The notes under the pieces: generated by a model
What the model was told of the DNA's origin: nothing
Databases searched by the model: none
What the model saw: only the letters and a program-made list of their open reading frames with translations
Shown: piece by piece, positions 1 to 64,000 of the stretch
Numbering within the stretch: position 1 is the first letter of the stretch
Layout of the letters: each line of letters starts with the position of its first letter
From: Dehalococcoidia bacterium
GTDB lineage: Bacteria > Chloroflexota > Dehalococcoidia > Lucifugimonadales > UBA3495
Reading direction: 5' to 3'
DNA length: 64,000 nt
Assembly: GCA_965220055.1 (NCBI GenBank)
Contig: CBDCPE010000003.1
Location: 19,374-83,373 of the forward strand
Translations under genes and position numbers: made by a program

Positions 1-122
1 CGGCGATTACCGACGAGGTGCGCCGCCCGCCTTTCTATTGGTCAGCGTCGGTCGACTGGTCGGGGCCGGGCAACCGCTCGGTGCTATAATCCCCGAACTC
101 CCATTGGTGTTACGGTGCGACC

Positions 123-1178
123 ATGCGCTTCGGCCATTTTTTCTACCCCATGAAATTCGACGACTCGCACGACGACGTCGCGATACAGGAATGCCTGGAC
201 GAGGCGGTGCTGGTCGAAGAGTTGGGGTACGACGCCATCTGGTTCGCGGAGCACTACTTCACCGGCGAGTGTGTGTACGGCGATCCGCTGGTGTTCGCCA
301 GCGCGGTGGCGGTGAAGACAAGCAGAGTGCTGCTGGGGTTCGGCATCATCGAGCTACCGCTGCACAATCCGGTACGGGTCGCGATGCAGACCGCGCTGCT
401 GGATAACCTGAGCCAGGGCCGGCTGGTGGTGGGCACCGCCAAGGGTTCCAACTACAACGCCTTCGAGTACGTCGGGTTCGGCAGCGACCCGGCGCTGGGC
501 GCGGCCCAGATGGAAGAGGCCGAGGCGCTGATGGTCACGGCGTGGACGCAGGATGACGTCGACTTCCGAGGGGAGCACTATCGGGTCGCATTCCCATCGG
601 TGCGTCCGCGGCCCTACCAGAAACCCCATCCGCCGCTGGCGCGGGCTTGCATCAACCGCGAATCGATAATGGAGATGGCGCGCATCGGCCGGCCGATCCT
701 GCTGCGGGGCCGGTCCACCACCAGCACGGCCGCCGACATCGCCCTCTATCGCGACACCATGGCCGAGGCCGGATTCGATGAGGAATCCATCGAGCGCAAC
801 TTGGAACAGATCTGGATCTGGCGTGAGATCCACCTGGCCGAAACCGACGACCAGGCCATGAACGAGTTTCTGCCGGCCAACCTGGAGGCGTACTCGACTA
901 TCCAGGGCTATCGGGAAAGGTGGAACCCCAAGGAATTTCCCATGTCCCACCAACCGCCGCCCATCCAGAAAGACGCCTACGGGGAACGACCCAACCCGGA
1001 CGCGCCGGAGAACCTCGTGGGCAGTCCGCGACGGGTTGCCGAGCAGTTAGATGAGATGCGCAGCCTGGGCATTCGGAATCTCATGCTGACCAATCGAGGG
1101 CTGATGTCGGCAGAGGCAACGCGGCGCTCGCTGAAACTCTGCGCCGAACAGGTGATGCCGAAGTTCCGCGATGGCTAG
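123..1178 (+). CDS. LLM-class (luciferase-like) flavin-dependent oxidoreductase
   Basis: N-terminus MRFGHFF..DEAVLVEELGYDAIWFAEHYF..GFGIIELPLHNPVRVA is typical of the bacterial luciferase-like monooxygenase fold. Long ORF in the coding frame of a high-GC genome. Confidence 0.85.
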   Translation: MRFGHFFYPMKFDDSHDDVAIQECLDEAVLVEELGYDAIWFAEHYFTGECVYGDPLVFASAVAVKTSRVLLGFGIIELPLHNPVRVAMQTALLDNLSQGRLVVGTAKGSNYNAFEYVGFGSDPALGAAQMEEAEALMVTAWTQDDVDFRGEHYRVAFPSVRPRPYQKPHPPLARACINRESIMEMARIGRPILLRGRSTTSTAADIALYRDTMAEAGFDEESIERNLEQIWIWREIHLAETDDQAMNEFLPANLEAYSTIQGYRERWNPKEFPMSHQPPPIQKDAYGERPNPDAPENLVGSPRRVAEQLDEMRSLGIRNLMLTNRGLMSAEATRRSLKLCAEQVMPKFRDG

Positions 1179-1275
1179 CGGAGCCCGCCGATAGCCAAAC
1201 CCGGACCTCGCGCCGAGACCCGATAACCTTTCAAGAGCGTTCGACGGCGACCCACAACCGCCGAGGAGGATCGTC

Positions 1276-1665
1276 ATGGAAAAGATCAGGAACAATCATC
1301 CGAATATCGCGCCGTCCGGTTCGACCTTCAGCCGGAGCGTAAAGGTCGGTAACCTGCTGTTCATCGCCGGCTGCACGGCTCGCGGCACCGGCGCGCAGGG
1401 TCAGTCCATGGCCGACCAGTTGCGGGTCACGCTGGACCGCATCGCGGGTATCGTGAGGGCTGAGGGCGGCGCGCCTTCCGACATCGTGAAGATCACGACC
1501 TTTGTGACCAGTGTCCCGGCGTGGCAGGAGCATCGGGAAGCGCAGGAAGCGATGTTCGCCGAGTATTTCGAGGGTCAGTATCCCGCCAACACCCTGGTGG
1601 AGATCACGGCCCTGGCCGAGCCCGGGCTGGACGTCGAGATCGAGGCCATCGCCGAGATCAGCTGA
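1276..1665 (+). CDS. RidA/YjgF/L-PSP family protein
   Basis: 129 aa. Pattern VGNLLFIAG..ITTFV..YPANTLVEITALAEPGLDVEIEAIA is typical of the RidA family. AGGAGG-like RBS upstream. Confidence 0.8.
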   Translation: MEKIRNNHPNIAPSGSTFSRSVKVGNLLFIAGCTARGTGAQGQSMADQLRVTLDRIAGIVRAEGGAPSDIVKITTFVTSVPAWQEHREAQEAMFAEYFEGQYPANTLVEITALAEPGLDVEIEAIAEIS

Positions 1666-1686
1666 TAACGGCTCTGCCGCCCCGCG

Positions 1687-2274
1687 TCAGGCCGGGCGGT
1701 GGAACTCCTCCACCTGTTGCAGGTAGTTGCGCAGCAGGTCGTGTCCCACCGTGGTCATGATCGACTCGGGGTGGAACTGCACGCCTTCCACGGGCAACTC
1801 CTTGTGGCGCACGCCCATGATGAGGCCGTTGTCCGTCCAGGCGGTGACTTCCAGGAAGTCTGGAAGCGTTTCGGGGTAGATGACCAGGCTGTGGTAGCGG
1901 ATGCCCTCGAAGGGGTTGGGCAGCCCGGCGAAGACCCCTTTGCCATCATGGTGGATCAACGACGTTTTGCCGTGGCGGATCTCACCGGCCCGATCCACCG
2001 TCGCGCCGTAGGCGTCGCCGATGCACTGGTGGCCGAGGCAAACGCCGAGCACCGGCAGCTTTGGGCCGAAGTGCCGGATGACGTCGTTGGAGATGCCGGC
2101 CTCCCGTGGGGTGCAGGGGCCCGGGGACACGACGATGCCCTCGGGCTGCATGGCTTCGATGTCCTCTATGGTGGTCTTGTCGTTGCGGATCACCTCAACC
2201 TCGGCGCCCAGCTCGCAGAGGTACTGGTAGAGGTTGTAGGTGAAGCTGTCGTAGTTGTCGATTAGCAGTAGCAT
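1687..2274 (-). CDS. trpG: Anthranilate synthase component II (glutamine amidotransferase)
   Basis: MLLLIDNYDSFTYNLYQYL..SPGPCTP..LGVCLGHQ..FHPES class-I GATase motifs. Same strand as trpE and downstream of the Trp T-box. Confidence 0.85.
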   Translation of the reverse strand: MLLLIDNYDSFTYNLYQYLCELGAEVEVIRNDKTTIEDIEAMQPEGIVVSPGPCTPREAGISNDVIRHFGPKLPVLGVCLGHQCIGDAYGATVDRAGEIRHGKTSLIHHDGKGVFAGLPNPFEGIRYHSLVIYPETLPDFLEVTAWTDNGLIMGVRHKELPVEGVQFHPESIMTTVGHDLLRNYLQQVEEFHRPA

Positions 2275-2714
2275 CAGTACAGTTCCACCAGTTCCAGCCA
2301 GTTGCCGTCGGGGTCCTGGCAGTAGGAGGCCTTGCGCACCAGGTTGCCACCGTCGTCGTACATCGGCACCGGCGGCGTGGGATAACTGAGGCCACGGTTA
2401 CGGGTGTTCTCGTAGAAGGCGTCGATGTCCTCGACGTGGAAGGCCAGGTGGGCGGCGCGCACGTCGTTCTTGTCGAAGTCGGCGTAGCTACCTTCGGGGT
2501 TGATGTACTGGATCAGCTCCAGCTGGTGACCGTCGCCCATGTCGAAGAACGCGCCCTTGATGTGGGTGTCGGGGAACCCGAGCAGCGTAGTCGGGAACTC
2601 GCCGGTGCGCTCGGTGCGCATGGTCAGCGTGAGGCCCAGCACGTCGGAGTAGAAGGCGACCGCAGCCTCCAGGTCCTTGACGATGAAGCCGGTGTGGAAG
2701 AATGACTTGAGCAT
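2274..2714 (-). CDS. VOC (glyoxalase/bleomycin-resistance/dioxygenase) family protein
   Basis: The internal start MLKSFFHTGFIVKDLEAAVAFY.. has a GGAGG RBS 7 nt upstream. The stop overlaps the trpG ATG (ATGA). The longer 187-aa form is unlikely. Confidence 0.75.
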   Translation of the reverse strand: MLKSFFHTGFIVKDLEAAVAFYSDVLGLTLTMRTERTGEFPTTLLGFPDTHIKGAFFDMGDGHQLELIQYINPEGSYADFDKNDVRAAHLAFHVEDIDAFYENTRNRGLSYPTPPVPMYDDGGNLVRKASYCQDPDGNWLELVELY

Positions 2715-2829
2715 TTTGGCCTCCGGATTGTTTTTGGATGGCTGTACAGGAAACTGGTCCAAGATGCCGTAAGGCACTTCATCATTCTGGGCAGCAGCGT
2801 AGCCCATGTCGCACCGGGCTAGAACCCCG

Positions 2830-3459
2830 CTACTCATCCAAAAGAGTTACCTCATAAGAGCCAGGTCCCTTGATGTATTGACGTACCATGTCCAGAGGCA
2901 CATTGTATTCATGAGCCTTCGTAACGGATACCGGTATCGATATTTCGACTTCGGTGAACGACTTGGCCCAATGGGAAATATCCGGAGGGCAGATGCCAAG
3001 AAGGTGTTTTCCTTCAACCATTGACCTGTTAACCTTTTCCTTAAAGATTTGCTCAGTTGGGTCCATTAATCCCATCTCAACGTAAACCTGCTTGAGATCG
3101 TGCTGGGTCATGACCAAGCGTTCCTCGGAGTCAACAGAATCTGCGGTAACCAATTCACGGGGATGAACCCGGTACAGGCCCTCAACAAACAGAAAATCGG
3201 CAAGGTCCCTCCCTTCACGCCAGCTACCCCTCGGTGAACTCGGTTTGACGTAAACCACAAAGTCAACCTTGGCGGCGTAGCTATAGACCATAGGTCCAAC
3301 AATGACATCACCAGGCTTGGCAGGGTCTTCTTTCCAAAATTCTAATTGTCCCACCACATCGGTCGGTCTAATCCGGTGTCTATGCAAATGTTCCCAAACC
3401 CCGGCCGACCTCATTACCGCCCCCCTAAATTCAGCCGATCCGGTCAGGAAAATATCCAT
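2830..3459 (-). CDS. Hypothetical protein (209 aa), lower-GC insert inside the trpE..trpG transcription unit
   Basis: Clean ORF with no competing frames. Composition is visibly more AT-rich than its neighbours. I recognise no motif. Confidence 0.6.
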   Translation of the reverse strand: MDIFLTGSAEFRGAVMRSAGVWEHLHRHRIRPTDVVGQLEFWKEDPAKPGDVIVGPMVYSYAAKVDFVVYVKPSSPRGSWREGRDLADFLFVEGLYRVHPRELVTADSVDSEERLVMTQHDLKQVYVEMGLMDPTEQIFKEKVNRSMVEGKHLLGICPPDISHWAKSFTEVEISIPVSVTKAHEYNVPLDMVRQYIKGPGSYEVTLLDE

Positions 3460-3771
3460 AAGCTAACCCCCGATGAACAAAGCAGTACCGAGAACCACTC
3501 GCACATCATACCGCACAGTCGTTATCGCGTACATGAGACTCCGAGCTGGCAACAGGGCAGTCGAATATTACGCAATCGGTATCACTACTACTTCGGTTTA
3601 TAACTGGTGCACATGAAGTATGGTAAATCGGACGGTAAATGCCCGCAGCCAGCCATGTCGCTGGCATAAATCGAAGTCCGTAAAGGCTAATTGGCAACCA
3701 TCTGGGACACAGACATGCGGTTCCAGAATGTTAGCCGCCTGCCAGGTCAAGTAAAATACGATTGCCTGTTG

Positions 3772-5232
3772 TCAGGCGGCGCCCTCAGCCATGTCAATGG
3801 CGCGCATCATCGCACCGGACTTGTGGAGGGTCTCCATGTATTCGTCCTCGGCCACGCTGTCGGCGACCACGCCGCCGCCGGCCTGGACGTACATGATGCC
3901 ATCCTGGAAGACCCCGGTGCGGAGGACGAGGGCGGTGTCCATGTTGCCGTTGTAGCTGAAGTAGGCGACGGCGCCCCCGTAGGGACCGCGACGTTCCTGC
4001 TCCACCTCGGCGATGATCTCCATGGCGCGTATCTTGGGCGCGCCCGACACGGTGCCGGCGGGGAAGCAGGCTCGCAGGGCGTCGTAAGGCGTCATGTCGG
4101 GCCGCAGCTGGCCTTCGACGTGGGAAACGAGGTGCATGACGTGGGAGAAGCGTTCGACGTCCATGTACTGGGTCACTTTGACGGTGCCGGGCACGCTGAC
4201 GCGGCCGATGTCGTTGCGGCCCAGGTCCAGCAGCATGATGTGCTCGGCCCGCTGTTTCTCGCTTCCCTTCAGTTCCTCCTCCAGGGAGGCGTCCTCGGCA
4301 GGCGTCTGGCCGCGCGGGCGGGTGCCGGCGATGGGGTGGGTAGCGACGGAGCCGTCGTGAACTGTGGCCACGGTCTCGATGGCGGCTCCCACTATCTGGA
4401 AACCGTTGAGGTCGAGGTAATACATATAGGGCGACGGGTTGCTGCCACGCAGGGCGCGGTACACCTGGAACGGGTGGGCGTCGGTCCTCCGGCTGAACCG
4501 TTGGGAGTTGACCACCTGGATGACGTCGCCGGCGTAGATGTACTCGATGCACTTTTCGATCACCGCCTCGTACTCCGGCACGGTGAAATTCGACTGGGTC
4601 TCGCCGCCGACCGGGAGTGAAGGCGTTGCCAGCAGCTCGGGCGGCAGTTCCAGCGGACGGGAGAGGCGGTCCACCATGCGCTCGATCTTGGCGGTGGCCG
4701 CATCGTACGCTTCAGCGATGTCTCCGCCGTCCAGCCGGGCATGGCTGACGACCTTGATGTCGTGGCGGAGATGGTCGAACACCAGCAGGGTGTCGGTGAA
4801 CATAAAGACCGATTCGGGCAGGCCCTGGGGGTCGACTTCGAGCATGGGCACGCGGGGCTCGAAGTAGTGCACCGCGTCGTAAGCGACGTAGCCCACGCCG
4901 CCGCCGTGGAAGGGAGGTAGACCTTCGACCGAGATCAGTCGGAAGGAGTCCATCTCGTTTTGCACGAGGGTGAGCGGGTCGACCGCGCCCGAGGGCTGGT
5001 CGGCGCCGGTGCTGAAAACGTCATACGGCTCGGTGCCGATGAAGCTGTATCGGCCGATGCGCTCGCCGCCGGCCACGGATTCCAGCAGGAACGAGTAGGG
5101 CGGTCGGGCGACCTTCAGGTAGGCCGACACGGGGGTTTCCAGGTCGGCGTTAATGGTGCGGTAGACCGGGCACAGGTTACCCTGGCCGGCCAGCGTGCGG
5201 ACTTGGTCCAAAGTTGGGTAGTACATTGTCAC
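3772..5232 (-). CDS. trpE: Anthranilate synthase component I
   Basis: 486 aa with the chorismate-binding enzyme pattern (LLESVAGGERIGRYSFIG .. GAPKIRAMEII..E...RGPYGGAVGYF). Preceded by a UGG-specifier T-box. Confidence 0.9.
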   Translation of the reverse strand: MTMYYPTLDQVRTLAGQGNLCPVYRTINADLETPVSAYLKVARPPYSFLLESVAGGERIGRYSFIGTEPYDVFSTGADQPSGAVDPLTLVQNEMDSFRLISVEGLPPFHGGGVGYVAYDAVHYFEPRVPMLEVDPQGLPESVFMFTDTLLVFDHLRHDIKVVSHARLDGGDIAEAYDAATAKIERMVDRLSRPLELPPELLATPSLPVGGETQSNFTVPEYEAVIEKCIEYIYAGDVIQVVNSQRFSRRTDAHPFQVYRALRGSNPSPYMYYLDLNGFQIVGAAIETVATVHDGSVATHPIAGTRPRGQTPAEDASLEEELKGSEKQRAEHIMLLDLGRNDIGRVSVPGTVKVTQYMDVERFSHVMHLVSHVEGQLRPDMTPYDALRACFPAGTVSGAPKIRAMEIIAEVEQERRGPYGGAVAYFSYNGNMDTALVLRTGVFQDGIMYVQAGGGVVADSVAEDEYMETLHKSGAMMRAIDMAEGAA

Positions 5233-5267
5233 GATATATCATCCATTGGGTTCAGCGAACACGGTCA

Positions 5268-5526
5268 TAGAAAAAGCCCGTCCCCTGCGGGACGAGCCTT
5301 ATGGCCGCGATGCCACCCTGCATACGGTGTTCTAGGGGCAGTTAACGTTGCCCATGCGGCCCGTCCTACTTGGCCCCGCATCAAGCGCGGAGTGACTTCC
5401 TTTCGGCGGGAGGCTCCGGGGTCCATTCAACGTCTGCGCCTGGCGCCGGTTCGCAGCTAACCCGGCTCTCTGTGCCTCGCTGGACGCGTACTAGTCCCGT
5501 TCACAGCATTTGGGTATTCGGATGTG
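5268..5526 (-). promoter_or_regulatory. T-box riboswitch leader, Trp (UGG) specifier, controlling trpE
   Basis: Minus-strand elements: AGUA and AGAGA stem I elements, specifier loop GAA-UGG-A, F-box-like CGUUA, T-box GGGUGGCAUCGCGG, then a terminator hairpin. Confidence 0.75.
5271..5298 (-). terminator. Intrinsic terminator of the Trp T-box leader
   Basis: Minus strand reads GGCUCGUCCCGCAGGGGACGGGCUUUUU: a GC hairpin plus U5, directly after the T-box sequence and about 35 nt before the trpE ATG. Confidence 0.7.
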
Positions 5527-5533
5527 CGCGTTA

Positions 5534-5562
5534 ATTGTATGGCGGGCGGTTAGGGGCGTCAA
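5534..5562 (-). promoter_or_regulatory. Sigma70-type promoter of the T-box leader
   Basis: Minus strand reads TTGACG, a 17-nt spacer, then TACAAT, about 7 nt before the start of the conserved leader. Confidence 0.55.
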
Positions 5563-5669
5563 CGACCCGAAGTCGCAAGATGGACAAGGTCGACTACTGG
5601 AAGCATAATCTCGGTGTACCAGCAAACGCTGTGGAAAGCAGCGTACTTCTTGAGCAATGAAGGCATTCC

Positions 5670-6047
5670 GTGACCCAACTGCTATCCTACCGGGCCATTT
5701 TCGCCGACGCTCGTGAAGTGCATGCGCAAGCCATCGAGCGGCTGTCGCACGGCGACGTGCGTGATGCGGCGGAGAAAGCCTGGTGCGCAACCAAACGCGC
5801 CACCGACGCACTGATCCTGGCCCGCACGGGAGAAGAGCCGGCAACCACCGCGCTTACGTCAAATGGTCTCGATGACTTGGCCAGAATGGACCCAGCGGCT
5901 AAGTCGCTCGTCGGTCGCTATTACAGTCGGATCAGCCAACTGCACGGTGCGTGCTTCTACAACGGTATCTGCAACTCCGAAACGGAACGGCGCATCCGTG
6001 AAACTGCCGATTACATCGACGACGCCGAACGATTGGCCGGCACCTAA
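5670..6047 (+). CDS. Small helical HEPN-superfamily-like (PaREP1-type) protein
   Basis: 125 aa with a GTG start. AAEKAWCATKRATDALI ... LHGACFYNG matches the PaREP1/HEPN-like pattern as I remember it. A divergent paralog lies at 37302-37796. Confidence 0.55.
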   Translation: MTQLLSYRAIFADAREVHAQAIERLSHGDVRDAAEKAWCATKRATDALILARTGEEPATTALTSNGLDDLARMDPAAKSLVGRYYSRISQLHGACFYNGICNSETERRIRETADYIDDAERLAGT

Positions 6048-6050
6048 GCG

Positions 6051-6306
6051 GGTAACGTGGCCCATGCGGCCCGGCCTACCTGGCCTCGCGTCCACAGTGT
6101 GGTAGCGGCCTTTCGGCGGGCGGCTCCGGGGTCCATTCGGCGCCTCTGCGCCTGGAGGCGCCGCTGTTCGCAGCTAAGCCGAGCCCGGCTCTCTGTCCCG
6201 TTGCGTGCGAAACACACTACCGGCCGCTCCTCGTGTGCCCTTCGGGCGCGGCGCTGCACGCTGGACGCGTACTAGTCCCGTTCACAGCATTTGGGTATTC
6301 GGATGT
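6051..6306 (-). promoter_or_regulatory. Truncated second copy of the Trp T-box leader (stem I, UGG specifier, F-box; no antiterminator or terminator)
   Basis: Direct repeat of 5341-5526. The first ~50 nt of the leader are identical, GAA-UGG-A is retained, and stem I carries about 60 extra nt. Similarity ends 3 nt from the stop of the convergent ORF 5670-6047. Confidence 0.6.
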
Positions 6307-6315
6307 GTGGCATCA

Positions 6316-6344
6316 ATTGTATGGCGGGTGGATGGAAGCGTCAA
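6316..6344 (-). promoter_or_regulatory. Duplicate sigma70-type promoter
   Basis: Minus strand reads TTGACG, a 17-nt spacer, then TACAAT, the same hexamers and spacing as at 5534-5562. Confidence 0.5.
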
Positions 6345-6382
6345 CGATTAGGCGACCAGTTAAGATGCCTCGGCAATGGGCG

Positions 6383-7078
6383 CTATTTGATGCCCGCTAT
6401 CAACTCGCCCAAGACGTTCAGAAATTCGGGGGAATAGTCCTCATCAACATGATTGTTGTTCCATAAACCGGAACGGAACACACGCTCTCTGCCCGAATTT
6501 ACTCCCAACCATCGTGAGGTCGGAGGATCAATTGGCTCGTGAGCATAACCACTCAGCAAGGCGATGGCATTACGTTCCACACACGCCCGCTTGCTGTCGG
6601 GACCTGGATCGTCTGGTACTGAAAGAACCAGGAACGGCATTGCACCAATGTAGCGACTAACTTCGACCTCGGCAGGACGCTCTGTTTGGCGAACGTCACG
6701 TGGAGCGCTGGAGCCCTTTCCCCAACTGTCTACTGGTTCGACCGAGCCGGCCCGCATCATCGCCTCCCCTACCAGGAGGCGGAAAATCGACCCTCGGTGA
6801 TTGCCACCAGGCGGCCGCACCGTCCCCCGATGTTGTGCCAAGCGGTTCCACAGTTTCGTGCGCGATCTGGTAGTCAGCGCGTGGGTTCCTATGCGGACAA
6901 CCCTGGGCCCGTCGCCGCTGCGAAAACGATCCTCGCCGTTCTCGAAGAAGAAATAGACACCGCGCAATGGCCAATTCATTCGACCACTAGATTCTGCGAG
7001 CGTGCTTTTGCCGCCAATGCTGCGCTCCAGCTCATCCAGATGACCATAGAACCTGACGACATCGTCAACCCGGTTCAT
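6383..7078 (-). CDS. GIY-YIG-like nuclease family protein (uncharacterised subfamily)
   Basis: 231 aa. GVYFFFE ... RVVRIGTH ... LWNRLAQHRG ... GNHRGSIFR ... VERNAIALLS resembles the GIY / YIG / Arg / Glu-Asn core order. Confidence 0.6.
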   Translation of the reverse strand: MNRVDDVVRFYGHLDELERSIGGKSTLAESSGRMNWPLRGVYFFFENGEDRFRSGDGPRVVRIGTHALTTRSRTKLWNRLAQHRGTVRPPGGNHRGSIFRLLVGEAMMRAGSVEPVDSWGKGSSAPRDVRQTERPAEVEVSRYIGAMPFLVLSVPDDPGPDSKRACVERNAIALLSGYAHEPIDPPTSRWLGVNSGRERVFRSGLWNNNHVDEDYSPEFLNVLGELIAGIK

Positions 7079-7088
7079 TTTCCGACAG

Positions 7089-7520
7089 TCATTTCAATTG
7101 CTTGCCGATTGGCAGGCCCTGCATCGGCACGCTGACCTTGGCGAATCTGCGTCGCAACCACGGTTCGAGATATTCGCGATACCGGGTGCCCGCCAAGATA
7201 ACTATTTCATTGGTCTCCGGCAACATCAAGCCCATCTGTTTCGTGACGCGGTCAGCCCACAGCCGTCTGTCGGCGACACCCATGTTGTTCAAGGTCTTTT
7301 CGTACGGGGCAAGAACTTGATTTGGTCTAACCAAACCATGCTCAGCTGACAAGATGAACCAAGGCGAGCCTGACTTCAGCACAAAGTCACGGGCTTTGTT
7401 GAACCAAGCTGATGTGTACAGTTCCTGAGCCGGACACGGGTATGGGTATTTCTGCGAAACGCAGGAAACCAGGTAGGTTGATTTTGCTGGCATGACTTCC
7501 TGGTCCAGACCGGTGTCCAA
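7089..7520 (-). CDS. DUF6884-like protein
   Basis: 143 aa. YLVSCVSQK..ELYTSAWFNKAR..WFILSAEHGLV.P..PYEKTL..RR.WA..ILAG..Y...L matches my memory of the DUF6884 pattern. Lies 10 nt upstream of the GIY-YIG-like gene. Confidence 0.55.
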   Translation of the reverse strand: MDTGLDQEVMPAKSTYLVSCVSQKYPYPCPAQELYTSAWFNKARDFVLKSGSPWFILSAEHGLVRPNQVLAPYEKTLNNMGVADRRLWADRVTKQMGLMLPETNEIVILAGTRYREYLEPWLRRRFAKVSVPMQGLPIGKQLK

Positions 7521-7550
7521 TTAATTGGCGATAAGGGTTTTCTCCGCGGG

Positions 7551-8519
7551 TTACGGCGTCAGTAGTATCTTGCCGGTGGTCTCCCTGCCCTCCAGGCGGC
7601 GGTGGGCCTCGGCGGCTTCGGCCAGGGGGAGGTTGAGGGTGACTTTGAGCCTGATTTCTCCGGACTGGACCCAGGACAAACACTCCTCGGCGCGTTGCAC
7701 CAATTCGTCACGGGTGGCAGTGTAGTCGCCCAGGCTGGGACGGGTGAGGAACAGAGAACCGTTGCGCAGCATGCCGGAGTCCACCGGACCCACGGGCCCG
7801 CCAGCCTGGCCGTAGAGCGCCATGCAGCCGCGCCGTCCCAGGACGCGCAGGCCTTTCTCGAAGGTGGTGGCGCCTACTGCGTCGTAAATGATCTTGACGC
7901 CCTCGCCGTCGGTCATCCGGCGTACTTCTTCCTCGAAATCCTGCCGGGTGTACAGGATGACGTCGTCGGCGCCGGCGTTGCTGGCGAGCGCGGCCTTGTC
8001 GTCAGTGGAAACGGTGGTGTACACGTGGAGGCCCATGCGCTTCAGCATCTGGATGAGGAGAAGGCCCATGCCGCCGGCGCCGGCGTGGACCAGGGCGCGC
8101 TGGCCGGCCTGCAACGGCACGATGTCGTTGACCAGGAAGTGGGCGGTCATGCCCTGGAGGAGGGTGGCCGCACCGGTATCAAAGTCCATCTCGTCGGGTA
8201 TGCGGACCAGCAGCCATGCGGGGACGGCCTGCTGCTCGGCATAGGAGCCGGTGTGCATGGCGTAGGCGACCCGGTCGCCGACGCTGACCTCGGTAACGCC
8301 CTCGCTCACGGCAATCACCTCGCCGGAAGCCTCACGGCCGGGTGTCCAGGGGAAGGCGGCGGGCGGGTTGGTGCCCTTTCGGCTGGAAACGTCGGTGTAG
8401 TTGACGCCGATGTTGCGGATGGCCACGACCGCTTGGCCGGGACCGGCGGTTGGCTCGGGCATGTCCTCGTATTTGAGGACGTCGGGGCTGCCGGTTTCGT
8501 AGGCGCGGATGCCTTTCAT
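7551..8519 (-). CDS. NADPH:quinone oxidoreductase / zeta-crystallin-type MDR
   Basis: The start MKGIRAY has a GGAGG RBS. Shows the MDR pattern and a GAGGMG-type nucleotide-binding motif. The 17 extra N-terminal codons of the longest ORF are a translated repeat element. Confidence 0.85.
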   Translation of the reverse strand: MKGIRAYETGSPDVLKYEDMPEPTAGPGQAVVAIRNIGVNYTDVSSRKGTNPPAAFPWTPGREASGEVIAVSEGVTEVSVGDRVAYAMHTGSYAEQQAVPAWLLVRIPDEMDFDTGAATLLQGMTAHFLVNDIVPLQAGQRALVHAGAGGMGLLLIQMLKRMGLHVYTTVSTDDKAALASNAGADDVILYTRQDFEEEVRRMTDGEGVKIIYDAVGATTFEKGLRVLGRRGCMALYGQAGGPVGPVDSGMLRNGSLFLTRPSLGDYTATRDELVQRAEECLSWVQSGEIRLKVTLNLPLAEAAEAHRRLEGRETTGKILLTP

Positions 8520-8540
8520 GGTATTACCTCCAAAGTTCTG

Positions 8541-8617
8541 GATTCCCGCTTTCGCGAGAATGACGGACATGGTTACGGAATGACGAAAGGGGTCAGGGAA
8601 TGACGGAAATGGTCAGC
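8541..8617. repeat. REP-like hairpin followed by a 3 x 20-bp tandem repeat
   Basis: Imperfect palindrome ATTCCCGC-TTTC-GCGAGAAT, then GAATGACGGACATGGTTACG / GAATGACGAAAGGGGTCAGG / GAATGACGGAAATGGTCAGC at 8558-8617. Confidence 0.6.
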
Positions 8618-9917
8618 CACCCAGGACGGATGCCATTCCGGTAACGTTTGCGATTTCAGCGATGCCGCGGAAGCTGCCCACGGCCTCTTCGATGTGGTCC
8701 GCGGGCAGGATGTAGCGGGTGCAGTAGAGGAATTTGGCCTCGAGTTCTTCGGGATCCAAGGGCATGGACGGCGAGCCACGAGGGTGGTCGATGCGGTGGC
8801 GCAGGGTGCGGCCGTCGTTGAGGGTGACCGCGACCTCGGCCGGGTTGAGGGCCAGCGGTGACGCTGGCAGGGTGGCTTCCACCGACACCCGCTCCATCAT
8901 GGCGCGGACGCCCTCGTCCCGGACCGCCGTGTCGGAGAAGAAGTTAATCAGGGGACCACCGTGGCAAAGAGTGGCGGCGGTGATGAACCCGATGGACCTG
9001 CGGGCTTGCCACCCGTCCACCGGAAGCACGTGGGGCATGCGCTGGGTTGCTTCGGCAGTCACTCCGACGTGGACGCTGGTAATATCGGCGGGAGCAAAGC
9101 GATGCAGCTGGGCGAGACCCAGGATGGCGTCGATCACGCTATGGCCGGCGGGGTCGCAAGGGTAGAGGCGAATGGTTATACCGGGGTCTGTCAGCCGCCA
9201 GTGCTTGCCCAAATGGGCAACGCTGTCAGAGAAGGCATTGACGTTTTGTGGAGTACCGACGATTCCCTCGGCGGCGGTCAGCGCGGCCATGACGCCGTGC
9301 ATCGCGGACCGGCCTTCGGAAAGGGCAGCAGCACCGGCAGAACCGTAGTCTATTCCACCAGTGACCGCGTCCGCAGCCAGGCCAACGGCGTGTGCCATTG
9401 CTTCGACGTCCAACCCGAGCAGCATGGCCGACGCCGTTGCCGCGCCGACTGCGCCGGCCGACCCGAGCGTCGACTCGGACGCAGACAGGCGGGCAGCGAC
9501 CTCGCATCCAACGGCGAATGCGTCCAGGACGGCACGTCCGGAGAACCCGTGCATCTCTCCAATGGCCATCACCGCTGGAAACACGGCTGCCGTGCAGTGC
9601 GCACCGCTGTCGACGGTGTTGTCGTCAAAATCCAGCAGCCGCACGAGGGTGCCGTTGACCAGCGACGCATATACCGGGGACGTGCGCATCCCCATGCCGA
9701 TGATGGTGCTGCGTCCGTTGCCGCCCATCTCGCGAACCACGCGGGCCAGGGCGACACCCTCGGGATGGGCCGCGCCGGCGAGAGCGGCGCCGGCGGCGTT
9801 GAGCATCAGCTCGCGGCACGACTCGGCGACGGTCAGCGGCACGGGAATGCTGGATTGGGCGACGCCGGCGGCGAATTGGGCGATCTGGTTAATGGAGTTT
9901 GGGTCGCTGCGATTCAT
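8613..9917 (-). CDS. MmgE/PrpD family protein
   Basis: 434 aa, Ala/Gly-rich helical pattern typical of the 2-methylcitrate dehydratase-like family. Substrate not assignable. Confidence 0.8.
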   Translation of the reverse strand: MNRSDPNSINQIAQFAAGVAQSSIPVPLTVAESCRELMLNAAGAALAGAAHPEGVALARVVREMGGNGRSTIIGMGMRTSPVYASLVNGTLVRLLDFDDNTVDSGAHCTAAVFPAVMAIGEMHGFSGRAVLDAFAVGCEVAARLSASESTLGSAGAVGAATASAMLLGLDVEAMAHAVGLAADAVTGGIDYGSAGAAALSEGRSAMHGVMAALTAAEGIVGTPQNVNAFSDSVAHLGKHWRLTDPGITIRLYPCDPAGHSVIDAILGLAQLHRFAPADITSVHVGVTAEATQRMPHVLPVDGWQARRSIGFITAATLCHGGPLINFFSDTAVRDEGVRAMMERVSVEATLPASPLALNPAEVAVTLNDGRTLRHRIDHPRGSPSMPLDPEELEAKFLYCTRYILPADHIEEAVGSFRGIAEIANVTGMASVLGG

Positions 9918-9991
9918 GGTGAGGCAAGGATACCGACGGCCGGCCGATGGCGCAACGCGGGGCAGCGAGGGTCGCGGTGTATAATGCGGCC

Positions 9992-10197
9992 GTGGACAGC
10001 AGGGAGGTGATGCGACGGCTGCGGGAAGATGGCTGGTACGTTCACCACATCAACGGATCACATCACCAAACGGATCACATCACCAGATGAGACACTCAAC
10101 AAAGCGTGGAACGACGTCAGTACCGCATCCGCGGAAGGACGTCCCGATAGGAACGCTGAGAAACATTGAAAGGCAGTCAGGAGTCAGGTTACGGTAG
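9992..10197 (+). pseudogene. hicA: hicA toxin gene disrupted by a 17-bp tandem duplication
   Basis: (V)DSREVMRRLREDGWYVHHINGSHHQ, then a frameshift to a TGA at 10088-10090. Removing one 17-bp unit restores ..GSHHQMRHSTKRGTTSVPHPRKDVPIGTLRNIERQSGVRLR*. An alternative ATG at 10010 has a GGGAGG RBS. Confidence 0.75.
10052..10085 (+). repeat. Perfect 17-bp tandem duplication (AACGGATCACATCACCA x2)
   Basis: Read directly from the sequence: 10052-10068 is identical to 10069-10085. Confidence 0.9.
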
Positions 10198-10222
10198 CGA
10201 TAGCGGCAAAGGAACGGCTGAT

Positions 10223-10609
10223 ATGGAACGTACATTCGTAGCTTTGGTTCACAAAGACCCTGACAGCGACTATGGGGTCAGTTTCCCTGATCTGCCCGGT
10301 TGCATCACTGTGGGCAGCACGCTGGAGGAAGCCAGCGAGATGGCACGCGAGGCGCTGGCGCTGCACTTGGAAGGAATGGCAGTTGATGGAGAGTACATTC
10401 CCCCACCATGCTCCGCGGATGATGCTCTGGTACATGAAGACGCTTTCGACGCCATTGCACTGATTGTTGTGAAGACGCTACCGGAGCGGACGGAAGAGGA
10501 GGCGCGGGCGGCGTTTGAGGAGTTCATGTCCTCTGAGTACGGTCAGGAATTCATGCGGGAAACAGCGCCGGACCCGGAGCGGGACGAAGTTGCGCTGCCG
10601 GCAAGTTAA
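10223..10609 (+). CDS. hicB: HicB family antitoxin
   Basis: MERTFVALVHKDPDSDYGVSFPDLPGCITVGSTLEEA..EALALHLEG is a typical HicB N-domain. Lies directly downstream of the hicA remnant. Confidence 0.8.
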   Translation: MERTFVALVHKDPDSDYGVSFPDLPGCITVGSTLEEASEMAREALALHLEGMAVDGEYIPPPCSADDALVHEDAFDAIALIVVKTLPERTEEEARAAFEEFMSSEYGQEFMRETAPDPERDEVALPAS

Positions 10610-11064
10610 TACGGGGCCTGCGACTGCTGTCCTATTACGGAGGATCAGCAGTTTAGGCACATGACAAATCTTATCGAGGCTTATGATCAATACAATCGCA
10701 TCGTGAACCGGGTCCGAATCAATCAAATAATGGAGATGGCGGGACAACAGAATGCCTGTGGAAGCCGTATGGGTCACAATAGGCCAAATCTGGTAATCAC
10801 CATGGCATCCGTCGTTTGCCTTGCTGCGATGGGAAACCGCATCGGGCTGGAAACCGTGGCCGGGGGTTGAGGAAAGTATGGGCCTGGTTGGGAAGCCGGT
10901 CTCGCCGTCGCGACTTTCACCATTTTCTTTGCGATGGCGCGTTGGTATGTATCTCGCGCCGGCTGGCATTGAGCTGGATATTCACAGCCAATTCGCTGTT
11001 TCTGTTCTTTGTGACGGTGATTGAAACTGCGACCTCATTTCACCAGATTTAGGAGAGTGGGATT

Positions 11065-12315
11065 ATGATGGCGAACGCGAACGGTTCCAACTCGGTGGAA
11101 GAGCGGCAGTACGATGTGGCCATCGTGGGCGGCGGGATAATTGGGTTGTCCACGGCGATGCAGCTGCTGGAACGCTCACCGGCCCTGAGCGTGGCGGTGA
11201 TCGAGAAAGAGGAGCAGTTGGCCCAGCACCAGACGGGTCACAATAGCGGCGTCATCCACTCCGGCATCTACTATCGGCCCGGTTCGTGGAAGTCGCGCTT
11301 CTGCGTCGGCGGGAAGGACCGCCTAATTGCTTTCTGCGATGAAAACGAGATCGAGTACGATCCGTGCGGCAAGGTGATCGTGGCAACCCATGAAAGTGAA
11401 TTGGGGCGCCTGGATGACTTGTACGAGCGGGGCGTTGCCAACGGTGTGCCAGACCTCGAGATGGTGGGTCCCGAGCGGTTGAAGGAGATCGAGCCGCACA
11501 CCATCGGTGTCAGGGCGTTGTGGGCTCCGCACACCGGTATCGTCGACTATGTGCGTGTCGCAAACGCCTACGCGGGCAAGTTCCAGTCGGCCGGCGGCGA
11601 CATTTTCACCGGAGCGGCGGTGATACGGTCCCGGCAAACCGGCGCTGGCGCCGCCCTGGAGACGAAGCGGGGCGCTTTGCAGGCGCGCCACGTGATCAAC
11701 TGCGGCGGCCTGTACGCCGACAAGCTGGCGCGGATTATGGGCGAAGAAACCGACGTGCGCATCATCCCGTTCCGCGGGGAGTACTACAAGCTGGTCGAGT
11801 CCAGCGAAGACCTGGTGAAAGGGTTGATCTATCCGGTGCCCGACCCGCGGTTCCCGTTCCTGGGCGTGCATTACACGCGGAACATCCACGGCTACGTTGA
11901 GGCCGGCCCCAACGCGGTCCTGGCGTGGGCGAGGGAAGGTTATCGCAAGAGCAACATCAGCTTCGGAGAAACGGCCGGCGTAATCACCTTCCCAGGTTTT
12001 TGGAAGATGACCGCACGACACTGGAAGACGGGTATGCAGGAAATGCACCGGTCCTACCGTAAGTCGGTTTTCGTCAACGACCTGAAGAAACTGATCCCTG
12101 ACATACGCGCTGAGCACCTGGAACCGGGCGGTAGCGGCGTGCGCGCACAGGCCGTGTCCTCGTCGGGCGCGATACTCGACGACTTCCACATCCTGAGAGG
12201 CCAGCGGGCGCTGCACGTGCTGAACGCGCCGTCGCCGGGGGCGACCTCGTCCCTGGCCATCGGCGAATACCTGACGGACATGGCGGTCGAGGACTTCGGC
12301 CTAGTCGTTCGCTGA
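11065..12315 (+). CDS. lhgO: L-2-hydroxyglutarate oxidase/dehydrogenase (FAD)
   Basis: YDVAIVGGGIIGLSTA..HQTGHNSGVIHSGIYYRPGS.K is typical of the LhgO family. GGAG RBS. Confidence 0.8.
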   Translation: MMANANGSNSVEERQYDVAIVGGGIIGLSTAMQLLERSPALSVAVIEKEEQLAQHQTGHNSGVIHSGIYYRPGSWKSRFCVGGKDRLIAFCDENEIEYDPCGKVIVATHESELGRLDDLYERGVANGVPDLEMVGPERLKEIEPHTIGVRALWAPHTGIVDYVRVANAYAGKFQSAGGDIFTGAAVIRSRQTGAGAALETKRGALQARHVINCGGLYADKLARIMGEETDVRIIPFRGEYYKLVESSEDLVKGLIYPVPDPRFPFLGVHYTRNIHGYVEAGPNAVLAWAREGYRKSNISFGETAGVITFPGFWKMTARHWKTGMQEMHRSYRKSVFVNDLKKLIPDIRAEHLEPGGSGVRAQAVSSSGAILDDFHILRGQRALHVLNAPSPGATSSLAIGEYLTDMAVEDFGLVVR

Positions 12316-12536
12316 GCATCCTGACGGCTGGCTTCCAACGTGGCCCGTCGGCGCACACGGGCGCTCCCGGTGGTGTGACCGCGAACCGATCCGCCTGTTA
12401 CCCAATACGGGTTTCTGCTATACTTACGGCCTAACCGACGAACGCCATTGCACAACGAGAACCGTGCCGCCGCTGGCAGTAGCCTGCGGGGGCGATTTTT
12501 CGGTTTAGTTTCTAAATTTTCCGGGAGTACAGAACA

Positions 12537-13823
12537 ATGCCGGCTTACGCCGTAATCGGGGGACAATGGGGTGACGAGGGCAAGGGTAAAGTTATTGACT
12601 ACCTTGCGGGCCAATCCGATTGCGTAGTGCGTTTCGCTGGCGGAAACAACGCCGGACACACGGTGGTGAACGAGCGCGGGCGATTTCAGTTGCACCTGGT
12701 TCCCTCGGGCATCTGCTGGCCTGGCGTGACCGGTATCATCGGCAATGGCGTGGTTGTGAATCCCGAAGTTCTGCTGGGAGAGATCGCTGGACTGCGGGAA
12801 CAGGGTATCGACACGGACCAGTTGTTTGTGAGCGATCGGGCCCATGTCATCATGCCCTATCACATTCTGCTTGACGAGTTGCAGGAGCAGGCACGTGGCA
12901 GCGGCGCCATCGGCACCACCGGACAGGGAATCGGGCCGGCCTACGTGGACAAAGCCGCCCGCGATGGGATTCGCGTGGGGGAGCTGCTCGACACCAAGCA
13001 TCTGCCGGACCGGGTCAACACGGCCGTGGCGATGAAGAACCGTGTCATTACCGGCGTTTTCGACGGCGAGCCCGTGGACGCCGCGGCGGTGCTGTCCAAG
13101 TGCCAGGAGTGGGGTGAAAAGCTGCGGTCCCAGGTGCGCGCCACCGAGCAAATGGTGCAGGACCTGCTGGAACAAGGCAAACGGGTGCTTCTGGAAGGGG
13201 CGCAGGGAACGCTGCTGGATGTCGATCACGGTTCTTATCCGTACGTCACGTCGTCCTCACCGTCCATCGGCGGCGCGATCACCGGACTGGGCATCAATCC
13301 TCAGTCCATTAAGGGCGTGGTCGGGGTATTCAAGGCGTATTCGACGCGGGTTGGCGGCGGGCCCATGCCCACCGAGATGCACGACCAGGCGGGCGAAGAC
13401 TTGCGTGAAAAGGCTCACGAGTACGGCACCACCACTGGCCGGCCGCGGCGGGTTGGTTGGTTCGACTCTGTAGCCGCCCGTTACAGCCATCAGATCAACG
13501 GATTCACGGGCATGGTGATCACGCGCCTGGACATCCTGGATGGGATGGCAAACGTGAAAATCTGCGTGGGCTACCGGGCGGACGGCAAAGATTTGGACCG
13601 GTTCCCTGCAAACACCGCTCTGCTGGAGCGTTGCGAGCCCATTTACGAAAAAATGCCCGGGTGGATGGATCCGACGGCAAGCGCCACTCGATCGGAACAG
13701 TTGCCGGCAAATGCGCTGGCATATGTGAGGAGAATCGAGGCGCTCGTAGGCTGCGATGCTCAGATCATTTCCACCGGTCCGAGTCGCGAAGAAACCATAG
13801 CAATCGAGCAAATCATCCGCTAG
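12537..13823 (+). CDS. purA: Adenylosuccinate synthase
   Basis: GGQWGDEGKGKVIDYL..RFAGGNNAGHT..GTTGQGIGPAY..TTTGRPRRVGWFD are signature motifs. Confidence 0.95.
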   Translation: MPAYAVIGGQWGDEGKGKVIDYLAGQSDCVVRFAGGNNAGHTVVNERGRFQLHLVPSGICWPGVTGIIGNGVVVNPEVLLGEIAGLREQGIDTDQLFVSDRAHVIMPYHILLDELQEQARGSGAIGTTGQGIGPAYVDKAARDGIRVGELLDTKHLPDRVNTAVAMKNRVITGVFDGEPVDAAAVLSKCQEWGEKLRSQVRATEQMVQDLLEQGKRVLLEGAQGTLLDVDHGSYPYVTSSSPSIGGAITGLGINPQSIKGVVGVFKAYSTRVGGGPMPTEMHDQAGEDLREKAHEYGTTTGRPRRVGWFDSVAARYSHQINGFTGMVITRLDILDGMANVKICVGYRADGKDLDRFPANTALLERCEPIYEKMPGWMDPTASATRSEQLPANALAYVRRIEALVGCDAQIISTGPSREETIAIEQIIR

Positions 13824-13908
13824 CCGAATTAACATTTCCGTAATAACATATCGCTGCGGTACTGCCCCGCAAAAGGGGGCAAAATAACTGACTGCAGAGG
13901 AGATTGTT

Positions 13909-14385
13909 ATGTCCACCAATAACGCAACTCAGGCAGATACGTCGATCTTTGGGCGTTTCTTGGTGCGGTTCACAGACGAATTCTACCTGGTGTTCCGCCT
14001 GATATTTGCCTTCATAGTAGCCTTGCACGGGGCACAGAAAGCATTCCTGATGTGGGGATTTCCTGCGAACCATCCACTGGGCGCCAGGGTCGACATCGCC
14101 GGCTGGGTTGAGCTTATCTCGGCGTTGCTCATCGCCTCGGGAATTTTCACCAGGCTGGGCGCCGGAGCATTGTGCGTGACGATGGTAGTGGCGTACTTCA
14201 CGGTACACAGTGGAGGCGTTGCGCCACATATCTTCCCGAATCCTGCCGGCGACATGGGCTCCGCATTCGGCGCTCACGGCGGCGAGATCCCGATCCTGTG
14301 GTTCGCCATTGCCGGCATAATCGGCGTTCTGGGCAGCCGCAAGTACGGCTTGGAAAGGCTGATACTCAAGAAGGAAATCCTCTAG
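13909..14385 (+). CDS. DoxX family membrane protein
   Basis: 158 aa, four hydrophobic segments, DoxX-like pattern (..LHGAQK..). Confidence 0.75.
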   Translation: MSTNNATQADTSIFGRFLVRFTDEFYLVFRLIFAFIVALHGAQKAFLMWGFPANHPLGARVDIAGWVELISALLIASGIFTRLGAGALCVTMVVAYFTVHSGGVAPHIFPNPAGDMGSAFGAHGGEIPILWFAIAGIIGVLGSRKYGLERLILKKEIL

Positions 14386-14454
14386 GAAATCCGCGACACC
14401 AACCTCACACTGACCGCCCGGCGTCGCGAGAGCGACGCCGGGCAAAGAGTAACT

Positions 14455-14688
14455 ATGATGCAGCAGCAAGCAGCGCGTTTCGGTATTTACTTCAACGCTT
14501 CCCAGAACCAGGTCGTTCGTATAAATTCGCCGTACTGGTTCCCGCCGGAACCGGAATGGCAGAAATTGACCGGCGAGGTGAACGCCACACTGCTGGACCT
14601 GCGTCGGATGATCGGGGAACAGGACCTGTCCTCAGATTCGGACGGAGTAACCTGGACTACCCTCCCGCTGCTGGACGAAGACAGCTAG
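14455..14688 (+). CDS. Hypothetical protein (77 aa)
   Basis: ORF only, no motif. Confidence 0.4.
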   Translation: MMQQQAARFGIYFNASQNQVVRINSPYWFPPEPEWQKLTGEVNATLLDLRRMIGEQDLSSDSDGVTWTTLPLLDEDS

Positions 14689-14694
14689 CCGGTC

Positions 14695-15219
14695 ATGGCT
14701 TGGGAGGAGCCGGCCACGCCTACGGAGCCGGTTACCGATCCCGAAGAATACCCCCGTCCGCCAGGTTGGCGTGGGCGGATGATGGCCGCTAACCCCACGC
14801 AGGCGCGACGTTGGATGCGCTGGGCCTGGGTATGCGGCTTGATCTGGTGGGTTTGGACTATCGGAGTGCTGGTGGTGTGGATGGCGGCCCCAGTGCTGGC
14901 AGTGTCGGAAGCGGAAGGCAGCATACCGGCGATACCCCCGGCAAGACTGCTCATGTACTACGGGATAGAGGGTTTCGTGCTGGCGCTGCTGGCGCTGGGC
15001 GTGATGCGTTACTGGAGACCAGCGGCGATCCTGTTGGCGATCGGATTCGTCGTGTCCCGGATCGTGCTAATCATGCTCGGGTTAATAACGCTGGACGGTT
15101 TTCGCGATGCGATATGGCTCGCCATCTACGGAGGACTGCTTTTCGCCTTCGTGAGGGGAGTGCAGGGAGCCTTCAGCTACCATTGGTTCACTCGGCTGCC
15201 GGGACCGGGTGGACGATAG
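14695..15219 (+). CDS. Hypothetical membrane protein
   Basis: About four hydrophobic helices after a Pro/Glu-rich N-terminus. Confidence 0.55.
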   Translation: MAWEEPATPTEPVTDPEEYPRPPGWRGRMMAANPTQARRWMRWAWVCGLIWWVWTIGVLVVWMAAPVLAVSEAEGSIPAIPPARLLMYYGIEGFVLALLALGVMRYWRPAAILLAIGFVVSRIVLIMLGLITLDGFRDAIWLAIYGGLLFAFVRGVQGAFSYHWFTRLPGPGGR

Positions 15220-15294
15220 CGGGCCGACGCGAAATTAAAGAGGGCGGGTTTGTCACCCGCCCTCTTCGCTGTTGGTGGCTTTCGGGTGGTTGGT

Positions 15295-16449
15295 CTAGCT
15301 GCCAGCGAAGGCCGGCATGACGTCCTGGGCAAACCGGGAAAGCTGTTCTTTGAAGACCTCGCGGGGCATGCCCATCACCGAACCGAGGTTGATTCTCTCC
15401 ACGCCGGGGTATCGGGCCTCGTCCTCTTTCATGCTGTTGACGATGTCATCAGCAGAACCGCACAGCCAGGCTCCGCTCTCAACCGCGCCCTCCAGGGTGG
15501 GCAATTCCACACCGCGGCGCAGCCTGGGGTTTGCTACGGCTTCAATCTGTTCCTGTTCCATGCGCATGAGGCCGAGCGGAGCGGCGAATTTCATGGCTTC
15601 CTCAAAGTAGGGTTTGGCCTCCTTGATGGCCTGCTCCCGGTTTTCGCCGATGAAGAAACGGTAGCCCAGGGCGATGTCTTCACCCAGTTCCAGTTCCCGG
15701 CCGTATTTCGCGGCGGCTTGCTGGTACATCGTCAACCGCTCGTGTCGGGCTGGCTCCGGCGTGTTGGCCACCATTGCCTTGATGCCGATGCGGGCCATGA
15801 AGTCTACGCCCTGCGGGTTGCCGGAGACCAGGGGCTGCCAGATATCCACCGGCTGGCGCAGAGGCCGGGGCACCAGGCTGAGCTTCTCCAGGGTATAGCC
15901 GCGATAGGGCACCTTGGCGGGAATCTGGTAGTGCTTGCCCTCGTGAGAGAAGGCTTCCTCGTTGAATGCCTTGACCATGACCTCGATCTGCTCTTCGAAC
16001 AGCTCGCGGTTGGCGTCGCCGTCGAACATGGGGGAGCCGAAGGTCTCAACTTCGCGGGAATGGTAACCGCGGCCCACGCCGAAGATGATGCGCCCGCCCG
16101 ACAGGATGTCGGCCATGGCGAAGTCCTCCGCCAGCCGCAGCGGGTGCCACATGGGCGTGATGTTGAAGCCGCAGCCGTACTTCAGTCGCTTGGTATTGCA
16201 GGCCAGATACAACCCAAGCATGATCAGGTTGGGAATGCACTCGTAGCCTTCGGGCTGGAAGTGGTGCTCGGCCATCCAGAACTCGTCGTAACCGTTGTCC
16301 TCCAGGTGCCTGGAAATGTCCAGGGCCCAGTCGAACACTTCGGCCAGTTGTTCGTTGGAGTACAAGCGATCGTTGGCGGGAGTCCCCTCCAGGCCCAGGT
16401 TATCGTCCACCACGTGGCCGGCGTAGGATGCGCTAAAGCTTTTGAACAT
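15295..16449 (-). CDS. LLM-class flavin-dependent oxidoreductase
   Basis: ..LEDNGYDEFWMAEHHFQPEGYE..GFNITPMWHPLRLAEDFAMADILSGGR..GVGRGY is a luciferase-like pattern. Confidence 0.85.
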   Translation of the reverse strand: MFKSFSASYAGHVVDDNLGLEGTPANDRLYSNEQLAEVFDWALDISRHLEDNGYDEFWMAEHHFQPEGYECIPNLIMLGLYLACNTKRLKYGCGFNITPMWHPLRLAEDFAMADILSGGRIIFGVGRGYHSREVETFGSPMFDGDANRELFEEQIEVMVKAFNEEAFSHEGKHYQIPAKVPYRGYTLEKLSLVPRPLRQPVDIWQPLVSGNPQGVDFMARIGIKAMVANTPEPARHERLTMYQQAAAKYGRELELGEDIALGYRFFIGENREQAIKEAKPYFEEAMKFAAPLGLMRMEQEQIEAVANPRLRRGVELPTLEGAVESGAWLCGSADDIVNSMKEDEARYPGVERINLGSVMGMPREVFKEQLSRFAQDVMPAFAGS

Positions 16450-16559
16450 GATACGGTTCCCTCATTACGAATTTCTCAACGGGATGGTTCGGCCATCAAT
16501 TGTACTGCATTTCGGCGCATCGCAGAGGCCGAAGTCGGCGGTGAGCCCGCCCACTCAAT

Positions 16560-16642
16560 CTCACGCGTACCCACTCTCACCAGAACTGTTATTGCCGCGC
16601 TTAGCTCGCAATGAAGTTTGAACGCAAGTGGGTACGCGTGAG
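16560..16642. repeat. MITE/REP-like palindromic element, short copy
   Basis: Perfect 16-bp terminal inverted repeats, CTCACGCGTACCCACT (16560-16575) and AGTGGGTACGCGTGAG (16627-16642). The ends resemble the element at 50201-50337. Confidence 0.7.
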
Positions 16643-16737
16643 CATTGTGGCTTTGTTGACGCTCGCCGGCGCCCGATGCTAACCTGCGGCCCCAACGATC
16701 AGAGCACTTGAAACAACCGCCACCCGAGGGGGTTCAA

Positions 16738-17829
16738 ATGAAAGCAGCAGTTTTGCGCGAGGTTAATCAACCGGTAGTCGTCGAGGACGTGCAGGTCGAC
16801 GAGCCGGCCCCCCGAGAAGTACTGGTACGTACGGGCGCGTCGGGCGTTTGCCACAGCGACCTGCACTTCGTCGAGGGTCTGTACACCACGCCAATGCCCT
16901 GCATCCTGGGTCATGAGGCGGCCGGAATCGTGGAAGCGGTGGGTGACCAGGTTAGCTACGTGAAGCCGGGAGATTGGGTGATCTCATGTCTGTCGGTGTT
17001 CTGCGGCATCTGCGAATACTGCACCCGCGGACAACCCTACCTGTGCACCCGCACGGCGGTGACCCGTGGGTCGAACGACCCGCCCCGGCTGCGCAAGGAC
17101 GGCGAGGCCATCACGCAGTTCGCCCAGCTGGGCTCGTACGCGGCGGAGATGCTGGTTCACGAGAACGCGCTGGTCAAGGTGGACGACGACATTCCCTTCC
17201 CGCAGTTGGCGCTCATCGGGTGCGGTGCCACCACCGGCCTGGGCGCCGTGTTGAACACCGCCCGGGTGGAGCCGGGAAGCACGGTGGCCGTGGTCGGCTG
17301 CGGTGGGATCGGCATCCACTGCGTGCAGGCGGCCGCGCTGGCCGGCGCGCTGCGGATCATCGCAATCGACACCACCGAGGACAAGCTCGGCCTGGCCCGT
17401 GAGTTCGGCGCTACCGACGTCATCGACGCCACGGCCGGCAACGTGGCCGAGCGCATCATGGACCTGACCGACGGCGGCGTCGACTATTCCTTCGAGGCCA
17501 TCGGCCTGAAGCAGACCGCCGAGGACTGCTACAACATGCTCCGGCCGGGCGGTATGGCGACCATCATCGGCATGGTGCCGGAAGGCGTCAAGATCGAGTT
17601 GGACGCCGGCAACTTCCTGCGACGGGGCCGGGCGATCCAGGGTTGCACCATGGGCTCCAACCGGTTCCGCACCGACATGCCGCGATACATTGAATTTTAC
17701 AAGCAGGGCCGGCTGAAGCTGGATGAGTTGGTAACCCAGGAGCTCAAACTGTCGGAGATCAACCGGGCTTTCGCCGACATGAAGGCCCAAAGCGTACGCC
17801 GCAGCGTGATCACGGACTTCGACAACTAG
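16738..17829 (+). CDS. Zn-dependent alcohol dehydrogenase (MDR, class III-like)
   Basis: MKAAVLRE..GVCHSDLH..GHEAAG.V..C..C..C..C structural-zinc motif, and GCGGIG Rossmann motif. Confidence 0.85.
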   Translation: MKAAVLREVNQPVVVEDVQVDEPAPREVLVRTGASGVCHSDLHFVEGLYTTPMPCILGHEAAGIVEAVGDQVSYVKPGDWVISCLSVFCGICEYCTRGQPYLCTRTAVTRGSNDPPRLRKDGEAITQFAQLGSYAAEMLVHENALVKVDDDIPFPQLALIGCGATTGLGAVLNTARVEPGSTVAVVGCGGIGIHCVQAAALAGALRIIAIDTTEDKLGLAREFGATDVIDATAGNVAERIMDLTDGGVDYSFEAIGLKQTAEDCYNMLRPGGMATIIGMVPEGVKIELDAGNFLRRGRAIQGCTMGSNRFRTDMPRYIEFYKQGRLKLDELVTQELKLSEINRAFADMKAQSVRRSVITDFDN

Positions 17830-17920
17830 GCGACGCCGACAAACCTGGCGTACAACGCCGGCGCTCACAGTGGAGCGCCGGCGTCGTCGTTTCTGCTATT
17901 GTCGGCCGGTGGTATAGGGG

Positions 17921-18581
17921 ATGAGAGCATACGTTTATGGCGACGAATCAGGCAATTTTGATTTCAGCGATCAGGAGGGAGCCAGCAGATATTTCATTCT
18001 GACCACGGTCACGGTGGTCGACCGTGCAATCGAATCGGATCTGCTGGACCTACGGCGTGAACTGGCCTGGGAGGGCGAATCGCTGGCCGGCGGCTTCCAC
18101 GCCACCAACGATAAGCAGCGCGTCCGCGACCGAGTTTTTACCGTCCTCGGTCGGTACGATTTCAGGATGGACGCCACGATTTTGGAAAAGCGCAAAGCGG
18201 ATCCAAGGATACGCCCCACGCCAGCGTTGTTCTATGGGTTCACTTGGGTACTACCATTTGACTGGTCTAGGCCCGGTTCTGGCCTCCGGTGCTGACGAAA
18301 TCTTGGTAGTAGCGGCATCCGTCGGAACCAACGAAATGCGTTCCGACTTTGTTTCGGCCGTCAACACTATTGCCAGCGCTATTGCTCCCACAGTCAATAT
18401 GAGACCGGCCATGTGGCTGGCCGCGTCAAACCCAATATTGCAAGTCGCAGACTATTGCGCTTGGGGGGTGGGACGGAAATGGGAGCGCGCCGACACCCGA
18501 GCCTATGCCCTGATCGCACACCAGGTGGCATCGGAGTTTGACGTTTTTCAGGGTGGAACAACCACCTACTACTGGGCATAA
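17921..18581 (+). pseudogene. DUF3800 family gene split by a single-base frameshift
   Basis: N-part YVYGDESGNFDF.. (frame of 17921) and C-part ..EILVVAAS..ILQVADYCAWGV.. (frame of 18024) overlap around 18225-18260. Together they make one DUF3800-like protein. Confidence 0.65.
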
Positions 18582-18631
18582 AAAGCGAGCCGGCTATCCG
18601 ATTGTTTGCGAGAGCGGCCAACTCTCATCGG

Positions 18632-18650
18632 AAGAGGCCCCGGGCCTCTT
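18632..18650. terminator. Short GC hairpin (possible terminator)
   Basis: AAGAGGCC-CCG-GGCCTCTT. There is no clear U tract. Confidence 0.3.
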
Positions 18651-18763
18651 GTCGCCAGCTCAGTACCACCAATACCGTACTATTCGACCGACGGCGTCAA
18701 GTATAATGACCGCGGACGCTGGCTCCTGGTGAGCCCTGAGACGCCGCCTACGGACTAACCACC

Positions 18764-20629
18764 ATGTACGTCATCGGAACCGCCGGGCATGTAGACCACG
18801 GCAAATCGACGCTGGTCAAGGCTTTGACCGACATTGATCCTGACCGCCTTCCGGAAGAGAAGGAACGGGAGATGACCGTCGACCTCGGCTTTGCCTGGAT
18901 GACGCTGCCCAGCGGGCGGGAAGTCAGCATCGTCGACGTGCCGGGACACGAGCGGTTCATCAAGAATATGCTGGCCGGCGTGGGCGCGATCGACCTGGCG
19001 ATGCTCATAGTCGCCGCCGACGAAAGCGTGATGCCCCAGACCAGGGAGCACCTGGCGATCCTCGACATTCTGCGCATCCGGCGTGGCATGGTGGTCATCA
19101 CCAAGACCGACCTGGTCGATGACGAGTTGGTGGAACTGGTAAAGGCGGAGGTTGAGGACACCCTGGTCGGCACCGTTTTCGAGGGTTGCCCGATGACGCC
19201 GGTGTCCGCTTACACGGGCGCGGGCCTCGACGACCTGAAATCGATGATTGACGACATTCTGAACGACACCGAAACCCGCCGCGACCTGGGCCGGCCTCGC
19301 CTTCCCATCGACCGCTGTTTCACGGTGAGCGGGTTTGGGACTGTGATCACCGGAACATTGATCGACGGTTCGGTGGCGGTGGGACAGCAGATTGAGCTGG
19401 CTCCGTCGGGCCGGCAGGCGCGGATCCGCGGGTTGCAGAGCCACAAATCGCGCCTCGACGCGGCCTCGCCCGGAGTACGATTGGCCCTGAACCTGTCGGG
19501 CATTTCCCGTGACGACGTCATGCGCGGCGAGGTGCTCACCAACCCGGGCTGGCTGCGGCCCACCCGCCGGTTCGACGCCAATCTGCGCATGGTGAAGGGC
19601 GCGCCCCACGCCATGAAGCACAACGAGGGTGTCACCTTCCACCTGTTCACCAGCGAGACCACCGGTCGGGTTCGCCTCCTGGACGCAGACCGGCTTCAAC
19701 CGGGGAGCGAAGGGTGGGTGCAGGTGCTGCTCGACGACCCGGTGCCGATGGTGAAGGGCGACTTCTTCGTCCTTCGGTCATCCGAGGATACCCTGGGCGG
19801 CGGGCAGGTGGCCGACCCCAACCCGCGTCGCCGGCACCGCCGTTTCGCTCCCGAGGTGCTGGACCGGCTGACCACACTGGACGCCGGAGCCAGCGAGGAC
19901 GTCATCCTGACCATCGCGGACCAGATGGGTGCGTGTGACCTGAGAACCCTGTCCCAGCGCTCCAACATTTCCGAAGAGGAGATCCTGGAGCGCCTCGGCT
20001 TGTTGATCGATTCGGAAGAGATCGTGGCGCTGGGCGAGATGGGAGCCCAGGCCGATGCGGTGGTGTACTCCCGGCGCGGCTGGGATATATTGCGAAATCA
20101 GGCCCAGGTCGCGCTGCAGGCGTACCACAACCAGTACCCCCTGCGTCGGGGCGCGCCTCCACAGGAGCTGCGCAGCCGGTTGCGGGTTTCGCAGCCGGTG
20201 TACCTTCGCGCCGCCGCGAGACTGGTGGATGAAGGCGCGATCGCCGAGGACAGCAGGCTGATGCGCGCCCCGGATCATCGCGTGGAACTGAGCGATAATC
20301 AGCAAACCGAAATTGCCCAGTACCTGGCTACCCTCGCCGCCGAACCCTGGTCGCCGCCGACCGACCAGTCCCCGGATCCGGAACTGCTGTCCCATCTTCA
20401 GGAACGGGGCGACGTGGTGAAGGTCAACGAATCGGTGGTGTTCACCGCCGCGGCCTACGAGGATATGGCGCGCCGCATCATTGAACACCTGAATGCCAAC
20501 GGGAGTGTGACCGTGGCCGACGCGCGGACCATCTTTGGCACCAGCCGCAAATACGTCCTGCCGCTGCTGGAATACCTGGACCAGCAGCGCATCACCAGGC
20601 GCGTTGGCGACGAACGGGTGCTGCGGTAG
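18764..20629 (+). CDS. selB: Selenocysteine-specific translation elongation factor
   Basis: EF-Tu-like GTPase (GHVDHGKST, DVPGHERF, TKTD) plus C-terminal winged-helix repeats ending ..SRKYVLPLLEYLDQQRITRRVGDERV. Confidence 0.9.
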   Translation: MYVIGTAGHVDHGKSTLVKALTDIDPDRLPEEKEREMTVDLGFAWMTLPSGREVSIVDVPGHERFIKNMLAGVGAIDLAMLIVAADESVMPQTREHLAILDILRIRRGMVVITKTDLVDDELVELVKAEVEDTLVGTVFEGCPMTPVSAYTGAGLDDLKSMIDDILNDTETRRDLGRPRLPIDRCFTVSGFGTVITGTLIDGSVAVGQQIELAPSGRQARIRGLQSHKSRLDAASPGVRLALNLSGISRDDVMRGEVLTNPGWLRPTRRFDANLRMVKGAPHAMKHNEGVTFHLFTSETTGRVRLLDADRLQPGSEGWVQVLLDDPVPMVKGDFFVLRSSEDTLGGGQVADPNPRRRHRRFAPEVLDRLTTLDAGASEDVILTIADQMGACDLRTLSQRSNISEEEILERLGLLIDSEEIVALGEMGAQADAVVYSRRGWDILRNQAQVALQAYHNQYPLRRGAPPQELRSRLRVSQPVYLRAAARLVDEGAIAEDSRLMRAPDHRVELSDNQQTEIAQYLATLAAEPWSPPTDQSPDPELLSHLQERGDVVKVNESVVFTAAAYEDMARRIIEHLNANGSVTVADARTIFGTSRKYVLPLLEYLDQQRITRRVGDERVLR

Positions 20630-20677
20630 GCGCTGCCTCCCGGTTAGCGTCGGAGCCCGGTTAGAGTCAGATCTACT

Positions 20678-21904
20678 ATGGCGTTGGATTTCGGCCAAAC
20701 GGCCAACCAGATGATGTCGGCCATGGGCCACCTGTCGGGTACGGCTCGGTCGAGAAGGCAACGGTTCGCGGACACGCTGGACCGTGCTTTGGCGATAAGC
20801 CCTGATGAGGCTGCCCAGCGCACTGCGTCTGCGGGAAGCCGCCCGTTCATCGTGGCGCGGACGGGGGTTGAGGGCCTGTTGGCCAGTATCCCGCCACCTC
20901 CCGCCCCACAGGATTGGACGGCGATTTCCGTCGACGGTTCCCACATCGACGTGGACCGGCATCTCCCTCTGCGTTGTTACCTCATTAACCTGGGTGGCTG
21001 CGCCATAACCTACGGCGCGAACCCTGGTTGCCAGTTTTTCAGCGAGCCCACCCTGGCCACCGGCGACGACGACCTGTACCTGCGGCCCGACGACGGTTCA
21101 GACGGAGAAACGCTTATCTCCGGCCCGTTGCTCGGCGCGCTGCGGACGGTCCGGGAGGTTGAAAGGCTGGCCGATGCTGTCGATGCATCGTCTCCGGCCA
21201 TGCCCGTCGTGGCGCTGCTGGACGGCACGCTGGCTTTCTGGGACATCCAGCGCGGAAACTACCGCAAGTACGTCACGGATATCCTGATCGGCGATCGTCT
21301 GCACCGAGCGTTGGCCCGATTGCGGGAGGCCTCCCGCAGTGGCCGTCGCGTGGCGCTGGCCGCGTACACTTCACGTCCTCAAACCACCGAGGTCGCCGGA
21401 GCCGTTCGCGCCTGCCTGTGCGTCAGCAACGGGGTGGAGTGCACGCGACGCTGCAGTTCGCGTCGTTCCGATCTGGCCCAGTGTGACGGCGCGGCGGGTT
21501 TCAATGACCGGGAGTTGTTCGACGCGCTGCTGGAGCCGGGTCACCGCTCCCCGCTCTATCAGACGGGCCGCCGTGCATCGCATTTCGCCCTGGACCTGGC
21601 GGTGGGCACGGAATGGAGCCGGTTCTACTACGTGAACAGCGGCACAGAGGTGGCGCGGGTAGAGGTGCCCGACTGGGTCGCTGAAGAACCCGAACTGCTC
21701 GCGATGGGACACGCCATGCTGGCGAAACAGTGCGAGCTTGGGTTGGGGTATCCGGTGGTGATTTCGGAAGCTCACGAGCAGGCCGTTGTCAGCGGTCGCG
21801 ACCGCGAGGAGTTTCGCAAACTGGCCCTGATGCTGATGGAGCAAAACGGTCTGCCAACGCCGGAATCGGCCAAGACCGTTTCGAAAAGGTTGCCGTGGGT
21901 GTGA
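20678..21904 (+). CDS. NurA-domain nuclease-like protein
   Basis: ..ISVDGSHIDVD.., ..LLDGTLAFWD.., ..YTSRP.., ..ARVEVPDWV.., ..GYPVVISEAHEQAVV are typical NurA-domain blocks. Confidence 0.7.
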   Translation: MALDFGQTANQMMSAMGHLSGTARSRRQRFADTLDRALAISPDEAAQRTASAGSRPFIVARTGVEGLLASIPPPPAPQDWTAISVDGSHIDVDRHLPLRCYLINLGGCAITYGANPGCQFFSEPTLATGDDDLYLRPDDGSDGETLISGPLLGALRTVREVERLADAVDASSPAMPVVALLDGTLAFWDIQRGNYRKYVTDILIGDRLHRALARLREASRSGRRVALAAYTSRPQTTEVAGAVRACLCVSNGVECTRRCSSRRSDLAQCDGAAGFNDRELFDALLEPGHRSPLYQTGRRASHFALDLAVGTEWSRFYYVNSGTEVARVEVPDWVAEEPELLAMGHAMLAKQCELGLGYPVVISEAHEQAVVSGRDREEFRKLALMLMEQNGLPTPESAKTVSKRLPWV

Positions 21905-21964
21905 CAACGTCGTCCACCGAGCGGTTGACCACCCCAATTGACAGATTACACAGGAGGAACCTGA

Positions 21965-22450
21965 ATGGGTGAGTTGAATGACCTGGCCGCGTCGGTTGCG
22001 GCTTTGCTGAAAGAGCGCGGAGACACCCTGGCGGTGTCGGAATCTTCGTGCGGCGGCCTGATCTCGGCCGCGCTGGTGTCGATACCGGGCGCGTCCGATT
22101 ACTACGTAGGGGGCTCGGTGGTATACACGCGGGTGGCCCAGAAAGGATTGCTGCAGGTGCCGGATTCCGCGATGGAGGGTCACCGCGCCAGCACGGAATT
22201 TTACGCCCTGCTGAATGCCCGTACCTCCCGAGAAAGGCTGGAGACCACCTGGGGCCTGGCGGAAACGGGGGCCAGCGGACCCACGGGCAACCGCTACGGC
22301 GACAACTATGGTCATGCGTGCTTCGGCGTCGCGGGGCCGGCGGAACGCTCGCAGACGCTGGAGACCGGCAGCCCCGACCGCGAGGCGAACATGTGGGTCT
22401 TCGCGCGGACGGCTCTCGCCCTGCTGGAGGACGCGCTGAAAGCGGCCTGA
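21965..22450 (+). CDS. CinA C-terminal domain / nicotinamide-nucleotide amidohydrolase-like protein
   Basis: LAVSESSCGGLISAALVSIPGASDYYVGGSVVY is the CinA/PncC signature. Confidence 0.8.
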   Translation: MGELNDLAASVAALLKERGDTLAVSESSCGGLISAALVSIPGASDYYVGGSVVYTRVAQKGLLQVPDSAMEGHRASTEFYALLNARTSRERLETTWGLAETGASGPTGNRYGDNYGHACFGVAGPAERSQTLETGSPDREANMWVFARTALALLEDALKAA

Positions 22451-22481
22451 CACTCTCCTGGCCGTGTCCTTTGGCTTGCCT

Positions 22482-23819
22482 TCAGGGACCCAGCGCGGCC
22501 AGGTATTCGGACAACTCCTCCACCGCCGTGAACTCGGCGGCGGTGCGCAGGAAATCGCCAAGGGTTGGGCTGTGCCGGCGCAGTTCTTCGACCTGATGCC
22601 CGACGACGCTCGCGCCAGCCGCGCCGGTGGTGGCGTACGTGCCGTGGAACGCGAAGTACGCCTGGTTCAGCTTGCGCAAACGGTATCCGTTGGCTACGAA
22701 CTCCTTACGCCGGTCCTCCATGTACGATTCGGCCCGGTCCACCTCGCCGGCGGCTAGCAGTTCGTCGACGCGGATTCTGGTGGTGCGCATCTCTTCCTGG
22801 AAATCAAAACGGGGCCCACTGTCGTCGGGAGTGCTATCGGTTGCCGGCTGCTGGTGAAAGTGCGTACCGACTGCGTTTGGCGCATGCCGGGCCAGCCGCG
22901 CTCTGGTCAGCGCTCCGATCTCTTTGCCGGCGATATCGGCCACCGTTTCGTTCATCGTGGTCAGGTCGCCGCCTTCAAAATACCTGCGGCCCAGGGGACG
23001 GAACCAGAGCCAATGGTGTACCCATTCGTGGGCGGCAACCTCCAGCGCAAAGTCTAGGCCGGCGTAGGGAACTACGATGGACGGGTACAGCGCGATGCCC
23101 CCGGTGTCCAGCACCAGCGCGGACAAGTCGGTACGGTCTTCCACCCGTGTTTCCACGTAACCCCGCTGCTCGTTGGTCAGGCCGGTTCGCAGGGTTACAG
23201 TGTCCTGGCGCTCGATGCGGTCACGAGGAGAGGTGACCAGAATCCCAGGGGACGCGGTCAATACCGTGTCCACCGGCGGGAATGGGCCGGTCCAGGCCCG
23301 AAAGCCCAACGACTCGAGAGTTTCCGCGATCGTCGTTTCCAGGGTCTCCTCGACCGTTGAGCGCAGGCGGTCGCGGCGTTCCAGGAGACTGGCCTGCCGC
23401 TCCTCAAGGGTGGCGATGCCATCCGTAACCTCCGGCGTGACCGGCATTCTGGTTTCCAGCTCCAGCAACTGTTGATCGATGGACCGCAGGGATTGGTTCA
23501 CCGCGAAAAATTCGTGCGCGTCCGCCATCCGCTGTTCGTATCCGGGAGCTCGCGCCAGGGCTGTTGGGACCTCGACCAACCGCCTGATCCATTTGTCGGG
23601 CAGGTTGGCCAGTTCCCATGCGGCAGCGCTGAACCGGTATGGAGCGGTTGCGTACGTAATTTCATTGCGTTTGAAACCCGCCACCGGTATCAGAACCGCG
23701 CAGAGGCAACCCAGGGCCGTCAGCCGCCAACACGTGGACAGCCAACGCGGTGGCCATTGGCGAGTCGGTGCGGCGGATTGTTGGCGGGTCAATTGACAGC
23801 TCTTGATAGCAAAGGGCAA
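22482..23819 (-). CDS. Membrane-anchored putative zinc metalloprotease-like protein (HExxH)
   Basis: N-terminal TM segment. HEWVHH motif followed by ..NETVADIAG.. Family not recognised. Confidence 0.55.
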   Translation of the reverse strand: MPFAIKSCQLTRQQSAAPTRQWPPRWLSTCWRLTALGCLCAVLIPVAGFKRNEITYATAPYRFSAAAWELANLPDKWIRRLVEVPTALARAPGYEQRMADAHEFFAVNQSLRSIDQQLLELETRMPVTPEVTDGIATLEERQASLLERRDRLRSTVEETLETTIAETLESLGFRAWTGPFPPVDTVLTASPGILVTSPRDRIERQDTVTLRTGLTNEQRGYVETRVEDRTDLSALVLDTGGIALYPSIVVPYAGLDFALEVAAHEWVHHWLWFRPLGRRYFEGGDLTTMNETVADIAGKEIGALTRARLARHAPNAVGTHFHQQPATDSTPDDSGPRFDFQEEMRTTRIRVDELLAAGEVDRAESYMEDRRKEFVANGYRLRKLNQAYFAFHGTYATTGAAGASVVGHQVEELRRHSPTLGDFLRTAAEFTAVEELSEYLAALGP

Positions 23820-24061
23820 GTCAGGGTGCAGTGCTCGGTCTCATGGTGAATCGGTCTGATGGTCAATCAACTGCGGCCGGCAAATGATAGACGACCAGAC
23901 CGGAGGTGGTTGGCGCGATTGCCATGAATTGTAAGGGTCTGGCGCCGTAGAACGCGAACCGTTTACGGAGAGACGCCGGAGCGGCTCATCCGCGCGATGG
24001 CCCAGTCTGGGCGGGAGTGCTAGAATGATGTCCGGTCCCATCCTCGTCTTGGAGCAAGCCC

Positions 24062-24655
24062 ATGAGCACGTCATCATCGTCATCAGAGCAGCGCCGCAAG
24101 CGGGTATACACCAAGTACGGCGACCAGGGCGAAACCAGTTTGCTGTACGGCGGTCGCGTTTCCAAGGCCAACCCCCATACGGAGGCCTACGGGATCACCG
24201 ACGAAGCGGTCAGCCTGATGGGCCTCGCCCGGGCACTCACCGACGACGACAAGGTCAAGAACATCCTGCGCGACCTGCAGCGGGAACTGTTCACCGTCGC
24301 CGCCGAATTGGCCACCGACCCCGAAAAGTACGATCTGTTCCACCAACACTTCAAGCCGGTTACCGAGGAGATGGTGGACAAACTGGAAGAGATCATCGAC
24401 GAACTGGAAACGCACTTCCAGATGCCCCAGGTCTTCATCCTGCCGGGAGGAACGCCCTCGTCGTCGGCTATGGACTCGGCGCGAACCGTGATCCGCACCG
24501 CCGAGCGGCGGGTGGTTTCCCTGTCCGAGGTTGGTGGCCTGACCAATCCCCTGATTCTCGCCTACCTGAACCGGCTGGGCGACCTGCTGTTCGTGTTGGC
24601 GCGGTACCACGACCGGGACATTCCCATCGAGCGCGCCACTGGCGACCGCGTGTAG
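24062..24655 (+). CDS. PduO-type ATP:cob(I)alamin adenosyltransferase
   Basis: ..VYTKYGDQGETSLLYGGRVSK....EAYG..DE is the classic PduO-type N-terminus. Confidence 0.85.
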   Translation: MSTSSSSSEQRRKRVYTKYGDQGETSLLYGGRVSKANPHTEAYGITDEAVSLMGLARALTDDDKVKNILRDLQRELFTVAAELATDPEKYDLFHQHFKPVTEEMVDKLEEIIDELETHFQMPQVFILPGGTPSSSAMDSARTVIRTAERRVVSLSEVGGLTNPLILAYLNRLGDLLFVLARYHDRDIPIERATGDRV

Positions 24656-24662
24656 GTCCGGC

Positions 24663-25301
24663 ATGTCCTCGGCGGACGCTCCCCAGGCGCGCATAGTCGT
24701 CATCGACTACGAATCGGGGAACCTGCGCAGCGTGGCGCGCGCCGTGGAAAAGGCCGGCGTCGTTCCCGACGTATCCTCCGACCCGAAAGCGCTGGACACG
24801 GCCGACGGGGTCATACTGCCCGGCGTCGGATCGGGGCCGGCGGCGATGGCCGCGCTGGCATCTCGCGGGCTGGTCAGCCCGTTGCTGGGCTATATCGCCA
24901 GCGGGCGGCCATTCCTGGGGGTTTGCCTGGGCTTGCAGCTGCTCTTGGACGCCACCGACGAGGGCGACGCCGACTGCCTGGGACTGGTTGCCGGCCGGGT
25001 GCGGCGGTTGCCCAACGGCCTGAAGGTGCCGCACATGGGATGGAACACAGTGGAGTTCCAGCGGGAGCACCCGTTGTGGCAGGGCATACCCCAGGGCAGT
25101 CACTTTTACTTCGTGCACAGCTACTATGCCGACCCGGTTGCCAGAGCCGACGTGGCCGGCGTCACCGAGTACGGCGTCCCGTTCTGTAGCATATACGCCC
25201 GCGACAACGTTGTGGCAACGCAGTTTCACCCCGAAAAGAGTGGCGATAACGGCCTGCGCATCTATGCCAACTTCATCACGCAGGTCGCTACGACGCAGTA
25301 G
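24663..25301 (+). CDS. hisH: Imidazole glycerol phosphate synthase, glutaminase subunit
   Basis: ..VIDYESGNLRSV..LPGVG..FLGVCLGLQLL..VPHMGWN..YFVHSY..QFHPEKS. Confidence 0.9.
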   Translation: MSSADAPQARIVVIDYESGNLRSVARAVEKAGVVPDVSSDPKALDTADGVILPGVGSGPAAMAALASRGLVSPLLGYIASGRPFLGVCLGLQLLLDATDEGDADCLGLVAGRVRRLPNGLKVPHMGWNTVEFQREHPLWQGIPQGSHFYFVHSYYADPVARADVAGVTEYGVPFCSIYARDNVVATQFHPEKSGDNGLRIYANFITQVATTQ

Positions 25302-25340
25302 CTTCCCATCGGCGGAAAAGAGAGCAGGGTAACCAGTCTC

Positions 25341-26060
25341 ATGGAAATCATTCCCGCAATCGACCTGCGCGGCGGCAACTGCGTCCGGCTTTACCAGGGC
25401 GACTACGACCAGGAGACGATATTCTCCGATGACCCGCTGGGTGTCGCCGAGCGGTGGCAGGCCGAGGGCGGACAGCGGCTGCACATCGTCGACCTGGACG
25501 GCGCGCACTCCGGCAATCCCGCCAACCTTGCCGCCATCACCGCTATCACGGGAAGGCTGACGATCCCGGTGCAGGTCGGCGGGGGTATCCGCAGCGTAGA
25601 CACGGCCGCCGGCCTGTTTGACGCCGGCGCGGCTCGCGTGGTGGTCGGCACCGCCGCCGTCGCCGACCCTCAGCTGGTGGAAGACCTGTGCCAGCGCTTC
25701 GGCAGCGAGCGGGTGGTGGTAGCGCTGGACGCACGCAACGGCCTCGTGGCAATTCGGGGCTGGACCGAAATGTCCGAGATCAGCGCCCTTGAATTGGCCG
25801 GGCGGATGCGTGATCTGGGCGTGGAGCGCCTGCTCTACACCGACATCTCGCGGGACGGCACCCTGGAAGAACCGAACTACGAGGCTACGGCGGCCCTGGT
25901 GCGGGACAGCGGGATGCTGGTCCTGTCGGCCGGCGGCGTGGGAGCGGCAGTGCACGTGGAGAAACTGATCGACACCGGTGCGGAGGCAGCCATAATCGGG
26001 CGCGCTCTCTATACGGGCGATATCACCGTGGCCGCTGCGTTGGCGGCGGCGCACGCTTGA
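25341..26060 (+). CDS. hisA: ProFAR isomerase
   Basis: MEIIPAIDLRGGNCVRLYQGDY..LHIVDLDGA..VQVGGGIRS.. Confidence 0.9.
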   Translation: MEIIPAIDLRGGNCVRLYQGDYDQETIFSDDPLGVAERWQAEGGQRLHIVDLDGAHSGNPANLAAITAITGRLTIPVQVGGGIRSVDTAAGLFDAGAARVVVGTAAVADPQLVEDLCQRFGSERVVVALDARNGLVAIRGWTEMSEISALELAGRMRDLGVERLLYTDISRDGTLEEPNYEATAALVRDSGMLVLSAGGVGAAVHVEKLIDTGAEAAIIGRALYTGDITVAAALAAAHA

Positions 26061-26088
26061 TGCTGGGGCCAACGCCCCGGAAAACGGA

Positions 26089-26712
26089 TCAGACTACGGC
26101 GGCCGCAACGGCATCGTCGTCGCCGACCGCGGCGCCGCCCCGTTGGTCCAGGTACTGTTGGCGCAACGCCAGGCGATCGGCCGAGGTCTCGTCCCAATCG
26201 TCCCGGAAGACTTCCATCAGGATGAAGTCGCGGGACATTCGGCGGACGTTGCGCACCGGATCGAAACCGGAGCGTTCGAAGCACTTCTGCGCCCGGTGGT
26301 TCCACTCAAGGGTGTGGAGATATACCCGCTTGAGCCGCAGGTCGTCGAACATGTGGTGGAGCAGAGTGACGACGGCGTCGTAACCGTACCCACCGCTCCA
26401 GTAGTCCCGGTCTCCGATTACTATCCCCAACTCGGCTTCCTTGGAAAGGCTGTCGAGGTCGTAGTACATGCAGTTGCCGATGAACTTGCCTCCGGCAACC
26501 TCGATGGCGAAGTGATGCGAGCCTGGCGTCGGCCAGCGCATCTGGTCCTCGAAGAGCTTGAGGTATCGCTCGTACTTCATGGTCAGCGGGTAGGCGGCAT
26601 CGAGCCGGGCGATCTCCGGATCGCTGCGCCAGATGTAGTCCTTCTCCGCGTCTTCTATGCGCTTGCCCCGGAGGAGCACGCGGACTCCCCGCAAAACCAA
26701 GTCCTTGCTCAT
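26089..26712 (-). CDS. GNAT family N-acetyltransferase (RimJ/RimL-like)
   Basis: Start at MSKDLVLRG. Its ATG overlaps the NUDIX stop (ATGA). Acetyltransf_3-like pattern ..GYGYDAV..L..HMF..L.L.RVYLHTLEWNHRAQKCFERSGF. Confidence 0.8.
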   Translation of the reverse strand: MSKDLVLRGVRVLLRGKRIEDAEKDYIWRSDPEIARLDAAYPLTMKYERYLKLFEDQMRWPTPGSHHFAIEVAGGKFIGNCMYYDLDSLSKEAELGIVIGDRDYWSGGYGYDAVVTLLHHMFDDLRLKRVYLHTLEWNHRAQKCFERSGFDPVRNVRRMSRDFILMEVFRDDWDETSADRLALRQQYLDQRGGAAVGDDDAVAAAVV

Positions 26713-27290
26713 TGCTCCGCGCCTCGCCGGTAGGAATCTATCAACGACCGGGCCGCTTCCAACACCTCGCGCTCGTTGTCGTATTCCAGCAGGTCCACCG
26801 CCTCTTCGTAACTGCACCATTCCACCACGTCGAATTCTGCGTCGTGTTCCGAGGTGCTGCCGCCCATGGGTTCCATGAGGTAGAAGTAAACGGTCTTATC
26901 GTACCGAACGCCGTCGTCGTGGCCAACGAAGAAATACCGGATGCTGGTTATGGGAGCCAGGAGATTGACGTCGACGCCGGTTTCCTCCCTGACCTCTCTG
27001 CAGGCGGTCTGTTCTACGGTTTCTCCCCGTTCCGGCGTTCCTTTGGGCAATCGCCAGGTCAACGGCACATCCTCGCCGTGGTAGCCGGGACGCACGCGGG
27101 CGCACAGCAAGGTCTCGATCAGGTCGCCGGTCTCGCGGAACACCAGCCCGCCGGCCGACGCCACCTTCACGTTGGAGCGGGATCCGGTCACACAAGGATC
27201 GGACACCGCGGGCATGTCGTCATCGTCAAGGCCGAAACCGGCGCCGGCAACTCGCCGCTCATCGTCTGGAAGAAGCGTGGGGTTGGTCAT
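26709..27290 (-). CDS. NUDIX hydrolase
   Basis: Nudix box GTPERGETVEQTACREVREETGV. Confidence 0.8.
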   Translation of the reverse strand: MTNPTLLPDDERRVAGAGFGLDDDDMPAVSDPCVTGSRSNVKVASAGGLVFRETGDLIETLLCARVRPGYHGEDVPLTWRLPKGTPERGETVEQTACREVREETGVDVNLLAPITSIRYFFVGHDDGVRYDKTVYFYLMEPMGGSTSEHDAEFDVVEWCSYEEAVDLLEYDNEREVLEAARSLIDSYRRGAEQ

Positions 27291-27412
27291 AGTGTTGGAG
27301 TCTGCAAAAACATATTCCAGCCATTGTAGCCTTAGGGCCGGGACGGGTCAAACGGCCCGCCCGGCCGGCAAGCCCTGCTGGGCCGCCGGGGCGGCCAGTC
27401 GGCCTGCGACGC

Positions 27413-27676
27413 CTATCCGCCGCCGATGGCCGGAACGAAGTGTACCTCAGCGTCTTCGCCGACCCTCTGCAGCAGTCCCATGCGGGCTACTTCGCCATCC
27501 ACCGCGACCGCCAGGTTGGACCGGATATCACCGTCTTCCATCAACCGGTTGGCGATGCCGGGGAACTGCTCGTCCAGTTGCTCGATCACCTGGCGTACGT
27601 TGCGGGCGGTAACTTCGACTTCCTTCACTCCACCGGTGGCCGTCTGCAGCATGGTTGGCACAAACACTCTGACCAT
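27413..27676 (-). CDS. MoaD/ThiS-family ubiquitin-like sulfur-carrier protein (C-terminal GG)
   Basis: 87 aa starting MVRVFVPTML.., ending ..VHFVPAIGGG. RBS present. Confidence 0.7.
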   Translation of the reverse strand: MVRVFVPTMLQTATGGVKEVEVTARNVRQVIEQLDEQFPGIANRLMEDGDIRSNLAVAVDGEVARMGLLQRVGEDAEVHFVPAIGGG

Positions 27677-27735
27677 GATCCTCACCGCCTTGTTTTGATA
27701 TTGCACACCATCATACGTCGGCAACCGGGTCAGGC

Positions 27736-28197
27736 TCAACACGCGGCCAGGTTGGCGTCTGGCACGATGATACCGTTGGCGCGCTGCAGCTCGCGGATGT
27801 AGCAGATGATGTTCGGGACGTCCTCATCCGACACGGTGGGGACGGGGGGCATATTGCCGAACTGCCAGTGATGCGCCGGCACACCGTTTCGCACCGCGCT
27901 TTGAATGGTGAAGTCCTGGTGGTGGCCGGGTTCGTAAATCTTATGGACCAGGGGAGGGCCGAGACCGGTGCCCGAGGCGTTGGGCCCGTGGCACAGCGCG
28001 CAGTTGGCGTTGAACACCCGCTTTCCTGCCTCCGCGCGTTCCGATAACGCCGGCTCCACCACCGGTAATTCTGAGCCGGAAACGGGGGTCGCTGGGGGTA
28101 TTTGGGTCGGCGGTTCTGCACCGGAACAACCGGCGAGGACGAGCGCCACCATCGCAACCGCCAGGACGACGAACACGCATCCACGCATCCCGTTCAT
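27736..28197 (-). CDS. Lipoprotein c-type cytochrome
   Basis: Signal peptide with lipobox LAGCSG. One CxxCH haem motif (CALCH). Confidence 0.75.
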   Translation of the reverse strand: MNGMRGCVFVVLAVAMVALVLAGCSGAEPPTQIPPATPVSGSELPVVEPALSERAEAGKRVFNANCALCHGPNASGTGLGPPLVHKIYEPGHHQDFTIQSAVRNGVPAHHWQFGNMPPVPTVSDEDVPNIICYIRELQRANGIIVPDANLAAC

Positions 28198-28255
28198 TTG
28201 GCGATCACCGTCCCCGCGCCGGCCGTTGGAGTACGGTCCGATTTATGCCGATGGA

Positions 28256-29194
28256 CTAACTGCCCAACGGCCCGTGGAAACGCGGCAGGATCTCCTCGCC
28301 GGCCTGCTCCAACTGTTCCATGGACTCGGTGCCGGCGCACAGGGGACGGATCACGAACTTGAACCCGCCGGCGTCGACGTACTGATCGATGAAGTCGCCG
28401 ATCTGCTCGGAGGTGCCAACGGCGGAGTACTCAGTGAAGTGCGCGTCCGGGCGCTGACGGGTGACGAACTGCTCGGACCTGGCCTCGCCCTCTTTCTGGT
28501 CATCGCAGATGTAGTACCCGATGAGGACGCCGACGTGATCCTCCTCGATCTCCCGGTCACACTGCTGGGCGGTTTCGAACACGATCTCCCGGCCCGAGCG
28601 GATTTCATCCGGAGTGGCGCTGGACACTAGCCAGCCATCTCCCACGCGGCCCACCCGACGGGCGGCGGCGGGGCTGCGCCCACCGATCCATACCGGCGGC
28701 GAGGGCTTGAGGAAGGTGCGGGGCGTTACCGACACGTTGTGGGTGGTGAAAAAGTCTCCCTCGTAGGTGACGTCTTCCTCCTCCCAGAGGCGCCGCATCA
28801 GGACGATGGCCTCGTCGGTGCGGCGGGCGCGGTCAGCCTTGGGGACGCCACACGCCTCGTACTCGTCAGGATCCTCCTGACCGAGGCCGACGGCGGGGAA
28901 GAAGCGGCCCTGGGAGAGCCAATCCAGCGTGGCAACTTGCTTGGCCAGCACCACCGGGTTGCGCAGCGGCAGGGCCAACACGCTGGTGCCGAACTTCAGA
29001 CGGTCCGAATAGCCGGCCACCAGGGACAGCGCAACCATGGGCTCCAGGCTGAACCTGTCGCTGCAAATACGGTCGCTGAGCCAGATCGAGTCGTACTCGT
29101 ATTTGTCGCCCAGTTCCACCAGGGTGCGGAGGAAATTGGGGTCGTCGCCTCCCTGTCCGAATGCTCCGGGGACGTAGCCGATGGCAACGCTCAT
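28256..29194 (-). CDS. LLM-class F420/flavin-dependent oxidoreductase
   Basis: Start MSVAIGYVP with an AGGAGG RBS. ..YDSIWLSDR.., ..VATLDWLSQGR is a luciferase-like pattern. Confidence 0.85.
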   Translation of the reverse strand: MSVAIGYVPGAFGQGGDDPNFLRTLVELGDKYEYDSIWLSDRICSDRFSLEPMVALSLVAGYSDRLKFGTSVLALPLRNPVVLAKQVATLDWLSQGRFFPAVGLGQEDPDEYEACGVPKADRARRTDEAIVLMRRLWEEEDVTYEGDFFTTHNVSVTPRTFLKPSPPVWIGGRSPAAARRVGRVGDGWLVSSATPDEIRSGREIVFETAQQCDREIEEDHVGVLIGYYICDDQKEGEARSEQFVTRQRPDAHFTEYSAVGTSEQIGDFIDQYVDAGGFKFVIRPLCAGTESMEQLEQAGEEILPRFHGPLGS

Positions 29195-29307
29195 GGTGGT
29201 TGGCCTCCTTGGTGGTCGATGATCGCCTGACCCGTATTGTAGCAAAGGCCGGTGCGGCCGTTGCGGACGGAGACGTCGATCTGCTCGGTTTTCGATCTGC
29301 GCGCGAA

Positions 29308-30249
29308 TCAGCCTAGAATCGGATCCAGGCCGGCCTCGGCCCTTGCGTCGTTAATGTGGTCGAGGACACGCATGCGCAGGGGCGGCAGCTCGTATCCGAC
29401 GTCGGCCATCATGCGGCTGTTGTCCACGAGATACACGTGGGGCACCGGACGGCTACCGGTGGTGATGCTGGCATCGGGAATGTAGGAGCGCACCATGTCG
29501 GCCACGTCGGCGATGGTGGCCAATTCGCCGCCGCTGATATAGATGTTGTGGCTCAGCTGGTCCGCGAGGGCGACCCGAACGAAGATCTCGGCGGCGTCCT
29601 CGGCATGGATCATGGGAGAGGCTTCCTGGGGATCGAAGTCCATGCTGACGGCCTGGCCGATGGCCGGGAGGGACATCATCAGCCCGCCGATCATGCCAGT
29701 CATGCCGGTGACGCGCCCGTGTCCAAAGACGGTGCAGATGCGCACGCCGCGAATGTCGAGACCGTGCAAGGTGCGGTAGCGGGCGGCGGCAAAGTCGTTC
29801 ACCGCCTTGGTCATTCCGTACACGTTGATGGGCGCCGGCAGATCGTCCTCGATCAGCGGGCGGTCGCCGAAGGTGTCCTGGACGCCGTACACGGCGATGC
29901 TGCTGGCATACACCACGCGGCGGATGTTGCCCCAGCGGGCGGCCTCGAAGATGTTGTTGGTGCCGTCGATGTTGACCGCCATGCCCGTGGCCGGCCGGTC
30001 TTCGGTGTCGGGCGGCAGCAGGGCCGCCATGTGGATGATGCGGTCCACGTTGTGACGGTTGACCGCTTCCAGCAGGTGTTCCAGGCGGGTCACATCGCCC
30101 CGATAGATGGATATGCGGTGGAGCAGCGGCTGCAGGTTCGCGCGCGGCGGAGCCAGGTCGAAGCAGACCACCTCCTCGCCGCGTTCCACCAGCTTGCGGA
30201 TGATGCGGTTTCCGATAAACCCGGTGCCGCCGGTAACCATCACTGACAT
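29308..30249 (-). CDS. NAD-dependent epimerase/dehydratase family protein
   Basis: MVTGGTGFIGNRIIRKL.. extended-SDR Rossmann motif, and YxxxK (YGMTK). Confidence 0.85.
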   Translation of the reverse strand: MSVMVTGGTGFIGNRIIRKLVERGEEVVCFDLAPPRANLQPLLHRISIYRGDVTRLEHLLEAVNRHNVDRIIHMAALLPPDTEDRPATGMAVNIDGTNNIFEAARWGNIRRVVYASSIAVYGVQDTFGDRPLIEDDLPAPINVYGMTKAVNDFAAARYRTLHGLDIRGVRICTVFGHGRVTGMTGMIGGLMMSLPAIGQAVSMDFDPQEASPMIHAEDAAEIFVRVALADQLSHNIYISGGELATIADVADMVRSYIPDASITTGSRPVPHVYLVDNSRMMADVGYELPPLRMRVLDHINDARAEAGLDPILG

Positions 30250-30303
30250 TAATGGACCTCCGAAAGGGCGGGTTGATAGATATTATGATTCCGTTGCCCT
30301 GAG

Positions 30304-30525
30304 CTATGTCTTCTTGGCGCGGTTGTTTGGCGTACTTGCGTTTTCAGGAGGCTGCCACTGTTTGGGAATTCTGTCGCCGGTTTGGGACCGCGGCGGGCCG
30401 CTCATACGCCCAAGTTGCACAGATGCAGCATCGCGCAGGTCAATCTCACCGGTAACGCTATCAGGCTCACCGGTAACGCTATCCGGATTTTGTTCGGGAG
30501 TAAGTTCGTCTTGCTCGTTAGGCAC
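30304..30525 (-). CDS. Hypothetical small protein (73 aa) with a tandem PDSVTGE repeat
   Basis: GTG start. Shares a K-(K/Q)-W-Q-x-P...(S/T)-T-P motif with the adjacent 54-aa ORF despite divergent DNA, which supports coding. Confidence 0.35.
   Translation of the reverse strand: MPNEQDELTPEQNPDSVTGEPDSVTGEIDLRDAASVQLGRMSGPPRSQTGDRIPKQWQPPENASTPNNRAKKT
30445..30486. repeat. 21-bp tandem duplication (one mismatch)
   Basis: CTCACCGGTAACGCTATCAGG followed by CTCACCGGTAACGCTATCCGG. Confidence 0.85.
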
Positions 30526-30536
30526 AATTGAATCCC

Positions 30537-30701
30537 CTAGTCGGCGTTTTGCTTCTCACGGTCGGCGGGTGTGGTTTGTCCAGTGGGCGTCTGCCATTTC
30601 TTGACCTTGCCACCGGCCGGCCTCGGCATAGGCCGGCCACCTCCACGTCGCTTTTCCATCGGAACCGTCCTTTCATGCGGATCCAATTCTTTCTCTTTCA
30701 T
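30537..30701 (-). CDS. Hypothetical small basic protein (54 aa, not in the supplied ORF track)
   Basis: Hand-translated: MKEKELDPHERTVPMEKRRGGGRPMPRPAGGKVKKWQTPTGQTTPADREKQNAD*. Its ATG overlaps the TAA of the upstream 234-aa gene (TAATG). Confidence 0.35.
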   Translation of the reverse strand: MKEKELDPHERTVPMEKRRGGGRPMPRPAGGKVKKWQTPTGQTTPADREKQNAD

Positions 30702-31405
30702 TAGGTTGAAGCCTCCTCATTGACGTGCACGGTCCTTCTATACCATCCTTCCGCTTCTCGGGGTTCCGATGCGTTGGAAACCCATGCCGATACGACTATA
30801 GCCGTGATTTCAGCTGGAATGATGAAATCATACGTCATCTGCTCCGTCTCATTGGGTTCAATCACTATCCCTTCCGTTACAGTCTCTTCTTTCCTCAGGC
30901 GCCACGGGAATTCGATATCCTGCTCGCCGGCCGGAGTGCCGTCAAACTCGCGCTCCATTTCCTGAATGGTCTCGTCGTCGTACGGCGACACCACTTTCAA
31001 CTGCCAAATTACGCGATTGACGCGGCATAGACCTGTTCCGGTATTCTTCGAGTTGAGGGCAACCATCACGGCGTCGTATTGGAGGCTTGCCGGCACTCGT
31101 ACCACCTGTAGTTCCATCGTGAGGTTAGGGATGTGTTCTCTACCCCGCCGGTAGTTGCGGTCGGCTACGTAAAGCGTCACCAAGAACGCCGCCGCCGTTC
31201 CAGACGTGCCGGCCACCATTCCCAGCCTTCCAACATCAATGGTAGCAATACCTCGGGGCGGAGTGCTATCTACCCAAGTATAGACGTTCTGCGTAACAGC
31301 AATAGCCAGGGTGATCGCCAGTGAAATTGCAAAGGAGATGATTGCCGCTTTGGGGATCCAACTGCCGGCGATAGCATCCAGAACGTTTCTGATTTCGCTC
31401 CCCAT
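30701..31405 (-). CDS. Hypothetical membrane protein (two N-terminal TM helices plus a soluble C-terminal domain)
   Basis: 234 aa in a lower-GC region. TM segments AAIISFAISLAITLAIAV and LGMVAGTSGTAAAFLVTLYVA. No recognised motif. Confidence 0.6.
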   Translation of the reverse strand: MGSEIRNVLDAIAGSWIPKAAIISFAISLAITLAIAVTQNVYTWVDSTPPRGIATIDVGRLGMVAGTSGTAAAFLVTLYVADRNYRRGREHIPNLTMELQVVRVPASLQYDAVMVALNSKNTGTGLCRVNRVIWQLKVVSPYDDETIQEMEREFDGTPAGEQDIEFPWRLRKEETVTEGIVIEPNETEQMTYDFIIPAEITAIVVSAWVSNASEPREAEGWYRRTVHVNEEAST

Positions 31406-31504
31406 ACCGCAATTCTAACTCTGCCGGCGCCGCATGGCTTTCTCCGTGTGTATCTATCGACGCGGCACACTGGCTGTCGACCTCGGTCTACAGCAGAAAA
31501 GACG

Positions 31505-32125
31505 TTACCTGCTATTGTACCCCGGTCCACGAAGCGGACTGTCGAAGTGTTCGCCCATCTTCAACGTGCCCATGATGTCGTTCCACACCGCCTCGGCGCG
31601 ATCGGCGTCCTCGGGCCAGTAGCTGAACGTGAGCAACGCGTGGATGGATTTCCTGTGATCCCTGGTGATGGCGATGCGAGAATGGGCCGTGCGGTTTTCC
31701 CCAGGGTCGATAAACTCGGTCTCCACCCAAGCCATTTCCAGGTCGCCAAACTTGATGGTGATGGGAGCGCCCACCACGGGCGCGCCTCTGCGCTTGCGCC
31801 TGCGGGTTGCCCTGCTTGCCCGATCGATAGGCTCATCAGTCGTGACGGTTTTGATCAACTCGGATAACGGCAGGTCACTCCAGTCGATCTGGAGGCCGTA
31901 GGCTCCGGCGTAAATCACCGTCACCTCCAGGATCATCGTGTCGTCGGGATGTTGGGCGTCGCGGAATTTTACCGACTTGCGGGAGGGTTCCACCAACCAG
32001 TGCTGGGGGATTTCAAAACGCAGCGCGCCGCGGTCGGCGACGAAAACCTTGTTGCCCGGCTTGGCCGTCCACCCGTGGTTCTCCGGAAGGTTTAAAACCT
32101 GCTTGCGCCAGTTCTGGTTGTCCAC
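31505..32125 (-). CDS. Hypothetical protein (206 aa)
   Basis: Clean ORF divergent from the methyltransferase gene. Contains an internal basic patch RRRKRR. No recognised motif. Confidence 0.55.
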   Translation of the reverse strand: MDNQNWRKQVLNLPENHGWTAKPGNKVFVADRGALRFEIPQHWLVEPSRKSVKFRDAQHPDDTMILEVTVIYAGAYGLQIDWSDLPLSELIKTVTTDEPIDRASRATRRRKRRGAPVVGAPITIKFGDLEMAWVETEFIDPGENRTAHSRIAITRDHRKSIHALLTFSYWPEDADRAEAVWNDIMGTLKMGEHFDSPLRGPGYNSR

Positions 32126-32358
32126 CGGTCACCTGCCTCAGGTTCGAGCTGTCTATTAGGTATGGAGGCATTATAGACGATGCCGCCGACGGGGTTGCCG
32201 AGGCGGATCGGATTGTCGTCGCGTTTGGGCCTCATTGGTGACATCCGTATGTTGCGGTCTGGTAGTCGGCAGATTATGATTCGTCCCACGCGCCCGGCAG
32301 AGGCGTGCACCCGCGAAGGCACTTGCCTCGGGTGACCTGGCAACAAGGGTAAGGCCCG

Positions 32359-33678
32359 TTGGCGATGGCGCAAGCATCTGAAAGACCGTTTCAGGATCCC
32401 GCATTCTCGCAAAATAAACGCGTACCGGTTCACCGTTGGGTACCGTGGGTGGCCGGTTATTCGCAGCGCTTTGCGGAAGACGCTTTGAACAGATACGCCA
32501 ATGGGACAGAACAATTGGTATTGGATCCATTCGCGGGAGTCGGCACTACGCTGATCGAAGCCGACCGCGCCGGGCATCGCGCGGTAGGGTTTGAAATCAA
32601 CCCTTACGCCGCTTTTGTTTGCCAGACGAAGCTACGCGCCCATCGCATCAGAACTTCTGCGCTTCGACAAACAATAGACGAACTGCTTCGCTACGCGAAA
32701 TCCATTGATACAGACCAGCTTGTACCCAAATCATCACCACCGGATGGATTTCGAACCCGTTCACCGTTTTATAGCCCCAAGGTTTTGGAGAAAGTACTGC
32801 TGTTGATGGACTTCATCAGTGATCAAGACGATGAAGTTATCAAGGACGTAATGCGGCTCGCGTTCGCGGCAACTATGGTCGACTACTCCAACTATTCTTA
32901 TGAACCGAGCCTCGGTAGAAGAAAAGCTGTGGGACGTGCAGAAATCGATGATTTCCCTGTCATAGCCACTCTAGTCAAGAAACTCACAGACATTGCAGAC
33001 GATTCCGACTGGTACAGATCCAACCGGGTCTGTCTCGACCGCCCTGATGGCGTCGTTCACGCTCGGTCGTTTTTTGAAGACGATAGTCTGGAACCTTCCA
33101 GTGTTGATCTGATCATCACGTCTCCGCCGTACATGAACAACTACCACTACAATCGTAATACTAGGCCCCACATGTACTGGCTCCAGTTTTGCCAATCGCC
33201 AAAGGATCTCAAAACCCTAGAATGGCAAAACTTTGGGACCTCATGGCAGCTGGCAAGAGAACGGGCAGCGGTTGACTTGGACTCCGCCATCGCTGATGAC
33301 GAGATACTTCAGACGATTACCGAAATTGGCCGACAGAACCCAGGAAAGGGCGTTTATGGTGGCATGGGATGGGCGAATTATGCCGTATCCTATCTGAATG
33401 ATTGCGTGCGGTTTATGCGGGGCGTACGCAGCGTGCTGCGGCCCGGAGCAACCGCGTTGGTGGTGATTGGAAACAGCGTGGTACAAGGTGTGCACGTACC
33501 CACAGACCGATTTTTAGCCAGCATAGCAAAAAGTTGTGGCCTCGAAGTGACGGATATTCATACCCCACGCGAGGCCCGGGTGGGCAGCAGCATCATTAAC
33601 TCAAGCGTCCGGGTGGCGCGGGCGGGCCCACAAAACCGCCTGTACGAGTCTGTCGTCGAAATTCGCCAGTCAACATGA
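32359..33678 (+). CDS. Site-specific DNA amino-methyltransferase (N4-C or N6-A type, SPPY motif)
   Basis: AdoMet motif LDPFAGVGTTLIEA..GR.AVGFEINP near the N-terminus. Catalytic motif IITSPPYMNNY at about residue 255. Overlaps the downstream nuclease gene (ATGA). Confidence 0.8.
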   Translation: MAMAQASERPFQDPAFSQNKRVPVHRWVPWVAGYSQRFAEDALNRYANGTEQLVLDPFAGVGTTLIEADRAGHRAVGFEINPYAAFVCQTKLRAHRIRTSALRQTIDELLRYAKSIDTDQLVPKSSPPDGFRTRSPFYSPKVLEKVLLLMDFISDQDDEVIKDVMRLAFAATMVDYSNYSYEPSLGRRKAVGRAEIDDFPVIATLVKKLTDIADDSDWYRSNRVCLDRPDGVVHARSFFEDDSLEPSSVDLIITSPPYMNNYHYNRNTRPHMYWLQFCQSPKDLKTLEWQNFGTSWQLARERAAVDLDSAIADDEILQTITEIGRQNPGKGVYGGMGWANYAVSYLNDCVRFMRGVRSVLRPGATALVVIGNSVVQGVHVPTDRFLASIAKSCGLEVTDIHTPREARVGSSIINSSVRVARAGPQNRLYESVVEIRQST

Positions 33679-34256
33679 CCGAGCTCTACAATCCGCTCAC
33701 GTACGACAATCTAATGGCTGGAACGGTGCTTGAGTTTGAGCGCCGGCCTCTCCTACAACTAGCGGATGATATATCTGTGCTCGGTCCGGGCATTTATTGC
33801 CTAATTTACGCGGGGCGCTTCGCTGCGTACAGCGAAATCGCCGGGTCCGGCAAGCCGATTTATGTCGGTAGGGCGGTTCCGCCAGGATCTCGGCGCGGAG
33901 ACGCGATCAACGTGGATGCCCCCGCATTGCGGGATCGGTTACGAATTCACGCGCGTTCCATTGATCAAGCATCGAATTTAGACATCGGCGACTTCCGTTG
34001 CCGATATCTGGCAATGGAGCCAGTTTGGATTACCCTCGCCGAGCGTTTCACTATCGACCACTACAAACCCGTGTGGAATCGCTGCTTGGACGGGTTCGGA
34101 GACAACAATCCGGGTTCAGGACGATATAACGGCGAGAGGAGTTGGTGGGATACGTTGCACCCTGGTCGCGCTTGGGCAGACAACCTGCGGGAGGTTAAAA
34201 CCGTGAGCGAGGCGCTCGAGCGGGTGCAATCGTTTTTCTCTTCCGAACAGGCGTGA
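33675..34256 (+). CDS. Eco29kI-family GIY-YIG restriction endonuclease
   Basis: GIYCLIY..KPIYVGRAVPPGSRRG..RL..H..SI....NL...DF.CRYL....VWI..AE...I..YKPVWN..LDGFGDNNPGSGR....RSWWDTLHPGR closely follows the Eco29kI pattern I remember. Confidence 0.8.
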   Translation: MTELYNPLTYDNLMAGTVLEFERRPLLQLADDISVLGPGIYCLIYAGRFAAYSEIAGSGKPIYVGRAVPPGSRRGDAINVDAPALRDRLRIHARSIDQASNLDIGDFRCRYLAMEPVWITLAERFTIDHYKPVWNRCLDGFGDNNPGSGRYNGERSWWDTLHPGRAWADNLREVKTVSEALERVQSFFSSEQA

Positions 34257-34318
34257 CGCCTGCTGGAGTATGAAGGTCGACGGGGTTCACATGTGACCGG
34301 AGTTGTTGTGGCTCCCCG

Positions 34319-35143
34319 CTACCCGTTCCCGCTCCCCACGTCGCGGCGTTCCGTCACCAACACGGCCAGCGCTATAAACGCGGCTGCGTAGATCGCCACC
34401 GCCGGCAGGAAGACCCACGAGCCTATATCGTCGTCGCGGCCCATCAGGCCACGGGTGACGCCCCACAGCGTCCAGCGGGTGTAGTCGTTCAGGTTCACGT
34501 CCAGCGCCAGCTGGGAAATCGCCCCCGCCGCCGGATAGGCGATCGATTCGACGATCAGAACGGCGATGCCAACACCCAATCCAAAGGCGGTGGAGCGTCC
34601 CACGGCGCACAGCAACGCCCCCAGCAGCAGGTAGACGATCGCGACGGGCCATGCGGAGACGAACCTGCCCGCGCTCTCGGCCCAGCTTCTGGCGTCCCAC
34701 GGCATGATTTCCACCGCCTGCGTCGGCGGGTCTGCTGCGACCAAGCCCACCGCTGTGGCCAGGATCCATGACCCGGCCCACACAACCGCCAGGACGGATG
34801 CCGCCAGGACAAGTTTCGCCGTCACCACCTGCCAGCGGCGCTGTCCCCGGGCGAAAAGCGGGCGGAAGGTTCCCCATCCGTAGTCGCTGCCGAAGACCAT
34901 TCCGGCCAGGATGATCCCCACGAAAGGCCCGAGCCGCGACAGCAACTCGAACAGCAGCAGAGGGTATCTGTATGACGGTATCGCAAAGTCGGACTGGATC
35001 AGCCGCAGCACTCCGGCCGCCACCACCAGCGTTCCGACCACCGCGACCGCCAGCAGGCCCAGAACCACCCAGAATTCTATCCTCCGGCGCAGGCGGAACC
35101 ACTCCCACCGGATTGTGTTCGTGAGCACGGCGACGGTGGTCAT
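34319..35143 (-). CDS. ABC-2 type transporter permease
   Basis: Start MTTVAVLTNTIRWEW.. overlaps the ATPase stop (ATGA). About six hydrophobic helices. Confidence 0.75.
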   Translation of the reverse strand: MTTVAVLTNTIRWEWFRLRRRIEFWVVLGLLAVAVVGTLVVAAGVLRLIQSDFAIPSYRYPLLLFELLSRLGPFVGIILAGMVFGSDYGWGTFRPLFARGQRRWQVVTAKLVLAASVLAVVWAGSWILATAVGLVAADPPTQAVEIMPWDARSWAESAGRFVSAWPVAIVYLLLGALLCAVGRSTAFGLGVGIAVLIVESIAYPAAGAISQLALDVNLNDYTRWTLWGVTRGLMGRDDDIGSWVFLPAVAIYAAAFIALAVLVTERRDVGSGNG

Positions 35144-36093
35144 CCGGGTTCCTGGTCCGCCTCGCTGGTCACTTCCATGAATCCGGCCTCCAGGGAACCG
35201 GACGCCGGACGCAGTTGGGAGACGTACACGCCGGCGTCGGCGAGGTCGCGGCTGATTTCCCACTCGCGTCCCGGAGCGGCCGAGACCTCCACGCCGTCCT
35301 CGGATCGGCTCCTGATTTCCCAGCCGGCATCCGTGAGCACGGTGACCGCGCGGTCGTCGTCGGTGGTGCGTATCAGCGCCGACGCGCGGGCGCCCATGCC
35401 GGCCACGGGGCCACAATACAGCAGCTTGCCACGCCGCAGGACGGCAACCTGGTCGCAGACCTGTTCCACCTCATTGAGCAGATGGCTCGCCAGGATTACG
35501 GTGCGACGGCCGTTGGCGGCCAGGTCACGGATGAGATCGCGCACTTCGATGATTCCGACCGGGTCGAGACCGTTGGTCGGCTCGTCGAGGATCAGAAGCG
35601 ACGGATCGCCCAGCAAGGTGGCGGCGATCCCGAGGCGCTGTTTCATGCCGGTAGAACACGCGCGGAACTTGCGCCGGGCCGCGTCACCCGCCAGGTTGAC
35701 GGCATCCAGCAGGTCGGCGATCTCCGCGTCGCCGCCGTCCGAGCCGTATACACCTTGCAGGCACTTCAGGTTGTCCCGACAGGACAGATAGGGCCAGAAC
35801 ATCGGGCGTTCGATGAGCGCTCCAACTTTTTCCAATGCCTGCGCTTGCCCTGCTGGTCCGTCGTGTCCGAACAGCGTGACCGTCCCATCGGTGGGACGGA
35901 TGAAGCCCGACAGCATGGAGAGCAGGGTGGTCTTGCCGGAGCCGTTGGGGCCAAGCAGGCCGAAAACGCCTCCGGAGGGAATGTCCAGGCTCACCCCGTC
36001 CACCGCCGTGACCCGGCCAAACCGCTTAGTCAGGCCCGAAACCGAGACGGCCGGCACGACCCCCTGCGATGACGCGGAAACGGTGTCCGTCAC
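35140..36093 (-). CDS. ABC transporter ATP-binding protein
   Basis: Walker A GPNGSGKTT, signature STGMKQR, Walker B LLILDEP. Confidence 0.9.
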   Translation of the reverse strand: MTDTVSASSQGVVPAVSVSGLTKRFGRVTAVDGVSLDIPSGGVFGLLGPNGSGKTTLLSMLSGFIRPTDGTVTLFGHDGPAGQAQALEKVGALIERPMFWPYLSCRDNLKCLQGVYGSDGGDAEIADLLDAVNLAGDAARRKFRACSTGMKQRLGIAATLLGDPSLLILDEPTNGLDPVGIIEVRDLIRDLAANGRRTVILASHLLNEVEQVCDQVAVLRRGKLLYCGPVAGMGARASALIRTTDDDRAVTVLTDAGWEIRSRSEDGVEVSAAPGREWEISRDLADAGVYVSQLRPASGSLEAGFMEVTSEADQEPG

Positions 36094-36102
36094 GGCAGAC
36101 GA

Positions 36103-37305
36103 TCAGACCAGGACGTCAAAGCCGTAGCCGGCGTTGTTCAGGGCGCCGTCCCCAAACCGGGACAGCTTCAGCGGGGAAATGTCCATGGTCGTGGCCGCGC
36201 CGCTGCCAATCAACTCGGCCATCACCACGCCCACCATGGGAGACAGCTTGAAGCCGTGGCCGCTGAAACCGGTGCACAGGTAAAGCCCGTCAACGCCGTC
36301 GACGCGATCCATGATGGGATGGGAGTCGGGCGTATTGGTGTACAACCCGGCGTATCCGGATGCCAGCTCCGCGTCGGCAATGGCGGGGATCCGCCGGGCC
36401 AGACGCTGCCATACGTCCTCGATGAACGACGGGCTGGCGCGTTGGGCGAACACCTCCGGATCGTCGACGACATCGGAGTGGTTGCCGTTGCCGACGAGGA
36501 TGAGGTCCTGGCCCTCGGGTCGGAAATAGATGCGATTACCGATGTCTGCCCCGCCGGGATGGTAGGGCAAGACTTCCAGCGGCCGGCGGAAGTGCAGGAC
36601 TTCATGGCGGGTCGCGACGAGGGGCACCTCGATACCGTGGGGAGCCAGGAAACGCGCCGTCCACGGGCCAGTGGCCACCACGGCGGTGCTGGTCTCGATG
36701 CGCTCCCCCGCGGCGGTTCTTACCGCCACGACCCGGCTGCCGTCTTCGCTGGTTTCGATGGCTTCCGCAGGGGTTTGCAGCCGGATGGTCACGCCCTCGC
36801 TGCGGGCGCGGGTGGCGTAGGCGTACGCGGTCCCCGAGGCATCGGCATGGCCGGAATACGGCTCATAGGCGATGCCCGCCGCGTCGGCAACCTCAAACCC
36901 GGGGGCCAGTTCGGCGGCATCGGCCGCGCTGATGATGTCGGTAATGACGCCCACCGACTGCTGCGTGGCAATGTTGGACCGGAAAGACGGCAGGTCGTCT
37001 GGGCCAGCGAACACCAGGTAACCGGTGCGGGTGTACCCGCATTCACCGCCGATCATGTCGGCGAAGTTGCGGAAGATGTGCAGGCTCCGCCAGGCCAGCT
37101 CCGCGTTGACGGCGGTGGAGTAGTGCATGCGGACCGCGCCGCTGCTGCGTCCGGTGGACCCGCTGCCCAGGGTGTCGCGCTCGAGGAGCACGACGCGGCG
37201 GAGGCCGTGGTCGGCGGCGGTGAGGGCCAGGTTGCAGGCGATGCTGCAACCCATGACGCCTCCCCCGATGATGACGACGTCGGCGGTTTCGGTCGCGCTG
37301 GTCAT
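36103..37305 (-). CDS. FAD-dependent oxidoreductase (DAO / sarcosine oxidase beta-like)
   Basis: DVVIIGGGVMGCSIA dinucleotide-binding motif with a DAO-family pattern. Confidence 0.85.
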   Translation of the reverse strand: MTSATETADVVIIGGGVMGCSIACNLALTAADHGLRRVVLLERDTLGSGSTGRSSGAVRMHYSTAVNAELAWRSLHIFRNFADMIGGECGYTRTGYLVFAGPDDLPSFRSNIATQQSVGVITDIISAADAAELAPGFEVADAAGIAYEPYSGHADASGTAYAYATRARSEGVTIRLQTPAEAIETSEDGSRVVAVRTAAGERIETSTAVVATGPWTARFLAPHGIEVPLVATRHEVLHFRRPLEVLPYHPGGADIGNRIYFRPEGQDLILVGNGNHSDVVDDPEVFAQRASPSFIEDVWQRLARRIPAIADAELASGYAGLYTNTPDSHPIMDRVDGVDGLYLCTGFSGHGFKLSPMVGVVMAELIGSGAATTMDISPLKLSRFGDGALNNAGYGFDVLV

Positions 37306-37796
37306 GGCGCAGATGCTTCCGCTGGGAAGAGTTCCTGGAGGAGGTTGATTGCAGCTATGACTTCGTGCGTGTCGGCGGTGACTGTAACGTCCGATAGATC
37401 ATTCTCATAAAAATGCTGATGCAGGCTTCTGGCCGTAGACAGACCATGCCGCAAGGCGTCACCGGCTGCGGAGTCTAGGGACCGTACCAACAAAGCGATT
37501 TGGTCCGCCGCCCCGATGATGCTTGCGTGGTGGGTTACGCGCAACCCATGGTCGGCGGCAACGGCCTTGATGGTCTGGGCGTACGCTCCCCACGACTTTT
37601 CTGCAGCTTGCAGATAATCGCTTTCATCTAGGCTCTTTTGGACGTGCTCACGATAGTGGGCCAAATTGCCGCGATAGACCGCTGACTGGTGCGAAGCTTC
37701 GGTCGGGGACAGGTCAACGGACTGCCGGCCCTCTCTAAGGCCGGCGCGAATCGCTTCGGCCACTCGCTCGGTTGAGAAGTTTGACTCCTGCACCAT
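37302..37796 (-). CDS. HEPN-superfamily-like (PaREP1-type) helical protein
   Basis: Start MVQESNF. ..AAEKSWGAYAQTIKAVA ... SLHQHFYEND is a divergent paralog of 5670-6047. Its stop overlaps the ATG of the FAD oxidoreductase gene. Confidence 0.5.
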   Translation of the reverse strand: MVQESNFSTERVAEAIRAGLREGRQSVDLSPTEASHQSAVYRGNLAHYREHVQKSLDESDYLQAAEKSWGAYAQTIKAVAADHGLRVTHHASIIGAADQIALLVRSLDSAAGDALRHGLSTARSLHQHFYENDLSDVTVTADTHEVIAAINLLQELFPAEASAP

Positions 37797-37852
37797 ATCG
37801 TCGTCTCCGTGTCCTCCAGTTGGAATCATAACACGGAGCGGCAATGGCGAAG

Positions 37853-38257
37853 TTATCCTCGTTCGCGCGACCGGCGGACCTGAAAAGTAGTACCCCGTTG
37901 TTTCCGCATCCAACGCAGGAAGTCCGCGACGCTGGGGTTCGCCCTGAGCAGCGCCACGCTGTACAGCTCTTCGGCCAGCGTGGTCACCGAAAACATGGCG
38001 TGGACCTGCCGGTGACAAGTGGGACACAGCAACGCGGTCGGCCCGTGGTTCCCGCCGCGGGCGCGGGGGATCAGATGATGGACGGTGAAGCGTTCGACCG
38101 TCCTTTCGCACAGCTCGCAGCTGCTGTCGGAGCCTCCCCGGGCGCGGTGTCGTCGGATCCCGCTGCGCTCTTCGTGGGATTCGTGGGGGGCGTCGGATGC
38201 GACGGCTTGCTCTTTGCGCGCGCCGCGTGAACGGGTGCGAACGGGTCGCCTAGCCAT
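37853..38257 (-). CDS. HNH endonuclease
   Basis: CELC..(x)..HHLIPRARGG..N...LCPTCHRQVH is a beta-beta-alpha-Me / HNH motif. The preferred ATG lies 2 nt after the upstream gene's stop. Confidence 0.75.
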   Translation of the reverse strand: MARRPVRTRSRGARKEQAVASDAPHESHEERSGIRRHRARGGSDSSCELCERTVERFTVHHLIPRARGGNHGPTALLCPTCHRQVHAMFSVTTLAEELYSVALLRANPSVADFLRWMRKQRGTTFQVRRSRERG

Positions 38258-38738
38258 TGCCGCCCTGGCCGGGCGTGTCCAGGAATCGCCAGCCGGGGAG
38301 ATCAACCTGCCATTGGGCGTCTTCGAGCAGCATCGGGATCATCAGGCCCGACATCAGGCGGCTGTGCTGTACTACCGTCTCGTCGGTCACGCCGAAGGGC
38401 AGGAATACGAAAGCGTGTTGGTCGTCCACGTAACGGGTGGGCGCGGCGGCCAGTTCGGTAAGGTCTTCCAGCGGCCACAGGCGCAGGACGGTGGTGCGGA
38501 AGTCGTCCATCATGGACCCGCGCATGGGATGATCGTGGTCGTAGGCGGCGCGATAGGCTACCTGCATGTCGATGTTGAGGCGGGTCGCCCAGACGCCCAA
38601 GCGCATGCCGCGGGTTTCCTTGGAAAGCATCGACCAGGCTAGGTCCATGTCCCCGTCGCGTATGGATTCGGCGAAGAGGCCGGCGCGCTGCCCAACCTCG
38701 TCGGGTTCCTGGCTGCGGCGGTGCCCGGGCATTCGCAT
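38250..38738 (-). CDS. Hypothetical protein (162 aa)
   Basis: ORF upstream of, and nearly abutting, the HNH gene. No confident motif. Confidence 0.5.
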   Translation of the reverse strand: MRMPGHRRSQEPDEVGQRAGLFAESIRDGDMDLAWSMLSKETRGMRLGVWATRLNIDMQVAYRAAYDHDHPMRGSMMDDFRTTVLRLWPLEDLTELAAAPTRYVDDQHAFVFLPFGVTDETVVQHSRLMSGLMIPMLLEDAQWQVDLPGWRFLDTPGQGGNG

Positions 38739-38783
38739 GGCGATTATCCTTGGCGTGGACGGTTCGGAGTCGAAAGTACTGGC

Positions 38784-40526
38784 TCAGTACCCAACTGCGT
38801 ACCCGTCGTAGCGGGGGTCGGCGGCGCCGTGCAACGCGCCGGTGTCGGGGTCGATGTAGAGAGCCATTTCGCGCCCGGTGACGCCGTCCCACGCGTCCAG
38901 CTCGTGTACCGGATGGCCCATCGCCCTGAGCTGCCGTAACTCCGCCTGGTCAAAACGGTTTTCGATCAGCAGGCGGTCTACCGCGGTATGGGGTATTGTG
39001 GATTCGGTGCCGTCGCCCACATGCTTCCAGCGGGGAGCCTCGACCGCCTCCTGGACCGTCATGCCGTAGTCGACCAGGTTGGCGATGACCTGCATGTTGC
39101 TCTGCACCTGGCAGTCGGCGCCGGGGGTGCCCAGCACGTAGGTCAAGCTTCGGTTGGACGAAGAACTGCCGTTGCCGGCTGTCGGCCGGTGGAACACCAT
39201 CACAGGGTTCATGGTGTGGCGCACGCGCTTGCCCGGTTGCAGGCAGTCCACGTGGTCCGGATCCAGATGCCAGTAGGTCATGCGGTTGTTGAGCAGGATG
39301 CCGGTATCGCCCGCCACCAGCGAGGATCCCCAGCCGCTCTGGATGCTCTGCAGCTGGCACACCGCGTTGCCGGCCCGGTCGGCGACCACGAAGCAGGTGG
39401 TGTCTTCCTGCTCTAAGCGCGGACCGCGACGCCGGGTGCCCACGCCGGCCGGTGACCTGCGCTGACCCGCGGGTTGGTGTGGCCACGGATCGCCAGCGCT
39501 CATGTTCTCCGAAGCGCGCTCCAGGTCGATGGCGGCAGCCCGTTCCTCGGCGTACTCGGCAGACAGCATTCCCGCGATGGGAACGTCGATATAGTCGGGG
39601 TCCGCGACGTAGGCTTCGCGGTCGGCGAAAGCCATCTTCTTGGCCTCGACCATCAGGTGGATGGAGGCCGCAGAACCGAACCCCATGCTCGCTATGTCGT
39701 GCTGCCGGATCACGTTGAGTTCCTGCAGCAGGATATGGCCGCTGGAATTGGGCGGCGCTTCGTACACCGTGTAATCGCCGTAGTCAGTGGAAATAGGGTC
39801 CTGCCAGCGCGCCGAGCAGTCGTTCAGGTCGGCCATGGTGAGCAGACCCCCCTGTTCGTCGCTGAATCGGACGATGGCTTCGCCTATCTCACCCCGGTAG
39901 AAGACATCCCAACCCTGCTCGGCGATGGCTGACAGTGTGCGGGCCAGGTTGCCCTGCCGAAGAATTTCGCCGGCGCGCAGCGGCTCGCCGGACCCGTCGC
40001 GCGTGAAGATCGCGCGGCTGGTCGGGAACTCGCACAGGAGCGAGTCGCCGGCGATGGCTGACGCCAGGTAGTGCGTAACGGGGAAACCATCATCGGCCAG
40101 GGCGATGGCCGGTGCGAGCACGTCCGCCAGGGGCAGGGCTCCGTATTCCGAATGCACGTCCAGCCACGCGTTGAGCAGACCCGGCACCGACACGCTCAGG
40201 ATCCCCTTCATGGGGATGCCGTCGCGATACCGCTCCAGGGTTGCGCTGTAGGGCGCGGCTCCGGTCCCGTTTGATACCCGCAGGCGGTCGTCCTCAGACC
40301 GGTAGGCCATGATGAACCCATCACCGCCGATTCCGGACATCAGCGGTTCGACAACGTTGAGGACCGCGGCGGTGGCAATGGCGGCGTCGAACGCGTTTCC
40401 ACCCTTCTGCAGGACGGATATGCCCGCCTGGGCGGCCAGGGGATGGCCGGCGCAGACCATGCCGTTCCGTCCCATCACCACTGGGCGGTGGGCCGAGTAA
40501 CGAATACCGTGGGGCGTAGCAGACAT
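38784..40526 (-). CDS. ggt: Gamma-glutamyltransferase
   Basis: 580 aa with the GGT pattern, including the autoprocessing site ..DTTCFVVADR.. Confidence 0.9.
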   Translation of the reverse strand: MSATPHGIRYSAHRPVVMGRNGMVCAGHPLAAQAGISVLQKGGNAFDAAIATAAVLNVVEPLMSGIGGDGFIMAYRSEDDRLRVSNGTGAAPYSATLERYRDGIPMKGILSVSVPGLLNAWLDVHSEYGALPLADVLAPAIALADDGFPVTHYLASAIAGDSLLCEFPTSRAIFTRDGSGEPLRAGEILRQGNLARTLSAIAEQGWDVFYRGEIGEAIVRFSDEQGGLLTMADLNDCSARWQDPISTDYGDYTVYEAPPNSSGHILLQELNVIRQHDIASMGFGSAASIHLMVEAKKMAFADREAYVADPDYIDVPIAGMLSAEYAEERAAAIDLERASENMSAGDPWPHQPAGQRRSPAGVGTRRRGPRLEQEDTTCFVVADRAGNAVCQLQSIQSGWGSSLVAGDTGILLNNRMTYWHLDPDHVDCLQPGKRVRHTMNPVMVFHRPTAGNGSSSSNRSLTYVLGTPGADCQVQSNMQVIANLVDYGMTVQEAVEAPRWKHVGDGTESTIPHTAVDRLLIENRFDQAELRQLRAMGHPVHELDAWDGVTGREMALYIDPDTGALHGAADPRYDGYAVGY

Positions 40527-40615
40527 CAGGACGTCGCTCCTATTGATTGAGTTGCCGGCCAGTAAGCAGTGCCGCGGCTTTTGGCCTCATCGGGCCGTCC
40601 AACGCCGGACCAGCC

Positions 40616-41431
40616 CTAGGAAGCTGCTGCACCTACGGGACGGATCGAAGCCAGCATATCGATAGACACGCCTCCCCTGGAGAAGAACACCTCCAGCTCG
40701 GGAGAATAACTGCCGCCGGAACTCCTGAGGGTGTTGAGCAGGGTGTCGGTGCCGATGCTCAGAATGGAAGAGGGATCGTGCAGAACCGTTTCTAAATTTT
40801 TCGCGCCGCACAGGTCCAACGCGGCGAAGATCGTGTCGTGCAGGAAAGCCTCCGCAAGGTCGGTGTTTTCCAGCAGTGCCAGGTTGAAGTTGGCGTGGGC
40901 CAGGTTCGCCTGGGCAAGGGTCGCGTCTGTGAACACCGTTTTGTAAAAGGTGGAGTTCGAGAGGTTGGCGGACTGCACGTCGGCCCAGGTCAGATCGGCC
41001 TCGGAAAAATCGGAATGGCTGCAATACGTGCCGCGTAGAACAGCGTAACTGAGATCGGTGCCGCGGAGGTTTATCTGGCTCAGGTCGGCCCGCGCGAGAT
41101 TGGCTCCCTGCAGCATGGCGTGAGACAGGTTGGCCTCACGCAGGGTGGCGCCATGCAGGCTGGCGCCCCGCAGGTCCGCGCTCTGCAGGTTCGCCCCGGT
41201 GAGATCGCAGAAGTGAAGGTCGGCCCCGCGCAGGTCGGTGTCGCCCAGGTCCGAGCCGCTGAAGTTAAGGTGGGTGAAATCGGCCCATGACAAATTCGCG
41301 CCGTGGAGCCGTGAGTCAGCGAAGGAGATACGGGTGAGGTCCTCATTCGATCGCAGCTCGTTCCATATCGACACGTCTTTGCGCAATCGGCTCAGGCATT
41401 GCTCTTTCGAGACGGCGGGCCAGAGTTTCAT
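40616..41431 (-). CDS. Pentapeptide repeat-containing protein
   Basis: Many consecutive A(D/N)LxG-type pentapeptides (ANLSWADFTHLNFSGSDLGDTDLRGADL...). Confidence 0.85.
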   Translation of the reverse strand: MKLWPAVSKEQCLSRLRKDVSIWNELRSNEDLTRISFADSRLHGANLSWADFTHLNFSGSDLGDTDLRGADLHFCDLTGANLQSADLRGASLHGATLREANLSHAMLQGANLARADLSQINLRGTDLSYAVLRGTYCSHSDFSEADLTWADVQSANLSNSTFYKTVFTDATLAQANLAHANFNLALLENTDLAEAFLHDTIFAALDLCGAKNLETVLHDPSSILSIGTDTLLNTLRSSGGSYSPELEVFFSRGGVSIDMLASIRPVGAAAS

Positions 41432-41532
41432 GACCGGACTCCTGGTTCGATGGTTGCCTAATGATGGCAGCGATCGGCGCGATTAATCAACCGCCTGCGC
41501 TGCCGGTATGGGCGTTTGGCGGGCCCGTATGC

Positions 41533-41566
41533 AAAAGCCCCGGCAGCCTGTAGCGCCGGGGCTTTT
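41533..41566. terminator. Bidirectional intrinsic terminator
   Basis: AAAAGCCCCGGC-AGCCTGTAGC-GCCGGGGCTTTT, downstream of the IscA-like gene. Confidence 0.7.
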
Positions 41567-41623
41567 GACTTGGATTGTCGGCGGCCCCGGGCGCGGCCCG
41601 AGACTGCCGGAGGTTCCGAAGAC

Positions 41624-42007
41624 CTAGTGTCCGCCGCAGCCACATCCTCCGCCGCCGCTGCCGCAACCACATCCGCCGCCACCGCTGCCGCAACCACATC
41701 CGCCGCTGCCGCATCCGCCGCCGGCGTACATGGGGTTATTGATCACGAAGCCGACACGGCCGCCGAACTCCTCTACGTAATCGATGGTGGCTTCTTCCAA
41801 GAACGGCGCGCTGTCCGAGTCCAGGAGGAATTCCATGCCGTCCATGCGGAGTACGGTGTCGTCAGGCTGGTGCTCCTTCTCCATGGTCAGCATGTACTGC
41901 AGGCCTTGACCGGCCGGCATGGCAACCACCCGCAGGGCGGAACCGGTTTCGTCCTCGGCGGTGACCACTTCCTTGAGTTTTTCGATGGCCAGAGGGGTAA
42001 CGTTCAT
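41624..42007 (-). CDS. HesB/IscA-like A-type carrier domain protein with a Gly/Cys-repeat C-terminal tail
   Basis: Start MNVTPLAIEKLKEV.. with an AGGAG RBS. HesB-like fold pattern. C-terminus is GGGCGSGGCGCGSGGGGCGCGSGGGGCGCGGH. Confidence 0.7.
   Translation of the reverse strand: MNVTPLAIEKLKEVVTAEDETGSALRVVAMPAGQGLQYMLTMEKEHQPDDTVLRMDGMEFLLDSDSAPFLEEATIDYVEEFGGRVGFVINNPMYAGGGCGSGGCGCGSGGGGCGCGSGGGGCGCGGH
41633..41722. repeat. Coding ~27-nt tandem repeats (Gly/Cys tail)
   Basis: CCGCTGCCGCAACCACATCCGCCGCC repeated on the plus strand. Confidence 0.8.
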
Positions 42008-42130
42008 CGTCGTCGCTCCTGAATAGCGCAAGTGTTGGGATCGCGTTGGCAGATTCCTACATCCTTAAGGTGAGGCCAGCCTATCACGCGGTAACCAGGG
42101 GCGTCAATTGCGGCCGCGCGTTGAGCAAGG

Positions 42131-43201
42131 TTATTCGGCTTCAGACTCGCAAAACGGTCGAACCGATCCTATCCCAGTGACGGAAACCTGATGCCGGTCG
42201 ACAGCCGCGACTTCCCCTTCGAGAACATCCATGGTGCGCCATTTTGTTGGGCCGCTCTCGACTAGGATTTTACGCCCCACTTCTAACCCGTGGTTTTCGT
42301 CCCAGAAGTCCAAGCCGTATGTCGGTAGCGCGTCTCCACCTGCTACATTCATTGGTCGAGAAGCATCCGGGAGGAATGGAACGCCACGTTCACAGACGAT
42401 GCGGAGTTGGCGCGGGTCGCCTCCATCCACGGCAACGCTAACTCGCTGTGTGAGAAGGACGGCTAGATAGCAGCGGGCATCAATCTGAGATATCGCGATA
42501 TCTGAAACACGCACAACGCCCTGGCGCATAGGGATAATGTACCAAAGTCCATCAGTGCCTCGGTCAATCACACCCAAGTGGGTGCCGGCTGGGCTGTAAA
42601 CAATTCCGCTGCGGTGTTCCTTGGTTTGACCGCGCCAATCGACTTTGGTGTCTTTGCCCGGATCTCGTGGCTGTGGCGGCAAGACGTTGAGTGTGTACGC
42701 AAAATACTGAACTGCTGGATCATCAGATTTGAGCAGTGCATCGTACGCGCTGGACAGAAGTTGGTTGACGCAATCATCTTTGACGTTGAAGTTTCGGCGT
42801 ACGGCATCAGCGAGAGCTTCGCGGCAGGTGGTATGCTCCTCGAACAGCCAGTTTGCGTACCACTTGACGACAGTTTCCTTTTCCGACCCTGGGGCCCAAG
42901 CGAGCGTAGGGCGGTAGAAGATCGCATCTCTTACTGTACGCTCGATCCGGTCGGTTACCGTCATGCGGTGATCTGAGGGCATGGAAAGTTGCCACAGGGC
43001 GTGGAGAAGTTCCCTGTGAATGGGGAGCGAAGACGACGGATCTCGGGCCGGTGGTTCCCTTGACGCGAGTAGCCAAAGCGCCCCAAATGCGCGCGTAACC
43101 CAGGCGGTCGAGTGTACGGTGTCCAGTCCTGCCACATGCGGTCGGGTGCGGTTCCTGTCAAGCCGTTTCATTGGGTCGCATAGGGAACGGCTGGTTTGCA
43201 A
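42131..43201 (-). CDS. Hypothetical protein (start uncertain; alternative ATGs at 42982 and 42964)
   Basis: Long ORF in a lower-GC stretch. No recognised motif. Confidence 0.5.
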   Translation of the reverse strand: MQTSRSLCDPMKRLDRNRTRPHVAGLDTVHSTAWVTRAFGALWLLASREPPARDPSSSLPIHRELLHALWQLSMPSDHRMTVTDRIERTVRDAIFYRPTLAWAPGSEKETVVKWYANWLFEEHTTCREALADAVRRNFNVKDDCVNQLLSSAYDALLKSDDPAVQYFAYTLNVLPPQPRDPGKDTKVDWRGQTKEHRSGIVYSPAGTHLGVIDRGTDGLWYIIPMRQGVVRVSDIAISQIDARCYLAVLLTQRVSVAVDGGDPRQLRIVCERGVPFLPDASRPMNVAGGDALPTYGLDFWDENHGLEVGRKILVESGPTKWRTMDVLEGEVAAVDRHQVSVTGIGSVRPFCESEAE

Positions 43202-43291
43202 GCCCGCCCAGCGGTGCCTATACTGCGCCCATCAACGACCAGCCCCAGCGACCCGGACCGATTCCGGCGGCCCACAGCGAGGAGGCTCCTG

Positions 43292-44458
43292 ATGCCCAAA
43301 GACAAGGTGGAAGTTTTCTGGTTCTCCGAACAGCCCTACGGCCACGTTACCGACGACGAGGTATCGCAGTACGAGTCAGGGCGTCTGGATTTCTCCAATT
43401 CCCACTTCGATCCGGAGAAGGCGCACATTCTCTACAACCAGTACCACGATCAATATGCCTGGGCCGACCAAAATGGGTTCGACGGCATCATGTCCAACGA
43501 GCACCACGCTTCGTACTGGTGCATGAAGCCGGCGGTCAACATCGACGCCGCCGTCATCGCCAAGGTGACGCGCAACACCAAAATCGCCATCCTGGGCAAC
43601 GTCATCGCGGTCAATGACCCCATCCGCATGGCCGAGGAAATCGCCATGCTGGATTGCATCTCCGGCGGGCGGATCATCTCCGGTTTCGTCCGGGGTACTG
43701 CGGTGGAGACCCTGCAAGGGGGCATTGCTCCGCCGCAAAACCGCGATCGGTTCGAGGAAGCCCACGACCTCATCATCAAGTGCTGGACCGAACCGGGGCC
43801 CTTCCGCTATGAGGGCGAGTATTACCATTATCGGAAGGTGAACCCGTGGGTGCTGCCCATGCAGAAGCCCCATCCTCCCATCTGGTTCCCCGGTTTCAGC
43901 AGCCCCGAGTCGGTAGTGTGGGCGGCCCGGCACCAGCACCCTTACATGAACCTGGGGTCGCTGCTGGACCACACCCACCGTCTGCGCGACGTGTACATCG
44001 ACACTGCGCGTGAGACGGGCTTCGAGCCCGGTCCGGAGCACTTCGGCTACCTGCTGCGGATATTCTGCGCCGACACCGACGAGAAGGCCCAGGAGATCGG
44101 CCGCGAGTTCCTCTGGACCCAGGAACACCGCAACCGCGGCCCTCGCGAACACAACGACCCGCCCGGGTACCAGTCCCGCGAGGCGGTCGACATCCAGCGG
44201 ACTCTGCCGGGCGCCGGCGGGTTCGGGAGGACGATGACCTACGAGGAGCTGCAGGATGCCAACAACATCATCGTGGGCAGCCCCGACACGGTGCGGGAAA
44301 AGCTTTCCATGATCGTCGAACGCCTCAATCCCGGCTACCTGCATATCTATGGCAACGAGGGTGCCATGGCCCACGAGGACGTGATGCGCTCCATCGAGCT
44401 GATCGGCCGCGAGGTCATCCCCGCGCTGCACGAGATCCCGCTGGTGGACCACTACTAG
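43292..44458 (+). CDS. LLM-class flavin-dependent oxidoreductase
   Basis: Start MPKDKVEVFWF with a GAGGAGG RBS. ..GFDGIMSNEHH.., ..MAEEIAMLDCISGGR is a luciferase-like pattern. Confidence 0.85.
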   Translation: MPKDKVEVFWFSEQPYGHVTDDEVSQYESGRLDFSNSHFDPEKAHILYNQYHDQYAWADQNGFDGIMSNEHHASYWCMKPAVNIDAAVIAKVTRNTKIAILGNVIAVNDPIRMAEEIAMLDCISGGRIISGFVRGTAVETLQGGIAPPQNRDRFEEAHDLIIKCWTEPGPFRYEGEYYHYRKVNPWVLPMQKPHPPIWFPGFSSPESVVWAARHQHPYMNLGSLLDHTHRLRDVYIDTARETGFEPGPEHFGYLLRIFCADTDEKAQEIGREFLWTQEHRNRGPREHNDPPGYQSREAVDIQRTLPGAGGFGRTMTYEELQDANNIIVGSPDTVREKLSMIVERLNPGYLHIYGNEGAMAHEDVMRSIELIGREVIPALHEIPLVDHY

Positions 44459-44463
44459 GCGGA

Positions 44464-44895
44464 ATGCGGTTTCCGGCAACGTTCATCGCCGCGGCCGCGT
44501 TGTCCCTGCTGCTCGCGGCAGGCTGCACGGCTGGCGGCGATGTTGTTTGTCCTGTTGGGATGGATCCCTTCACCGAACTCAACGTCTACTTTGGTTTGGA
44601 AAAGAGCAGCGGAGAGACAGTCAGCGAGGAAGAGTGGCAGACTTTCCTGGCGGGATCGGTGACGCCACGCTTTCCCGACGGGCTGACAGTGCTCGACGCC
44701 CGCGGCCAGTGGTTGGACACGGACGAAGGGCGGCTTTACCGGGAGTCGACCAGGCTGTTGAACGTGCTGGTTCCCGCCGATGCCTCTGACGATGGCGTTA
44801 GCGCTGTTCGGGACATCGCCGATACATATAAGGAAAGGTTCGAGCAACAGGCGGTTTTTTACACGACGCTGCCGGCTTGCGCGGCGGTGTACTGA
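44464..44895 (+). CDS. DUF3574-like lipoprotein
   Basis: Lipobox LLAAGC. ..ELNVYFGLEKSSGETVSEEEWQTFL...VTPRFPDGLTVLDARGQW.. Confidence 0.65.
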   Translation: MRFPATFIAAAALSLLLAAGCTAGGDVVCPVGMDPFTELNVYFGLEKSSGETVSEEEWQTFLAGSVTPRFPDGLTVLDARGQWLDTDEGRLYRESTRLLNVLVPADASDDGVSAVRDIADTYKERFEQQAVFYTTLPACAAVY

Positions 44896-45332
44896 CGGGG
44901 TCTGCAGCATTGAGCGCTCATGTGCGGTTGTTCCTGCTGGGAGCGGCGATGGTGGGCTGCATAGCCGAAACGAAGTTCCGATGCCCCGAGGGGTTGCAGC
45001 AGGTGGTGCGGTTCGAGTTGTTCTTCGGATTGGACCACGCCGACGGTCGGTCGGTTTCGCCAGAGGAGTGGGAGGCGTTCGTGGCCGACACCATAACGCC
45101 CCGGTTCCCGTTGGGGTTGAGCGCGTTCGACGTGAAGGGGCAGTGGCAACGTCCGGACGGCACCGTCGAACGGGAGAACACCAAGATGGTCATGCTGGCG
45201 CATCCACCGCCCGCGGATGCCGGAATGTCCCTCGTCGACGAAATATCCCGGGAGTACCAGCGGCGGTTTGACCAGGACCCGGTGTTTCGCTCCGTCAGCC
45301 ATAACGAGTGTTCCGGCCTCTTTGTTGAATGA
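44877..45332 (+). CDS. DUF3574-like protein, tandem paralog
   Basis: ..FELFFGLDHADGRSVSPEEWEAFV..ITPRFPLGLSAFDVKGQW.. Start uncertain. Confidence 0.6.
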   Translation: MRGGVLTGSAALSAHVRLFLLGAAMVGCIAETKFRCPEGLQQVVRFELFFGLDHADGRSVSPEEWEAFVADTITPRFPLGLSAFDVKGQWQRPDGTVERENTKMVMLAHPPPADAGMSLVDEISREYQRRFDQDPVFRSVSHNECSGLFVE

Positions 45333-45359
45333 ACGACGTGGGATGACAGGGGGAATACT

Positions 45360-46247
45360 TTGACACTGCCCAACAAGCAAGCCTTCATCGGTGTCGGCAC
45401 CATGGGCAGCCTGATGGCTGGGCGCCTCCTGGATGCGGGCGTCGATCTGGTGGTCTACGACCTGCGGCGCGAGGCGGCGGAACCGCTCCTTGACCGAGGA
45501 GTGCGCTGGGCATCCAGCGCCGAGGAGGCGGTGGCCGGCTGCGATATGGTCTGGACCTCGCTGCCCGGGCCAACTCAGGTCGAATCGGTGCTGCTGGGCG
45601 ACGAGGCCGGCGTGTTGTCCGCGATGGCCCCAGGAGCGGTGCTGGTGGATACAACCACCAACGATCCCGACGTGGCGCGGCGGGTGTCGAACGCCTGCAC
45701 CGAGCGTGGCTTGGCCATGCTGGACACCCCGGTGAGCGGCCGTCCGCCCATGATGACCATGATGGTCGGCGGCGACCGGGAGGTTTACGAGCGCGTGCGG
45801 AACACGTTGGGTGCGGTCGCGGCCCAGGTTTTCTACGTCGGGCCGGCGGGAGCGGGGTGTGTTGCCAAGCTGGCGACCCAGTACATGGGCTACACCAACA
45901 TGATCGCTGCCATCGAGGGGATGCTGATCGCCCGCATGGGCGGCGTGGACCCCGCGGTTCTGGCCGAGATCGTGCCCGTGAGCGCCGGAGCCAGCCGCGC
46001 CTTCAACGCCATACCCAACAGCATCCTGAACCGCAGCTTCCAGGCCGGCGGCACGCTGGACATCGTGGCCAAGGACGTCGCGTTGGCCTGTGAATTGGCG
46101 GAGCGGCTGAACGCGCCGGCCGGAACCGGCTCGGTGGCAGACGCGCTGTACAAGCGGGCGCAGGCCGAGGGCTGGGGAGACGAGGGCTATCCGATCGTGG
46201 CCCGCATACTCGAAGCGTTGGCCGGCGCGGAGTTGAGCGGAGAGTAG
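45360..46247 (+). CDS. NAD(P)-dependent oxidoreductase, 3-hydroxyisobutyrate dehydrogenase family
   Basis: FIGVGTMGSLMAGRLL Rossmann motif with an HIBADH/6PGDH-like pattern. Non-ATG start in the track. Confidence 0.8.
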   Translation: MTLPNKQAFIGVGTMGSLMAGRLLDAGVDLVVYDLRREAAEPLLDRGVRWASSAEEAVAGCDMVWTSLPGPTQVESVLLGDEAGVLSAMAPGAVLVDTTTNDPDVARRVSNACTERGLAMLDTPVSGRPPMMTMMVGGDREVYERVRNTLGAVAAQVFYVGPAGAGCVAKLATQYMGYTNMIAAIEGMLIARMGGVDPAVLAEIVPVSAGASRAFNAIPNSILNRSFQAGGTLDIVAKDVALACELAERLNAPAGTGSVADALYKRAQAEGWGDEGYPIVARILEALAGAELSGE

Positions 46248-46253
46248 AACCCG

Positions 46254-46670
46254 CTAACGTGCTCTCCGGTTGGAGTCGGATTCGTCAGACAGAATGCTGG
46301 CCACTTCAGGGGGAAGCTCTACGCCGTGCTCTGCCAACGTCTTGCTGATCCGCTCGCGCTCTTCTTGACGCCCCTCACGTCGCCCCTTTTGGCGTCCTCT
46401 CTCGGCGGCCCTTTTCTCAACGGCTTCTTTGGCAGCGAACCACATCTGCAAAACTCCATACAGCGCCAGAGTGGCGGGGAACAGCAGCAGCGTAGCCACT
46501 ATTATCACGCCGTCCTCCTGTCCCGTCAGTGCTTTGAGGTACTCGATACCCCACAATACGGAGCAGGATTCACAACTACCGATCACCGCCGCGATCAGCA
46601 TACTGGCGCTCACCGACAGTGAACCGTCGATGAAACGCCACAATGACCGATTGCTGTCGTTCGTATCCAT
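46254..46670 (-). CDS. Hypothetical membrane protein with a basic C-terminal tail
   Basis: Two or three hydrophobic segments, then a KRAAERGRQKGRREGRQEERER tail. Start chosen at MDTNDSN. Confidence 0.45.
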   Translation of the reverse strand: MDTNDSNRSLWRFIDGSLSVSASMLIAAVIGSCESCSVLWGIEYLKALTGQEDGVIIVATLLLFPATLALYGVLQMWFAAKEAVEKRAAERGRQKGRREGRQEERERISKTLAEHGVELPPEVASILSDESDSNRRAR

Positions 46671-46897
46671 TGTATCAGCCAGTCGGACTCCGTCCACCAT
46701 GGGACTCCGTACACCGCAGCAGCAAGAGCAAGCTGGCCGTCTGGTGATGGGACGGATATCGCTCATTTTACAACGACCGACTTGCGATGATCGACTTGAC
46801 CTTGCCTGCGTAGCGGCAACACATGCCACGGGTCAACATCCGTCTCCGGCGGTGTGATACCATTCGGCAACGCGAGCCGCGCCCGGAGGGGGACAGC

Positions 46898-48274
46898 ATG
46901 GCGATCACGTTCCAACCCAGCAGTTACAGCGGCCTGGTTGACCAGGACAACGGCATGGTCAGCCGGGAGATTTTCGTAAATTCCGACATCTACGCCGAGG
47001 AACAGGAGCGAATATTCACTCGTGCGTGGCTGTTCGTTGGCCACGAGAGCCAGGTGTCCAAGCCGGGCGACTTCTTCGTGTCGTCCATGGGCGAGGAATC
47101 GGTGATACTGTGCCGCGACCGGCAGGGCGAGGTCCACGTGTTCCTCAATTCCTGCATGCACCGAGGCATGAAGGTCTGCCGCTACGACGAAGGCAACACT
47201 CCCATTTTCACGTGTCCCTATCACGGTTGGAGCTTCGCCACCGACGGCGCGCTCGTGGGTGTTCCTTTCTATAAGGACGCCTACCACGAGGAGTTGGACA
47301 AGTCCCAGTGGGGACTGATCCGCGTGCCCAGGATCACCAACTACAAGGGCGGAATCTGGGCGACGTGGGATCCCAACGCCCCCGACTTCCTCGAATACAT
47401 CGGCGGCTTCCGCACCTACCTGGACATCCTATTCGACGGGTGGGACGGCAGCGAGGGCGGCACCGAGATCATCGGCGGCATCGAGAAATGGATGGTGCCC
47501 AGCAACTGGAAGTTCCCCGCCGAGAACTTCATCGGAGACCGCTACCACAACATCAGCCACCGCTCCGTTGACCTGGTGGGCATCGGCCCGTCCGGCCAGG
47601 GACGACGTGACAACCGAGATCGCGAGGGCGCCAAGTCCCTGGACGTATCCTTCCCGGAACGGGGCCACGGCACCGTCATGTTCCTGCGACCCGAAGATGC
47701 GCAGCCGGTTGCGTCCTACCAGAATGATCCGATCGTCGCCGATTATTTCTACGCGTGCGAGATCGCGCGCAAGGAACGACAGGGCCAGTTGTGGCGCATA
47801 CTGGCCGGGCCTGGGACGATTTTCCCCAACATGTCATTCCTGCCCCGGCAGCCGCGCAGCATCGCCGTGTGGCACCCGCGCGGCCCCGACCAGACCGAGG
47901 TCTGGCGGTGGTTCCTGGTTGACAGCTCCGCGCCGCCCGAAGTCAAGGAGTTCCTGCGCCAGTACTACATCCGGTACTCCGGCCCCGCCGGGTTGACCGA
48001 GCAGGACGACATGGAGAACTGGAACTACGCCCACGCCGCTAGCCGCGGTGCAATGGCCCGACGCCATCATTACAACTACCAGATGGGCATGGGCTACGCG
48101 GTTACCGATTTCGAGGACGGCGGGCTGAAGCTTCCCGGCACCGTTTTGGACACCACCAAGGCGCGGGCCGGCGAGCAGAACCAACGGGGTTTCTACAGCC
48201 GGTGGCGGGATTTCATGGCGGCGCGGGACTGGGACGAGCTGGCCACTTGGCGCAGCAACGGCTCGGCCTGCTAG
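46898..48274 (+). CDS. Aromatic ring-hydroxylating dioxygenase, alpha subunit (Rieske)
   Basis: Rieske motif CMHRG..(17)..CPYHGW. Start MAITFQ has a GGAGGGGG RBS. Confidence 0.9.
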   Translation: MAITFQPSSYSGLVDQDNGMVSREIFVNSDIYAEEQERIFTRAWLFVGHESQVSKPGDFFVSSMGEESVILCRDRQGEVHVFLNSCMHRGMKVCRYDEGNTPIFTCPYHGWSFATDGALVGVPFYKDAYHEELDKSQWGLIRVPRITNYKGGIWATWDPNAPDFLEYIGGFRTYLDILFDGWDGSEGGTEIIGGIEKWMVPSNWKFPAENFIGDRYHNISHRSVDLVGIGPSGQGRRDNRDREGAKSLDVSFPERGHGTVMFLRPEDAQPVASYQNDPIVADYFYACEIARKERQGQLWRILAGPGTIFPNMSFLPRQPRSIAVWHPRGPDQTEVWRWFLVDSSAPPEVKEFLRQYYIRYSGPAGLTEQDDMENWNYAHAASRGAMARRHHYNYQMGMGYAVTDFEDGGLKLPGTVLDTTKARAGEQNQRGFYSRWRDFMAARDWDELATWRSNGSAC

Positions 48275-48282
48275 GTGGCATC

Positions 48283-48828
48283 ATGGTGGTTGCCAACGAC
48301 CCGCTGGCAATGCTGCTGCTGAAGCAGGACGTGGAAGCGTTCCTGTACCACGAGGCCAACCTGCTGGACGACCGGCGGTACGAGGAATGGCTGGATCTGC
48401 TTAGTGACGACGTGCGCTACTGGGTGCCGATGCGCCGCAACGTCAAATTCGGCGAACTGGAGCGTGAGTTCACCCGGGAGGGCCAGGACATCAACTGGTT
48501 TGATGAAGGCAAACAGACATTGACGCAGCGGGTCAGACAGATCCTGACCGGCGTCCACTGGGCCGAGGAACCGCTGTCGCGCATCTCGCACTTGGTAACC
48601 AACGTGGAGGTAACCGACGCGACACCCAGCGCCTCGGACGCCGAAGAGGTATCCCTGCGCTGCCGGTTCATCATCTACCGCAACCGTGTCGCCACCGAGA
48701 CCGACATCCTGGTGGGCCGTCGTGAGGACATGCTGCGCCGGGTTGACGGAGAGTGGCAGATCGCGCAGCGGCAGGTCTTCCTCGACCAGAACGTGCTCCT
48801 CGCTAAGAACCTGACGTTCTTCTTCTGA
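48283..48828 (+). CDS. Aromatic ring-hydroxylating dioxygenase, beta subunit
   Basis: ..VEAFLYHEANLLDDRRYEEWLDLLSDDVRYWVP is a typical small-subunit (SnoaL-like) pattern. Confidence 0.85.
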   Translation: MVVANDPLAMLLLKQDVEAFLYHEANLLDDRRYEEWLDLLSDDVRYWVPMRRNVKFGELEREFTREGQDINWFDEGKQTLTQRVRQILTGVHWAEEPLSRISHLVTNVEVTDATPSASDAEEVSLRCRFIIYRNRVATETDILVGRREDMLRRVDGEWQIAQRQVFLDQNVLLAKNLTFFF

Positions 48829-48864
48829 TCCTGTAGCATTCCCCGGGTCGGCGAGGGTCTTGGG

Positions 48865-49710
48865 ATGACACTGACGAAGCGAACCGGCGCGACCGGTGGC
48901 AGCGCACGAACCACGGTTGGGCTTCCGGACCCCGATGCGCCGGACCCCCATGCGATCATCGTTGTGCGGGCAGTGTTTGACCAGGTGCGGCCGGTTCAGG
49001 CAATCCTGTTCGGCTCTCGGGCACGCGGCGCTTATCGAACGGACTCCGATATCGACATCGCCATCATCACCGCGGAGCCGGTGCCGGACAATCGCCGTCT
49101 GGACATCGACGGGACCGCCGCGCGCACGTCGACGGCCTTGCATCCAGATACACCCAAGGCGGATGTGTCGTTCCTGACCGTCGCGGAGTTCCTTGCGGAC
49201 CGGGTCAAGAAAAACACGCTGGCCAACTCGATAGCGAAGCAGGGGGCGCACATCACGGAGGGCGACGACAACGCAATGCCCGAACAGCTGGATGAAGAAC
49301 CCGTCAATTGGGCTGATGTTGACGCCAGGGTGACGAGTGCCCAGGAAGCGGTGACCGACCTGGAAGTTCTGGCGGGTAACGCACGGTCATCGGAAAGGAT
49401 CGTAGGGTACGCCGCCCAACAGGCATTAGAACACGCTTACAAGGCGCTGATCGCCGCACACGGCGAAGCCTATCCCACCAGCGGGCGGGACGGACACAAC
49501 CTGCGGATCCTGGTCATCAGGGTACGGGAAGTCATGGGGCAGGAGCTTCAGGTTCCCGGCGCAGGCTGGCAAAGCCTTACGGCTTACGCCGGTGGTGGGC
49601 GGTATCAGGATGATCAGCCGACTTTGGGTGACCGGCAAAGTCTGTCCCGCGAAATATCCGCCGCCGTAGCCGATATAGTCGGTCACATCCCGCAACGCGA
49701 CCAACCTTAG
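48865..49710 (+). CDS. Nucleotidyltransferase (MNT-like) - HEPN domain fusion protein
   Basis: ..AILFGSRARGAYRTDSDIDIAIIT (GS-x9-DxD NTase motif), then a helical C-terminal half ..ALEHAYKALIAAHG..GHNLRILV. Confidence 0.65.
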   Translation: MTLTKRTGATGGSARTTVGLPDPDAPDPHAIIVVRAVFDQVRPVQAILFGSRARGAYRTDSDIDIAIITAEPVPDNRRLDIDGTAARTSTALHPDTPKADVSFLTVAEFLADRVKKNTLANSIAKQGAHITEGDDNAMPEQLDEEPVNWADVDARVTSAQEAVTDLEVLAGNARSSERIVGYAAQQALEHAYKALIAAHGEAYPTSGRDGHNLRILVIRVREVMGQELQVPGAGWQSLTAYAGGGRYQDDQPTLGDRQSLSREISAAVADIVGHIPQRDQP

Positions 49711-49729
49711 AGCATCAGGACGCAGAGCC

Positions 49730-49936
49730 ATGGCAGACATCGTGAACCTGTTTGAAGTGGAGCCGGGCCAGACCGTGCGGCTCCACAGCGAAGCCACCGC
49801 AGAGGTGGTCTCCAACCCCAAGGACGGCGTGTGGCTTTTCGTGCGCTACCTGACCAGCCCCGAGGACCCCGCCCAGGTCGGTGAAGAGGACATGGTCTTC
49901 GCCCAGGACGTCCTGGAACTGATCGCGCCGGACTGA
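49730..49936 (+). CDS. Hypothetical small protein (68 aa)
   Basis: ORF only. Confidence 0.4.
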   Translation: MADIVNLFEVEPGQTVRLHSEATAEVVSNPKDGVWLFVRYLTSPEDPAQVGEEDMVFAQDVLELIAPD

Positions 49937-49941
49937 CACTA

Positions 49942-50175
49942 GTGGTTGATGTGGCAACCGGCGACCCCGAGAGGGGACTGGCAACTCCGTATCGGGAAGA
50001 GATACTGGCCGCGCTGCGTGCCGGCTATCGCTCGATTGACGACGGTTATGGGTTCTACCCGGGGTTTGACGGCTGGCTGGAGTCCTTGGGGTACCAACGC
50101 CGGGACGATATACCGTGCAACTGCCCGGACGGTGGGTATCGGGGCCATTTGCCGGAATGCCGTTGGGTGCGGTGA
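49942..50175 (+). CDS. Hypothetical small protein (77 aa)
   Basis: ORF only; contains a Cys/His cluster CNCPDGGYRGHLPEC. Confidence 0.35.
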   Translation: MVDVATGDPERGLATPYREEILAALRAGYRSIDDGYGFYPGFDGWLESLGYQRRDDIPCNCPDGGYRGHLPECRWVR

Positions 50176-50200
50176 TCGCTAGTCGCCGCTCGCGACAAGT

Positions 50201-50337
50201 CTCGCCCGTACCCCCTTTCGCGAGAACTGTCATTGCGATGAGCGAAGCGCGGCAATCTCGTTAGCAGCAGAGTCGTCCAGGCGCCGGGATTGCGACGTCC
50301 CTTCGCTCATCGCAACGACAAACTGGGTATGCGTGAG
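50201..50337. repeat. MITE/REP-like palindromic element, long copy
   Basis: The ends resemble element 16560-16642 (CTCGCCCGTACCCCCTTTCGCGAGAACTGTCATTGC... ...TGGGTATGCGTGAG). Internal 19-bp inverted arms at 50229-50247 and 50301-50319. Confidence 0.65.
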
Positions 50338-50407
50338 GGTGACAATTCCCTTGCACAATTCAACAAGCGCGCCAACGGCGCGAAATTGATTCATGGAGTG
50401 ATGAACA

Positions 50408-51217
50408 ATGTCCCAACAGATGGTTGACCTGATGGAAGCGGTGTGGAAGTCGATCGACGGCTTATGCACCGGACTTGCCCAGGAGCAGTGGGCCTTGCCT
50501 ACCGAGTGTCCCGGCTGGTCAGTGCAGGACCAGGTGTCGCACCTGGTGGGCAGCGAGTGCCGGATTTTGGGTCGCCCCGCGCCTGCCCACGAGCCGGCTG
50601 ACACGGCCCACGTGCGTAACGAGGTGGGACAGGGCAACGAAGTGTTGGTGGACTACCGCCGGCAGTTCAGCGGAGCCGACGTGCTGGCCGAGTTCCGGGA
50701 GATCACCGGCGAGCGGATGGGCGTGCTGCGCGGTATGTCGGACGCCGACTTCGCTGCCGAGACGGATAACCCCCTGGGCCGCGGCCCCTACACCGACCTG
50801 CTGGCCATCCGCATCTACGACGCCTGGGTACACGAGCAGGATATGCGGCGCACGCTGGGCATCCCCGGACACCTGTCCGGCCCCGTGGCCCAGCACGCCT
50901 ACGGGCGCACCCAAGCAGCGATGCCCTTCGTGGTCGGCCGCAAGGTGAAGCCCGATGACGGTACGACGGTGGTGTTCGAAATCACCGGCGACGCGGGCGG
51001 TACGATCGCCCTGAACATGGACGGCGGGCGAGCGAACAGGATGAATCCCGCACCGGACGCCCCGACGGTACGGCTCACCATGGGCCTGGAACCGTTCAAC
51101 GCGCTGGGCACCGGCCGCTGGACAGCCGCGCACGCGCTGGGCAACGGCTCAGTGGCAATTGACGGTGACCGGTCGCTGGGAGAGCGCATCGTCAGCGAGA
51201 TGAACTTTATGATTTAA
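50408..51217 (+). CDS. DinB-like / maleylpyruvate isomerase N-terminal domain family (mycothiol-dependent enzyme-like) protein
   Basis: ..LTGLAQEQWALPTECPGWSVQDQVSHLVG is a typical TIGR03083-like N-terminus. Confidence 0.75.
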   Translation: MSQQMVDLMEAVWKSIDGLCTGLAQEQWALPTECPGWSVQDQVSHLVGSECRILGRPAPAHEPADTAHVRNEVGQGNEVLVDYRRQFSGADVLAEFREITGERMGVLRGMSDADFAAETDNPLGRGPYTDLLAIRIYDAWVHEQDMRRTLGIPGHLSGPVAQHAYGRTQAAMPFVVGRKVKPDDGTTVVFEITGDAGGTIALNMDGGRANRMNPAPDAPTVRLTMGLEPFNALGTGRWTAAHALGNGSVAIDGDRSLGERIVSEMNFMI

Positions 51218-51256
51218 GGAACGCAGCGTCGTACAACCTCATTTGCGCCACCACCT

Positions 51257-51457
51257 ATGCCGAAAGTTAGGGATGCCATTCGGCTGGTTGAAGCAGATGG
51301 TTGGCAGCAAGTTCGCACACGGGGTAGCCACCGCCAATTCAAGCACCCAGAGAAAGCAGGAACTGTCACCATAGCCGGACATCCGGGAGATGACGTGGCG
51401 CCGGGAACATGGCTGAGCATTCTTCGCCAGGCCGGACTGAGGGAGGAAAACCGATGA
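51257..51457 (+). CDS. hicA: HicA mRNA-interferase toxin
   Basis: ..LVEADGWQQVRTRGSHRQFKHPEKAGTVTIAGH..D.APGT...ILRQAGL. Confidence 0.85.
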   Translation: MPKVRDAIRLVEADGWQQVRTRGSHRQFKHPEKAGTVTIAGHPGDDVAPGTWLSILRQAGLREENR

Positions 51458-51780
51458 AGCTGCAATATTCAGTGGTTATCGAGCGGACGGCCAACAACTA
51501 CTGCGCTTACGTACCGGACTTGCCGGGCTGCATCGCCACAGGCCGAACGTGGGAAGAGATCCAAGACGAAATACGTGGAGCGATCGCATTCCACATCGAA
51601 GGTCTGCTGGGGGATGGCGACGTCATCCCGGAGCCGCGCCTATCGGTGGCAGGAGCCGCAGCATACCACAGTAACAACGCCTTTCCCTCGGCCGAATGGC
51701 CCGAAACGGCGGAGTTGGTTGCGGTAGTGGCCGTGGAAGCAAATCTTGGCGCGGAGCCTGCGGCAAGGGGCTACCGCTGA
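51454..51780 (+). CDS. hicB: HicB antitoxin
   Basis: MKLQYSVVIERTANNYCAYVPDLPGCIATGRTWEEI... Its ATG overlaps the hicA stop (ATGA). Confidence 0.85.
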   Translation: MKLQYSVVIERTANNYCAYVPDLPGCIATGRTWEEIQDEIRGAIAFHIEGLLGDGDVIPEPRLSVAGAAAYHSNNAFPSAEWPETAELVAVVAVEANLGAEPAARGYR

Positions 51781-52105
51781 TACCGCGGTGGACCCAGCGC
51801 ATCAACGGAAATCCCGTATCGCCAAGTCGGCCGTACGGGACGGGTTTGTGCAATTGCCTATCGACGGTGCTTTGGGAGAGCGCATCGCTGGGGGTTAATG
51901 ATTTGGGCCAGGACATTTGCAGCTTTCCTACCTGACGGCGCCACTGCCGTCCCATATTGCTCGGCGGCCGCACCGATTTCAGACCGATGAGGTTCCGCGA
52001 ACGGGGATCAGGTTGATAGCGGCACGTAGCGTTGATAAAACAATTGCCTCCCCCTGCACAATTGATTGGCCTCCTGTAAGTTAGCAGCAGGCATGGAGGC
52101 TCGAC

Positions 52106-52342
52106 ATGTTATCGTTTGATACTGAACTCAACCAATCGGAGCCGTCGGCCGAACGCGAAGTAGTCGTGACGTCGGAAAACCGTAATTTGGCCCGTCAGGA
52201 GTTGGAGCGGCTCGACAATATGCTGCGGGATGTGCAGACGGAAATAAGGAAGCTCCGAGAGCGCGAGCAAGCGGTTCTGGCTCAGTTAGAAGCATGGAAA
52301 GTGATCGCGAACTCGGCGCTGCACGTATCGCGGAACTGGTGA
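52106..52342 (+). CDS. Hypothetical coiled-coil protein (78 aa)
   Basis: Heptad-like ..LARQELERLDNMLRDVQTEIRKLREREQAVLAQLEAW.. in a lower-GC region. Confidence 0.4.
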   Translation: MLSFDTELNQSEPSAEREVVVTSENRNLARQELERLDNMLRDVQTEIRKLREREQAVLAQLEAWKVIANSALHVSRNW

Positions 52343-52449
52343 AGGAATGCCAGCGTGATGGCTTGGACTACGAGGTCTGCGAGGTGGAGCCCCAGATGAT
52401 ACAAACTACAGCATAGATAAAATTAGACTTTCTCCATAGCGCCTAGTGT

Positions 52450-52475
52450 AGGCCGCAGCGAATTCGCTGCGGCCT
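52450..52475. terminator. Perfect palindrome hairpin (putative terminator)
   Basis: AGGCCGCAGCGAATTCGCTGCGGCCT followed by GTCAATTT. Confidence 0.5.
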
Positions 52476-52585
52476 GTCAATTTGCGGAATCTCCACGCAA
52501 GAAGCAGTAACGGTATGCTCGCATAGCATGTATGCTATAGGAGTAACGAGCCAGCGATCGTCGACTTTCCGAGGATACAGACGCT

Positions 52586-53173
52586 ATGTATAACGACGCT
52601 ACATCTGCTTCGCAACCGTTTTCTCCAGACGCCGACAGTCCGTCTGGAGAAGGTTCAATATCTGCTGGCGATGCCACAACGAATGGTGAAGCCGCTGTCC
52701 TGCAAGAAGTTCGGCGCCGCAGGAACGACGAGTTGGCGAAGATAGTAACCGAGCTAGAACGATTGGAAACGCAGCGGATCAAGCTTGTTCGTGACCTACT
52801 GGCCCTCGATATCCTGCTGGGGCGAGAGGTCAATATCAACGCCGCGCTTAGCGTGGACACCGCGAGAGCGTCTCAGCTCGAAAGCGTGAAACGACACGTG
52901 ATCGCGCGAAGTGGAAGTGTTCGAAGGCATCAACCGTCCGAAGTATTGGTGCAGTCAGTAGACGCTGTTCTCGAGGTCCTCCGCGATCACGAGCCACTTC
53001 ACTATAGAGAAATCTACGCCAAGGTGGCAGAGACCGGCGTGATCATTCCGGGCAAGGACCCTGCGGCCACCTTATTGGCCAGGTTCAGCCGTGACCCCCG
53101 CGTCGAACGGATATCTGCTGGCACGTACTGCTTAATACAAGATGCTGTAGCAAAAGACGCCACAGCACAATAA
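52586..53173 (+). CDS. Hypothetical protein: N-terminal coiled coil plus a C-terminal winged-helix (HARE-HTH-like) domain
   Basis: ..ELAKIVTELERLETQRIKLVRDLLALD.., then ..AVLEVLRDHEPLHYREIYAKVAETGVIIPGKDPAATLLARFSRDPRVERISAGTYCL resembles the HARE-HTH pattern. Confidence 0.5.
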   Translation: MYNDATSASQPFSPDADSPSGEGSISAGDATTNGEAAVLQEVRRRRNDELAKIVTELERLETQRIKLVRDLLALDILLGREVNINAALSVDTARASQLESVKRHVIARSGSVRRHQPSEVLVQSVDAVLEVLRDHEPLHYREIYAKVAETGVIIPGKDPAATLLARFSRDPRVERISAGTYCLIQDAVAKDATAQ

Positions 53174-53404
53174 TGACCACATTTGCTCCAAATCGCGGTG
53201 GAAATTGCGGACCAATTTGCTTGACAGATAGCAGCAGTGTGTGGCTATCATAGGACAGGATAAATTGGAGGTCATTGCCAATGTCACGCAGCCCACCATC
53301 AACAAAAACGCCCCGGGTGATTTCGAAGCCAACCGGGGCAAACGCATCGTCCGACCTCTACAGGTAAGCGCACTTCGAAAAAGTAGCGCCAAAGGAGACA
53401 CGTT

Positions 53405-53680
53405 GTGTGTAATGTACTGGATTCCTCCGATAATGGCAACTCGCCTCGGTTCACGGGAGCTGTTGGTAGAGGCCCCACACGCCTTACCCCATACGGCCAG
53501 TCAATCGACGTCGTTCGTACGGATAGCGACGAAAGGCTTTGGATAGACCTAGTCCCCACCAATCCAGAAATCATGGAGAGCCTGCGGTGCGGGGTGCGTA
53601 TCGAAGTAACGGACGTCGAGATCATTCGTCATGGACGTAGGCCCATGTGGAGAGGCAAGGTCCGCTTGGTGGAACGGTAA
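53405..53680 (+). CDS. Hypothetical protein (91 aa)
   Basis: GTG start 7 nt after an AAAGGAG RBS. No motif. Confidence 0.45.
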   Translation: MCNVLDSSDNGNSPRFTGAVGRGPTRLTPYGQSIDVVRTDSDERLWIDLVPTNPEIMESLRCGVRIEVTDVEIIRHGRRPMWRGKVRLVER

Positions 53681-53787
53681 TTGCTCCAAAGGCCCCAGGG
53701 TCACCGACCCACGCGCCGTCCACCCGCTATAATGGCCCTGACCATCGCCCTGATGGCGGGGCTGTTGTATTTAAACGGAGGTTCAGC

Positions 53788-54672
53788 ATGGAGATTGGCG
53801 TTTCGGTTCCCATTGTTGAGATTGGGGACGACTTTGGCGCGCTGCGCGACTACATCCAGGCCGCCGAGGATTTGGGGTATGCGCACGTGCGCATCCTGGA
53901 CCACGTGCTCGGCGCGGTGCCGGAGAAGCATCCGGAGGTGCCGCAATTCCCCTACACCCACGAGTCGTACATCCACGAGCCCTTCACGCTGATGGCCTAC
54001 CTGGCCGCCGTCACCAAGAAGATCGGCCTGACCACCGGCATCCTGATCCTGCCCCAGCGGCAGACCGCGTTGGTCGCCAAGCAGGCGGCGGAGGTCGACG
54101 TGCTCTCCGGCGGGCGGGTGCGGCTGGGCATAGGCGTGGGCTGGAACTCGGTGGAGTACGAGGCGCTGGGCGTGGACTTCGCCACCCGGGGCAGCCGGTG
54201 CGACGAGCAGATTGAGGTGCTCCGCCAGCTCTGGACCGAAGACGTAGTAGACTTCCACGGCAAGTACCACGACATCACCCACGCCGGCATCAACCCGCGG
54301 CCGGTGCAGCGTCCCATCCCCATCTGGATCGGCGCCGGCCGGGGCACTGCGCCCACGCCTCCCAACGCGGCCATCCGCCGCATCGGCCGACTCGCCGACG
54401 GCTATTTCCCCATGTTCTCCCCCGACTCCAACGGCCAGGCCATCCTGGGGCGAGTGCGGGCCCAGGCCGAGGCTGCCGGCCGCGATCCGTCGGAAGTGGG
54501 ATTCGAGGGCCGCATCACCATCACCTCCGACAACAACCCCGAGGACTGGCTCACCGAGCTGAAGTCGTGGGAGGAGATCGGCGCAACTCACCTGGCGGCG
54601 GGTCTGCGCGGCGCGGCCTCGCCCGATGCCCACATCGACGCCATCCGCCGGCTGAAGGAAGCCATGGGGTGA
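53788..54672 (+). CDS. LLM-class F420-dependent oxidoreductase
   Basis: Start MEIGVSVPIV with a GGAGG RBS. ..LGYAHVRILDHV.., ..AAEVDVLSGGRVRLGIGVGW. Confidence 0.85.
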   Translation: MEIGVSVPIVEIGDDFGALRDYIQAAEDLGYAHVRILDHVLGAVPEKHPEVPQFPYTHESYIHEPFTLMAYLAAVTKKIGLTTGILILPQRQTALVAKQAAEVDVLSGGRVRLGIGVGWNSVEYEALGVDFATRGSRCDEQIEVLRQLWTEDVVDFHGKYHDITHAGINPRPVQRPIPIWIGAGRGTAPTPPNAAIRRIGRLADGYFPMFSPDSNGQAILGRVRAQAEAAGRDPSEVGFEGRITITSDNNPEDWLTELKSWEEIGATHLAAGLRGAASPDAHIDAIRRLKEAMG

Positions 54673-54713
54673 GGTCACCGGATTGCAATGGCTGGGCCAT
54701 GACGGGGTAGCGG

Positions 54714-56669
54714 ATGCGCCCGGCGCGTGAAAACATGCCCCACGGAGCCCGCAGGTCGGCGAACTCCAGCCGAGACCGCCCCAGTCGGCGCGTCCCGCAC
54801 CTGAACCGGCGCATCGCCGCCACCTTCCAGCCCTACTGGCCGCGTGTCCTGGCCATCGGCCTGCTGATACTGGTCACCGCCGGCCTGGGGGTGGTAAACC
54901 CGATCCTGATCCGGGTGGTGTTCGACTCCGCCCTTTTCGTGGACGGCGGGCCCAACCTGTCGCTTCTCTGGACCCTGGCCGCCGCCATGGCCACGGTGGT
55001 CGTGGTGACGGGCAGCCTGGGGGTCCTGCAAACCTGGCTAACCCAGCAGGTCGGCCAGCGGGTGATGCGCGACCTGCGCGACCGGCTTTATTCGCACCTG
55101 CAATCGCTTTCACTGGGTTTCTTCACCTCCCAGCGCACCGGCGAGATACAGAGCCGCGTCTCCAACGATGTGGCCGGCATCCGCGTCGTGGTGACCGGCA
55201 CGGTCAGCAACATCCTGTCCAACGTGGTCATCCTGATCAGCACGCTGGTGGCCATGGCCGTGTTGTCGTGGGAGTTGACCGTGGTTGCGGCCGGCATCAC
55301 CCCCATATTTTCGGTGTTCAGCTATCTGGTGGGCAAACGAAGACGAGCGGTCTCGGCGCGGGTGCAGGAGTCCACCGCGGAGATGACTGCGATTACCCAG
55401 GAGACCCTGTCGGTGTCCGGCGTAATGCTCACCCGGCTGTTCGGAGCGCAGAACCGCGAGGTGGAGCGCTTCCACGACCAGAACGTGCGCCTCTCCGACC
55501 TGGAGATACGCCGCGAAATGACTGGTCAGGCCGTATGGGCCGGTATGCAGATCTTCTTCTCGTTGACACCGGTGGTGGTGTACGTGCTGGCCGGCTACAT
55601 CCTCTTCGGCGGTTTCGGGCAGACCGGGGTCACGCCCGGCACCATCGTCGCGTTCACCACGCTGCAGACCCGGCTGTACTTCCCCATCAGCACGCTGCTC
55701 CGCACCTCGGTGGAACTGCAATCGTCCCTGGCCCTGTTCGAGCGCATCTTTGGCTATCTGGACATACGTCCGGACATCGTCGACGCTCCGGACGCGGTGG
55801 ACATGCCAGTGGAGACAGTTAGGGGTGCCGTCGCCCTGAGGGACGTGCGGATGAACTACCATCCGGCCACCCTGCTGGCGGACGCCTACAACTTGGAGGA
55901 CGACGGGCAGGTATTCTGGGCGCTGGATGGCGTGGACCTGGACGTGAAGCCCGGCCAGTTGGCGGCCTTGGTGGGTCCCAGCGGCGCCGGCAAGACGACC
56001 ATCTCGTACCTGATACCCCGCCTGTACGATTCCACCTCCGGCATCGTCAGCATCGATGGGGTCGACGTGCGGCGCATTCGGCTGGAGAGCCTGGCACGGA
56101 TCGTCGGTTACGTGTCCCAGGAGAGCTATCTGTTCCACAACTCCATCCGCGAAAACCTGCTCTACGGCAATCCGGACGCCACGGAGCGGGAGTTGCACGA
56201 CGCCGCCAGGGCGGCCTACATCCACGACCGCATCATGCAGTTTCCCGACGGCTACGACACCGTGGTCGGCGAAAGGGGCTACCGGCTATCCGGCGGTGAG
56301 AGGCAGCGGTTGTCCATCGCTCGCGTCATCCTGCACGACCCGCGCCTGCTCATACTGGACGAGGCAACCTCGTCTTTGGATACCACCAGCGAGCGGTACG
56401 TGCAGGCCGCCCTGCAGCCGTTGATGAAAGGACGTACTACCATCGCCATCGCTCACCGCCTTTCCACCATTTTGTCGGCCGACGTCATTTTCGTCGTCGA
56501 CCGCGGCCGCATTGTGGAGCAGGGCACGCATTTCGAATTGCTGGCGCTGGGTGGGTTGTATGCCCAGTTGTACTATGAGCAGTACGAGGGCGGAACGGTC
56601 GAATACGTCAGCGAGGACGGAGTGACCGTCCTGACCGGCGGCAACCTGCGCCTGCCCGTGCCGGCGTGA
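54714..56669 (+). CDS. ABC transporter, fused permease/ATP-binding protein (exporter type)
   Basis: Six-helix TMD, then Walker A GPSGAGKTT, signature LSGGERQR, Walker B LLILDEATS. The true start may be further downstream. Confidence 0.9.
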   Translation: MRPARENMPHGARRSANSSRDRPSRRVPHLNRRIAATFQPYWPRVLAIGLLILVTAGLGVVNPILIRVVFDSALFVDGGPNLSLLWTLAAAMATVVVVTGSLGVLQTWLTQQVGQRVMRDLRDRLYSHLQSLSLGFFTSQRTGEIQSRVSNDVAGIRVVVTGTVSNILSNVVILISTLVAMAVLSWELTVVAAGITPIFSVFSYLVGKRRRAVSARVQESTAEMTAITQETLSVSGVMLTRLFGAQNREVERFHDQNVRLSDLEIRREMTGQAVWAGMQIFFSLTPVVVYVLAGYILFGGFGQTGVTPGTIVAFTTLQTRLYFPISTLLRTSVELQSSLALFERIFGYLDIRPDIVDAPDAVDMPVETVRGAVALRDVRMNYHPATLLADAYNLEDDGQVFWALDGVDLDVKPGQLAALVGPSGAGKTTISYLIPRLYDSTSGIVSIDGVDVRRIRLESLARIVGYVSQESYLFHNSIRENLLYGNPDATERELHDAARAAYIHDRIMQFPDGYDTVVGERGYRLSGGERQRLSIARVILHDPRLLILDEATSSLDTTSERYVQAALQPLMKGRTTIAIAHRLSTILSADVIFVVDRGRIVEQGTHFELLALGGLYAQLYYEQYEGGTVEYVSEDGVTVLTGGNLRLPVPA

Positions 56670-56695
56670 ACAAAGAACTACACCAGGAGAATGTA

Positions 56696-57631
56696 ATGAG
56701 TCAGCAAGGCAATGGCGCCAGGGTCCGGCTGCGGGTGGCTTTCCGCAACATGTTCTACACGACGATATACGTCGCCGTCGAGGGCGGGTTTCTGGCCGAA
56801 CAGGGCTTGGATGTGGACTTCGCCCACGTCCCTGCCGGTCAAACCAGCACCGACCTGCTCAAGGCCGGCGACATCGACATCACCCAGAGCGGCATCAGCC
56901 GCAGCTTCATGGACCTTGATGCCGGCAGCGCGGACCCGCCGATCCACATCGCCGAGATCAACCAGCGGGACGGGTTTTTCCTCCTCTCCAAACGCCCCAC
57001 CGATGACTGGCGCTGGGCCGACCTCGCCGGCTCGACGCTCATTCCCGTCGGTTTCACGCCGGTGCCGTACACCACCCTGCAGGCGGCCATGCGGTGGCAC
57101 GGCGTTGACCCCGCCAGCGTGAACCTGATGGGCGGCCTTTCCGCCGAGGAGATGCTGGGCCGGTTCCGCAGCGGCGACGCCGACTACCTGCAGGTTCCCA
57201 ATCCCTTCGCCGTGCAGCTGGTTAGCGAAGGCTCCGGCCACATCGCGGCGACCCTGGGCAACGAGAGCGGTTACGTCTGCTACAGCAGCTTCGCGGTAAC
57301 GCCGGAGTATCTGGCGGGCAATGCCGAGACCGTGCAGCATTTCGTGGACGGCTACGCCCGCGCCCAGCGTTGGGTCGCGGAGAGCCCCGCGGAAGCTGTC
57401 GCTGACCGGATCGCCCCCGTGTTCCCGGAATACGACCGCGGCGTGCTCGCCGAGGGCGTCCAGCGGTACAAGGACGCCGGCGTGTGGGCCACCGACCCGA
57501 CAATCACCCGTCATGGATTCGACCGAATGCGGGACGCGCTCATATCGGGTGGGCTGGTGCGCGAGCCGCACCCGTATGAGAGCATCGTGCGGCCGGAGTT
57601 TGCGGCGCGCACGGTGTCGGAATTGGCGTGA
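56696..57631 (+). CDS. NMT1/THI5-like (SsuA-type) substrate-binding domain protein
   Basis: Periplasmic-binding-fold pattern, but I see no obvious signal peptide. AGGAG RBS before MSQQGNG. Confidence 0.65.
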   Translation: MSQQGNGARVRLRVAFRNMFYTTIYVAVEGGFLAEQGLDVDFAHVPAGQTSTDLLKAGDIDITQSGISRSFMDLDAGSADPPIHIAEINQRDGFFLLSKRPTDDWRWADLAGSTLIPVGFTPVPYTTLQAAMRWHGVDPASVNLMGGLSAEEMLGRFRSGDADYLQVPNPFAVQLVSEGSGHIAATLGNESGYVCYSSFAVTPEYLAGNAETVQHFVDGYARAQRWVAESPAEAVADRIAPVFPEYDRGVLAEGVQRYKDAGVWATDPTITRHGFDRMRDALISGGLVREPHPYESIVRPEFAARTVSELA

Positions 57632-57699
57632 TTTACCCTACCATCGTATGATGCATTGACCTGAACATCTCGATTCGGTGAAAGCGCCAGAGGTCAGAG

Positions 57700-57918
57700 A
57701 TGAATGCTACACGGATCGGCATTCTCTTTTTTGGGTTGGTAGCCATCCTGCTCTTGGGTACATGGGGTTGGACCGAGTTGGCCAACGCGGTGTACATAGC
57801 CAAAGCCAACGACGTCATAGTGGCTTTGACGGTGTACGGGGTGGCGGGCTTGGTCTTTGCGGTCGTAGCCGGATACACATACTTGGTGCTTTGGTTCCGC
57901 GACCATGACCCGGGCTGA
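57700..57918 (+). CDS. Small membrane protein (72 aa, 2 TM)
   Basis: Two hydrophobic helices in a lower-GC region. Confidence 0.45.
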   Translation: MNATRIGILFFGLVAILLLGTWGWTELANAVYIAKANDVIVALTVYGVAGLVFAVVAGYTYLVLWFRDHDPG

Positions 57919-58258
57919 AGCAGCGCGGTTCAAGCGGTCGTATGACCGTAATGTTGGTTGGTGCCGTTTCTGGGTGGGCGTCAGCTTAGCGATTGCCACG
58001 CTAACGTTCACTTTCGCCGTAGGCCGTGTGTTCGCACCGCCGCTCGGACCTATCGCCACCACTGCTAACGAACCAGCGAACATGGAGAATATTGGTCAGG
58101 ACGACCTAATCAGTTTCGTTAGCATCGCTGTTGTATTTTCACTAATTCTTCTGTCTGCCGTTTGTGCAGTGTTCTCAGCACGGTTCTGGACACTATACCG
58201 ACGTAACGATGAGGCGTTAGTTGCAATGGAGCGCACACGTCAGGAGGTAACACCATGA
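57905..58258 (+). CDS. Membrane protein (117 aa, 2 TM)
   Basis: Two hydrophobic helices. Its stop overlaps the SDR gene ATG (ATGA). Confidence 0.5.
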   Translation: MTRAEAARFKRSYDRNVGWCRFWVGVSLAIATLTFTFAVGRVFAPPLGPIATTANEPANMENIGQDDLISFVSIAVVFSLILLSAVCAVFSARFWTLYRRNDEALVAMERTRQEVTP

Positions 58259-59007
58259 GGCTGGAAGGCAAGGTTGCAATCATCACCGGCGGCGCGCGGG
58301 GGCAGGGGGCCACCGAGGCCAGGATGTTCGCCCAGGAAGGCGCCAGCGTGGTCATCGGCGACGTGCGGGATGAACTGGGGATGCAGGTGGAGGCCGAGAT
58401 ACGGGAGTTGGGTGGAGAGGCGGTCTACCTGCACCTCGACGTCACCAGCAACGACGACTGGCAACGGGCCATCGACACCGCCGAGCAGCAGTTCGGCAAG
58501 GTCGACGTCCTGGTCAACAACGCCGCCATCGTTCTGCGCAAGGACATCGAGGAAACCACCTCCGAAGACTGGGACAACATCATGGACATCAACGCCAAGG
58601 GTGTGTTCCTGGGGACCAGGGCGGTGATACCGGCCATGCGTCGGGCCGGCGGAGGCAGCATCGTCAACATCTCCTCCATCAGCGGCCTGGTGTCCATCGG
58701 CCCGCCGGCCTACATCGCCACCAAGGGTGCGGTACGCCTGTTCACGAAGTCCACGGCCATCCAGTACGCTTCTGAAAACATCCGCGCCAACTCCATACAC
58801 CCGGGCAGCGTGGACACCGACATGCGCCGGGAGGGCCTGGGTAGCCAGACGCCCGACGAGATACAGGCGCGCGTCGATAACATCCCGTTGGGCCGCGTAG
58901 GCACCACCGAGGACATTGCCTACGGAGTCCTCTTCCTCGCTTCGGACGAATCTTCCTTCATGACAGGCAGCGAAGTCGTCATCGACGGCGGCTACACCGC
59001 CAAGTGA
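58255..59007 (+). CDS. SDR family oxidoreductase
   Basis: TGGARGQG cofactor motif, NNAA, and catalytic S...YxxxK (YIATK). Confidence 0.9.
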   Translation: MRLEGKVAIITGGARGQGATEARMFAQEGASVVIGDVRDELGMQVEAEIRELGGEAVYLHLDVTSNDDWQRAIDTAEQQFGKVDVLVNNAAIVLRKDIEETTSEDWDNIMDINAKGVFLGTRAVIPAMRRAGGGSIVNISSISGLVSIGPPAYIATKGAVRLFTKSTAIQYASENIRANSIHPGSVDTDMRREGLGSQTPDEIQARVDNIPLGRVGTTEDIAYGVLFLASDESSFMTGSEVVIDGGYTAK

Positions 59008-59017
59008 GATTGCACAG

Positions 59018-60115
59018 ATGACCACCTTGCCTCAGCAGTCCCTGGCGGCGGTGACCACCGCCCCCAACGTGATGGAACTGCGACGCCTGGAAATCCCCGA
59101 AATCCGCGACGACGAAGCCATCGTGCGCATTGAAGCCACCGGCATCTGCGGCACCGATTACGAATGGATCCGTGGCGACCTGGACATTCCGTATCCCATC
59201 ATCCTGGGACATGAGCCCTTGGGTCGCATTGCCTCCATCGGGCCTGCCGCCGCCGAGCGGTGGGGTGTATCCGTGGGAGACCGCGTGGCGGTGCGCTCCG
59301 GCTACCGGTGCGGCAGGTGTGCCGCCTGCACGGCCGGCGGGACCGACCCGTGCCCCACGGGCGGCGGGTTTGGACAGACTGGATTGGACAAGGCTCCCGG
59401 CCTCTGGGGTGGTTACTCGGAATACCTGTATCTGCCAGCCGGATCGGTGGTCTTCCCCATGGATGGCGATCTGGACCCCGCGGTGGCGGTCATGTTCAAC
59501 CCCCTGGGCGCCGGTTTCGCCTGGGGCGTGGACGCGACGGGACTACAACCGGGCCAGACGCTGGCCGTGCTGGGTTCCGGCCAGCGTGGCATTTGCTGTG
59601 CAATCGCGGCCAAGGAATCGGGCGCCGGTATAGTCGCCATCACCGGCCTGGGCCGGGACGAGCATAAGCTGGCAATGGCCCGCGACATGGGCGCCGACAT
59701 TGCCATCAACGTGGACGGCGAGGACCCGGTGGAGCGGGTGATGGCAGCCACCGGCGGCGCCGGCGTGGACTGCGTGGTAGACACCACGCCCTATGCCGTG
59801 CAGGCAGTCAATCAGGCGGTCCAGATGGTCAAGCCGGGCGGCACGGTGGTGCTGGCTGGGTTGAAGGGGCGACGGGCGTTTGAAGGTCTGTCGCCGGACG
59901 ATATCATCTGGAAGAAGGTCACCCTCCGCGGGGTGTTGGGCGTGGAGTATTCCGCGTTCCGGCGCGCCGTGGACACCATCCACTCGGGCAAGTACCCCAT
60001 GGAACGCCTGCACACCCACAGCTTCCCCATCGAGCAGGCCGAACAGGCCCTGGCCACGCTCAGCGGCGAGGCCGGCGTGCCCAGCATCCACGTGGCCATC
60101 GTGCCTGACGCGTAA
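59018..60115 (+). CDS. Zn-dependent MDR dehydrogenase
   Basis: GICGTDYE, GHEPLG, a CGRCAAC structural-zinc motif, and a GSGQRG nucleotide-binding motif. Confidence 0.85.
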   Translation: MTTLPQQSLAAVTTAPNVMELRRLEIPEIRDDEAIVRIEATGICGTDYEWIRGDLDIPYPIILGHEPLGRIASIGPAAAERWGVSVGDRVAVRSGYRCGRCAACTAGGTDPCPTGGGFGQTGLDKAPGLWGGYSEYLYLPAGSVVFPMDGDLDPAVAVMFNPLGAGFAWGVDATGLQPGQTLAVLGSGQRGICCAIAAKESGAGIVAITGLGRDEHKLAMARDMGADIAINVDGEDPVERVMAATGGAGVDCVVDTTPYAVQAVNQAVQMVKPGGTVVLAGLKGRRAFEGLSPDDIIWKKVTLRGVLGVEYSAFRRAVDTIHSGKYPMERLHTHSFPIEQAEQALATLSGEAGVPSIHVAIVPDA

Positions 60116-60129
60116 CAAAGGAGTCGCAA

Positions 60130-61725
60130 ATGGCCGCCTATCACGCCGACACCGTTATCCGCCGCGCCAACGTCATCACCATTGACCCGAACCAACCAAG
60201 GGCCACCGCAGTTGCCATGCGCGACGGCCGGTTCATCGGTGTGGGCAGCGACTCCGATCTGGAAACGCTCACCGGGCCGAATACCAGGATCGTTGAGCTG
60301 CCCGGCAAGACGGTTTTGCCCGGCTTCATCGACGCCCACATCCACGTGCTCAGCAGCGGCACCCGCCACGTCATGGCCGCCGACTGCTCGCTGCCTACCA
60401 TCGGCGACATTCAGGAGGCGCTGCGGGAACGCGTGGCCGCGACGCCGGCCGGCCAGTGGGTGCAGGGTTTCAAGTTCGACGACACCAAGACCGCGGAAAA
60501 CCGCTTCCTGCGCCGGGAAGACCTGGACGCCGTCAGCATCGACCATCCCATTCTCGTGGCCCACCGCGCCGGTCACGTGTACTACGGCAACACCCTGGCG
60601 CTGGAGCAAGCCGGCTTCAACGACGAGAGCTTGGACCCACCGGGCGGACGCCTGGGTCGCAACCCCGACACTGGCCGTTTGGACGGCGTGATTTACGAGC
60701 GCGCCGCCGATGACCTGCGGGAAAACCAGCTCCCCGTCGAGTCGGCCGAGACGCGGCGGGAAGGACTGCGCGTAATCTGCGAGATGCTGAACCGTGCCGG
60801 GCTGACCAGCGTGCACGACGCCCGTGTCACCGACTACGAGCTGCAGACCTACCAGGAAGGCAGGGACGCCGGCGATCTGACACTGCGGGTGTACGCCCTG
60901 ATGTGGAACCGCTACTTCCCCGCGCTGCGCGACGCCGGTATACGCTCCGGCATGGGCGATGACCGGCTCCGCATTGGCGGTATCAAGATGGTCGCCGACG
61001 GGGCCATAGCCTCGCGAACGGCATACCTGTCCGAGCCCTACGTGGGCAGTTGCTGCGACCACGGTATCCTCACCATGACCGGCGACGAGATCGCCGGCCA
61101 CGTCATGGAGATGCACGCCGCCGGCTTCCAGGTGTGCATTCACGCCAACGGCGATTCCACCATCGACCTGGTGCTCCAGGCCTACGAGGCCGCCCAGAAG
61201 GCGCACCCGCGTCCCGACCCGCGCCACCGCATCGAACACTGCACGCTGGTCAACCCTGACCTGCTCCACCGCATGCACAACTTGGGCGCGGTGGCGACGC
61301 CTTTCTGCACCTACGTGTACTACCACGGCGAGAAGATGCAGTTCTACGGCGAGGAACGGCTGCAGTGGATGTTTGCCCAGCGCTCGTTCATGGACTACAA
61401 CGTCATGTCCACCGGGGCCACCGACTACCCGCCCGGTCCGTTCGAGCCGCTGATGGGCATCCAGAGCTGCGTCACCCGCACCGACAGCGATGGCCGCGAA
61501 TGGGGCACGAACCAGCGCATTTCCGTGGAGGACGCCCTGCGCATCTATACCCTAAACGGAGCCTACGCCGGCTTCGAGGAAAACCTCAAGGGCAGCATCG
61601 AGGTGGGCAAGCTGGCTGACCTCGTGGTGCTCGGCGAGGACCCTACCGCCATCGACCCCTTCGGCATCAAGGACATCACGGTGGAGCGCACTATCGTGGG
61701 CGGTAAGGCGGTTTACGAGGGCTGA
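60130..61725 (+). CDS. Amidohydrolase family (Amidohydro_3-type metal-dependent hydrolase)
   Basis: ..LPGFIDAHIHV.., ..VCIHANGD.., ..RIEHC.. are metal-ligand motifs. Confidence 0.85.
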   Translation: MAAYHADTVIRRANVITIDPNQPRATAVAMRDGRFIGVGSDSDLETLTGPNTRIVELPGKTVLPGFIDAHIHVLSSGTRHVMAADCSLPTIGDIQEALRERVAATPAGQWVQGFKFDDTKTAENRFLRREDLDAVSIDHPILVAHRAGHVYYGNTLALEQAGFNDESLDPPGGRLGRNPDTGRLDGVIYERAADDLRENQLPVESAETRREGLRVICEMLNRAGLTSVHDARVTDYELQTYQEGRDAGDLTLRVYALMWNRYFPALRDAGIRSGMGDDRLRIGGIKMVADGAIASRTAYLSEPYVGSCCDHGILTMTGDEIAGHVMEMHAAGFQVCIHANGDSTIDLVLQAYEAAQKAHPRPDPRHRIEHCTLVNPDLLHRMHNLGAVATPFCTYVYYHGEKMQFYGEERLQWMFAQRSFMDYNVMSTGATDYPPGPFEPLMGIQSCVTRTDSDGREWGTNQRISVEDALRIYTLNGAYAGFEENLKGSIEVGKLADLVVLGEDPTAIDPFGIKDITVERTIVGGKAVYEG

Positions 61726-61819
61726 AGAAATTGCTTCGGTGTTGTTGCGGACTCGTCGAGTACAATATTTTCCAACCAAGGTGTGACCATCAACGTGTCC
61801 GCACGATGGCTGAGGCGGC

Positions 61820-62008
61820 ATGGATAGAGAAATAGCGGAAATCGTTATCCCAATTGGGGTACCAGATGTGCACGGTGATATTTCCGCCAGGACATTTTTC
61901 GAAGACGATGGCAACGATTTTTCCTTGGCAGGCCCGACAGTCCAAGCCGTCAGACTCAACATGACGAGAGGACAGCTCCTTTGGGCAAAATCGTCACTCG
62001 CACCGTGA
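61820..62008 (+). CDS. Hypothetical small ORF, possibly the 5' part of a frameshifted ~110-aa gene continuing to 62151
   Basis: A second frame from about 61981/62005 encodes ..VTINQADGREFGVIRLEIYWGDLETHAYGYVCSFPEDQRPFELANEVN*. The junction is near an A4 run. Confidence 0.3.
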   Translation: MDREIAEIVIPIGVPDVHGDISARTFFEDDGNDFSLAGPTVQAVRLNMTRGQLLWAKSSLAP

Positions 62009-62277
62009 CCATCAATCAAGCAGATGGGCGGGAATTCGGGGTCATACGCCTCGAAATATATTGGGGAGATCTTGAAACGCACGCCTACGGCTATGTGTGC
62101 TCATTTCCTGAAGATCAGCGCCCTTTTGAACTCGCGAACGAAGTCAACTAGATTGCGGTCGATCGAGCGAATTTCGACCCTCCTGAACTCGATCAATTTC
62201 TGCACGATACGCAAGCAATATTCCCTGAACGATCGCTAGAGTTTGTCGGACGGAAAGCTGTTGAAGCCGAACCCGTA

Positions 62278-62721
62278 TTGTGGCTTTCAGCGTCGCTGGC
62301 AGTACTACTGTTTGCAAAGAAAATCCCATTAGTAGGGGCTGCCATAACCGCTGCCGAGGAAGCGATCATCGAAGAACTGAGGGTCAAAGAGTTGGTACGA
62401 GCTTTCGGGAGTCGGGTCCGCAAGAAAGACGCATCAGTTCAAGCGACTTTTCGGGAAAACGGCGTGCAAGTTGTGCTGATAACCAGCATTGATGACATGA
62501 TTGAAGCCATTGACGAGGGTGGCGATTTTCTTTTACGTCACACCGCTATGATGAGCGATGCGGCTTCCGTTCAATTTACTCGACTGAACGGGGAATGGGC
62601 GTTTCAGTGCGCTGTGCTGAAGTCTGGAAATGTGTTGATGTCCGCAGAATGTTGTCGTCGAACGCTGATTGAGCTGACGAACGCCGGAAAAATATCTACC
62701 CAGAGCAATTTCAACATTTGA
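62278..62721 (+). CDS. Hypothetical protein (147 aa) with an N-terminal hydrophobic segment
   Basis: ORF in a lower-GC islet with a non-ATG start. Confidence 0.4.
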   Translation: MWLSASLAVLLFAKKIPLVGAAITAAEEAIIEELRVKELVRAFGSRVRKKDASVQATFRENGVQVVLITSIDDMIEAIDEGGDFLLRHTAMMSDAASVQFTRLNGEWAFQCAVLKSGNVLMSAECCRRTLIELTNAGKISTQSNFNI

Positions 62722-62909
62722 GCGTCGTAACCGACTTTCCTGCAGACCAGGCGAGTGGCCATGCCGATGCCCGGTTCGTCGCGCCGAATGGGAACGCTAT
62801 TCTCAATCGCAAGGTATTTATCGAGAAAACCGGCAGTTCATATTCGATGTTTGATGAGAATGGCGACACAATCGGGGAGATCGGGGTGTCACCTCAGGAT
62901 CGGCAATAG
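62718..62909 (+). CDS. Hypothetical small protein (63 aa)
   Basis: ORF only; non-ATG start overlapping the upstream stop. Confidence 0.3.
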   Translation: MSVVTDFPADQASGHADARFVAPNGNAILNRKVFIEKTGSSYSMFDENGDTIGEIGVSPQDRQ

Positions 62910-62988
62910 TTCTGTGTGCCGATGGACAGGGGTATTCGCGTGGCGTCTGTGCCAACGATCGTAAGTGCAACGATTCTGTGGTGACTGG

Positions 62989-64000
62989 TCAGTGCTCGCT
63001 TCCCAGAGTGTCGACCTGGCGATATTCCCCGTCGTGGCCGATAACGGTCAGAAATACTGAATCGGACCCTTGGTTGTCGTCCGGGCCGTATTGCAGTTGC
63101 ATCCCGTCAATGTCTATCGCTTCGGGACTGTGCAGGGCGTTGATGAAGCACTCACGGCTGAGGTCGCGGCCGCACCCTGCCAGCCCTGCAATGCCCAGCC
63201 GCCCGGCCAGGTAACCCTCCAGCGAAACGAAGCTCGGGGTCGATGCCGGGTCGTAGGCAGCCAGAGCGGCCTGGTATTTGGCGACGACGGGTATGGTGGC
63301 GTCATCCGGGGAAGGGACCACCTGGGTGACGTAGATGCCGGCGCCGTCCGGTCCCAACGCTTCCGCCAGCGCCTTGCTGCCCACGAATGAGATCGCCATG
63401 AATACCGGGTCTATCTCCTCGCGCACGGCTTGGACCGTCTTCGCCACCGGAGTGTATGCGCCGACCATGATAACCGCTTCTGGAGCGGCTTCCACGATGT
63501 GGAACACGGCGCCGGTGGTCGCACCGGTGTTACGTTCGTAATACCCCGACGCCGCCGGCTCCAAACCACGCCGCTCCAGAGCGAGAGTAGCCCCTTCCAG
63601 TCCGGCCTGGCCGAAGGAATCGTTCTGGTAGAAGACGGCGATCCGCGTGAACCCGAGATCATCGGTGAGGCGAGCCACCATCTCCTCGGTTTCCTGATAA
63701 TAAGACGCCCGCAGGTTCAGGACGTTGTCCAGTTGCGGGTCGCGCAAGAATTCGGCTCCGGTGAACGGAGCAAGGAACGGTACTCCGGCCGAATTCGCCG
63801 GGAGAAAGGCGGCGCGGGAGGTGGGAGTTCCTACCGCTCCGATCAACGCAAATACGTTGTGTTCGTAGATCAGCAACTGCGTGTTGGACAGCGCGGCATC
63901 CGGTTCGTATCCGTCGTCCAGCGATTCCAGTTCCAACCTGCGACCGTGTACGCCGCCGGCTTGGTTCGCCTCGTGGAACGCCGCCTGTATCCCCAGCCGC
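62989..64000 (-). CDS. Branched-chain amino acid-type ABC substrate-binding protein (LivJ-like), 5' end outside the window
   Basis: ..GGVHGRRLELESLDDGYEPD..ALIGAVGTPT.. is a type-1 periplasmic binding fold pattern. The reading frame stays open to the window edge. Confidence 0.85.
   Translation of the reverse strand, partial: RLGIQAAFHEANQAGGVHGRRLELESLDDGYEPDAALSNTQLLIYEHNVFALIGAVGTPTSRAAFLPANSAGVPFLAPFTGAEFLRDPQLDNVLNLRASYYQETEEMVARLTDDLGFTRIAVFYQNDSFGQAGLEGATLALERRGLEPAASGYYERNTGATTGAVFHIVEAAPEAVIMVGAYTPVAKTVQAVREEIDPVFMAISFVGSKALAEALGPDGAGIYVTQVVPSPDDATIPVVAKYQAALAAYDPASTPSFVSLEGYLAGRLGIAGLAGCGRDLSRECFINALHSPEAIDIDGMQLQYGPDDNQGSDSVFLTVIGHDGEYRQVDTLGSEH

Follow-up and report, generated by a model that had tools for sequence, protein, structure and literature searches.

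The truncated second copy of a tryptophan (Trp) T-box leader found upstream of the trpE operon in a few strains of Dehalococcoidia is probably the scar of a recombination event that joined two alleles of the ADH-trpE intergenic island, and the resulting duplicated leader is a strain-level curiosity and no new control system. The window analysed here is a stretch of 64,000 nt from a Dehalococcoidia bacterium (GCA_965220055.1, contig CBDCPE010000003.1, 19,374 to 83,373 forward), in which a sequence-only reading had placed a full Trp T-box and a truncated copy of its promoter, Stem I, specifier and F-box around a convergent HEPN-like gene; this anatomy was confirmed (Table 1).

The two leaders and the gene between them

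Table 1. Features of the trpE upstream region and their coordinates in the window
Feature	Position	Strand	Basis or remark
trpE (anthranilate synthase component I)	3772-5232	-	Heads the regulated operon
Proximal complete Trp T-box leader	5268-5527	-	RF00230 match, terminator, conservation
Proximal trp promoter TTGACG-17-TACAAT	5534-5562	-	Consensus scan, 10/12 matches; kept in relatives
HEPN promoter TGGACA-17-CATAAT	5581-5609	+	Consensus scan, 10/12 matches; hexamers conserved
HEPN/PaREP1-like gene, 125 aa	5670-6047	+	PF05942, Rx4H, predicted fold
Junction of distal F-box and HEPN gene	6048-6057	-	Similarity to proximal leader stops here
Distal truncated leader copy	6048-6308	-	Alignment to proximal leader
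Private 58-nt insertion in distal Stem I	6201-6258	-	Absent from L081, L082, L084-L088
Distal trp-type promoter TTGACG-17-TACAAT	6316-6344	-	Consensus scan
GIY-YIG_3 (231 aa) and DUF6884 (143 aa) gene pair	6383-7520	-	PADLOC, Pfam matches

The operon under the proximal T-box is arranged as trpE-(209-aa gene)-glyoxalase-trpG, with Pfam domains Chorismate_bind (7.7e-88) and Anth_synt_I_N (8.7e-31) identified in TrpE, which is 73-99% identical to its counterparts in 80 relatives. The proximal leader matches the whole of the Rfam T-box model (5285-5513(-), model positions 1-219, 62.5 bits, E = 7.5e-13), bearing out the T-box proposed at 5268-5526, although the score falls below the Rfam gathering score of 93; the element was detected with an E-value threshold rather than the gathering threshold, at which a scan of the whole window gave no match. 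Every motif listed beforehand was found: the Stem I motifs AGUA (kink-turn region) and AGAGA (AG bulge), which the covariance-model alignment places together with a distal loop; the specifier loop GAA-UGG-A at 5422-5428, in which UGG occupies 5423-5425; CGUUA at 5343-5347 as the F-box, with Stem II also present; the T-box sequence GGGUGGCAUCGCGG at 5305-5318, with UGGC at 5312-5315; and a terminator formed by a 12-bp hairpin followed by U5 (~5271-5300), the stem and U5 of which overlap the 3′ strand of the antiterminator. Across an alignment of 40 relatives' leaders, the UGG specifier and the T-box sequence (GGGUGGCAUCGCGG; GGGUGGCA) are invariant and six base pairs carry compensatory changes (GC/CG and UA/CG, for example, in Stem I). 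In this GC-rich RNA the minimum-free-energy folds of whole leaders had z-scores close to 0 and were not informative. Pairing of the UGGC would need G73 in tRNA-Trp, and the 64-kb window holds no tRNA genes. Judged by its motifs and their conservation, the proximal element is a genuine transcription-terminating T-box riboswitch of the ordinary kind, with a predicted specificity for tRNA-Trp.

The distal copy holds a promoter, Stem I, a UGG specifier (6133-6135), Stem II and an F-box (6053-6057), and is devoid of the T-box sequence, antiterminator and terminator that make up the expression platform. Its similarity to the proximal leader ends at 6048, adjoining the HEPN stop codon (6045-6047), where the junction reads ACGTTACCCGC and then TTA, which is that stop codon in reverse complement. 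The claim that the first ~50 transcribed nucleotides are identical held for 49 nt at 100% (5478-5526 versus 6259-6307), flanked by repeats of 82% identity over the promoters (5528-5565 versus 6310-6347) and 79% identity further into the leader (5338-5435 versus 6048-6145). Both trp-type promoters were recovered on the minus strand, as claimed, by a consensus scan that returned three sites for the region, the expectation from shuffles being 0.4. The DNA between the repeats had been described as essentially one gene; the HEPN gene is indeed there, but so is its own promoter, back-to-back with the proximal trp promoter and with both hexamers conserved in two related loci (L013 and L089). Terminator-like sites were absent from the minus strand between the copies (5566-6050). 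On its upstream side the distal promoter is adjoined by the GIY-YIG_3/DUF6884 pair, which matches the PADLOC candidate defence system PDC-M57 (PDC-M57B 7.4e-79, PDC-M57A 1.3e-36) and includes a Pfam DUF6884 match at 2.9e-48.

An extra ~60 nt in distal Stem I is present in the window as a 58-nt insert, but it is private to this sequence and absent from the near-identical long-read contig L081, to which the window is 99.8-100% identical outside 6182-6258. The insert belongs to a variant patch (~6130-6258) that also features indels of 6, 5 and 2 nt and three substitutions at otherwise invariant positions, and because of the insert the minimum-free-energy fold of the window's distal Stem I loses the Stem I topology. 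When the window and every locus were searched locally for the origin of the insert, it matched only itself, and metagenome scans for the insert (CGAAGGGCACACGAGGAGCGGCCGG) and for the junction (ACGTTACCCGCTTAGGTGCC) gave 0 matches each in a collection that evidently lacks these sponge samples. Rfam gave no match to the window's distal copy even at E ≤ 10, while the insert-free copy of L081 scored 45.9 bits against RF00230, with model positions 1 to ~150 aligning well and the 3′ part falling on the HEPN antisense strand at a posterior probability of ~0.3 and with no UGGN.

The HEPN-like open reading frame matches Pfam PaREP1 (PF05942) at 28.7 bits (cut-off 24.4) over residues 14-56 only. Its conservation as a protein was upheld by 3745 homologues, most of which carry a precomputed PF05942 assignment, and by an Rx4H motif (R87-ISQL-H92) whose R87 and H92 are invariant in 34 family sequences. 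An AlphaFold2 model (mean pLDDT 96.2, pTM 0.90) predicts five helices, and the best Foldseek matches in the PDB are the HEPN structures 2hsb, 3o10 and 2q00, at TM-scores of 0.66-0.79 and E-values of only 4e-3; when the HEPN alignment was run as a profile against PDB sequences, nothing significant came back. As modelled, the product is a stand-alone, toxin-like HEPN protein of the PaREP1-like, Rx4H type. An MNT or other antitoxin gene was sought beside the HEPN gene in the window and in L081, L089, L090 and L094, and none was found. A 26-codon open reading frame upstream of it (~5580-5660) was considered as an antitoxin and rejected, the conserved bases being those of the promoter -35 and -10 hexamers and the reading frame not being conserved in L013. 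Flanking direct repeats, as a mark of a mobile cassette, were not found around other members of the HEPN family.

Distribution of the arrangement and affinities of the copies

A single leader, ~330 nt upstream of trpE, is present in all 80 related Dehalococcoidia/SAR202 species representatives, and a second copy within 4 kb was identified in none of them; relatives with two complete T-boxes, which the sequence-only reading had named as the sign of an ordinary tandem, are likewise missing from this set. Even L001 (99% TrpE identity, 95.7% DNA identity) has one leader, and its collinearity with the window stops exactly at the proximal -35 element. The duplicated arrangement is confined to a few strains, represented by L081 and L082, which are independent long-read contigs from different samples, and by short JGI contigs (L084 and L086-L088). 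The order of distal copy, HEPN gene and proximal copy is common to the window, L081 and L082, and since the L082 strain is ~3.5% diverged the arrangement is not brand new.

The components of the arrangement occur separately in other relatives. In L089, ADH is followed by an opposite-strand HEPN gene that is 86% identical, then by both promoters (HEPN and trp), one leader and trpE, the block from HEPN to the trp promoter being collinear with the window, and L013 has an L089-like layout with two extra open reading frames and HEPN beside a single leader. The DUF6884/GIY-YIG genes lie directly upstream of a single trp promoter in L005, L011, L018 and L025-L027, and farther upstream of it in L020 and L021. 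A convergent antisense leader is absent from the HEPN-family loci of L089, L013, L090 and L094. The two copies also differ in their affinities: from Stem II to the F-box the distal copy is nearest to L013/L005 and the proximal one to L002, and the single leader of L001 is 100% identical to the distal copy in Stem I and 92% in the promoter. With 79-82% identity outside the 49-nt block and different nearest relatives, the copies are not a recent in-place duplication.

Decay of the distal copy was assessed at 85 alignment columns invariant in 39 functional leaders. The proximal copies and the L081 distal copy show 0 mismatches, the L082 distal copy one (the U of the Stem II AGUA motif), and the window's distal copy three mismatches and four indels. 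The window, L081 and L082 share the same distal promoter hexamers, and in the two contigs the distal Stem I keeps a canonical fold, the UGG specifier, AG bulge and distal loop. The distal leader thus appears to be drifting towards a pseudo-leader; the perfect L081-type copy and the hexamers intact in all three variants fit a young scar, but also selection for retention of the copy.

Two further short-read contigs are mosaic, with three different species backgrounds in L083 and two in L085. L083 combines L071-like upstream DNA (92%), the window-type cassette and L036-like downstream DNA (90%), and the upstream part of L085 is 98.5% identical to L036, which itself has a single leader; the joins lie inside conserved Stem I, where the shared stretches are ≤25 nt against the available reference leaders. 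Cassette transfer between species was not accepted as the explanation, the pattern fitting chimeric short-read assembly, and real recombination in these mosaics is possible.

Origin and possible roles of the truncated copy

Of the two readings offered beforehand, a relic of gene insertion or duplication is favoured over tryptophan-linked antisense control, given the single leaders of the 80 relatives, the HEPN gene beside a single leader in L089 and L013, and the differing nearest relatives of the two copies. The distal copy is explained most simply, and most probably, by two alleles having been joined illegitimately where the F-box meets the HEPN stop codon. Allele A would have carried ADH, HEPN on the opposite strand, the trp promoter, the leader and trpE, and allele B ADH, followed farther along by DUF6884, GIY-YIG, the trp promoter and the leader; an illegitimate crossover within this hypervariable intergenic island would have linked allele B, broken just past its F-box, to allele A at the HEPN stop codon. 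The crossover may have occurred at the microhomology ACCCGC, which is found at the junction and recurs right after the ADH stop codon (7546-7551), although this candidate is 6 nt only. For homology-facilitated illegitimate recombination there is a published account (PMC3240628). The product could have been reached in one step by fusing the alleles, through a tandem duplication and a later replacement, or by way of a circular intermediate that integrated.

Two readings would make the second copy either a more ordinary structure or no structure at all. Two complete riboswitches in series, as at trpE in bacilli, where adjacent multiple T-boxes are known (PMC2494555), would account for a promoter, Stem I and UGG specifier in both copies, but the probability of such a tandem is close to nil: the distal copy lacks all three parts of the expression platform, the 3′ part of the L081 alignment is forced onto the HEPN antisense strand at low posterior probability, an opposite-strand gene and a second promoter separate the copies, and no relative among the 80 carries two complete units. 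Only slightly more credible is a misassembly of strain variants of one leader in series, an artefact suggested by the chimeric appearance of L083 and L085, joined as they are inside conserved Stem I, and by the 58-nt patch unique to the window; against it stand the order shared by the window and two independent long-read contigs (L081, L082), the identity of only ~80% between the copies, and the intact conserved gene and unique sequence between them.

The distal promoter may be active, and antisense read-through from it is plausible. RNA polymerase starting there would read antisense through the HEPN gene and then enter the intact proximal T-box, which would still terminate when Trp is plentiful, so that tryptophan control of the operon would be preserved and the HEPN gene would merely undergo constitutive convergent transcription. 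The proposal of a tryptophan-linked antisense control of this gene is not supported, because the distal copy, having no antiterminator or terminator, cannot turn tRNA-Trp charging into a transcriptional decision and binding of tRNA-Trp cannot alter its output; the family members in L089, L013, L090 and L094 have no antisense leader, and the distal Stem I is disrupted in the window itself. A rival reading is that selection keeps the distal promoter and leader because convergent transcription, or an antisense RNA made from this trp-type promoter, holds an orphan HEPN toxin down in the manner of an RNA antitoxin; the contribution of Stem I might be to make the RNA more stable or to link it to tRNA-Trp. 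This is unlikely, though less so than the other functional alternatives. It draws on the invariant Rx4H motif and the absence of an MNT-type or other partner gene nearby, on distal promoter hexamers intact in all variants, on an L081-type copy unchanged at the 85 invariant positions, on persistence in the diverged L082 strain, and on a path without terminator-like sites from the distal leader to the proximal promoter. The family loci of L089, L013, L090 and L094, however, have neither a convergent leader nor a flanking repeat, and the HEPN family is thus not generally dependent on such an antisense RNA; furthermore, the missing expression platform removes any tryptophan dependence at the distal copy, the insert breaks Stem I in the window, and an invariant AGUA position is mutated in L082. 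Less probable again is that the truncated copy, far from being a dead scar, is a co-opted module whose constitutive trp-type promoter would provide an antisense RNA silencing the HEPN toxin, and whose highly conserved Stem I would also be a homologous landing pad for transfer of the HEPN cassette between co-resident SAR202 symbiont species. The contigs L083 and L085 would illustrate such movement of cassettes, provided that they are genuine and no chimeras. By itself, Stem I is able to bind tRNA, and the canonical distal Stem I of L081 and L082, with its UGG, AG bulge and distal loop, could in principle serve as a tRNA-Trp decoy or local capture site tuning the sensitivity of the downstream T-box; this is very improbable, as the distal module stands ~700 nt from the complete T-box, a distance that takes in an antisense gene and a second promoter, one leader suffices in all 80 related species, the window's copy is disrupted, and a search of the literature on truncated or remnant T-boxes found nothing relevant that would serve as a precedent.

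This sponge-associated Dehalococcoidia clade controls trpE by a Trp T-box that scores below the Rfam gathering threshold and is therefore missed by automated annotation. Shuffling of accessory toxin or defence genes into an adjoining upstream hot spot can duplicate part of a conserved riboswitch leader, and truncated leaders whose promoters are still live may give rise to antisense transcription and to errors in assembly. A new mechanism would be at hand only if the distal promoter were shown to control the HEPN gene.

Comparison with known systems

A T-box upstream of trpE has been published for Dehalococcoides (PMC2494555), and with the Trp T-boxes of trpE in Chloroflexi (Dehalococcoides) and Firmicutes (RF00230) the proximal element shares the AGUA/AGAGA Stem I, UGG specifier, F-box, UGGC-bearing T-box sequence, competing antiterminator and terminator helices and a site before trpE; it differs in being GC-rich, in a long Stem II insert, in its score of 62.5 against a gathering threshold of 93, and in its host, a sponge-associated SAR202-type Dehalococcoidia lineage. 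In bacilli, multiple adjacent T-boxes occur upstream of trpE (PMC2494555) and also of thrZ; leaders with the same specifier stand in series upstream of trpE here too, but the bacillar tandems consist of two or three complete units, whereas the upstream copy described here has no expression platform and has its own promoter.

The HEPN-like protein shares with the HEPN-T clade PaREP1/8 (PF05942; 2q00) its Pfam match, all-helical bundle, small size and membership of a family that is multi-copy in these genomes. It is, however, bacterial and not crenarchaeal, and its Rx4H motif is atypical for a subfamily described as lacking the R of the motif (PMC3710099). Unlike HEPN-MNT toxin-antitoxin pairs (5yep, 6m6u, 7bxo), it has no MNT or partner gene at any locus inspected, and in contrast to type I-like antisense control of toxins, the convergent antisense promoter occurs only in window-type strains. 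For the arrangement as a whole a close parallel is homology-facilitated illegitimate recombination, in which pairing of the ADH or trpE flank would provide one side and the join of F-box and HEPN stop codon the other, the event being read here from its end product alone.

A complete Trp T-box and its truncated upstream copy

The leader preceding trpE (5268-5527, minus strand), read from sequence as a full T-box, contains every motif of that description in its RF00230 alignment, with a predicted hairpin and U5 tract completing the terminator (see table), the 5' strand of the hairpin overlapping the 3' strand of the antiterminator. At the Rfam gathering threshold the window returned no match; with an E-value threshold the entire RF00230 model was matched significantly at 5285-5513 (minus strand; E = 7.5e-13), although the score of 62.5 bits falls below the gathering score of 93. 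The UGG specifier and T-box sequence are invariant in an alignment of 40 leaders, and compensatory changes affect six pairs, distributed over Stems I, II and IIA/B. The proximal element therefore joins the T-box family as a new member passed over by the Rfam threshold. Trp T-boxes of the whole clade, from the trpE loci of 80 species-level relatives, score ~60 bits, well under 93, and therefore go unreported in standard Rfam annotation of these MAGs.

Minus-strand reading of 5000-6600, pairwise alignment and a repeat finder agree on two direct copies of promoter and leader, and a promoter scan recovered both promoters together with a plus-strand site, TGGACA-17-CATAAT (5581-5609), three sites in all against 0.4 expected from shuffles. 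The sequence-only reading was borne out on the duplication itself, on the ~50 identical first transcribed nucleotides, on the ~60 nt of extra distal Stem I (58 nt, 6201-6258, accompanied by three smaller indels) and on the end of similarity at 6048, beside the stop codon (6045-6047) of the plus-strand HEPN ORF at 5670-6047; its account of the intervening DNA as essentially one gene stands for this ORF, but overlooks the plus-strand promoter.

Features of the two leader copies and of the adjacent gene pair
Feature	Proximal or only position	Distal position	Strand	Basis or identity
Promoter	5528-5565	6310-6347	-	82% identity
TTGACG-17-TACAAT	5534-5562	6316-6344	-	promoter scan
First transcribed bases	5478-5526	6259-6307	-	49 nt, 100% identity
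Stem I AGUA and AGAGA	proximal leader		-	RF00230 alignment
Stem II to F-box	5338-5435	6048-6145	-	79% identity
UGG specifier (proximal GAA-UGG-A)	5423-5425	6133-6135	-	RF00230 alignment; distal, alignment
Stem II AGUA	proximal leader		-	RF00230 alignment
F-box (proximal CGUUA)	5343-5347	6053-6057	-	RF00230 alignment; distal, alignment
T-box sequence GGGUGGCAUCGCGG	5305-5318		-	RF00230 alignment
Terminator hairpin, 12 bp then U5	~5271-5300		-	RNAfold
GIY-YIG_3 (231 aa) and DUF6884 (143 aa)	6383-7520		-	PADLOC PDC-M57: B 7.4e-79, A 1.3e-36

The distal copy comprises promoter, Stem I, UGG specifier, Stem II and F-box, everything beyond the F-box being absent, as had been noted of its antiterminator and terminator. 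It gives no Rfam match even at E <= 10; the insert-free distal copy of long-read contig L081 scores 45.9 bits against RF00230, the 3' third of the model being forced onto the antisense strand of the ORF (posterior probability ~0.3), with UGGN absent from this part of the alignment. Multiple adjacent T-boxes have been published upstream of trpE in bacilli (PMC2494555). A tandem T-box is rejected here, and the distal copy is predicted to be incapable of a tRNA-dependent termination decision, because its expression platform is absent, UGGN is missing, and scanning of the minus strand between the copies found no terminator-like site.

The HEPN gene and the variable ADH-trpE region

The HEPN ORF is conserved as a protein, matching Pfam PaREP1 above cut-off, with 3745 homologues (several per genome in MAGs of relatives) and R87-x4-H92 invariant in the 34 examined. 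An AlphaFold2 model forms a helical bundle (pLDDT 96) and, within the PDB, most closely resembles the HEPN structures 2hsb, 3o10 and 2q00 (TM-scores 0.66-0.79). PaREP1/8 has been described as a member of the HEPN-T clade without the R (PMC3710099), whereas the bacterial family here retains it. Members of the family appear to enter numerous unrelated loci as a bare gene, and no MNT-type partner was found beside it at any locus examined. In L013 and L089, two further loci carrying the gene, the ~95 nt preceding the ORF are conserved; an apparent 26-codon ORF in this stretch is no gene, since the region holds the TGGACA-17-CATAAT promoter. A weak Rfam COG2908 RNA match inside the coding sequence (5720-5760, plus strand, 15.4 bits, E ~1) is almost certainly due to chance. 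At locus L090 (3501-3878), an 82% identical paralogue splits prfA (RF-1) and prmC, normally a tight conserved pair, on the same strand and with no repeats flanking it.

The TrpE-anchored comparison set consists entirely of Dehalococcoidia, Chloroflexota or SAR202 MAGs, with marine sponges indicated as their source by the few record titles naming one and by a HEPN-like homologue deposited under the sponge Geodia barretti. Gene order across the clade runs PrpD, ADH, a variable 0-2 kb, one leader, trpE, a variable stretch, glyoxalase and trpG, with a single homologous leader ~330 nt upstream of trpE in nearly all 80 loci. In L089, the order is ADH, HEPN (opposite strand, 86% identical, 6 nt between the HEPN and ADH stop codons), HEPN and trp promoters, one leader and trpE, the HEPN-to-trp-promoter block being collinear with the window and sharing the distinctive CAATTAAC that follows the -10 element; L013 repeats this layout with two inserted ORFs. 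Synteny thus supplies HEPN alleles free of the duplication, and the presence of the HEPN gene at the trpE locus predates it. In L001, IS-type transposases and an ATPase fragment replace the GIY-YIG_3/DUF6884 pair, a match to the PADLOC candidate defence system PDC-M57. Several relatives (L005, L011, L018, L025-L027) have this pair immediately before their single trp promoter, and the ADH-trpE region thus behaves as a small hot spot for defence genes and mobile elements.

Within the operon, a glyoxalase/VOC-family gene (2274-2837, minus strand) lies between trpE and trpG, a position it occupies in almost all of the 80 relatives (54-97% identity); its conservation within a trp operon under T-box control is unusual. 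The stretch 2700-3770 (minus strand) is of lower GC (~50% vs ~64%) and carries a 209-aa ORF (2830-3459, minus strand), 310 nt from trpE and without Pfam, NCBIfam or PADLOC match; inserted between trpE and the glyoxalase gene, it is present in L001 and L081 and absent from the long-read contig L082 and most relatives.

Origin and spread of the duplication

The window reads DUF6884, GIY-YIG, promoter, 5' part of a leader, HEPN gene, promoter, full leader, trpE, placing both arrangements of the relatives in series. The distal Stem I (100% identical) and promoter (92%) match the single leader of L001, a near-conspecific representative (95.7% DNA identity) that stays collinear with the window precisely as far as the proximal -35 element; from Stem II to the F-box, the nearest relatives are L013/L005 for the distal copy (82%) and L002 for the proximal (86-88%). 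The copies are therefore not sister sequences. Most economically, two alleles of the hot spot may have fused, an illegitimate join bringing the HEPN stop codon of one next to a point just past the F-box of the other and leaving the truncated copy as a probable recombination scar. Products of this sort are described for homology-facilitated illegitimate recombination (PMC3240628). The junction reads ACGTTACCCGC then TTAGG; ACCCGC recurs after the ADH stop codon (7546-7551), which is compatible with a microhomology-mediated event and no proof of one. Such a fusion agrees with the earlier suggestion of a relic of gene insertion or duplication, fitting relatives with either HEPN or DUF6884/GIY-YIG before a single leader.

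The duplicated arrangement recurs in L081 (99.8-100% identical to the window except 6182-6258), L082 (~96.6%) and JGI short contigs L084 and L086-L088, yet in 0/80 species representatives, and is hence a strain-level structural polymorphism. Two further JGI short-read contigs, L083 and L085, join an identical copy of the HEPN cassette to ADH/PrpD and trpE DNA of other species (L083 1-4676; L085 1-3100): upstream, L085 is 98.5% identical to the single-leader locus L036, and L083 combines L071-like upstream with L036-like downstream DNA. The joins fall within short shared Stem I stretches (25 nt between L036 and the window type, at most ~18-25 nt for the L071 type), and chimeric assembly through the conserved riboswitch is more likely than real recombination, a caution that such leaders can mis-join metagenome contigs of co-resident species.

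At 85 columns invariant in 39 functional single leaders, both proximal copies and the L081 distal copy have no mismatch, the L082 distal copy has one (U of the Stem II AGUA motif), and that of the window has three plus four indels; by minimum-free-energy prediction, only the last loses the canonical Stem I fold. This pattern suggests relaxed constraint, three variants being too few for proof. A distal patch private to the window (6130-6258, minus strand) comprises the 58-nt insert, indels of 6, 5 and 2 nt and 3 substitutions, and could reflect recent conversion from some donor or consensus error; no source of the insert was found in the window, any locus or the metagenome collection.

Antisense transcription and known systems

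The distal copy retains an intact consensus promoter, and the HEPN gene beside it has its own; firing of the former would send transcription antisense through the HEPN gene before subjecting it to the intact T-box, so that the operon would remain under control, with the HEPN gene exposed to constitutive convergent transcription. The tryptophan-linked antisense control raised by the sequence-only reading is unsupported, because the distal copy lacks an expression platform, the other HEPN-family loci examined carry no such leader or flanking repeat, and the copy in the window is itself damaged. That selection maintains the distal promoter and leader for an antisense role is improbable. Our literature search yielded nothing relevant on truncated riboswitch copies left behind by gene shuffling. 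A T-box before trpE has been published in Dehalococcoides (PMC2494555), trpE is already known to be under T-box control in Chloroflexi, and the truncated copy does not constitute a novel type of system.

Follow-up and report, generated by a model that had tools for sequence, protein, structure and literature searches.

The window analysed here is a stretch of 64,000 nucleotides from the genome of a Dehalococcoidia bacterium, and it contains at 6383–7520 two genes on the minus strand, here called A and B. A preliminary description of this DNA had recorded two co-oriented genes 10 nt apart; the ORF listing bears this out, with both genes being real ORFs, and supplies the strand. Gene A encodes a DUF6884 protein (PDC-M57A) and lies at 7089..7493 if translation begins at an ATG, or extends to 7520 if it begins at a TTG, which gives a protein of 134 or 143 amino acids, respectively. 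Gene B (6383..7078), which follows it, encodes a GIY_YIG_3 protein (PDC-M57B) of 231 amino acids with an ATG start. The 10-nt spacer between them on the same strand (7079..7088) reads CTGTCGGAAA and includes a weak Shine–Dalgarno sequence, GGA(A).

The ATG at 7493 is more probably the start of gene A than the TTG at 7520, for four reasons. A Shine–Dalgarno-like AGGAAG (7496..7501, minus strand), the likely ribosome-binding site of A, precedes the ATG, while the TTG has no such sequence; the alignment of homologues begins only at about residue 8–16; residues 1–8 are modelled at pLDDT <50; and one gene caller gives a protein of 134 amino acids. The 143-amino-acid length originally reported thus corresponds to an ORF that is present at 7089..7520, but not to the more probable start.

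Upstream, 30 nt (7521..7550) separate the first possible start of A from the stop codon of a zinc-type alcohol dehydrogenase (ADH) gene at 7551–8570, which is also on the minus strand and co-directional with A; the ORFs and comparison with relatives make this one boundary of the insert. The other boundary, also drawn by comparison with relatives, is a stretch of ca. 35 nt (6348..6382, minus strand) from the stop codon of B to a truncated, partial second copy of the trpE T-box leader (6048–6347). The trpE T-box itself (5285–5513, minus strand) scores 62.5 bits (E=7.5e-13), under the Rfam gathering score of 93; a search of 1–16000 at Rfam gathering thresholds found no T-box, and it appears only at an E-value threshold. 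Between the two copies is a PaREP1-like gene on the plus strand (5670–6047), found by a Pfam scan. The earlier placement of the pair beside a duplicated T-box and a HEPN-like locus was therefore essentially right. The site is an islet rich in toxin–antitoxin (TA) genes, with the PaREP1/HEPN-like gene and a HicB gene. No known defence system adjoins the pair in this window, only these TA-like genes, and no methyltransferase gene lies in the cassette or right beside it.

The cassette is a patch of foreign composition. Its GC content is 0.554, compared to 0.656–0.663 in the flanking ADH, PrpD and trpE genes, so the lower-GC patch that had been pointed out is real. The GC3 values are 0.64 for A and 0.60 for B, compared to 0.78–0.87 in the flanking genes. 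A scan for promoters and terminators found neither in the gap between A and B, which implies co-transcription and translational coupling. In homologous loci, the corresponding gaps are 11–45 nt.

Gene A had been assigned to DUF6884 from a sequence pattern, and Pfam agrees: the protein scores 163.9 bits (E=2.9e-48) against DUF6884 (PF21818), for which the cut-off is 30. The PADLOC model for PDC-M57A (PDLC04712) aligns residues 14–143 with positions 3–130 of a 138-position profile (E=1.3e-36). The motifs quoted for A and for B in the preliminary description are all present in the sequences. Two motifs described for DUF6884 by Pfam's curators (PMC11701544) are found in A – CxxxK as C20-V-S-Q-K24 and LSAxxG as L57-S-A-E-H-G62, in the numbering of the 143-residue form. 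Across 49 homologues of A, residues C20, K24 and S58 never vary, and conservation at L57, A59 and G62 is 90% or higher.

The AF2 model of A has a pLDDT of 88.4, and its top PDB match in Foldseek is the YaaA protein of E. coli (5caj, PF03883; E=2.7e-3, prob 1.00, TMq 0.53). The two proteins have in common the core of the "cantaloupe" alpha/beta fold, and A has weak profile matches both to YaaA and to DpdC, a component of the Dpd 7-deazaguanine DNA-modification system. On these grounds A is predicted to be a YaaA/DpdC-like, cantaloupe-fold protein that binds DNA and reads bases. Base flipping has been modelled for the family: the AF3 model of YfjM, the Bacillus subtilis member, flips a base, according to Pfam's curators (PMC11701544). 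The likeness to YaaA and DpdC is partial, since those proteins have ca. 260–310 amino acids and A, with 134–143, about half of that, and the TMq is only 0.53. A also differs from them in being paired with a putative nuclease, and in lying outside a dpd cluster or peroxide-stress regulon.

The product of gene B matches the PADLOC model for PDC-M57B (PDLC04714) from residue 1 to residue 228, on positions 1–232 of 238 (E=7.4e-79). The precomputed Pfam annotation assigns exactly this protein, and all 120 of the listed homologues, to PF26468, a family named GIY_YIG_3, which agrees with the GIY-YIG-like character ascribed to it earlier. B is a putative divergent GIY-YIG-type nuclease, with a candidate catalytic set of Y42 (in GVY), R62–G64 (RIG), R79, H83 and E168. 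The first motif, GIY, is represented by G40-V-Y42, on a predicted strand at 40–50, and G40 and Y42 are invariant. The second, YIG, reads R62-I/V-G64, an invariant arginine replacing the tyrosine. In the alignment of homologues R79 never varies, and H83 and E168 are conserved to 90% or more; R79 and H83 align in hhalign with the LxxRxxxH of UvrC and URI domains, while E168 is likened to the GIY-YIG glutamate by motif resemblance only (ERNAIALL compared to LENxLI).

This order of candidate motifs – GIY, YIG, R, H, E – is the one found in GIY-YIG nucleases of the PF01541 clan, such as the N-terminal domain of UvrC, the homing endonucleases of the URI/I-TevI type and the restriction enzymes Eco29kI/Cfr42I. 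The elements of B follow in the order of a GVY strand, a hairpin, an xIG strand, a helix with the arginine and histidine, and a later helix with the glutamate ("ERN"). Aligned by hhalign with 22 PF01541 domains from relatives, B gives a weak match (P=0.017, probability 2.6%) in the correct register, with its GVY, RIG and LWxRLxQH facing the GIY, YIG and LxxRxxxH of UvrC and URI domains; the control, A against the same 22 domains, gives P=0.41.

Other comparisons of B returned no GIY-YIG relative. The AF2 model has a pLDDT of 94.9 and a pTM of 0.92, and a Foldseek search with it against PDB and BFVD found no match better than E=1. Structural comparison of the monomers, which had been proposed as a check, thus relates A to YaaA and gives no counterpart for B in those two collections. 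A profile of B searched against PDB sequences recovered no GIY-YIG protein, only chance matches (ORF134/2pem, E=0.07). Against a copy of Pfam that does not include PF26468, the 49 aligned B homologues hit no GIY-YIG family at E<=10 and B alone hit no family, and an NCBIfam search gave nothing useful on the GIY-YIG fold. B is thus without detectable sequence or Foldseek similarity to the solved GIY-YIG structures. It also differs from them by large insertions in the hairpin and core, including an invariant GGNHRGSIFR loop, and by an N-terminal helix of ca. 35 amino acids, and it would need a separate reader protein and carries no DNA-binding domain itself. The invariant arginine in place of the YIG tyrosine, and the negative or weak outcome of these independent comparisons, count against a nuclease role.

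The locus is a genuine copy of PDC-M57, a phage-defence candidate already catalogued in PADLOC-DB v2 (Payne et al., 10.1101/2024.01.29.577857). Both component models are matched over their full length, and the two genes stand side by side in one orientation, with A ahead of B; nothing structural sets this copy apart. The suggestion of a small defence module in the preliminary description thus coincides with a listed candidate. PDC systems are predicted rather than assayed, and were defined by their location inside BREX, DISARM or type I RM systems (Payne et al., 10.1101/2024.01.29.577857). The copy in this window, which belongs to a Dehalococcoidia genome, lies within no BREX, DISARM or RM system and instead adjoins the TA-like genes and the T-box. 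Searches of the literature turned up no paper on PDC-M57 or PF26468 and no phage-defence phenotype for PDC-M57 – a cold-seep study assayed other PDCs only – and the earlier remark that no function is known for either family stands. As the system is already in both PADLOC and Pfam, the window copy adds a Dehalococcoidia member to it and is not new in itself.

The partnership of A and B holds widely. When 80 independent loci from more than 8 phyla were fetched by B alone, 70 had an adjacent, co-directional gene of the DUF6884 type, which answers the question of co-occurrence across genomes raised in the preliminary description. This partner is either a short form upstream of B or a long form of ca. 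225 amino acids downstream. Where A is closer to the copy in this window, B tends to be closer as well (Pearson 0.68 between the two identities, n=49). The two are also found naturally fused in a single polypeptide, in both orders: A-B, B-A', X-A-B and A-B-DUF7662. Triple fusions (P0239, P0265) join a 5'-3' exonuclease of the FEN type to DUF6884 and GIY_YIG_3. At least six loci (ca. 8%) have B with no recognisable A within 6 kb, which counts against the sensor–effector reading given below, and in two loci (L059 and L069) B is a pseudogene. A conserved third gene was looked for and rejected: the genes nearest to the pair differ widely among the 80 loci, and PIN, the most frequent family, accounts for only 6 of 147 of them.

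The pair is a horizontally acquired, patchy accessory operon inserted at a variable site. It is present in 9 of the 25 species of the genus and in 1 of the 16 other genera of the order, with one copy of the cassette per genome. For B, a collection clustered at 90% contains 5974 homologues at E<=1e-3, which form 2048 clusters at 50% identity and are spread over bacteria and haloarchaea. Identity of the pair between phyla is ca. 57%, and copies within the genus are as divergent as those from different phyla (56–70%), which argues for repeated horizontal acquisition and not for a vertically inherited core function. Different loci have unrelated insertion sites. Here, the pair fills a variable spot between the ADH gene and the trpE T-box leader, a gap that ranges in congeners from 613 nt, where it is empty, to more than 1.5 kb. 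Homology to cassette-free relatives stops at the ADH stop codon, and the insertion is precise, between stop codon and leader. In one congener (G015), A is retained and a deletion has left only 32 nt of B at the junction. The pair was not assigned to any housekeeping pathway, and a housekeeping role was rejected on account of the patchy presence within the genus. A phage-borne element was rejected as well, since the 50,697 phage genomes searched contain no match to the pair; B has no PHROG family.

The genes around the pair in its relatives are of many kinds. They include PIN toxins, transposases, an integrase, DUF4238, HNH and type IV restriction endonucleases (REases), AbiE, WYL and the DISARM gene drmD. 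In some loci the gene immediately upstream of the pair encodes an HNH or type IV REase, and a PIN toxin gene is right upstream in relatives. A few loci have prophage head and capsid genes flanking the pair, and many are flanked by plain housekeeping genes.

The likeliest reading, to which we give about an even chance, is that this PDC-M57 copy, an autonomous, transferred two-gene operon, is a sensor–effector pair for modification-dependent defence. We infer that A and B would form a complex in which A acts as the sensor and B as the effector. A, with its positively charged cleft and its CxxxK/LSAxxG pocket, would bind DNA and flip into this pocket a nucleotide that is not canonical, its base being hypermodified or damaged. 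B, recruited or licensed by A, would then cut the DNA nearby. There being no partner methyltransferase, the simplest cue for telling self from non-self is a base that the host's DNA lacks; such a base would be the trigger, and the result would be a restriction of phage or other foreign DNA similar to type IV. The foreign GC3, the patchiness, the variable site, the TA, mobile and defence genes among the neighbours and the definition of the PDC systems all speak for a defence-type reading. The housekeeping neighbours at many loci speak against it, as does the lack of an adjoining known defence system here.

A serious rival, if a somewhat unlikely one, is that the pair is an accessory DNA-repair module. 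A would flip a lesion (an abasic site, an embedded ribonucleotide or an oxidised base) and B would incise beside it; the downstream flap would be removed by an exonuclease of the FEN type, that of the host or, in some relatives, the fused one, amounting to an alternative excision repair. In a pull-down, YfjM was enriched on DNA baits with abasic sites and with ribonucleotides (PMC10220248), and this result and the FEN-type fusions, which point as readily to repair, weigh against the defence reading. A repair role for DUF6884 has been proposed by Pfam's curators (PMC11701544). YaaA, the structural relative of A, is a DNA-binding protein of peroxide stress, and UvrC, the best-known bacterial GIY-YIG nuclease, is a repair enzyme. 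A repair role would also suit the many loci amid housekeeping genes, and the pair in this window, which is co-directional with metabolic genes and for which the promoter scan detected no promoter of its own. It fits poorly with the strong patchiness within one genus, the repeated horizontal acquisition indicated by the divergence of congeneric copies, the foreign composition of the cassette, the decay that is tolerated (the deletion and the two pseudogenes of B) and the contexts with mobile elements, TA genes and defence genes.

The preliminary description had also offered an addiction module. As a toxin–antitoxin or abortive-infection pair, B would be a DNA-damaging toxin restrained by A and set free when a phage infects or the element is lost. 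The TA-rich islet here, the PIN toxin gene upstream in relatives and the compact, translationally coupled two-gene architecture suit this idea, and so does the congener that keeps A with a mere remnant of B, the order of decay expected for an antitoxin and its toxin. Still, the fusions of A and B in both orders are unusual for a toxin and a neutraliser that need to be separable, and they disfavour it. The loci that have B without any A argue in the same direction, as do the invariant, enzyme-like motifs and DNA-binding fold of A, which are not features of a labile antitoxin, and the position of A upstream of B in the main form, where its counterpart in the long form is downstream. We regard such a pair as quite improbable.

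The selfish nuclease also mentioned there, a free-standing homing-endonuclease cassette spreading by cutting cassette-free alleles, is very improbable. In its favour, the GIY-YIG fold is a classic one among homing endonucleases, and the cassette has been inserted here with precision; a few loci have head and capsid genes of prophages beside the pair, and in Silicimonas the pair has a full-length Terminase_4 gene on one side and, on the other, a 5'-truncated paralogue 69% identical to it. The absence from phage genomes disfavours it, as do the single copy per genome, the unrelated insertion sites, the lack of any intron or intein context and the unusual conservation of the whole 231-residue B with its obligatory partner, which differs from that of fast-evolving homing endonucleases with modular DNA-binding tails.

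As a modification-dependent defence, PDC-M57 would follow the same logic as the type IV REases (McrA/ScoMcrA, GmrSD/BrxU and the SRA-HNH enzymes), with a modified-base reader, a nuclease and no cognate methyltransferase. It would differ from them in its reader, whose proposed fold is YaaA-like and not SRA, DUF262 or YTH-like, and in having reader and nuclease usually on separate polypeptides. A wider and more tentative proposal, which we would not expect to hold but consider possible, is that the YaaA/DpdC-like fold of DUF6884 is a new class of flipped-base reader for DNA bases that are hypermodified or damaged, and that it licenses a divergent GIY-YIG nuclease in this system, making PDC-M57 a new and widespread family of modification-dependent restriction systems. 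Given the kinship with DpdC, the reader might be specific for 7-deazaguanine-type or other phage hypermodifications. The domain may be reusable with other effectors, as in the fusions containing FEN or DUF7662.

The family is worth experiment, as it is large, is spread over bacteria and haloarchaea and is extraordinarily conserved for an accessory module. Should A turn out to read flipped bases and to direct B, its fold would be a new one among readers of modified or damaged DNA, and the two would make a compact, programmable pair of reader and nickase, with a possible use in mapping DNA modifications. Comparison within the family has a number of handles: the two forms of the partner, the fusions in both orders, the FEN fusions, the loci with orphan A or solo B, and the empty-site polymorphism within one genus.

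The cassette is real and was correctly read, and it is another member of a catalogued phage-defence candidate system, PDC-M57, not a first find. Both genes are on the minus strand, at the coordinates of the preliminary description: the ORF listing places the DUF6884 protein gene (A; 143 aa, TTG start) at 7089..7520 and the GIY_YIG_3 protein gene (B; 231 aa, ATG start) at 6383..7078, with a gap of 10 nt. The spacer, CTGTCGGAAA, contains a weak GGA, and a scan found no promoter-like or terminator-like site between the genes. The lower-GC patch was also recovered – the GC content of the cassette is 0.554 vs 0.656–0.663 in the flanking genes, with GC3 of 0.64 in A and 0.60 in B vs 0.78–0.87 in the flanks – and the composition of the cassette is foreign. 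The start of A is most likely the ATG at 7493, giving 134 aa. This start is preferred because an SD-like AGGAAG (7496–7501) lies directly 5' of it, the alignment of A homologues begins only at about residue 8–16, residues 1–8 are disordered in the AF2 model, and 134 aa is the length in one public gene call. No SD-like sequence precedes the TTG.

A is unambiguously a DUF6884 protein, as had been proposed. It matches Pfam PF21818 with E=2.9e-48 and 163.9 bits (cut-off 30), and it has both of the motifs that the Pfam curators give for the family (PMC11701544), CxxxK (C20..K24) and LSAxxG (L57..G62), with C20, K24 and S58 invariant in 49 homologues (143-aa numbering). Its likeness to known proteins is in fold, with E. 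coli YaaA (5caj) the best PDB match of the AF2 model (pLDDT 88.4; prob 1.00, TMq 0.53), and in weak profile matches to both YaaA and DpdC of the 7-deazaguanine Dpd system. Relatives of A are present in PHROG.

The earlier GIY-YIG-like call on B stands in the Pfam name and in the order of the motifs, and drew nothing from searches of structures, PDB sequences and Pfam families. PF26468 (GIY_YIG_3) is the precomputed annotation of exactly this protein and of 120 of the 120 homologues listed, while the local copy of Pfam gave no family match to B. The model of B (pLDDT 94.9, pTM 0.92) predicts an N-terminal helix as the first element, a long beta-hairpin (residues 40–50 and 58–65), helices at 76–84, 98–110 and 127–145, a strand at 148–153 and a helix at 163–175. 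Foldseek with this model gave no match in PDB or BFVD (best E-value >1), PDB sequences searched with an HMM from 49 B homologues yielded no GIY-YIG chain, and a GIY-YIG family was matched in Pfam by 0 of the 49, even at E<=10. Aligned with hhalign to 22 PF01541 domains from the window's relatives (UvrC N-termini and URI-type proteins), B scored weakly (P=0.017, probability 2.6%; P=0.41 for A as control). At this weak score the register was as expected, with RGVYFFFE on GIY, RVVRVG on YIG and LWxRLxQHRG on LxxRxxxH. Conservation at residues G40, Y42, R62, G64, R79, H83 and E168 is complete or at least 90%. Unlike established GIY-YIG domains, B has large insertions and an Arg replacing the second Tyr. 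We conclude that B is a putative, very divergent GIY-YIG-type protein, mainly on the basis of Pfam curation and motif order.

PADLOC-DB recognises both proteins, A as the PDC-M57A component (1.3e-36) and B as the PDC-M57B component (7.4e-79). A literature search found no paper naming PDC-M57; experimental follow-ups have covered other PDCs. The PDC-M57 family as a whole deserves experiment.

The pairing of A and B extends well beyond this genome. Eighty loci were retrieved through B alone from GTDB species genomes of Alpha-, Beta- and Gammaproteobacteria, Dehalococcoidia, Thermodesulfobacteriota, Acidobacteriota, Planctomycetota, Nitrospirota, Actinomycetota and Spirochaetia. In 70 of the 80, a DUF6884-type gene detected with HMMs for the two forms of the partner is adjacent to B and co-directional with it, which bears out the proposed cassette. 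The short form, as in the window, is upstream of B with a gap of 11–45 nt. The long form (ca. 225 aa, N-terminus IQCAGxK) is immediately downstream and scores weakly as DUF6884, YaaA and DpdC. One locus of Thermodesulfobacteriota (L011 5451–7409) has both, each in its usual place. The other ten loci comprise L060, flanked by a type IV HNH REase on the upstream side and a wHTH-YaaA-like gene on the downstream side, two that are truncated at contig ends, one with a B pseudogene, and six in which B stands alone within 6 kb. Two B homologues (L059 6001–6693 and L069 6001–6714) have one in-frame stop codon each and are probable pseudogenes; only a C-terminal remnant of A is left in L069.

Single-chain fusions are common among the B-family representatives at 50% identity. 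A-B fusions of ca. 360–410 aa are predicted from protein length and B-domain position, and a scan of the N-terminal region of two of these (P0133, P0140) gave no DUF6884 match; in L033 and L062 the reading frame is open across A and B. Other architectures are B-A' (P0147, P0125, P0130), X-A-B (P0142, P0153, P0154), A-B-DUF7662 (P0157, P0198), and a triple fusion of a FEN-like 5'-3' exonuclease (FEN N-terminal and SAM-fold domains), DUF6884 and GIY_YIG_3 (P0239, 722 aa; P0265, 731 aa). A third module that turns up repeatedly is DUF7662 (ca. 72 aa), joined to the N- or C-terminus of B or of A-B (P0134, P0129, P0126, P0157, P0198); Symbiobacter has it as a stand-alone gene, located two genes downstream (L086 10442–10729). 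In L074, DUF7669 is fused to the DUF6884-like partner. The adjacency in 70 of 80 loci, the fusions, and the co-variation of A and B identities to the window copy (Pearson r=0.68, 49 loci) are strong evidence that the two proteins would act together physically.

A and B may form a cooperating sensor-effector pair. Relatives of A bind DNA bases or act on them: DpdC converts preQ0-DNA, and the B. subtilis DUF6884 protein YfjM was recovered with abasic and ribonucleotide DNA in a pull-down (PMC10220248) and has a flipped base in its AF3 model (PMC11701544). From these relatives and the YfjM model, A would be the reader of a base, and B is the only candidate catalytic effector of the module. The module contains no methyltransferase, so the simplest account of self-sparing is a trigger base that host DNA lacks. 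Restriction directed by a modification or a lesion, in line with the defence catalogue, has about an even chance of being the function. A role in accessory repair, to which the FEN fusions and the YfjM pull-down data point, is rather unlikely. The preliminary description had suggested a defence or addiction module, or a selfish nuclease; the defence part agrees with the PADLOC listing, and the fusions argue against a toxin with its neutraliser and favour the sensor-effector pair. A TA or abortive-infection pair is improbable. A homing cassette is more improbable still.

The B family is highly conserved yet patchy. There are 5974 homologues in a 90%-clustered collection (2048 clusters at 50% identity, E<=1e-3), and identity between Chloroflexota and Proteobacteria is ca. 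57%. Of 25 species in the genus to which the window belongs, 9 have B, as does 1 of the order's 16 other genera; copies from congeners share just 56–70% identity and occupy differing chromosomal sites. Mobile elements carry B to a limited extent. It was found in none of 50,697 phage genomes, and PHROG has no family for it. Ten plasmids or megaplasmids carry B, one from Deinococcus (again with a DUF6884 partner) and the rest from haloarchaea. Haloarchaeal megaplasmid homologues, such as L115 6001–6693 (Haloarcula taiwanensis pNYT1), have ca. 42% identity and adjoin a DUF955 (ImmA/IrrE-like) gene and a convergent HNH endonuclease gene.

The nearest neighbours of the pair share no conserved third gene. 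PIN toxins are 6 of 147; others include transposases, phage capsid, head and terminase genes, WYL proteins, AbiEi, AbiEii, other PDC candidates, a DISARM DrmD helicase (L073), and many housekeeping genes. One island (L089) has the order DUF4238, HNH, A, B, EEP nuclease, integrase; transposases and an AAA_15/21 ATPase lie close to it. In Silicimonas algicola (CP034588.1, L084 6984–8998), the gene on one side of A-B encodes a full-length Terminase_4 small terminase (152 aa), and that on the other side is a 5'-truncated paralogue of it (99 aa, with 69% identity over 86 aa). The arrangement resembles an insertion that duplicated part of its target, or a scar left by recombination, and the region is prophage-like.

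In the window, the order along minus-strand transcription is a PrpD-like gene, a zinc-type alcohol dehydrogenase (ADH) gene, A, B, a truncated T-box copy, a PaREP1/HEPN-like gene on the opposite strand (5670–6047, plus), a T-box leader and trpE, which agrees with the placement described earlier. The Trp-type leader upstream of trpE (5285–5513, minus) scores 62.5 bits, below the Rfam gathering score of 93; its partial direct duplicate (6048–6347, blocks 79–100% identical) is on the far side of the PaREP1/HEPN-like gene. The ADH stop and the trpE start are 2318 nt apart here, 613 nt in a congener with an empty site (G007), ca. 840–1290 nt in several others and >1.5 kb in all remaining ones. Homology with that empty site runs exactly up to the ADH stop and restarts in the T-box leader. 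In L088, a close relative, this site has a VapBC-like pair, followed by an intact, uncalled A and then B. In another congener (G015; L126 749–1164), an orphan DUF6884 gene with 56% identity to A is followed by 32 nt left over from the A-stop/B-start junction and by the T-box; B has thus been cleanly deleted there, and that genome has no other copy of it. Judged by the variable distance and by what these two congeners have there, the ADH-trpE site is a small hot spot where accessory and TA-like genes collect, and the cassette can decay.

A HicB-like antitoxin gene (PF15919, E=3.4e-19) at 10166–10609 (plus) is separated from the cassette by ca. 2.6 kb; it, the PaREP1-like gene and the PIN genes of relatives show that TA-type genes are abundant in the neighbourhood. 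A 209-aa ORF at 2830–3459 (minus), a 49% GC patch with GC3 of 0.53 between trpE and the glyoxalase/trpG genes, had no match in Pfam, PADLOC or NCBIfam and is a second accessory insertion beside trpE. In L088 the ORF is absent and the glyoxalase gene directly follows trpE.

What the first reader, a model, noticed from the sequence alone, without database searches (positions are those of the whole stretch)
30304..32125. Uncharacterised four-gene minus-strand cluster adjacent to a restriction-modification module
This lower-GC segment carries four co-oriented genes, divergent from the R-M genes. In order they are:
- a 206-aa soluble protein;
- a 234-aa protein with two N-terminal TM helices and a beta-rich C-terminal domain;
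- a 54-aa very basic ORF that I found by hand, whose ATG overlaps the TAA of the 234-aa gene (TAATG);
- a 73-aa acidic/low-complexity ORF carrying a 21-bp tandem duplication (PDSVTGE x2).

The two mini-ORFs share a K(K/Q)WQxP...(S/T)TP motif although their DNA has diverged, which argues that they are translated paralogs.

A membrane protein, small charged partners and a neighbouring R-M system resemble defence-island organisation, for example an abortive-infection effector with modulators. None of the four proteins matches anything I recognise.
Basis: partly seen in the sequence, partly recalled or inferred. Interest (0 to 1): 0.62.

Follow-up and report, generated by a model that had tools for sequence, protein, structure and literature searches.

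The report
Membrane protein plus two micro-proteins cassette
Three of the four genes form a small mobile cassette: a membrane protein followed by two tiny basic proteins, found only in sponge-associated Dehalococcoidia, often beside restriction and other defence genes, and laid out like the SpoIISABC toxin/two-antitoxin system; the fourth gene and the neighbouring restriction system are unrelated neighbours.

Summary
All four minus-strand ORFs exist as described, as do the TAATG overlap, the 21-bp duplication and the shared motif.

They are not one unit. Comparison of relatives at this site (ABC permease | 206 | epimerase) shows three independent parts:
- The 206-aa gene is a resident gene. 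It has a PsbP/Mog1 fold and belongs to Pfam PF27270 'Alr1449'.
- The Eco29kI restriction-modification (R-M) pair is one insertion.
- The 234-aa gene plus its mini-ORFs is another insertion. Genomes with neither, either or both insertions exist.

The real module is the 234-aa protein (two transmembrane helices plus an acidic Ig-like beta-sandwich) and one to three small basic Gly/Pro-rich proteins.
- Every strong 234 copy in the genus has a mini-ORF directly downstream.
- The mini-ORFs are under purifying selection in frame (dN/dS 0.12 and 0.33).
- One homolog carries the mini motif fused to its C-terminus.
- The cassette sits in about 20 genomic contexts. About half adjoin defence genes (type IIG, type ISP, MTase-HNH, Hma, GmrSD).
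- It is transcribed in sponge metatranscriptomes.

No Pfam, PADLOC, NCBIfam or PHROG model matches the 234-aa protein or the mini-ORFs.

Best reading (about 0.5): a SpoIISABC-like module of a membrane toxin/effector with two antitoxins, analogous rather than homologous. Function is untested.

The parts
30701..31405 (-). 234-aa core gene of the cassette. It has a cytoplasmic N-terminus, TM1 (about 17-44), a short outside loop, and a Gly/Ala/Thr-rich TM2 (about 58-87; G62, G66, T67, G69, A71 and A73 are invariant). A basic juxtamembrane stretch DRNYRRGREH follows, then an acidic (net -13) Ig-like/CARDB-like beta-sandwich. Proposed membrane toxin/effector.
   Evidence: ORF. 178 homologs, none with a Pfam family or a functional name. 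Conservation. AF2 model, pLDDT 69. Foldseek hits ApaG, CARDB, Fn3-like and TMEM106B luminal domains at E about 1e-5. Charge and hydropathy. No Pfam, PADLOC, NCBIfam or PHROG hit.
30537..30701 (-). miniA: a 54-aa basic (pI 10.1) Gly/Pro-rich micro-protein with core RRGGGRPMPRPAGGKxKKWQxPTxxTTPxDRKK. Its ATG overlaps the 234-aa stop codon (TAATG), and a GAGGAGG Shine-Dalgarno lies 10 nt upstream. Proposed primary antitoxin/modulator.
   Evidence: It is 72-82% identical directly downstream of every 234 homolog. dN/dS is 0.12, against about 2 in the other two frames; codon-position differences are 0.18/0.11/0.46.
30304..30525 (-). miniB: a 73-aa paralog of miniA. It has an acidic, variable N-terminal half and a basic C-terminal core GRxSGPPxxxTxxxxxKQWQPPxNxSTPxNRxKK. 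It starts at GTG, with an AGGGGA Shine-Dalgarno upstream. Proposed second, more relaxed antitoxin/modulator.
   Evidence: Core dN/dS is 0.33, against 1.1-1.3 out of frame. It is present in about half of the cassettes and degraded or absent in the others.
30440..30481 (-). 21-bp tandem duplication (2 copies, 19 of 21 bases identical) inside the variable N-terminal half of miniB. It encodes PDSVTGE twice and was not seen in the relatives examined.
   Evidence: miniB sequences from other loci lack it.
31412..31417 (-). Putative -10 box TAGAAT, 6 nt upstream of the ATG of the 234-aa gene, which has no Shine-Dalgarno. This suggests the cassette has its own promoter and a leaderless start. Inference only.
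   Evidence: Read directly from the sequence. TAnAAT or TGGTATAAT boxes occur at similar positions in many other cassette copies in unrelated contexts. The sigma-70 scan, which requires both hexamers, found nothing.
31505..32125 (-). 206-aa soluble protein of family PF27270 'Alr1449', with a PsbP/Mog1/DUF1795-like fold. It is a resident neighbour, not part of the cassette.
   Evidence: AF2 model, pLDDT 87. Foldseek hits PsbP at E 2e-7, and also Mog1, Tsi3 and EagT6/SciW. It is present at this site without the trio in G014, G032 and G020.
32359..34256 (+). Type II R-M pair: an N6_N4 methyltransferase (32359-33678) and an Eco29kI-family endonuclease (33675-34256). It is an independent insertion between the ABC permease gene and the 206-aa gene.
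   Evidence: Pfam N6_N4_Mtase at 3.5e-12 and RE_Eco29kI at 1.4e-51. PADLOC MTase_II and REase_II. Absent from the same site in G009, G014 and L017.

Best explanation
The unit is a roughly 1.1-kb mobile three-gene cassette at 30304-31405 (minus strand). It consists of a 234-aa inner-membrane protein followed by two small, basic, Gly/Pro-rich, probably disordered paralogous proteins, miniA and miniB.

Proposed mechanism (inferred). The 234-aa protein is a membrane-acting toxin or effector. It would oligomerise through its invariant small-residue TM2. Its acidic cytoplasmic beta-sandwich is a regulatory docking domain. The basic RGG...WQPP...RKK cores of miniA and miniB would bind that domain and keep the effector inactive. 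Loss of the labile micro-proteins, for example after loss of the cassette or after shut-off of host expression by a phage, would release the effector.

This layout matches the Bacillus SpoIISA/SpoIISB/SpoIISC toxin-antitoxin-antitoxin system. That system has a membrane toxin with a cytosolic domain, followed by two small basic paralogous antitoxins, the first of which is the better conserved (PMC4926146). There is no sequence or fold homology to SpoIIS.

The cassette behaves like a selfish or defence-island element. The 206-aa gene and the Eco29kI R-M pair are separate entities that share an insertion hot spot with it.
For: Shown:
1. Strict linkage. All 16 strong 234 copies in 14 genus genomes have a mini-ORF hit within about 25 bp downstream. 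All 26 loci examined carry the W(Q/K/E)xP motif ORF.
2. The mini-ORFs are translated. dN/dS is 0.12 for miniA and 0.33 for miniB, against more than 1 in the other frames. Both have Shine-Dalgarno sequences, and miniA's start overlaps the 234 stop.
3. Natural fusion. In G010:C1 a 33%-identical 234 homolog ends in ...GGEQSEPTTPSGAYAQWQPPDRDTTPVFQ, which is the mini core in frame.
4. Charge complementarity. The beta-sandwich domain has net charge -13. miniA is +4.6, and the C-terminal half of miniB has pI 11.6.
5. Mobility and independence. Relatives at the same site show all four presence/absence combinations of R-M pair and trio, and G020 carries a different two-gene cassette in the trio's slot. 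The trio sits in about 20 contexts, has lower GC and is patchy in its distribution: 11 of 301 Chloroflexota genomes.
6. Decay typical of such cassettes. There are internal stops in G015 and G017, fragments, an orphan mini next to a 234 remnant in L061, and a 2-nt deletion in one metatranscriptome contig.
7. Defence neighbourhood. Type IIG-like genes lie directly upstream in L018, L031 and L041. MTase-HNH genes lie directly upstream in L032 and L042. In L053 the trio sits between HmaC-like and HmaB-like genes. Type ISP (L044), GmrSD (L054, L019), Eco57I-like (L055) and UvrD/GajB-like (L020) genes are also adjacent. A methyltransferase-domain gene lies within 3 kb in about 7 of about 20 contexts, against a background of about 5% (about 29 such genes in 5 Mb). 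My binomial estimate is about 3e-5.
8. More distant subfamilies of the TM-plus-beta-sandwich protein are also followed by their own one or two small Pro-rich ORFs, very basic in subfamily 3.
9. The cassette is transcribed in four sponge metatranscriptomes.

The SpoIIS facts come from PMC4926146.
Against: - There is no functional test, so toxicity and neutralisation are inferred only.
- The AF2 model of the 234-aa protein has only moderate confidence (pLDDT 69), and its structural matches are generic Ig-like domains.
- There is no homology to SpoIISA or SpoIISB, or to any PADLOC or Pfam toxin, antitoxin or effector.
- About half of the contexts are housekeeping or IS-rich. Sponge symbionts are generally rich in R-M and toxin-antitoxin genes (PMC5649159), which raises the background.
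- The fusion is a single case.
- The mini families of different subfamilies are not detectably homologous.
- The roles could be reversed, with the peptide as the active agent and the membrane protein as its immunity or sequestration partner.
Confidence: 0.5

Rival explanations
1. Dedicated anti-phage abortive-infection system, possibly acting as an accessory to R-M systems. The membrane protein is the killing effector. The RGG/Pro-rich micro-proteins act as sensors or gates that respond to infection, rather than as simple addiction antitoxins. This overlaps with the best explanation but differs in the selected function.
For: About half of the roughly 20 contexts adjoin known defence genes. In five loci (two gene types) the trio lies 17-58 bp downstream of, and co-oriented with, MTase-nuclease fusion genes. 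In one genome it lies inside an Hma-like locus. The window itself has an Eco29kI R-M pair 950 bp away.
Against: The three IIG-linked loci are one orthologous locus, and so are the two MTase-HNH loci. The cassette appears to carry its own -10 box. At the window's locus the R-M pair and the trio are gained and lost independently. There is no hit to any PADLOC model, including the candidate systems. No phage challenge data exist.
Confidence: 0.22
2. The 206-aa PsbP/DUF1795-like protein works with the trio, for example as an Eag-type chaperone for the TM helices of the 234-aa protein.
For: The four genes are co-oriented. One 1957-nt metatranscriptome contig spans all four. The 206-aa fold matches EagT6/SciW chaperones, which bind effector TM helices, as well as PsbP, Mog1 and Tsi3.
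Against: The 206-aa gene and the trio are adjacent in only 4 of 14 genus genomes that have the trio, all at the same syntenic site. G033, G035 and G036 have the trio but no 206 homolog. G014, G032, G020 and G004 have the 206-aa gene at this site without the trio. Elsewhere 206 homologs occur as tandem pairs away from any 234 gene. The GC content of the 206-aa gene is close to the genome average, unlike the trio.
Confidence: 0.06
3. The micro-proteins are the products, for example exported, processed or signalling peptides, or ribosome- or nucleic-acid-binding Pro/Arg-rich peptides. The membrane protein would then be their exporter, anchor or immunity factor.
For: The peptides are basic, Pro-rich and contain an RGG-like motif, and they are the most tightly conserved short elements. 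Orphan minis persist after the 234 gene has decayed.
Against: The minis have no signal or leader sequence, no Cys or modification motifs, and no maturation enzymes or transporters in the cassette. By the positive-inside rule the beta-sandwich is cytoplasmic (RRGREH follows TM2). A two-helix protein is an unlikely exporter. The in-frame fusion to the C-terminus of the membrane protein argues for intracellular binding.
Confidence: 0.1
4. An ordinary accessory membrane protein of unknown housekeeping role, with downstream small ORFs that are conserved but functionally unrelated.
For: About half of the contexts are housekeeping. The structural matches are generic.
Against: Adjacency is 100%, the genes are translationally coupled, a fusion exists, and partner peptides co-diversify across subfamilies. 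The phyletic distribution is patchy, some genomes have several copies, and pseudogenes are frequent.
Confidence: 0.07

Closest known systems
SpoIISA / SpoIISB / SpoIISC toxin-antitoxin-antitoxin system of Bacillus (Pfam PF14171 SpoIISA_toxin, PF14185 SpoIISB_antitox)
   Same: The gene order is the same: a membrane toxin gene first, then two small genes. The large protein is about 240 aa, with N-terminal TM helices and a cytosolic domain. The partners are about 45-58 aa, basic, paralogous by duplication and end in a basic K/R cluster. The first partner is better conserved than the second (PMC4926146). Here the values are 234 aa, 54 aa and 73 aa, an R.KK C-terminus, and dN/dS of 0.12 against 0.33.
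   Different: There is no sequence match (Pfam at E<=1). This protein has two TM helices rather than three. Its cytosolic domain is an Ig-like beta-sandwich, whereas I recall the SpoIISA domain to be GAF-like. The partners here are Gly/Pro-rich with a WQPP motif. The host is a Dehalococcoidia sponge symbiont, not a sporulating Firmicute. Toxicity is untested here.
CBASS membrane effectors with two TM helices plus a beta-rich C-terminal domain (Cap15 / 'S-2TM-beta'; PADLOC 'Effector 2TM')
   Same: The overall shape is similar: a protein of about 200 aa with two N-terminal TM helices and a small all-beta cytoplasmic domain, resident in defence islands.
   Different: There is no PADLOC hit for the window protein. 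Only 1 of 71 extended-family members hits 'Effector 2TM', at E 0.002. No CD-NTase or cyclase appeared among the annotated neighbours. Foldseek finds Ig-like sandwiches, not the Cap15 barrel. The partners are micro-proteins, not a nucleotide signal. The description of Cap15 is from my own knowledge.
PsbP / Mog1 / DUF1795 superfamily (for the 206-aa neighbour; Pfam PF27270 'Alr1449')
   Same: The fold match is confident: PsbP 2xb3 at E 2e-7, with TM-scores of 0.59 (query) and 0.75 (target). Mog1, Tsi3 and EagT6/SciW also match. All homologs carry PF27270.
   Different: The protein is cytoplasmic (no signal peptide) and comes from a non-photosynthetic organism. It has a basic disordered loop (residues about 98-115). 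It is not linked to the cassette. Its function is unknown.

Membership tests
SpoIISABC toxin-antitoxin-antitoxin | Sequence membership of the large protein in PF14171 (SpoIISA_toxin) and of the small proteins in PF14185 (SpoIISB_antitox) | tested here: not met
   hmmscan against Pfam-A at E<=1 returned no family for the 234-, 54- or 73-aa proteins.
SpoIISABC toxin-antitoxin-antitoxin | Architecture: a membrane protein with a cytosolic domain, followed by two small basic paralogous proteins in one transcription unit | tested here: met
   One metatranscriptome contig spans the genes.
SpoIISABC toxin-antitoxin-antitoxin | The large protein is toxic, and the small proteins bind its cytosolic domain and neutralise it | not testable with these tools
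   Indirect support only: 100% linkage, an in-frame fusion and charge complementarity.
CBASS Cap15-type 2TM beta-barrel effector | Match to effector HMMs and a neighbouring CD-NTase/cyclase | tested here: not met
   No PADLOC hit. No cyclase appears among the Pfam-annotated neighbours in 9 loci.
Known anti-phage defence systems (PADLOC-DB v2, including PDC and HEC candidates) | HMM match of any cassette protein | tested here: not met
   No families for the four window proteins. Among 71 extended-family members there are only two single marginal hits.
Defence-island resident (guilt by association) | Enrichment next to known defence genes across independent genomic contexts | tested here: met
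   Type IIG, MTase-HNH, Hma, type ISP, GmrSD, Eco57I-like and UvrD-like neighbours, against a background of about 29 methyltransferase genes per 5 Mb. The count of independent contexts is my own judgement.
PF27270 'Alr1449' (206-aa protein) | Pfam family assignment of the protein and its homologs | tested here: inconclusive
   All 45 homologs, including a 95%-identical one, carry the precomputed PF27270, and so does the L017 ortholog. The local Pfam copy lacks this model, so the window protein itself was not scored.
Type II R-M (Eco29kI family), neighbouring genes | An Eco29kI endonuclease domain adjacent to a DNA methyltransferase | tested here: met
   RE_Eco29kI at 1.4e-51 and N6_N4_Mtase at 3.5e-12. 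The two genes overlap by 4 nt.

The most novel reading that the evidence does not exclude
A previously undescribed superfamily of defence-island cassettes. In each, a two-TM Ig-like beta-sandwich membrane effector is gated by its own cognate Gly/Pro-rich micro-proteins of about 40-75 aa. At least three subfamilies exist, and their partner peptides are not homologous to one another. The superfamily has about 337 clusters at 50% identity in a library of 1.8 billion proteins. This would be a new class of membrane toxin/micro-antitoxin or abortive-infection system that arose independently of SpoIIS.
Probability: 0.4. Interest if true: 0.68.

Novelty: new variant of a known kind. Interest (0 to 1): 0.55.

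Why it matters
If the reading is right, this would be a second, evolutionarily independent example of the rare architecture 'membrane toxin plus two micro-antitoxins'. So far that architecture is known only from the Bacillus spoIIS locus. Here it occurs in uncultivated sponge-symbiont Dehalococcoidia and travels with R-M and other defence genes.

It also provides a set of conserved, translated micro-proteins of 54-73 aa that gene callers and family databases miss, together with a defined partner domain.

Finally, it is a practical example of how one apparent operon resolves into three independently mobile units at an insertion hot spot. That matters when inferring function from neighbourhood.

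The narrow host range and the lack of any experimental handle in the native organism limit the immediate impact.

Tried and rejected
- **Family searches.** Pfam, NCBIfam, PADLOC and PHROG scans found nothing for the 234-, 54- and 73-aa proteins. The only hit for the 206-aa protein was a sub-threshold amidase match in NCBIfam, which I ignored.
- **PDB sequence searches.** Profile searches with A1 and A2 gave only chance-level hits.
- **Extended family.** Scans of 71 extended-family members against Pfam and PADLOC gave only single marginal hits: Ig_TPPC8_C, fn3_5, Phage_holin_3_6 and 'Effector 2TM'. I did not build on these.
- **Cap15 idea.** I considered it from the architecture and dropped it after the Foldseek and PADLOC results.
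- **Viral structures and mobile elements.** Foldseek against BFVD found only generic TM-plus-Ig proteins. tblastn against the phage and plasmid collections found no match.
- **Repeats, promoters, RNAs.** TRF missed the 21-bp duplication; the repeat finder found it. The sigma-70/terminator scan found nothing. Rfam and tRNA scans found nothing relevant.
- **Truncated 170-175-aa gene calls.** I first suspected that these calls in many genomes were pseudogenes. They start at Met63, behind an internal SD-like GGAAGG, so they are more likely gene-calling choices on a leaderless gene. G009's 'internal TGA' is simply its own stop codon.
- **Mini families across subfamilies.** HHalign of the two mini-ORF families (A3 against A5) showed no homology. 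The peptides of different subfamilies are therefore analogous, not one family.
- **Other fusions.** A search for more 234-mini fusions among 270 family proteins found none.
Full report
**1. Observation**

The four minus-strand ORFs are present exactly as described:
- 206 aa at 31505-32125, GTG start.
- 234 aa at 30701-31405.
- 54 aa at 30537-30701. Its ATG overlaps the TAA of the 234-aa gene (TAATG).
- 73 aa at 30304-30525, GTG start.

On the plus strand lie an N6_N4 methyltransferase (32359-33678) and an Eco29kI-family endonuclease (33675-34256). Pfam scores are 3.5e-12 and 1.4e-51, and PADLOC calls them MTase_II and REase_II.

GC falls to 0.49-0.57 between about 30250 and 34250. The flanks are about 0.65 and the genome about 0.62. 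The 206-aa gene, at about 0.60, is close to the genome average.

The 21-bp tandem duplication is at 30440-30481, with 19 of 21 bases identical. The 54-aa protein has pI 10.1. The 73-aa protein has pI 4.6 overall, but its C-terminal half has pI 11.6.

**2. Organism**

Homologs come from Dehalococcoidia/Chloroflexota MAGs. The DNA is held by sponge metagenome and metatranscriptome runs. The genome has 5.05 Mb in 4 contigs.

**3. The cluster is three units, not one**

tblastn of the window's proteins against the same locus in relatives, together, gives:

| Genome or locus | Arrangement |
|---|---|
| G014 | ABC permease, 206, epimerase; only 117 bp between the 206-aa gene and the epimerase gene |
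| G032 | MTase, 206, epimerase: R-M present, no trio |
| G009 and L017 | ABC permease, 206, 234, miniA, miniB, epimerase: trio present, no R-M |
| G000 (window), G034, G008 | both R-M and trio |
| G020 | a different two-gene cassette (one product looks retropepsin-like) in the trio's slot |

So the 206-aa gene is the resident gene. The R-M pair and the trio are independent insertions on either side of it.

Genus-wide, the 206-aa and 234-aa genes are adjacent in only 4 of 14 genomes that have a strong 234 homolog. G033, G035 and G036 have the trio but no 206 homolog.

**4. The true module**

A profile of the mini-ORFs (A3) hits directly downstream of every one of the 16 strong 234 copies in the genus. 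All 26 loci examined carry an ORF with the W(Q/K/E)xP core within a few bases of the 234 stop.

miniA:
- It is 72-82% identical across loci, although the DNA is saturated at synonymous sites (dS about 1.2).
- dN/dS is 0.12 in frame and about 2 in the two other frames.
- Codon-position differences are 0.18, 0.11 and 0.46.

miniB:
- Its core has dN/dS 0.33, against 1.1-1.3 out of frame.
- It is missing or degraded in about half of the cassettes.

Both minis have Shine-Dalgarno sequences.

In G010:C1, a 33%-identical 234 homolog has the mini core fused in frame to its C-terminus. No further fusions were found.

The family of called mini proteins has 55 clusters, all unnamed, on contigs of the same sizes as those that carry 234 homologs.

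**5. Structures**

*The 234-aa protein* (AF2, pLDDT 69):
- Helices at 17-44 and 58-87, then a 7-8-stranded sandwich with one helix.
- Foldseek finds Ig-like folds at E about 1e-5: ApaG, CARDB, the Fn3-like domains of GH3 enzymes, the TMEM106B luminal domain and arrestin. This places the domain in the Ig-like class but gives no function.
- TM2 is Gly/Ala/Thr-rich, with G62, G66, T67, G69, A71 and A73 invariant.
- The RRGREH stretch after TM2 places the sandwich in the cytoplasm. This rests on the positive-inside rule and is an inference.
- The sandwich has net charge -13, complementary to the basic mini cores.

*The 206-aa protein* (AF2, pLDDT 87):
- It has a PsbP/Mog1 fold. PsbP matches at E 2e-7, and Mog1, Tsi3, EagT6/SciW and DcrB also match.
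- Its homologs carry PF27270 'Alr1449'.
- A literature search for that name found nothing.

**6. Distribution and turnover**

The core 234 family is small. There are 178 clusters at 90% identity. In a library of 1.8 billion proteins, only 12 representatives at 50% identity score below 1e-30, while 337 score below 1e-3.

None of 71 extended-family members belongs to a Pfam or PADLOC family. The extended family is present in only 11 of 301 Chloroflexota genomes, in 6 of 172 genera. There are no phage or plasmid homologs.

Decayed copies occur:
- internal stops in G015 and G017;
- fragments;
- an orphan mini beside a 234 remnant in L061;
- a 2-nt deletion at 31132 in one metatranscriptome contig.

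Two further subfamilies (22-30% identical to the 234-aa protein) are each followed by their own one or two conserved small Pro-rich ORFs; those of subfamily 3 are very basic. These are not detectably homologous to miniA or miniB. The architecture is therefore general, while the partner peptides are subfamily-specific.

**7. Neighbourhood**

Known defence genes adjoin the trio in many contexts:
- Orthologous type IIG-like N6_Mtase genes of 919-995 aa end 17-37 bp upstream (L018, L031, L041).
- N6_N4_Mtase-HNH fusions of 584-599 aa end about 55 bp upstream (L032, L042).
- In L053 the trio lies between an HmaC-like and an HmaB-like gene.
- Type ISP enzyme (L044).
- GmrSD/HEC-05 (L054).
- GmrSD plus HEPN (L019).
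- Eco57I-like (L055, L019).
- Type IIG fragment (L056).
- UvrD/GajB-like (L020).
- DUF1848 plus IS21 (L033).

Other contexts are housekeeping or IS-rich.

Orthology of the upstream genes shows that the three IIG loci count as one context, and the two MTase-HNH loci as another.

By my count, about 7 of about 20 independent contexts have a methyltransferase-domain gene within 3 kb. G000 has about 29 such genes in 5 Mb, which puts about 5% of the genome within that range. My binomial estimate is about 3e-5. The count of independent contexts is a judgement, and sponge symbionts are known to be rich in R-M and toxin-antitoxin genes (PMC5649159).

**8. Expression**

Contigs from four sponge metatranscriptomes cover the cluster. 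One 1957-nt contig spans 30221-32179, from just upstream of the 206-aa gene to just past miniB. Coverage drops in the divergent intergenic region at 32180-32340. Contigs carry no strand information, and DNA carry-over cannot be excluded.

A TAGAAT box (31417-31412) ends 6 nt before the ATG of the 234-aa gene, which has no Shine-Dalgarno. Similar TAnAAT or TGGTATAAT boxes precede other copies in unrelated contexts. This suggests an own promoter and a leaderless start, but it is an inference.

**9. Mechanism**

The closest known system by layout is SpoIISABC. It has a membrane toxin with a cytosolic domain, then two small basic paralogous antitoxins whose C-terminal K/R cluster is needed for activity. 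SpoIISB is better conserved than SpoIISC (PMC4926146, read; also PMC4526809 and PMC3057836, from their abstracts only).

The trio reproduces each of these features, but shares neither sequence nor the fold of the cytosolic domain. I therefore propose that it works like SpoIIS without being a member of that family.

What is shown:
- linkage;
- translation of the minis;
- one natural fusion;
- mobility;
- defence neighbourhood;
- transcription.

What is inferred:
- toxicity of the 234-aa protein;
- binding of the minis to the beta-sandwich, and neutralisation;
- the trigger that releases the effector.

**10. Verdict**

Novelty: a new, unannotated cassette family that is a variant of the membrane toxin/small antitoxin theme.

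Interest is moderate, at 0.55.

Noticed in passing
L011 (G020), between the 206-aa homolog and the epimerase gene (about 990 bp): The slot that holds the trio in the window is occupied in G020 by a different two-gene cassette. It encodes a protein of about 85 aa and one of about 135 aa that looks like a retropepsin-type aspartic protease (by eye only). The site is therefore a general insertion hot spot for small cassettes.
   Followed up: partly
L019 7592-7806 and 8917-9131; L033 the same: In this cassette subtype, the 234-plus-miniA unit is flanked by a direct repeat of about 215 bp. The repeat is the 3' end of a mandelate-racemase-like (MR_MLE) gene. In L033 the cassette sits in a different neighbourhood but still carries both MR_MLE fragments. 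The block therefore moved together with pieces of its former target.
   Followed up: partly
window 31132 (inside the 234-aa gene): The single long contig of metatranscriptome run X7 lacks 2 nt here, which would frameshift the 234-aa gene after TM2. This is either a strain with an inactivated gene or an assembly error.
   Followed up: no
window about 31219-31235 (codon Met63 of the 234-aa gene): An SD-like GGAAGG precedes the in-frame ATG of Met63, at the start of TM2. Many database entries for this family are called from that ATG and are 170-175 aa long. This may be a gene-calling artefact on a leaderless gene, or a genuine second start that gives a one-TM isoform.
   Followed up: partly
L047/L048/L049 (G036, G010:C3, G015) and L023/L027: In a clade with 54-58% identical 234 proteins, the mini is either followed by, or fused at its C-terminus to, an extra domain of about 90 aa. 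A conserved 272-aa protein with a Topoisomerase-type C4 zinc ribbon (Zn_ribbon_Top1, 1e-9) lies just downstream. This may be an extended version of the module.
   Followed up: partly
L053 (G012:C1, about 125000-133000): An Hma-like defence locus: HmaC/DUF499 (971 aa, PADLOC 5e-57) and HmaB/DUF1156 methylase (995 aa, 8e-62). The trio and two small unknown genes (145 and 155 aa) lie between the two.
   Followed up: no
L061 6123-6338: An intact mini-ORF (71 aa, type RGGGQPEPRTPSGHRKPWKPP) lies next to a gene that retains only the last 50 or so residues of a 234 homolog, fused to an unrelated N-terminus. It is an orphan partner left after the large gene decayed.
   Followed up: no
G000:C4:1203-1817 and C4:1998186-1998800: The window's own genome has two identical copies of a distant paralog (237 aa, 22% identical, subfamily 3), one of them next to a DDE (IS-type) transposase gene. 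A third, weaker relative lies at C4:872848-873186.
   Followed up: partly
window 31780-31830 (residues about 98-115 of the 206-aa protein): The PsbP-like protein carries a very basic insert, RASRATRRRKRRGAPV, that is predicted to be disordered (pLDDT below 50). The insert varies in length among homologs and is absent from the more distant ones.
   Followed up: no
window versus G009 (L002/L010): Identity between the two genomes is very uneven across adjacent genes: epimerase 99.7%, 234-aa protein 94%, 206-aa protein 82%, ABC permease 80%, miniA 77%, miniB core 56%. This suggests recombination tracts with breakpoints inside this locus.
   Followed up: no
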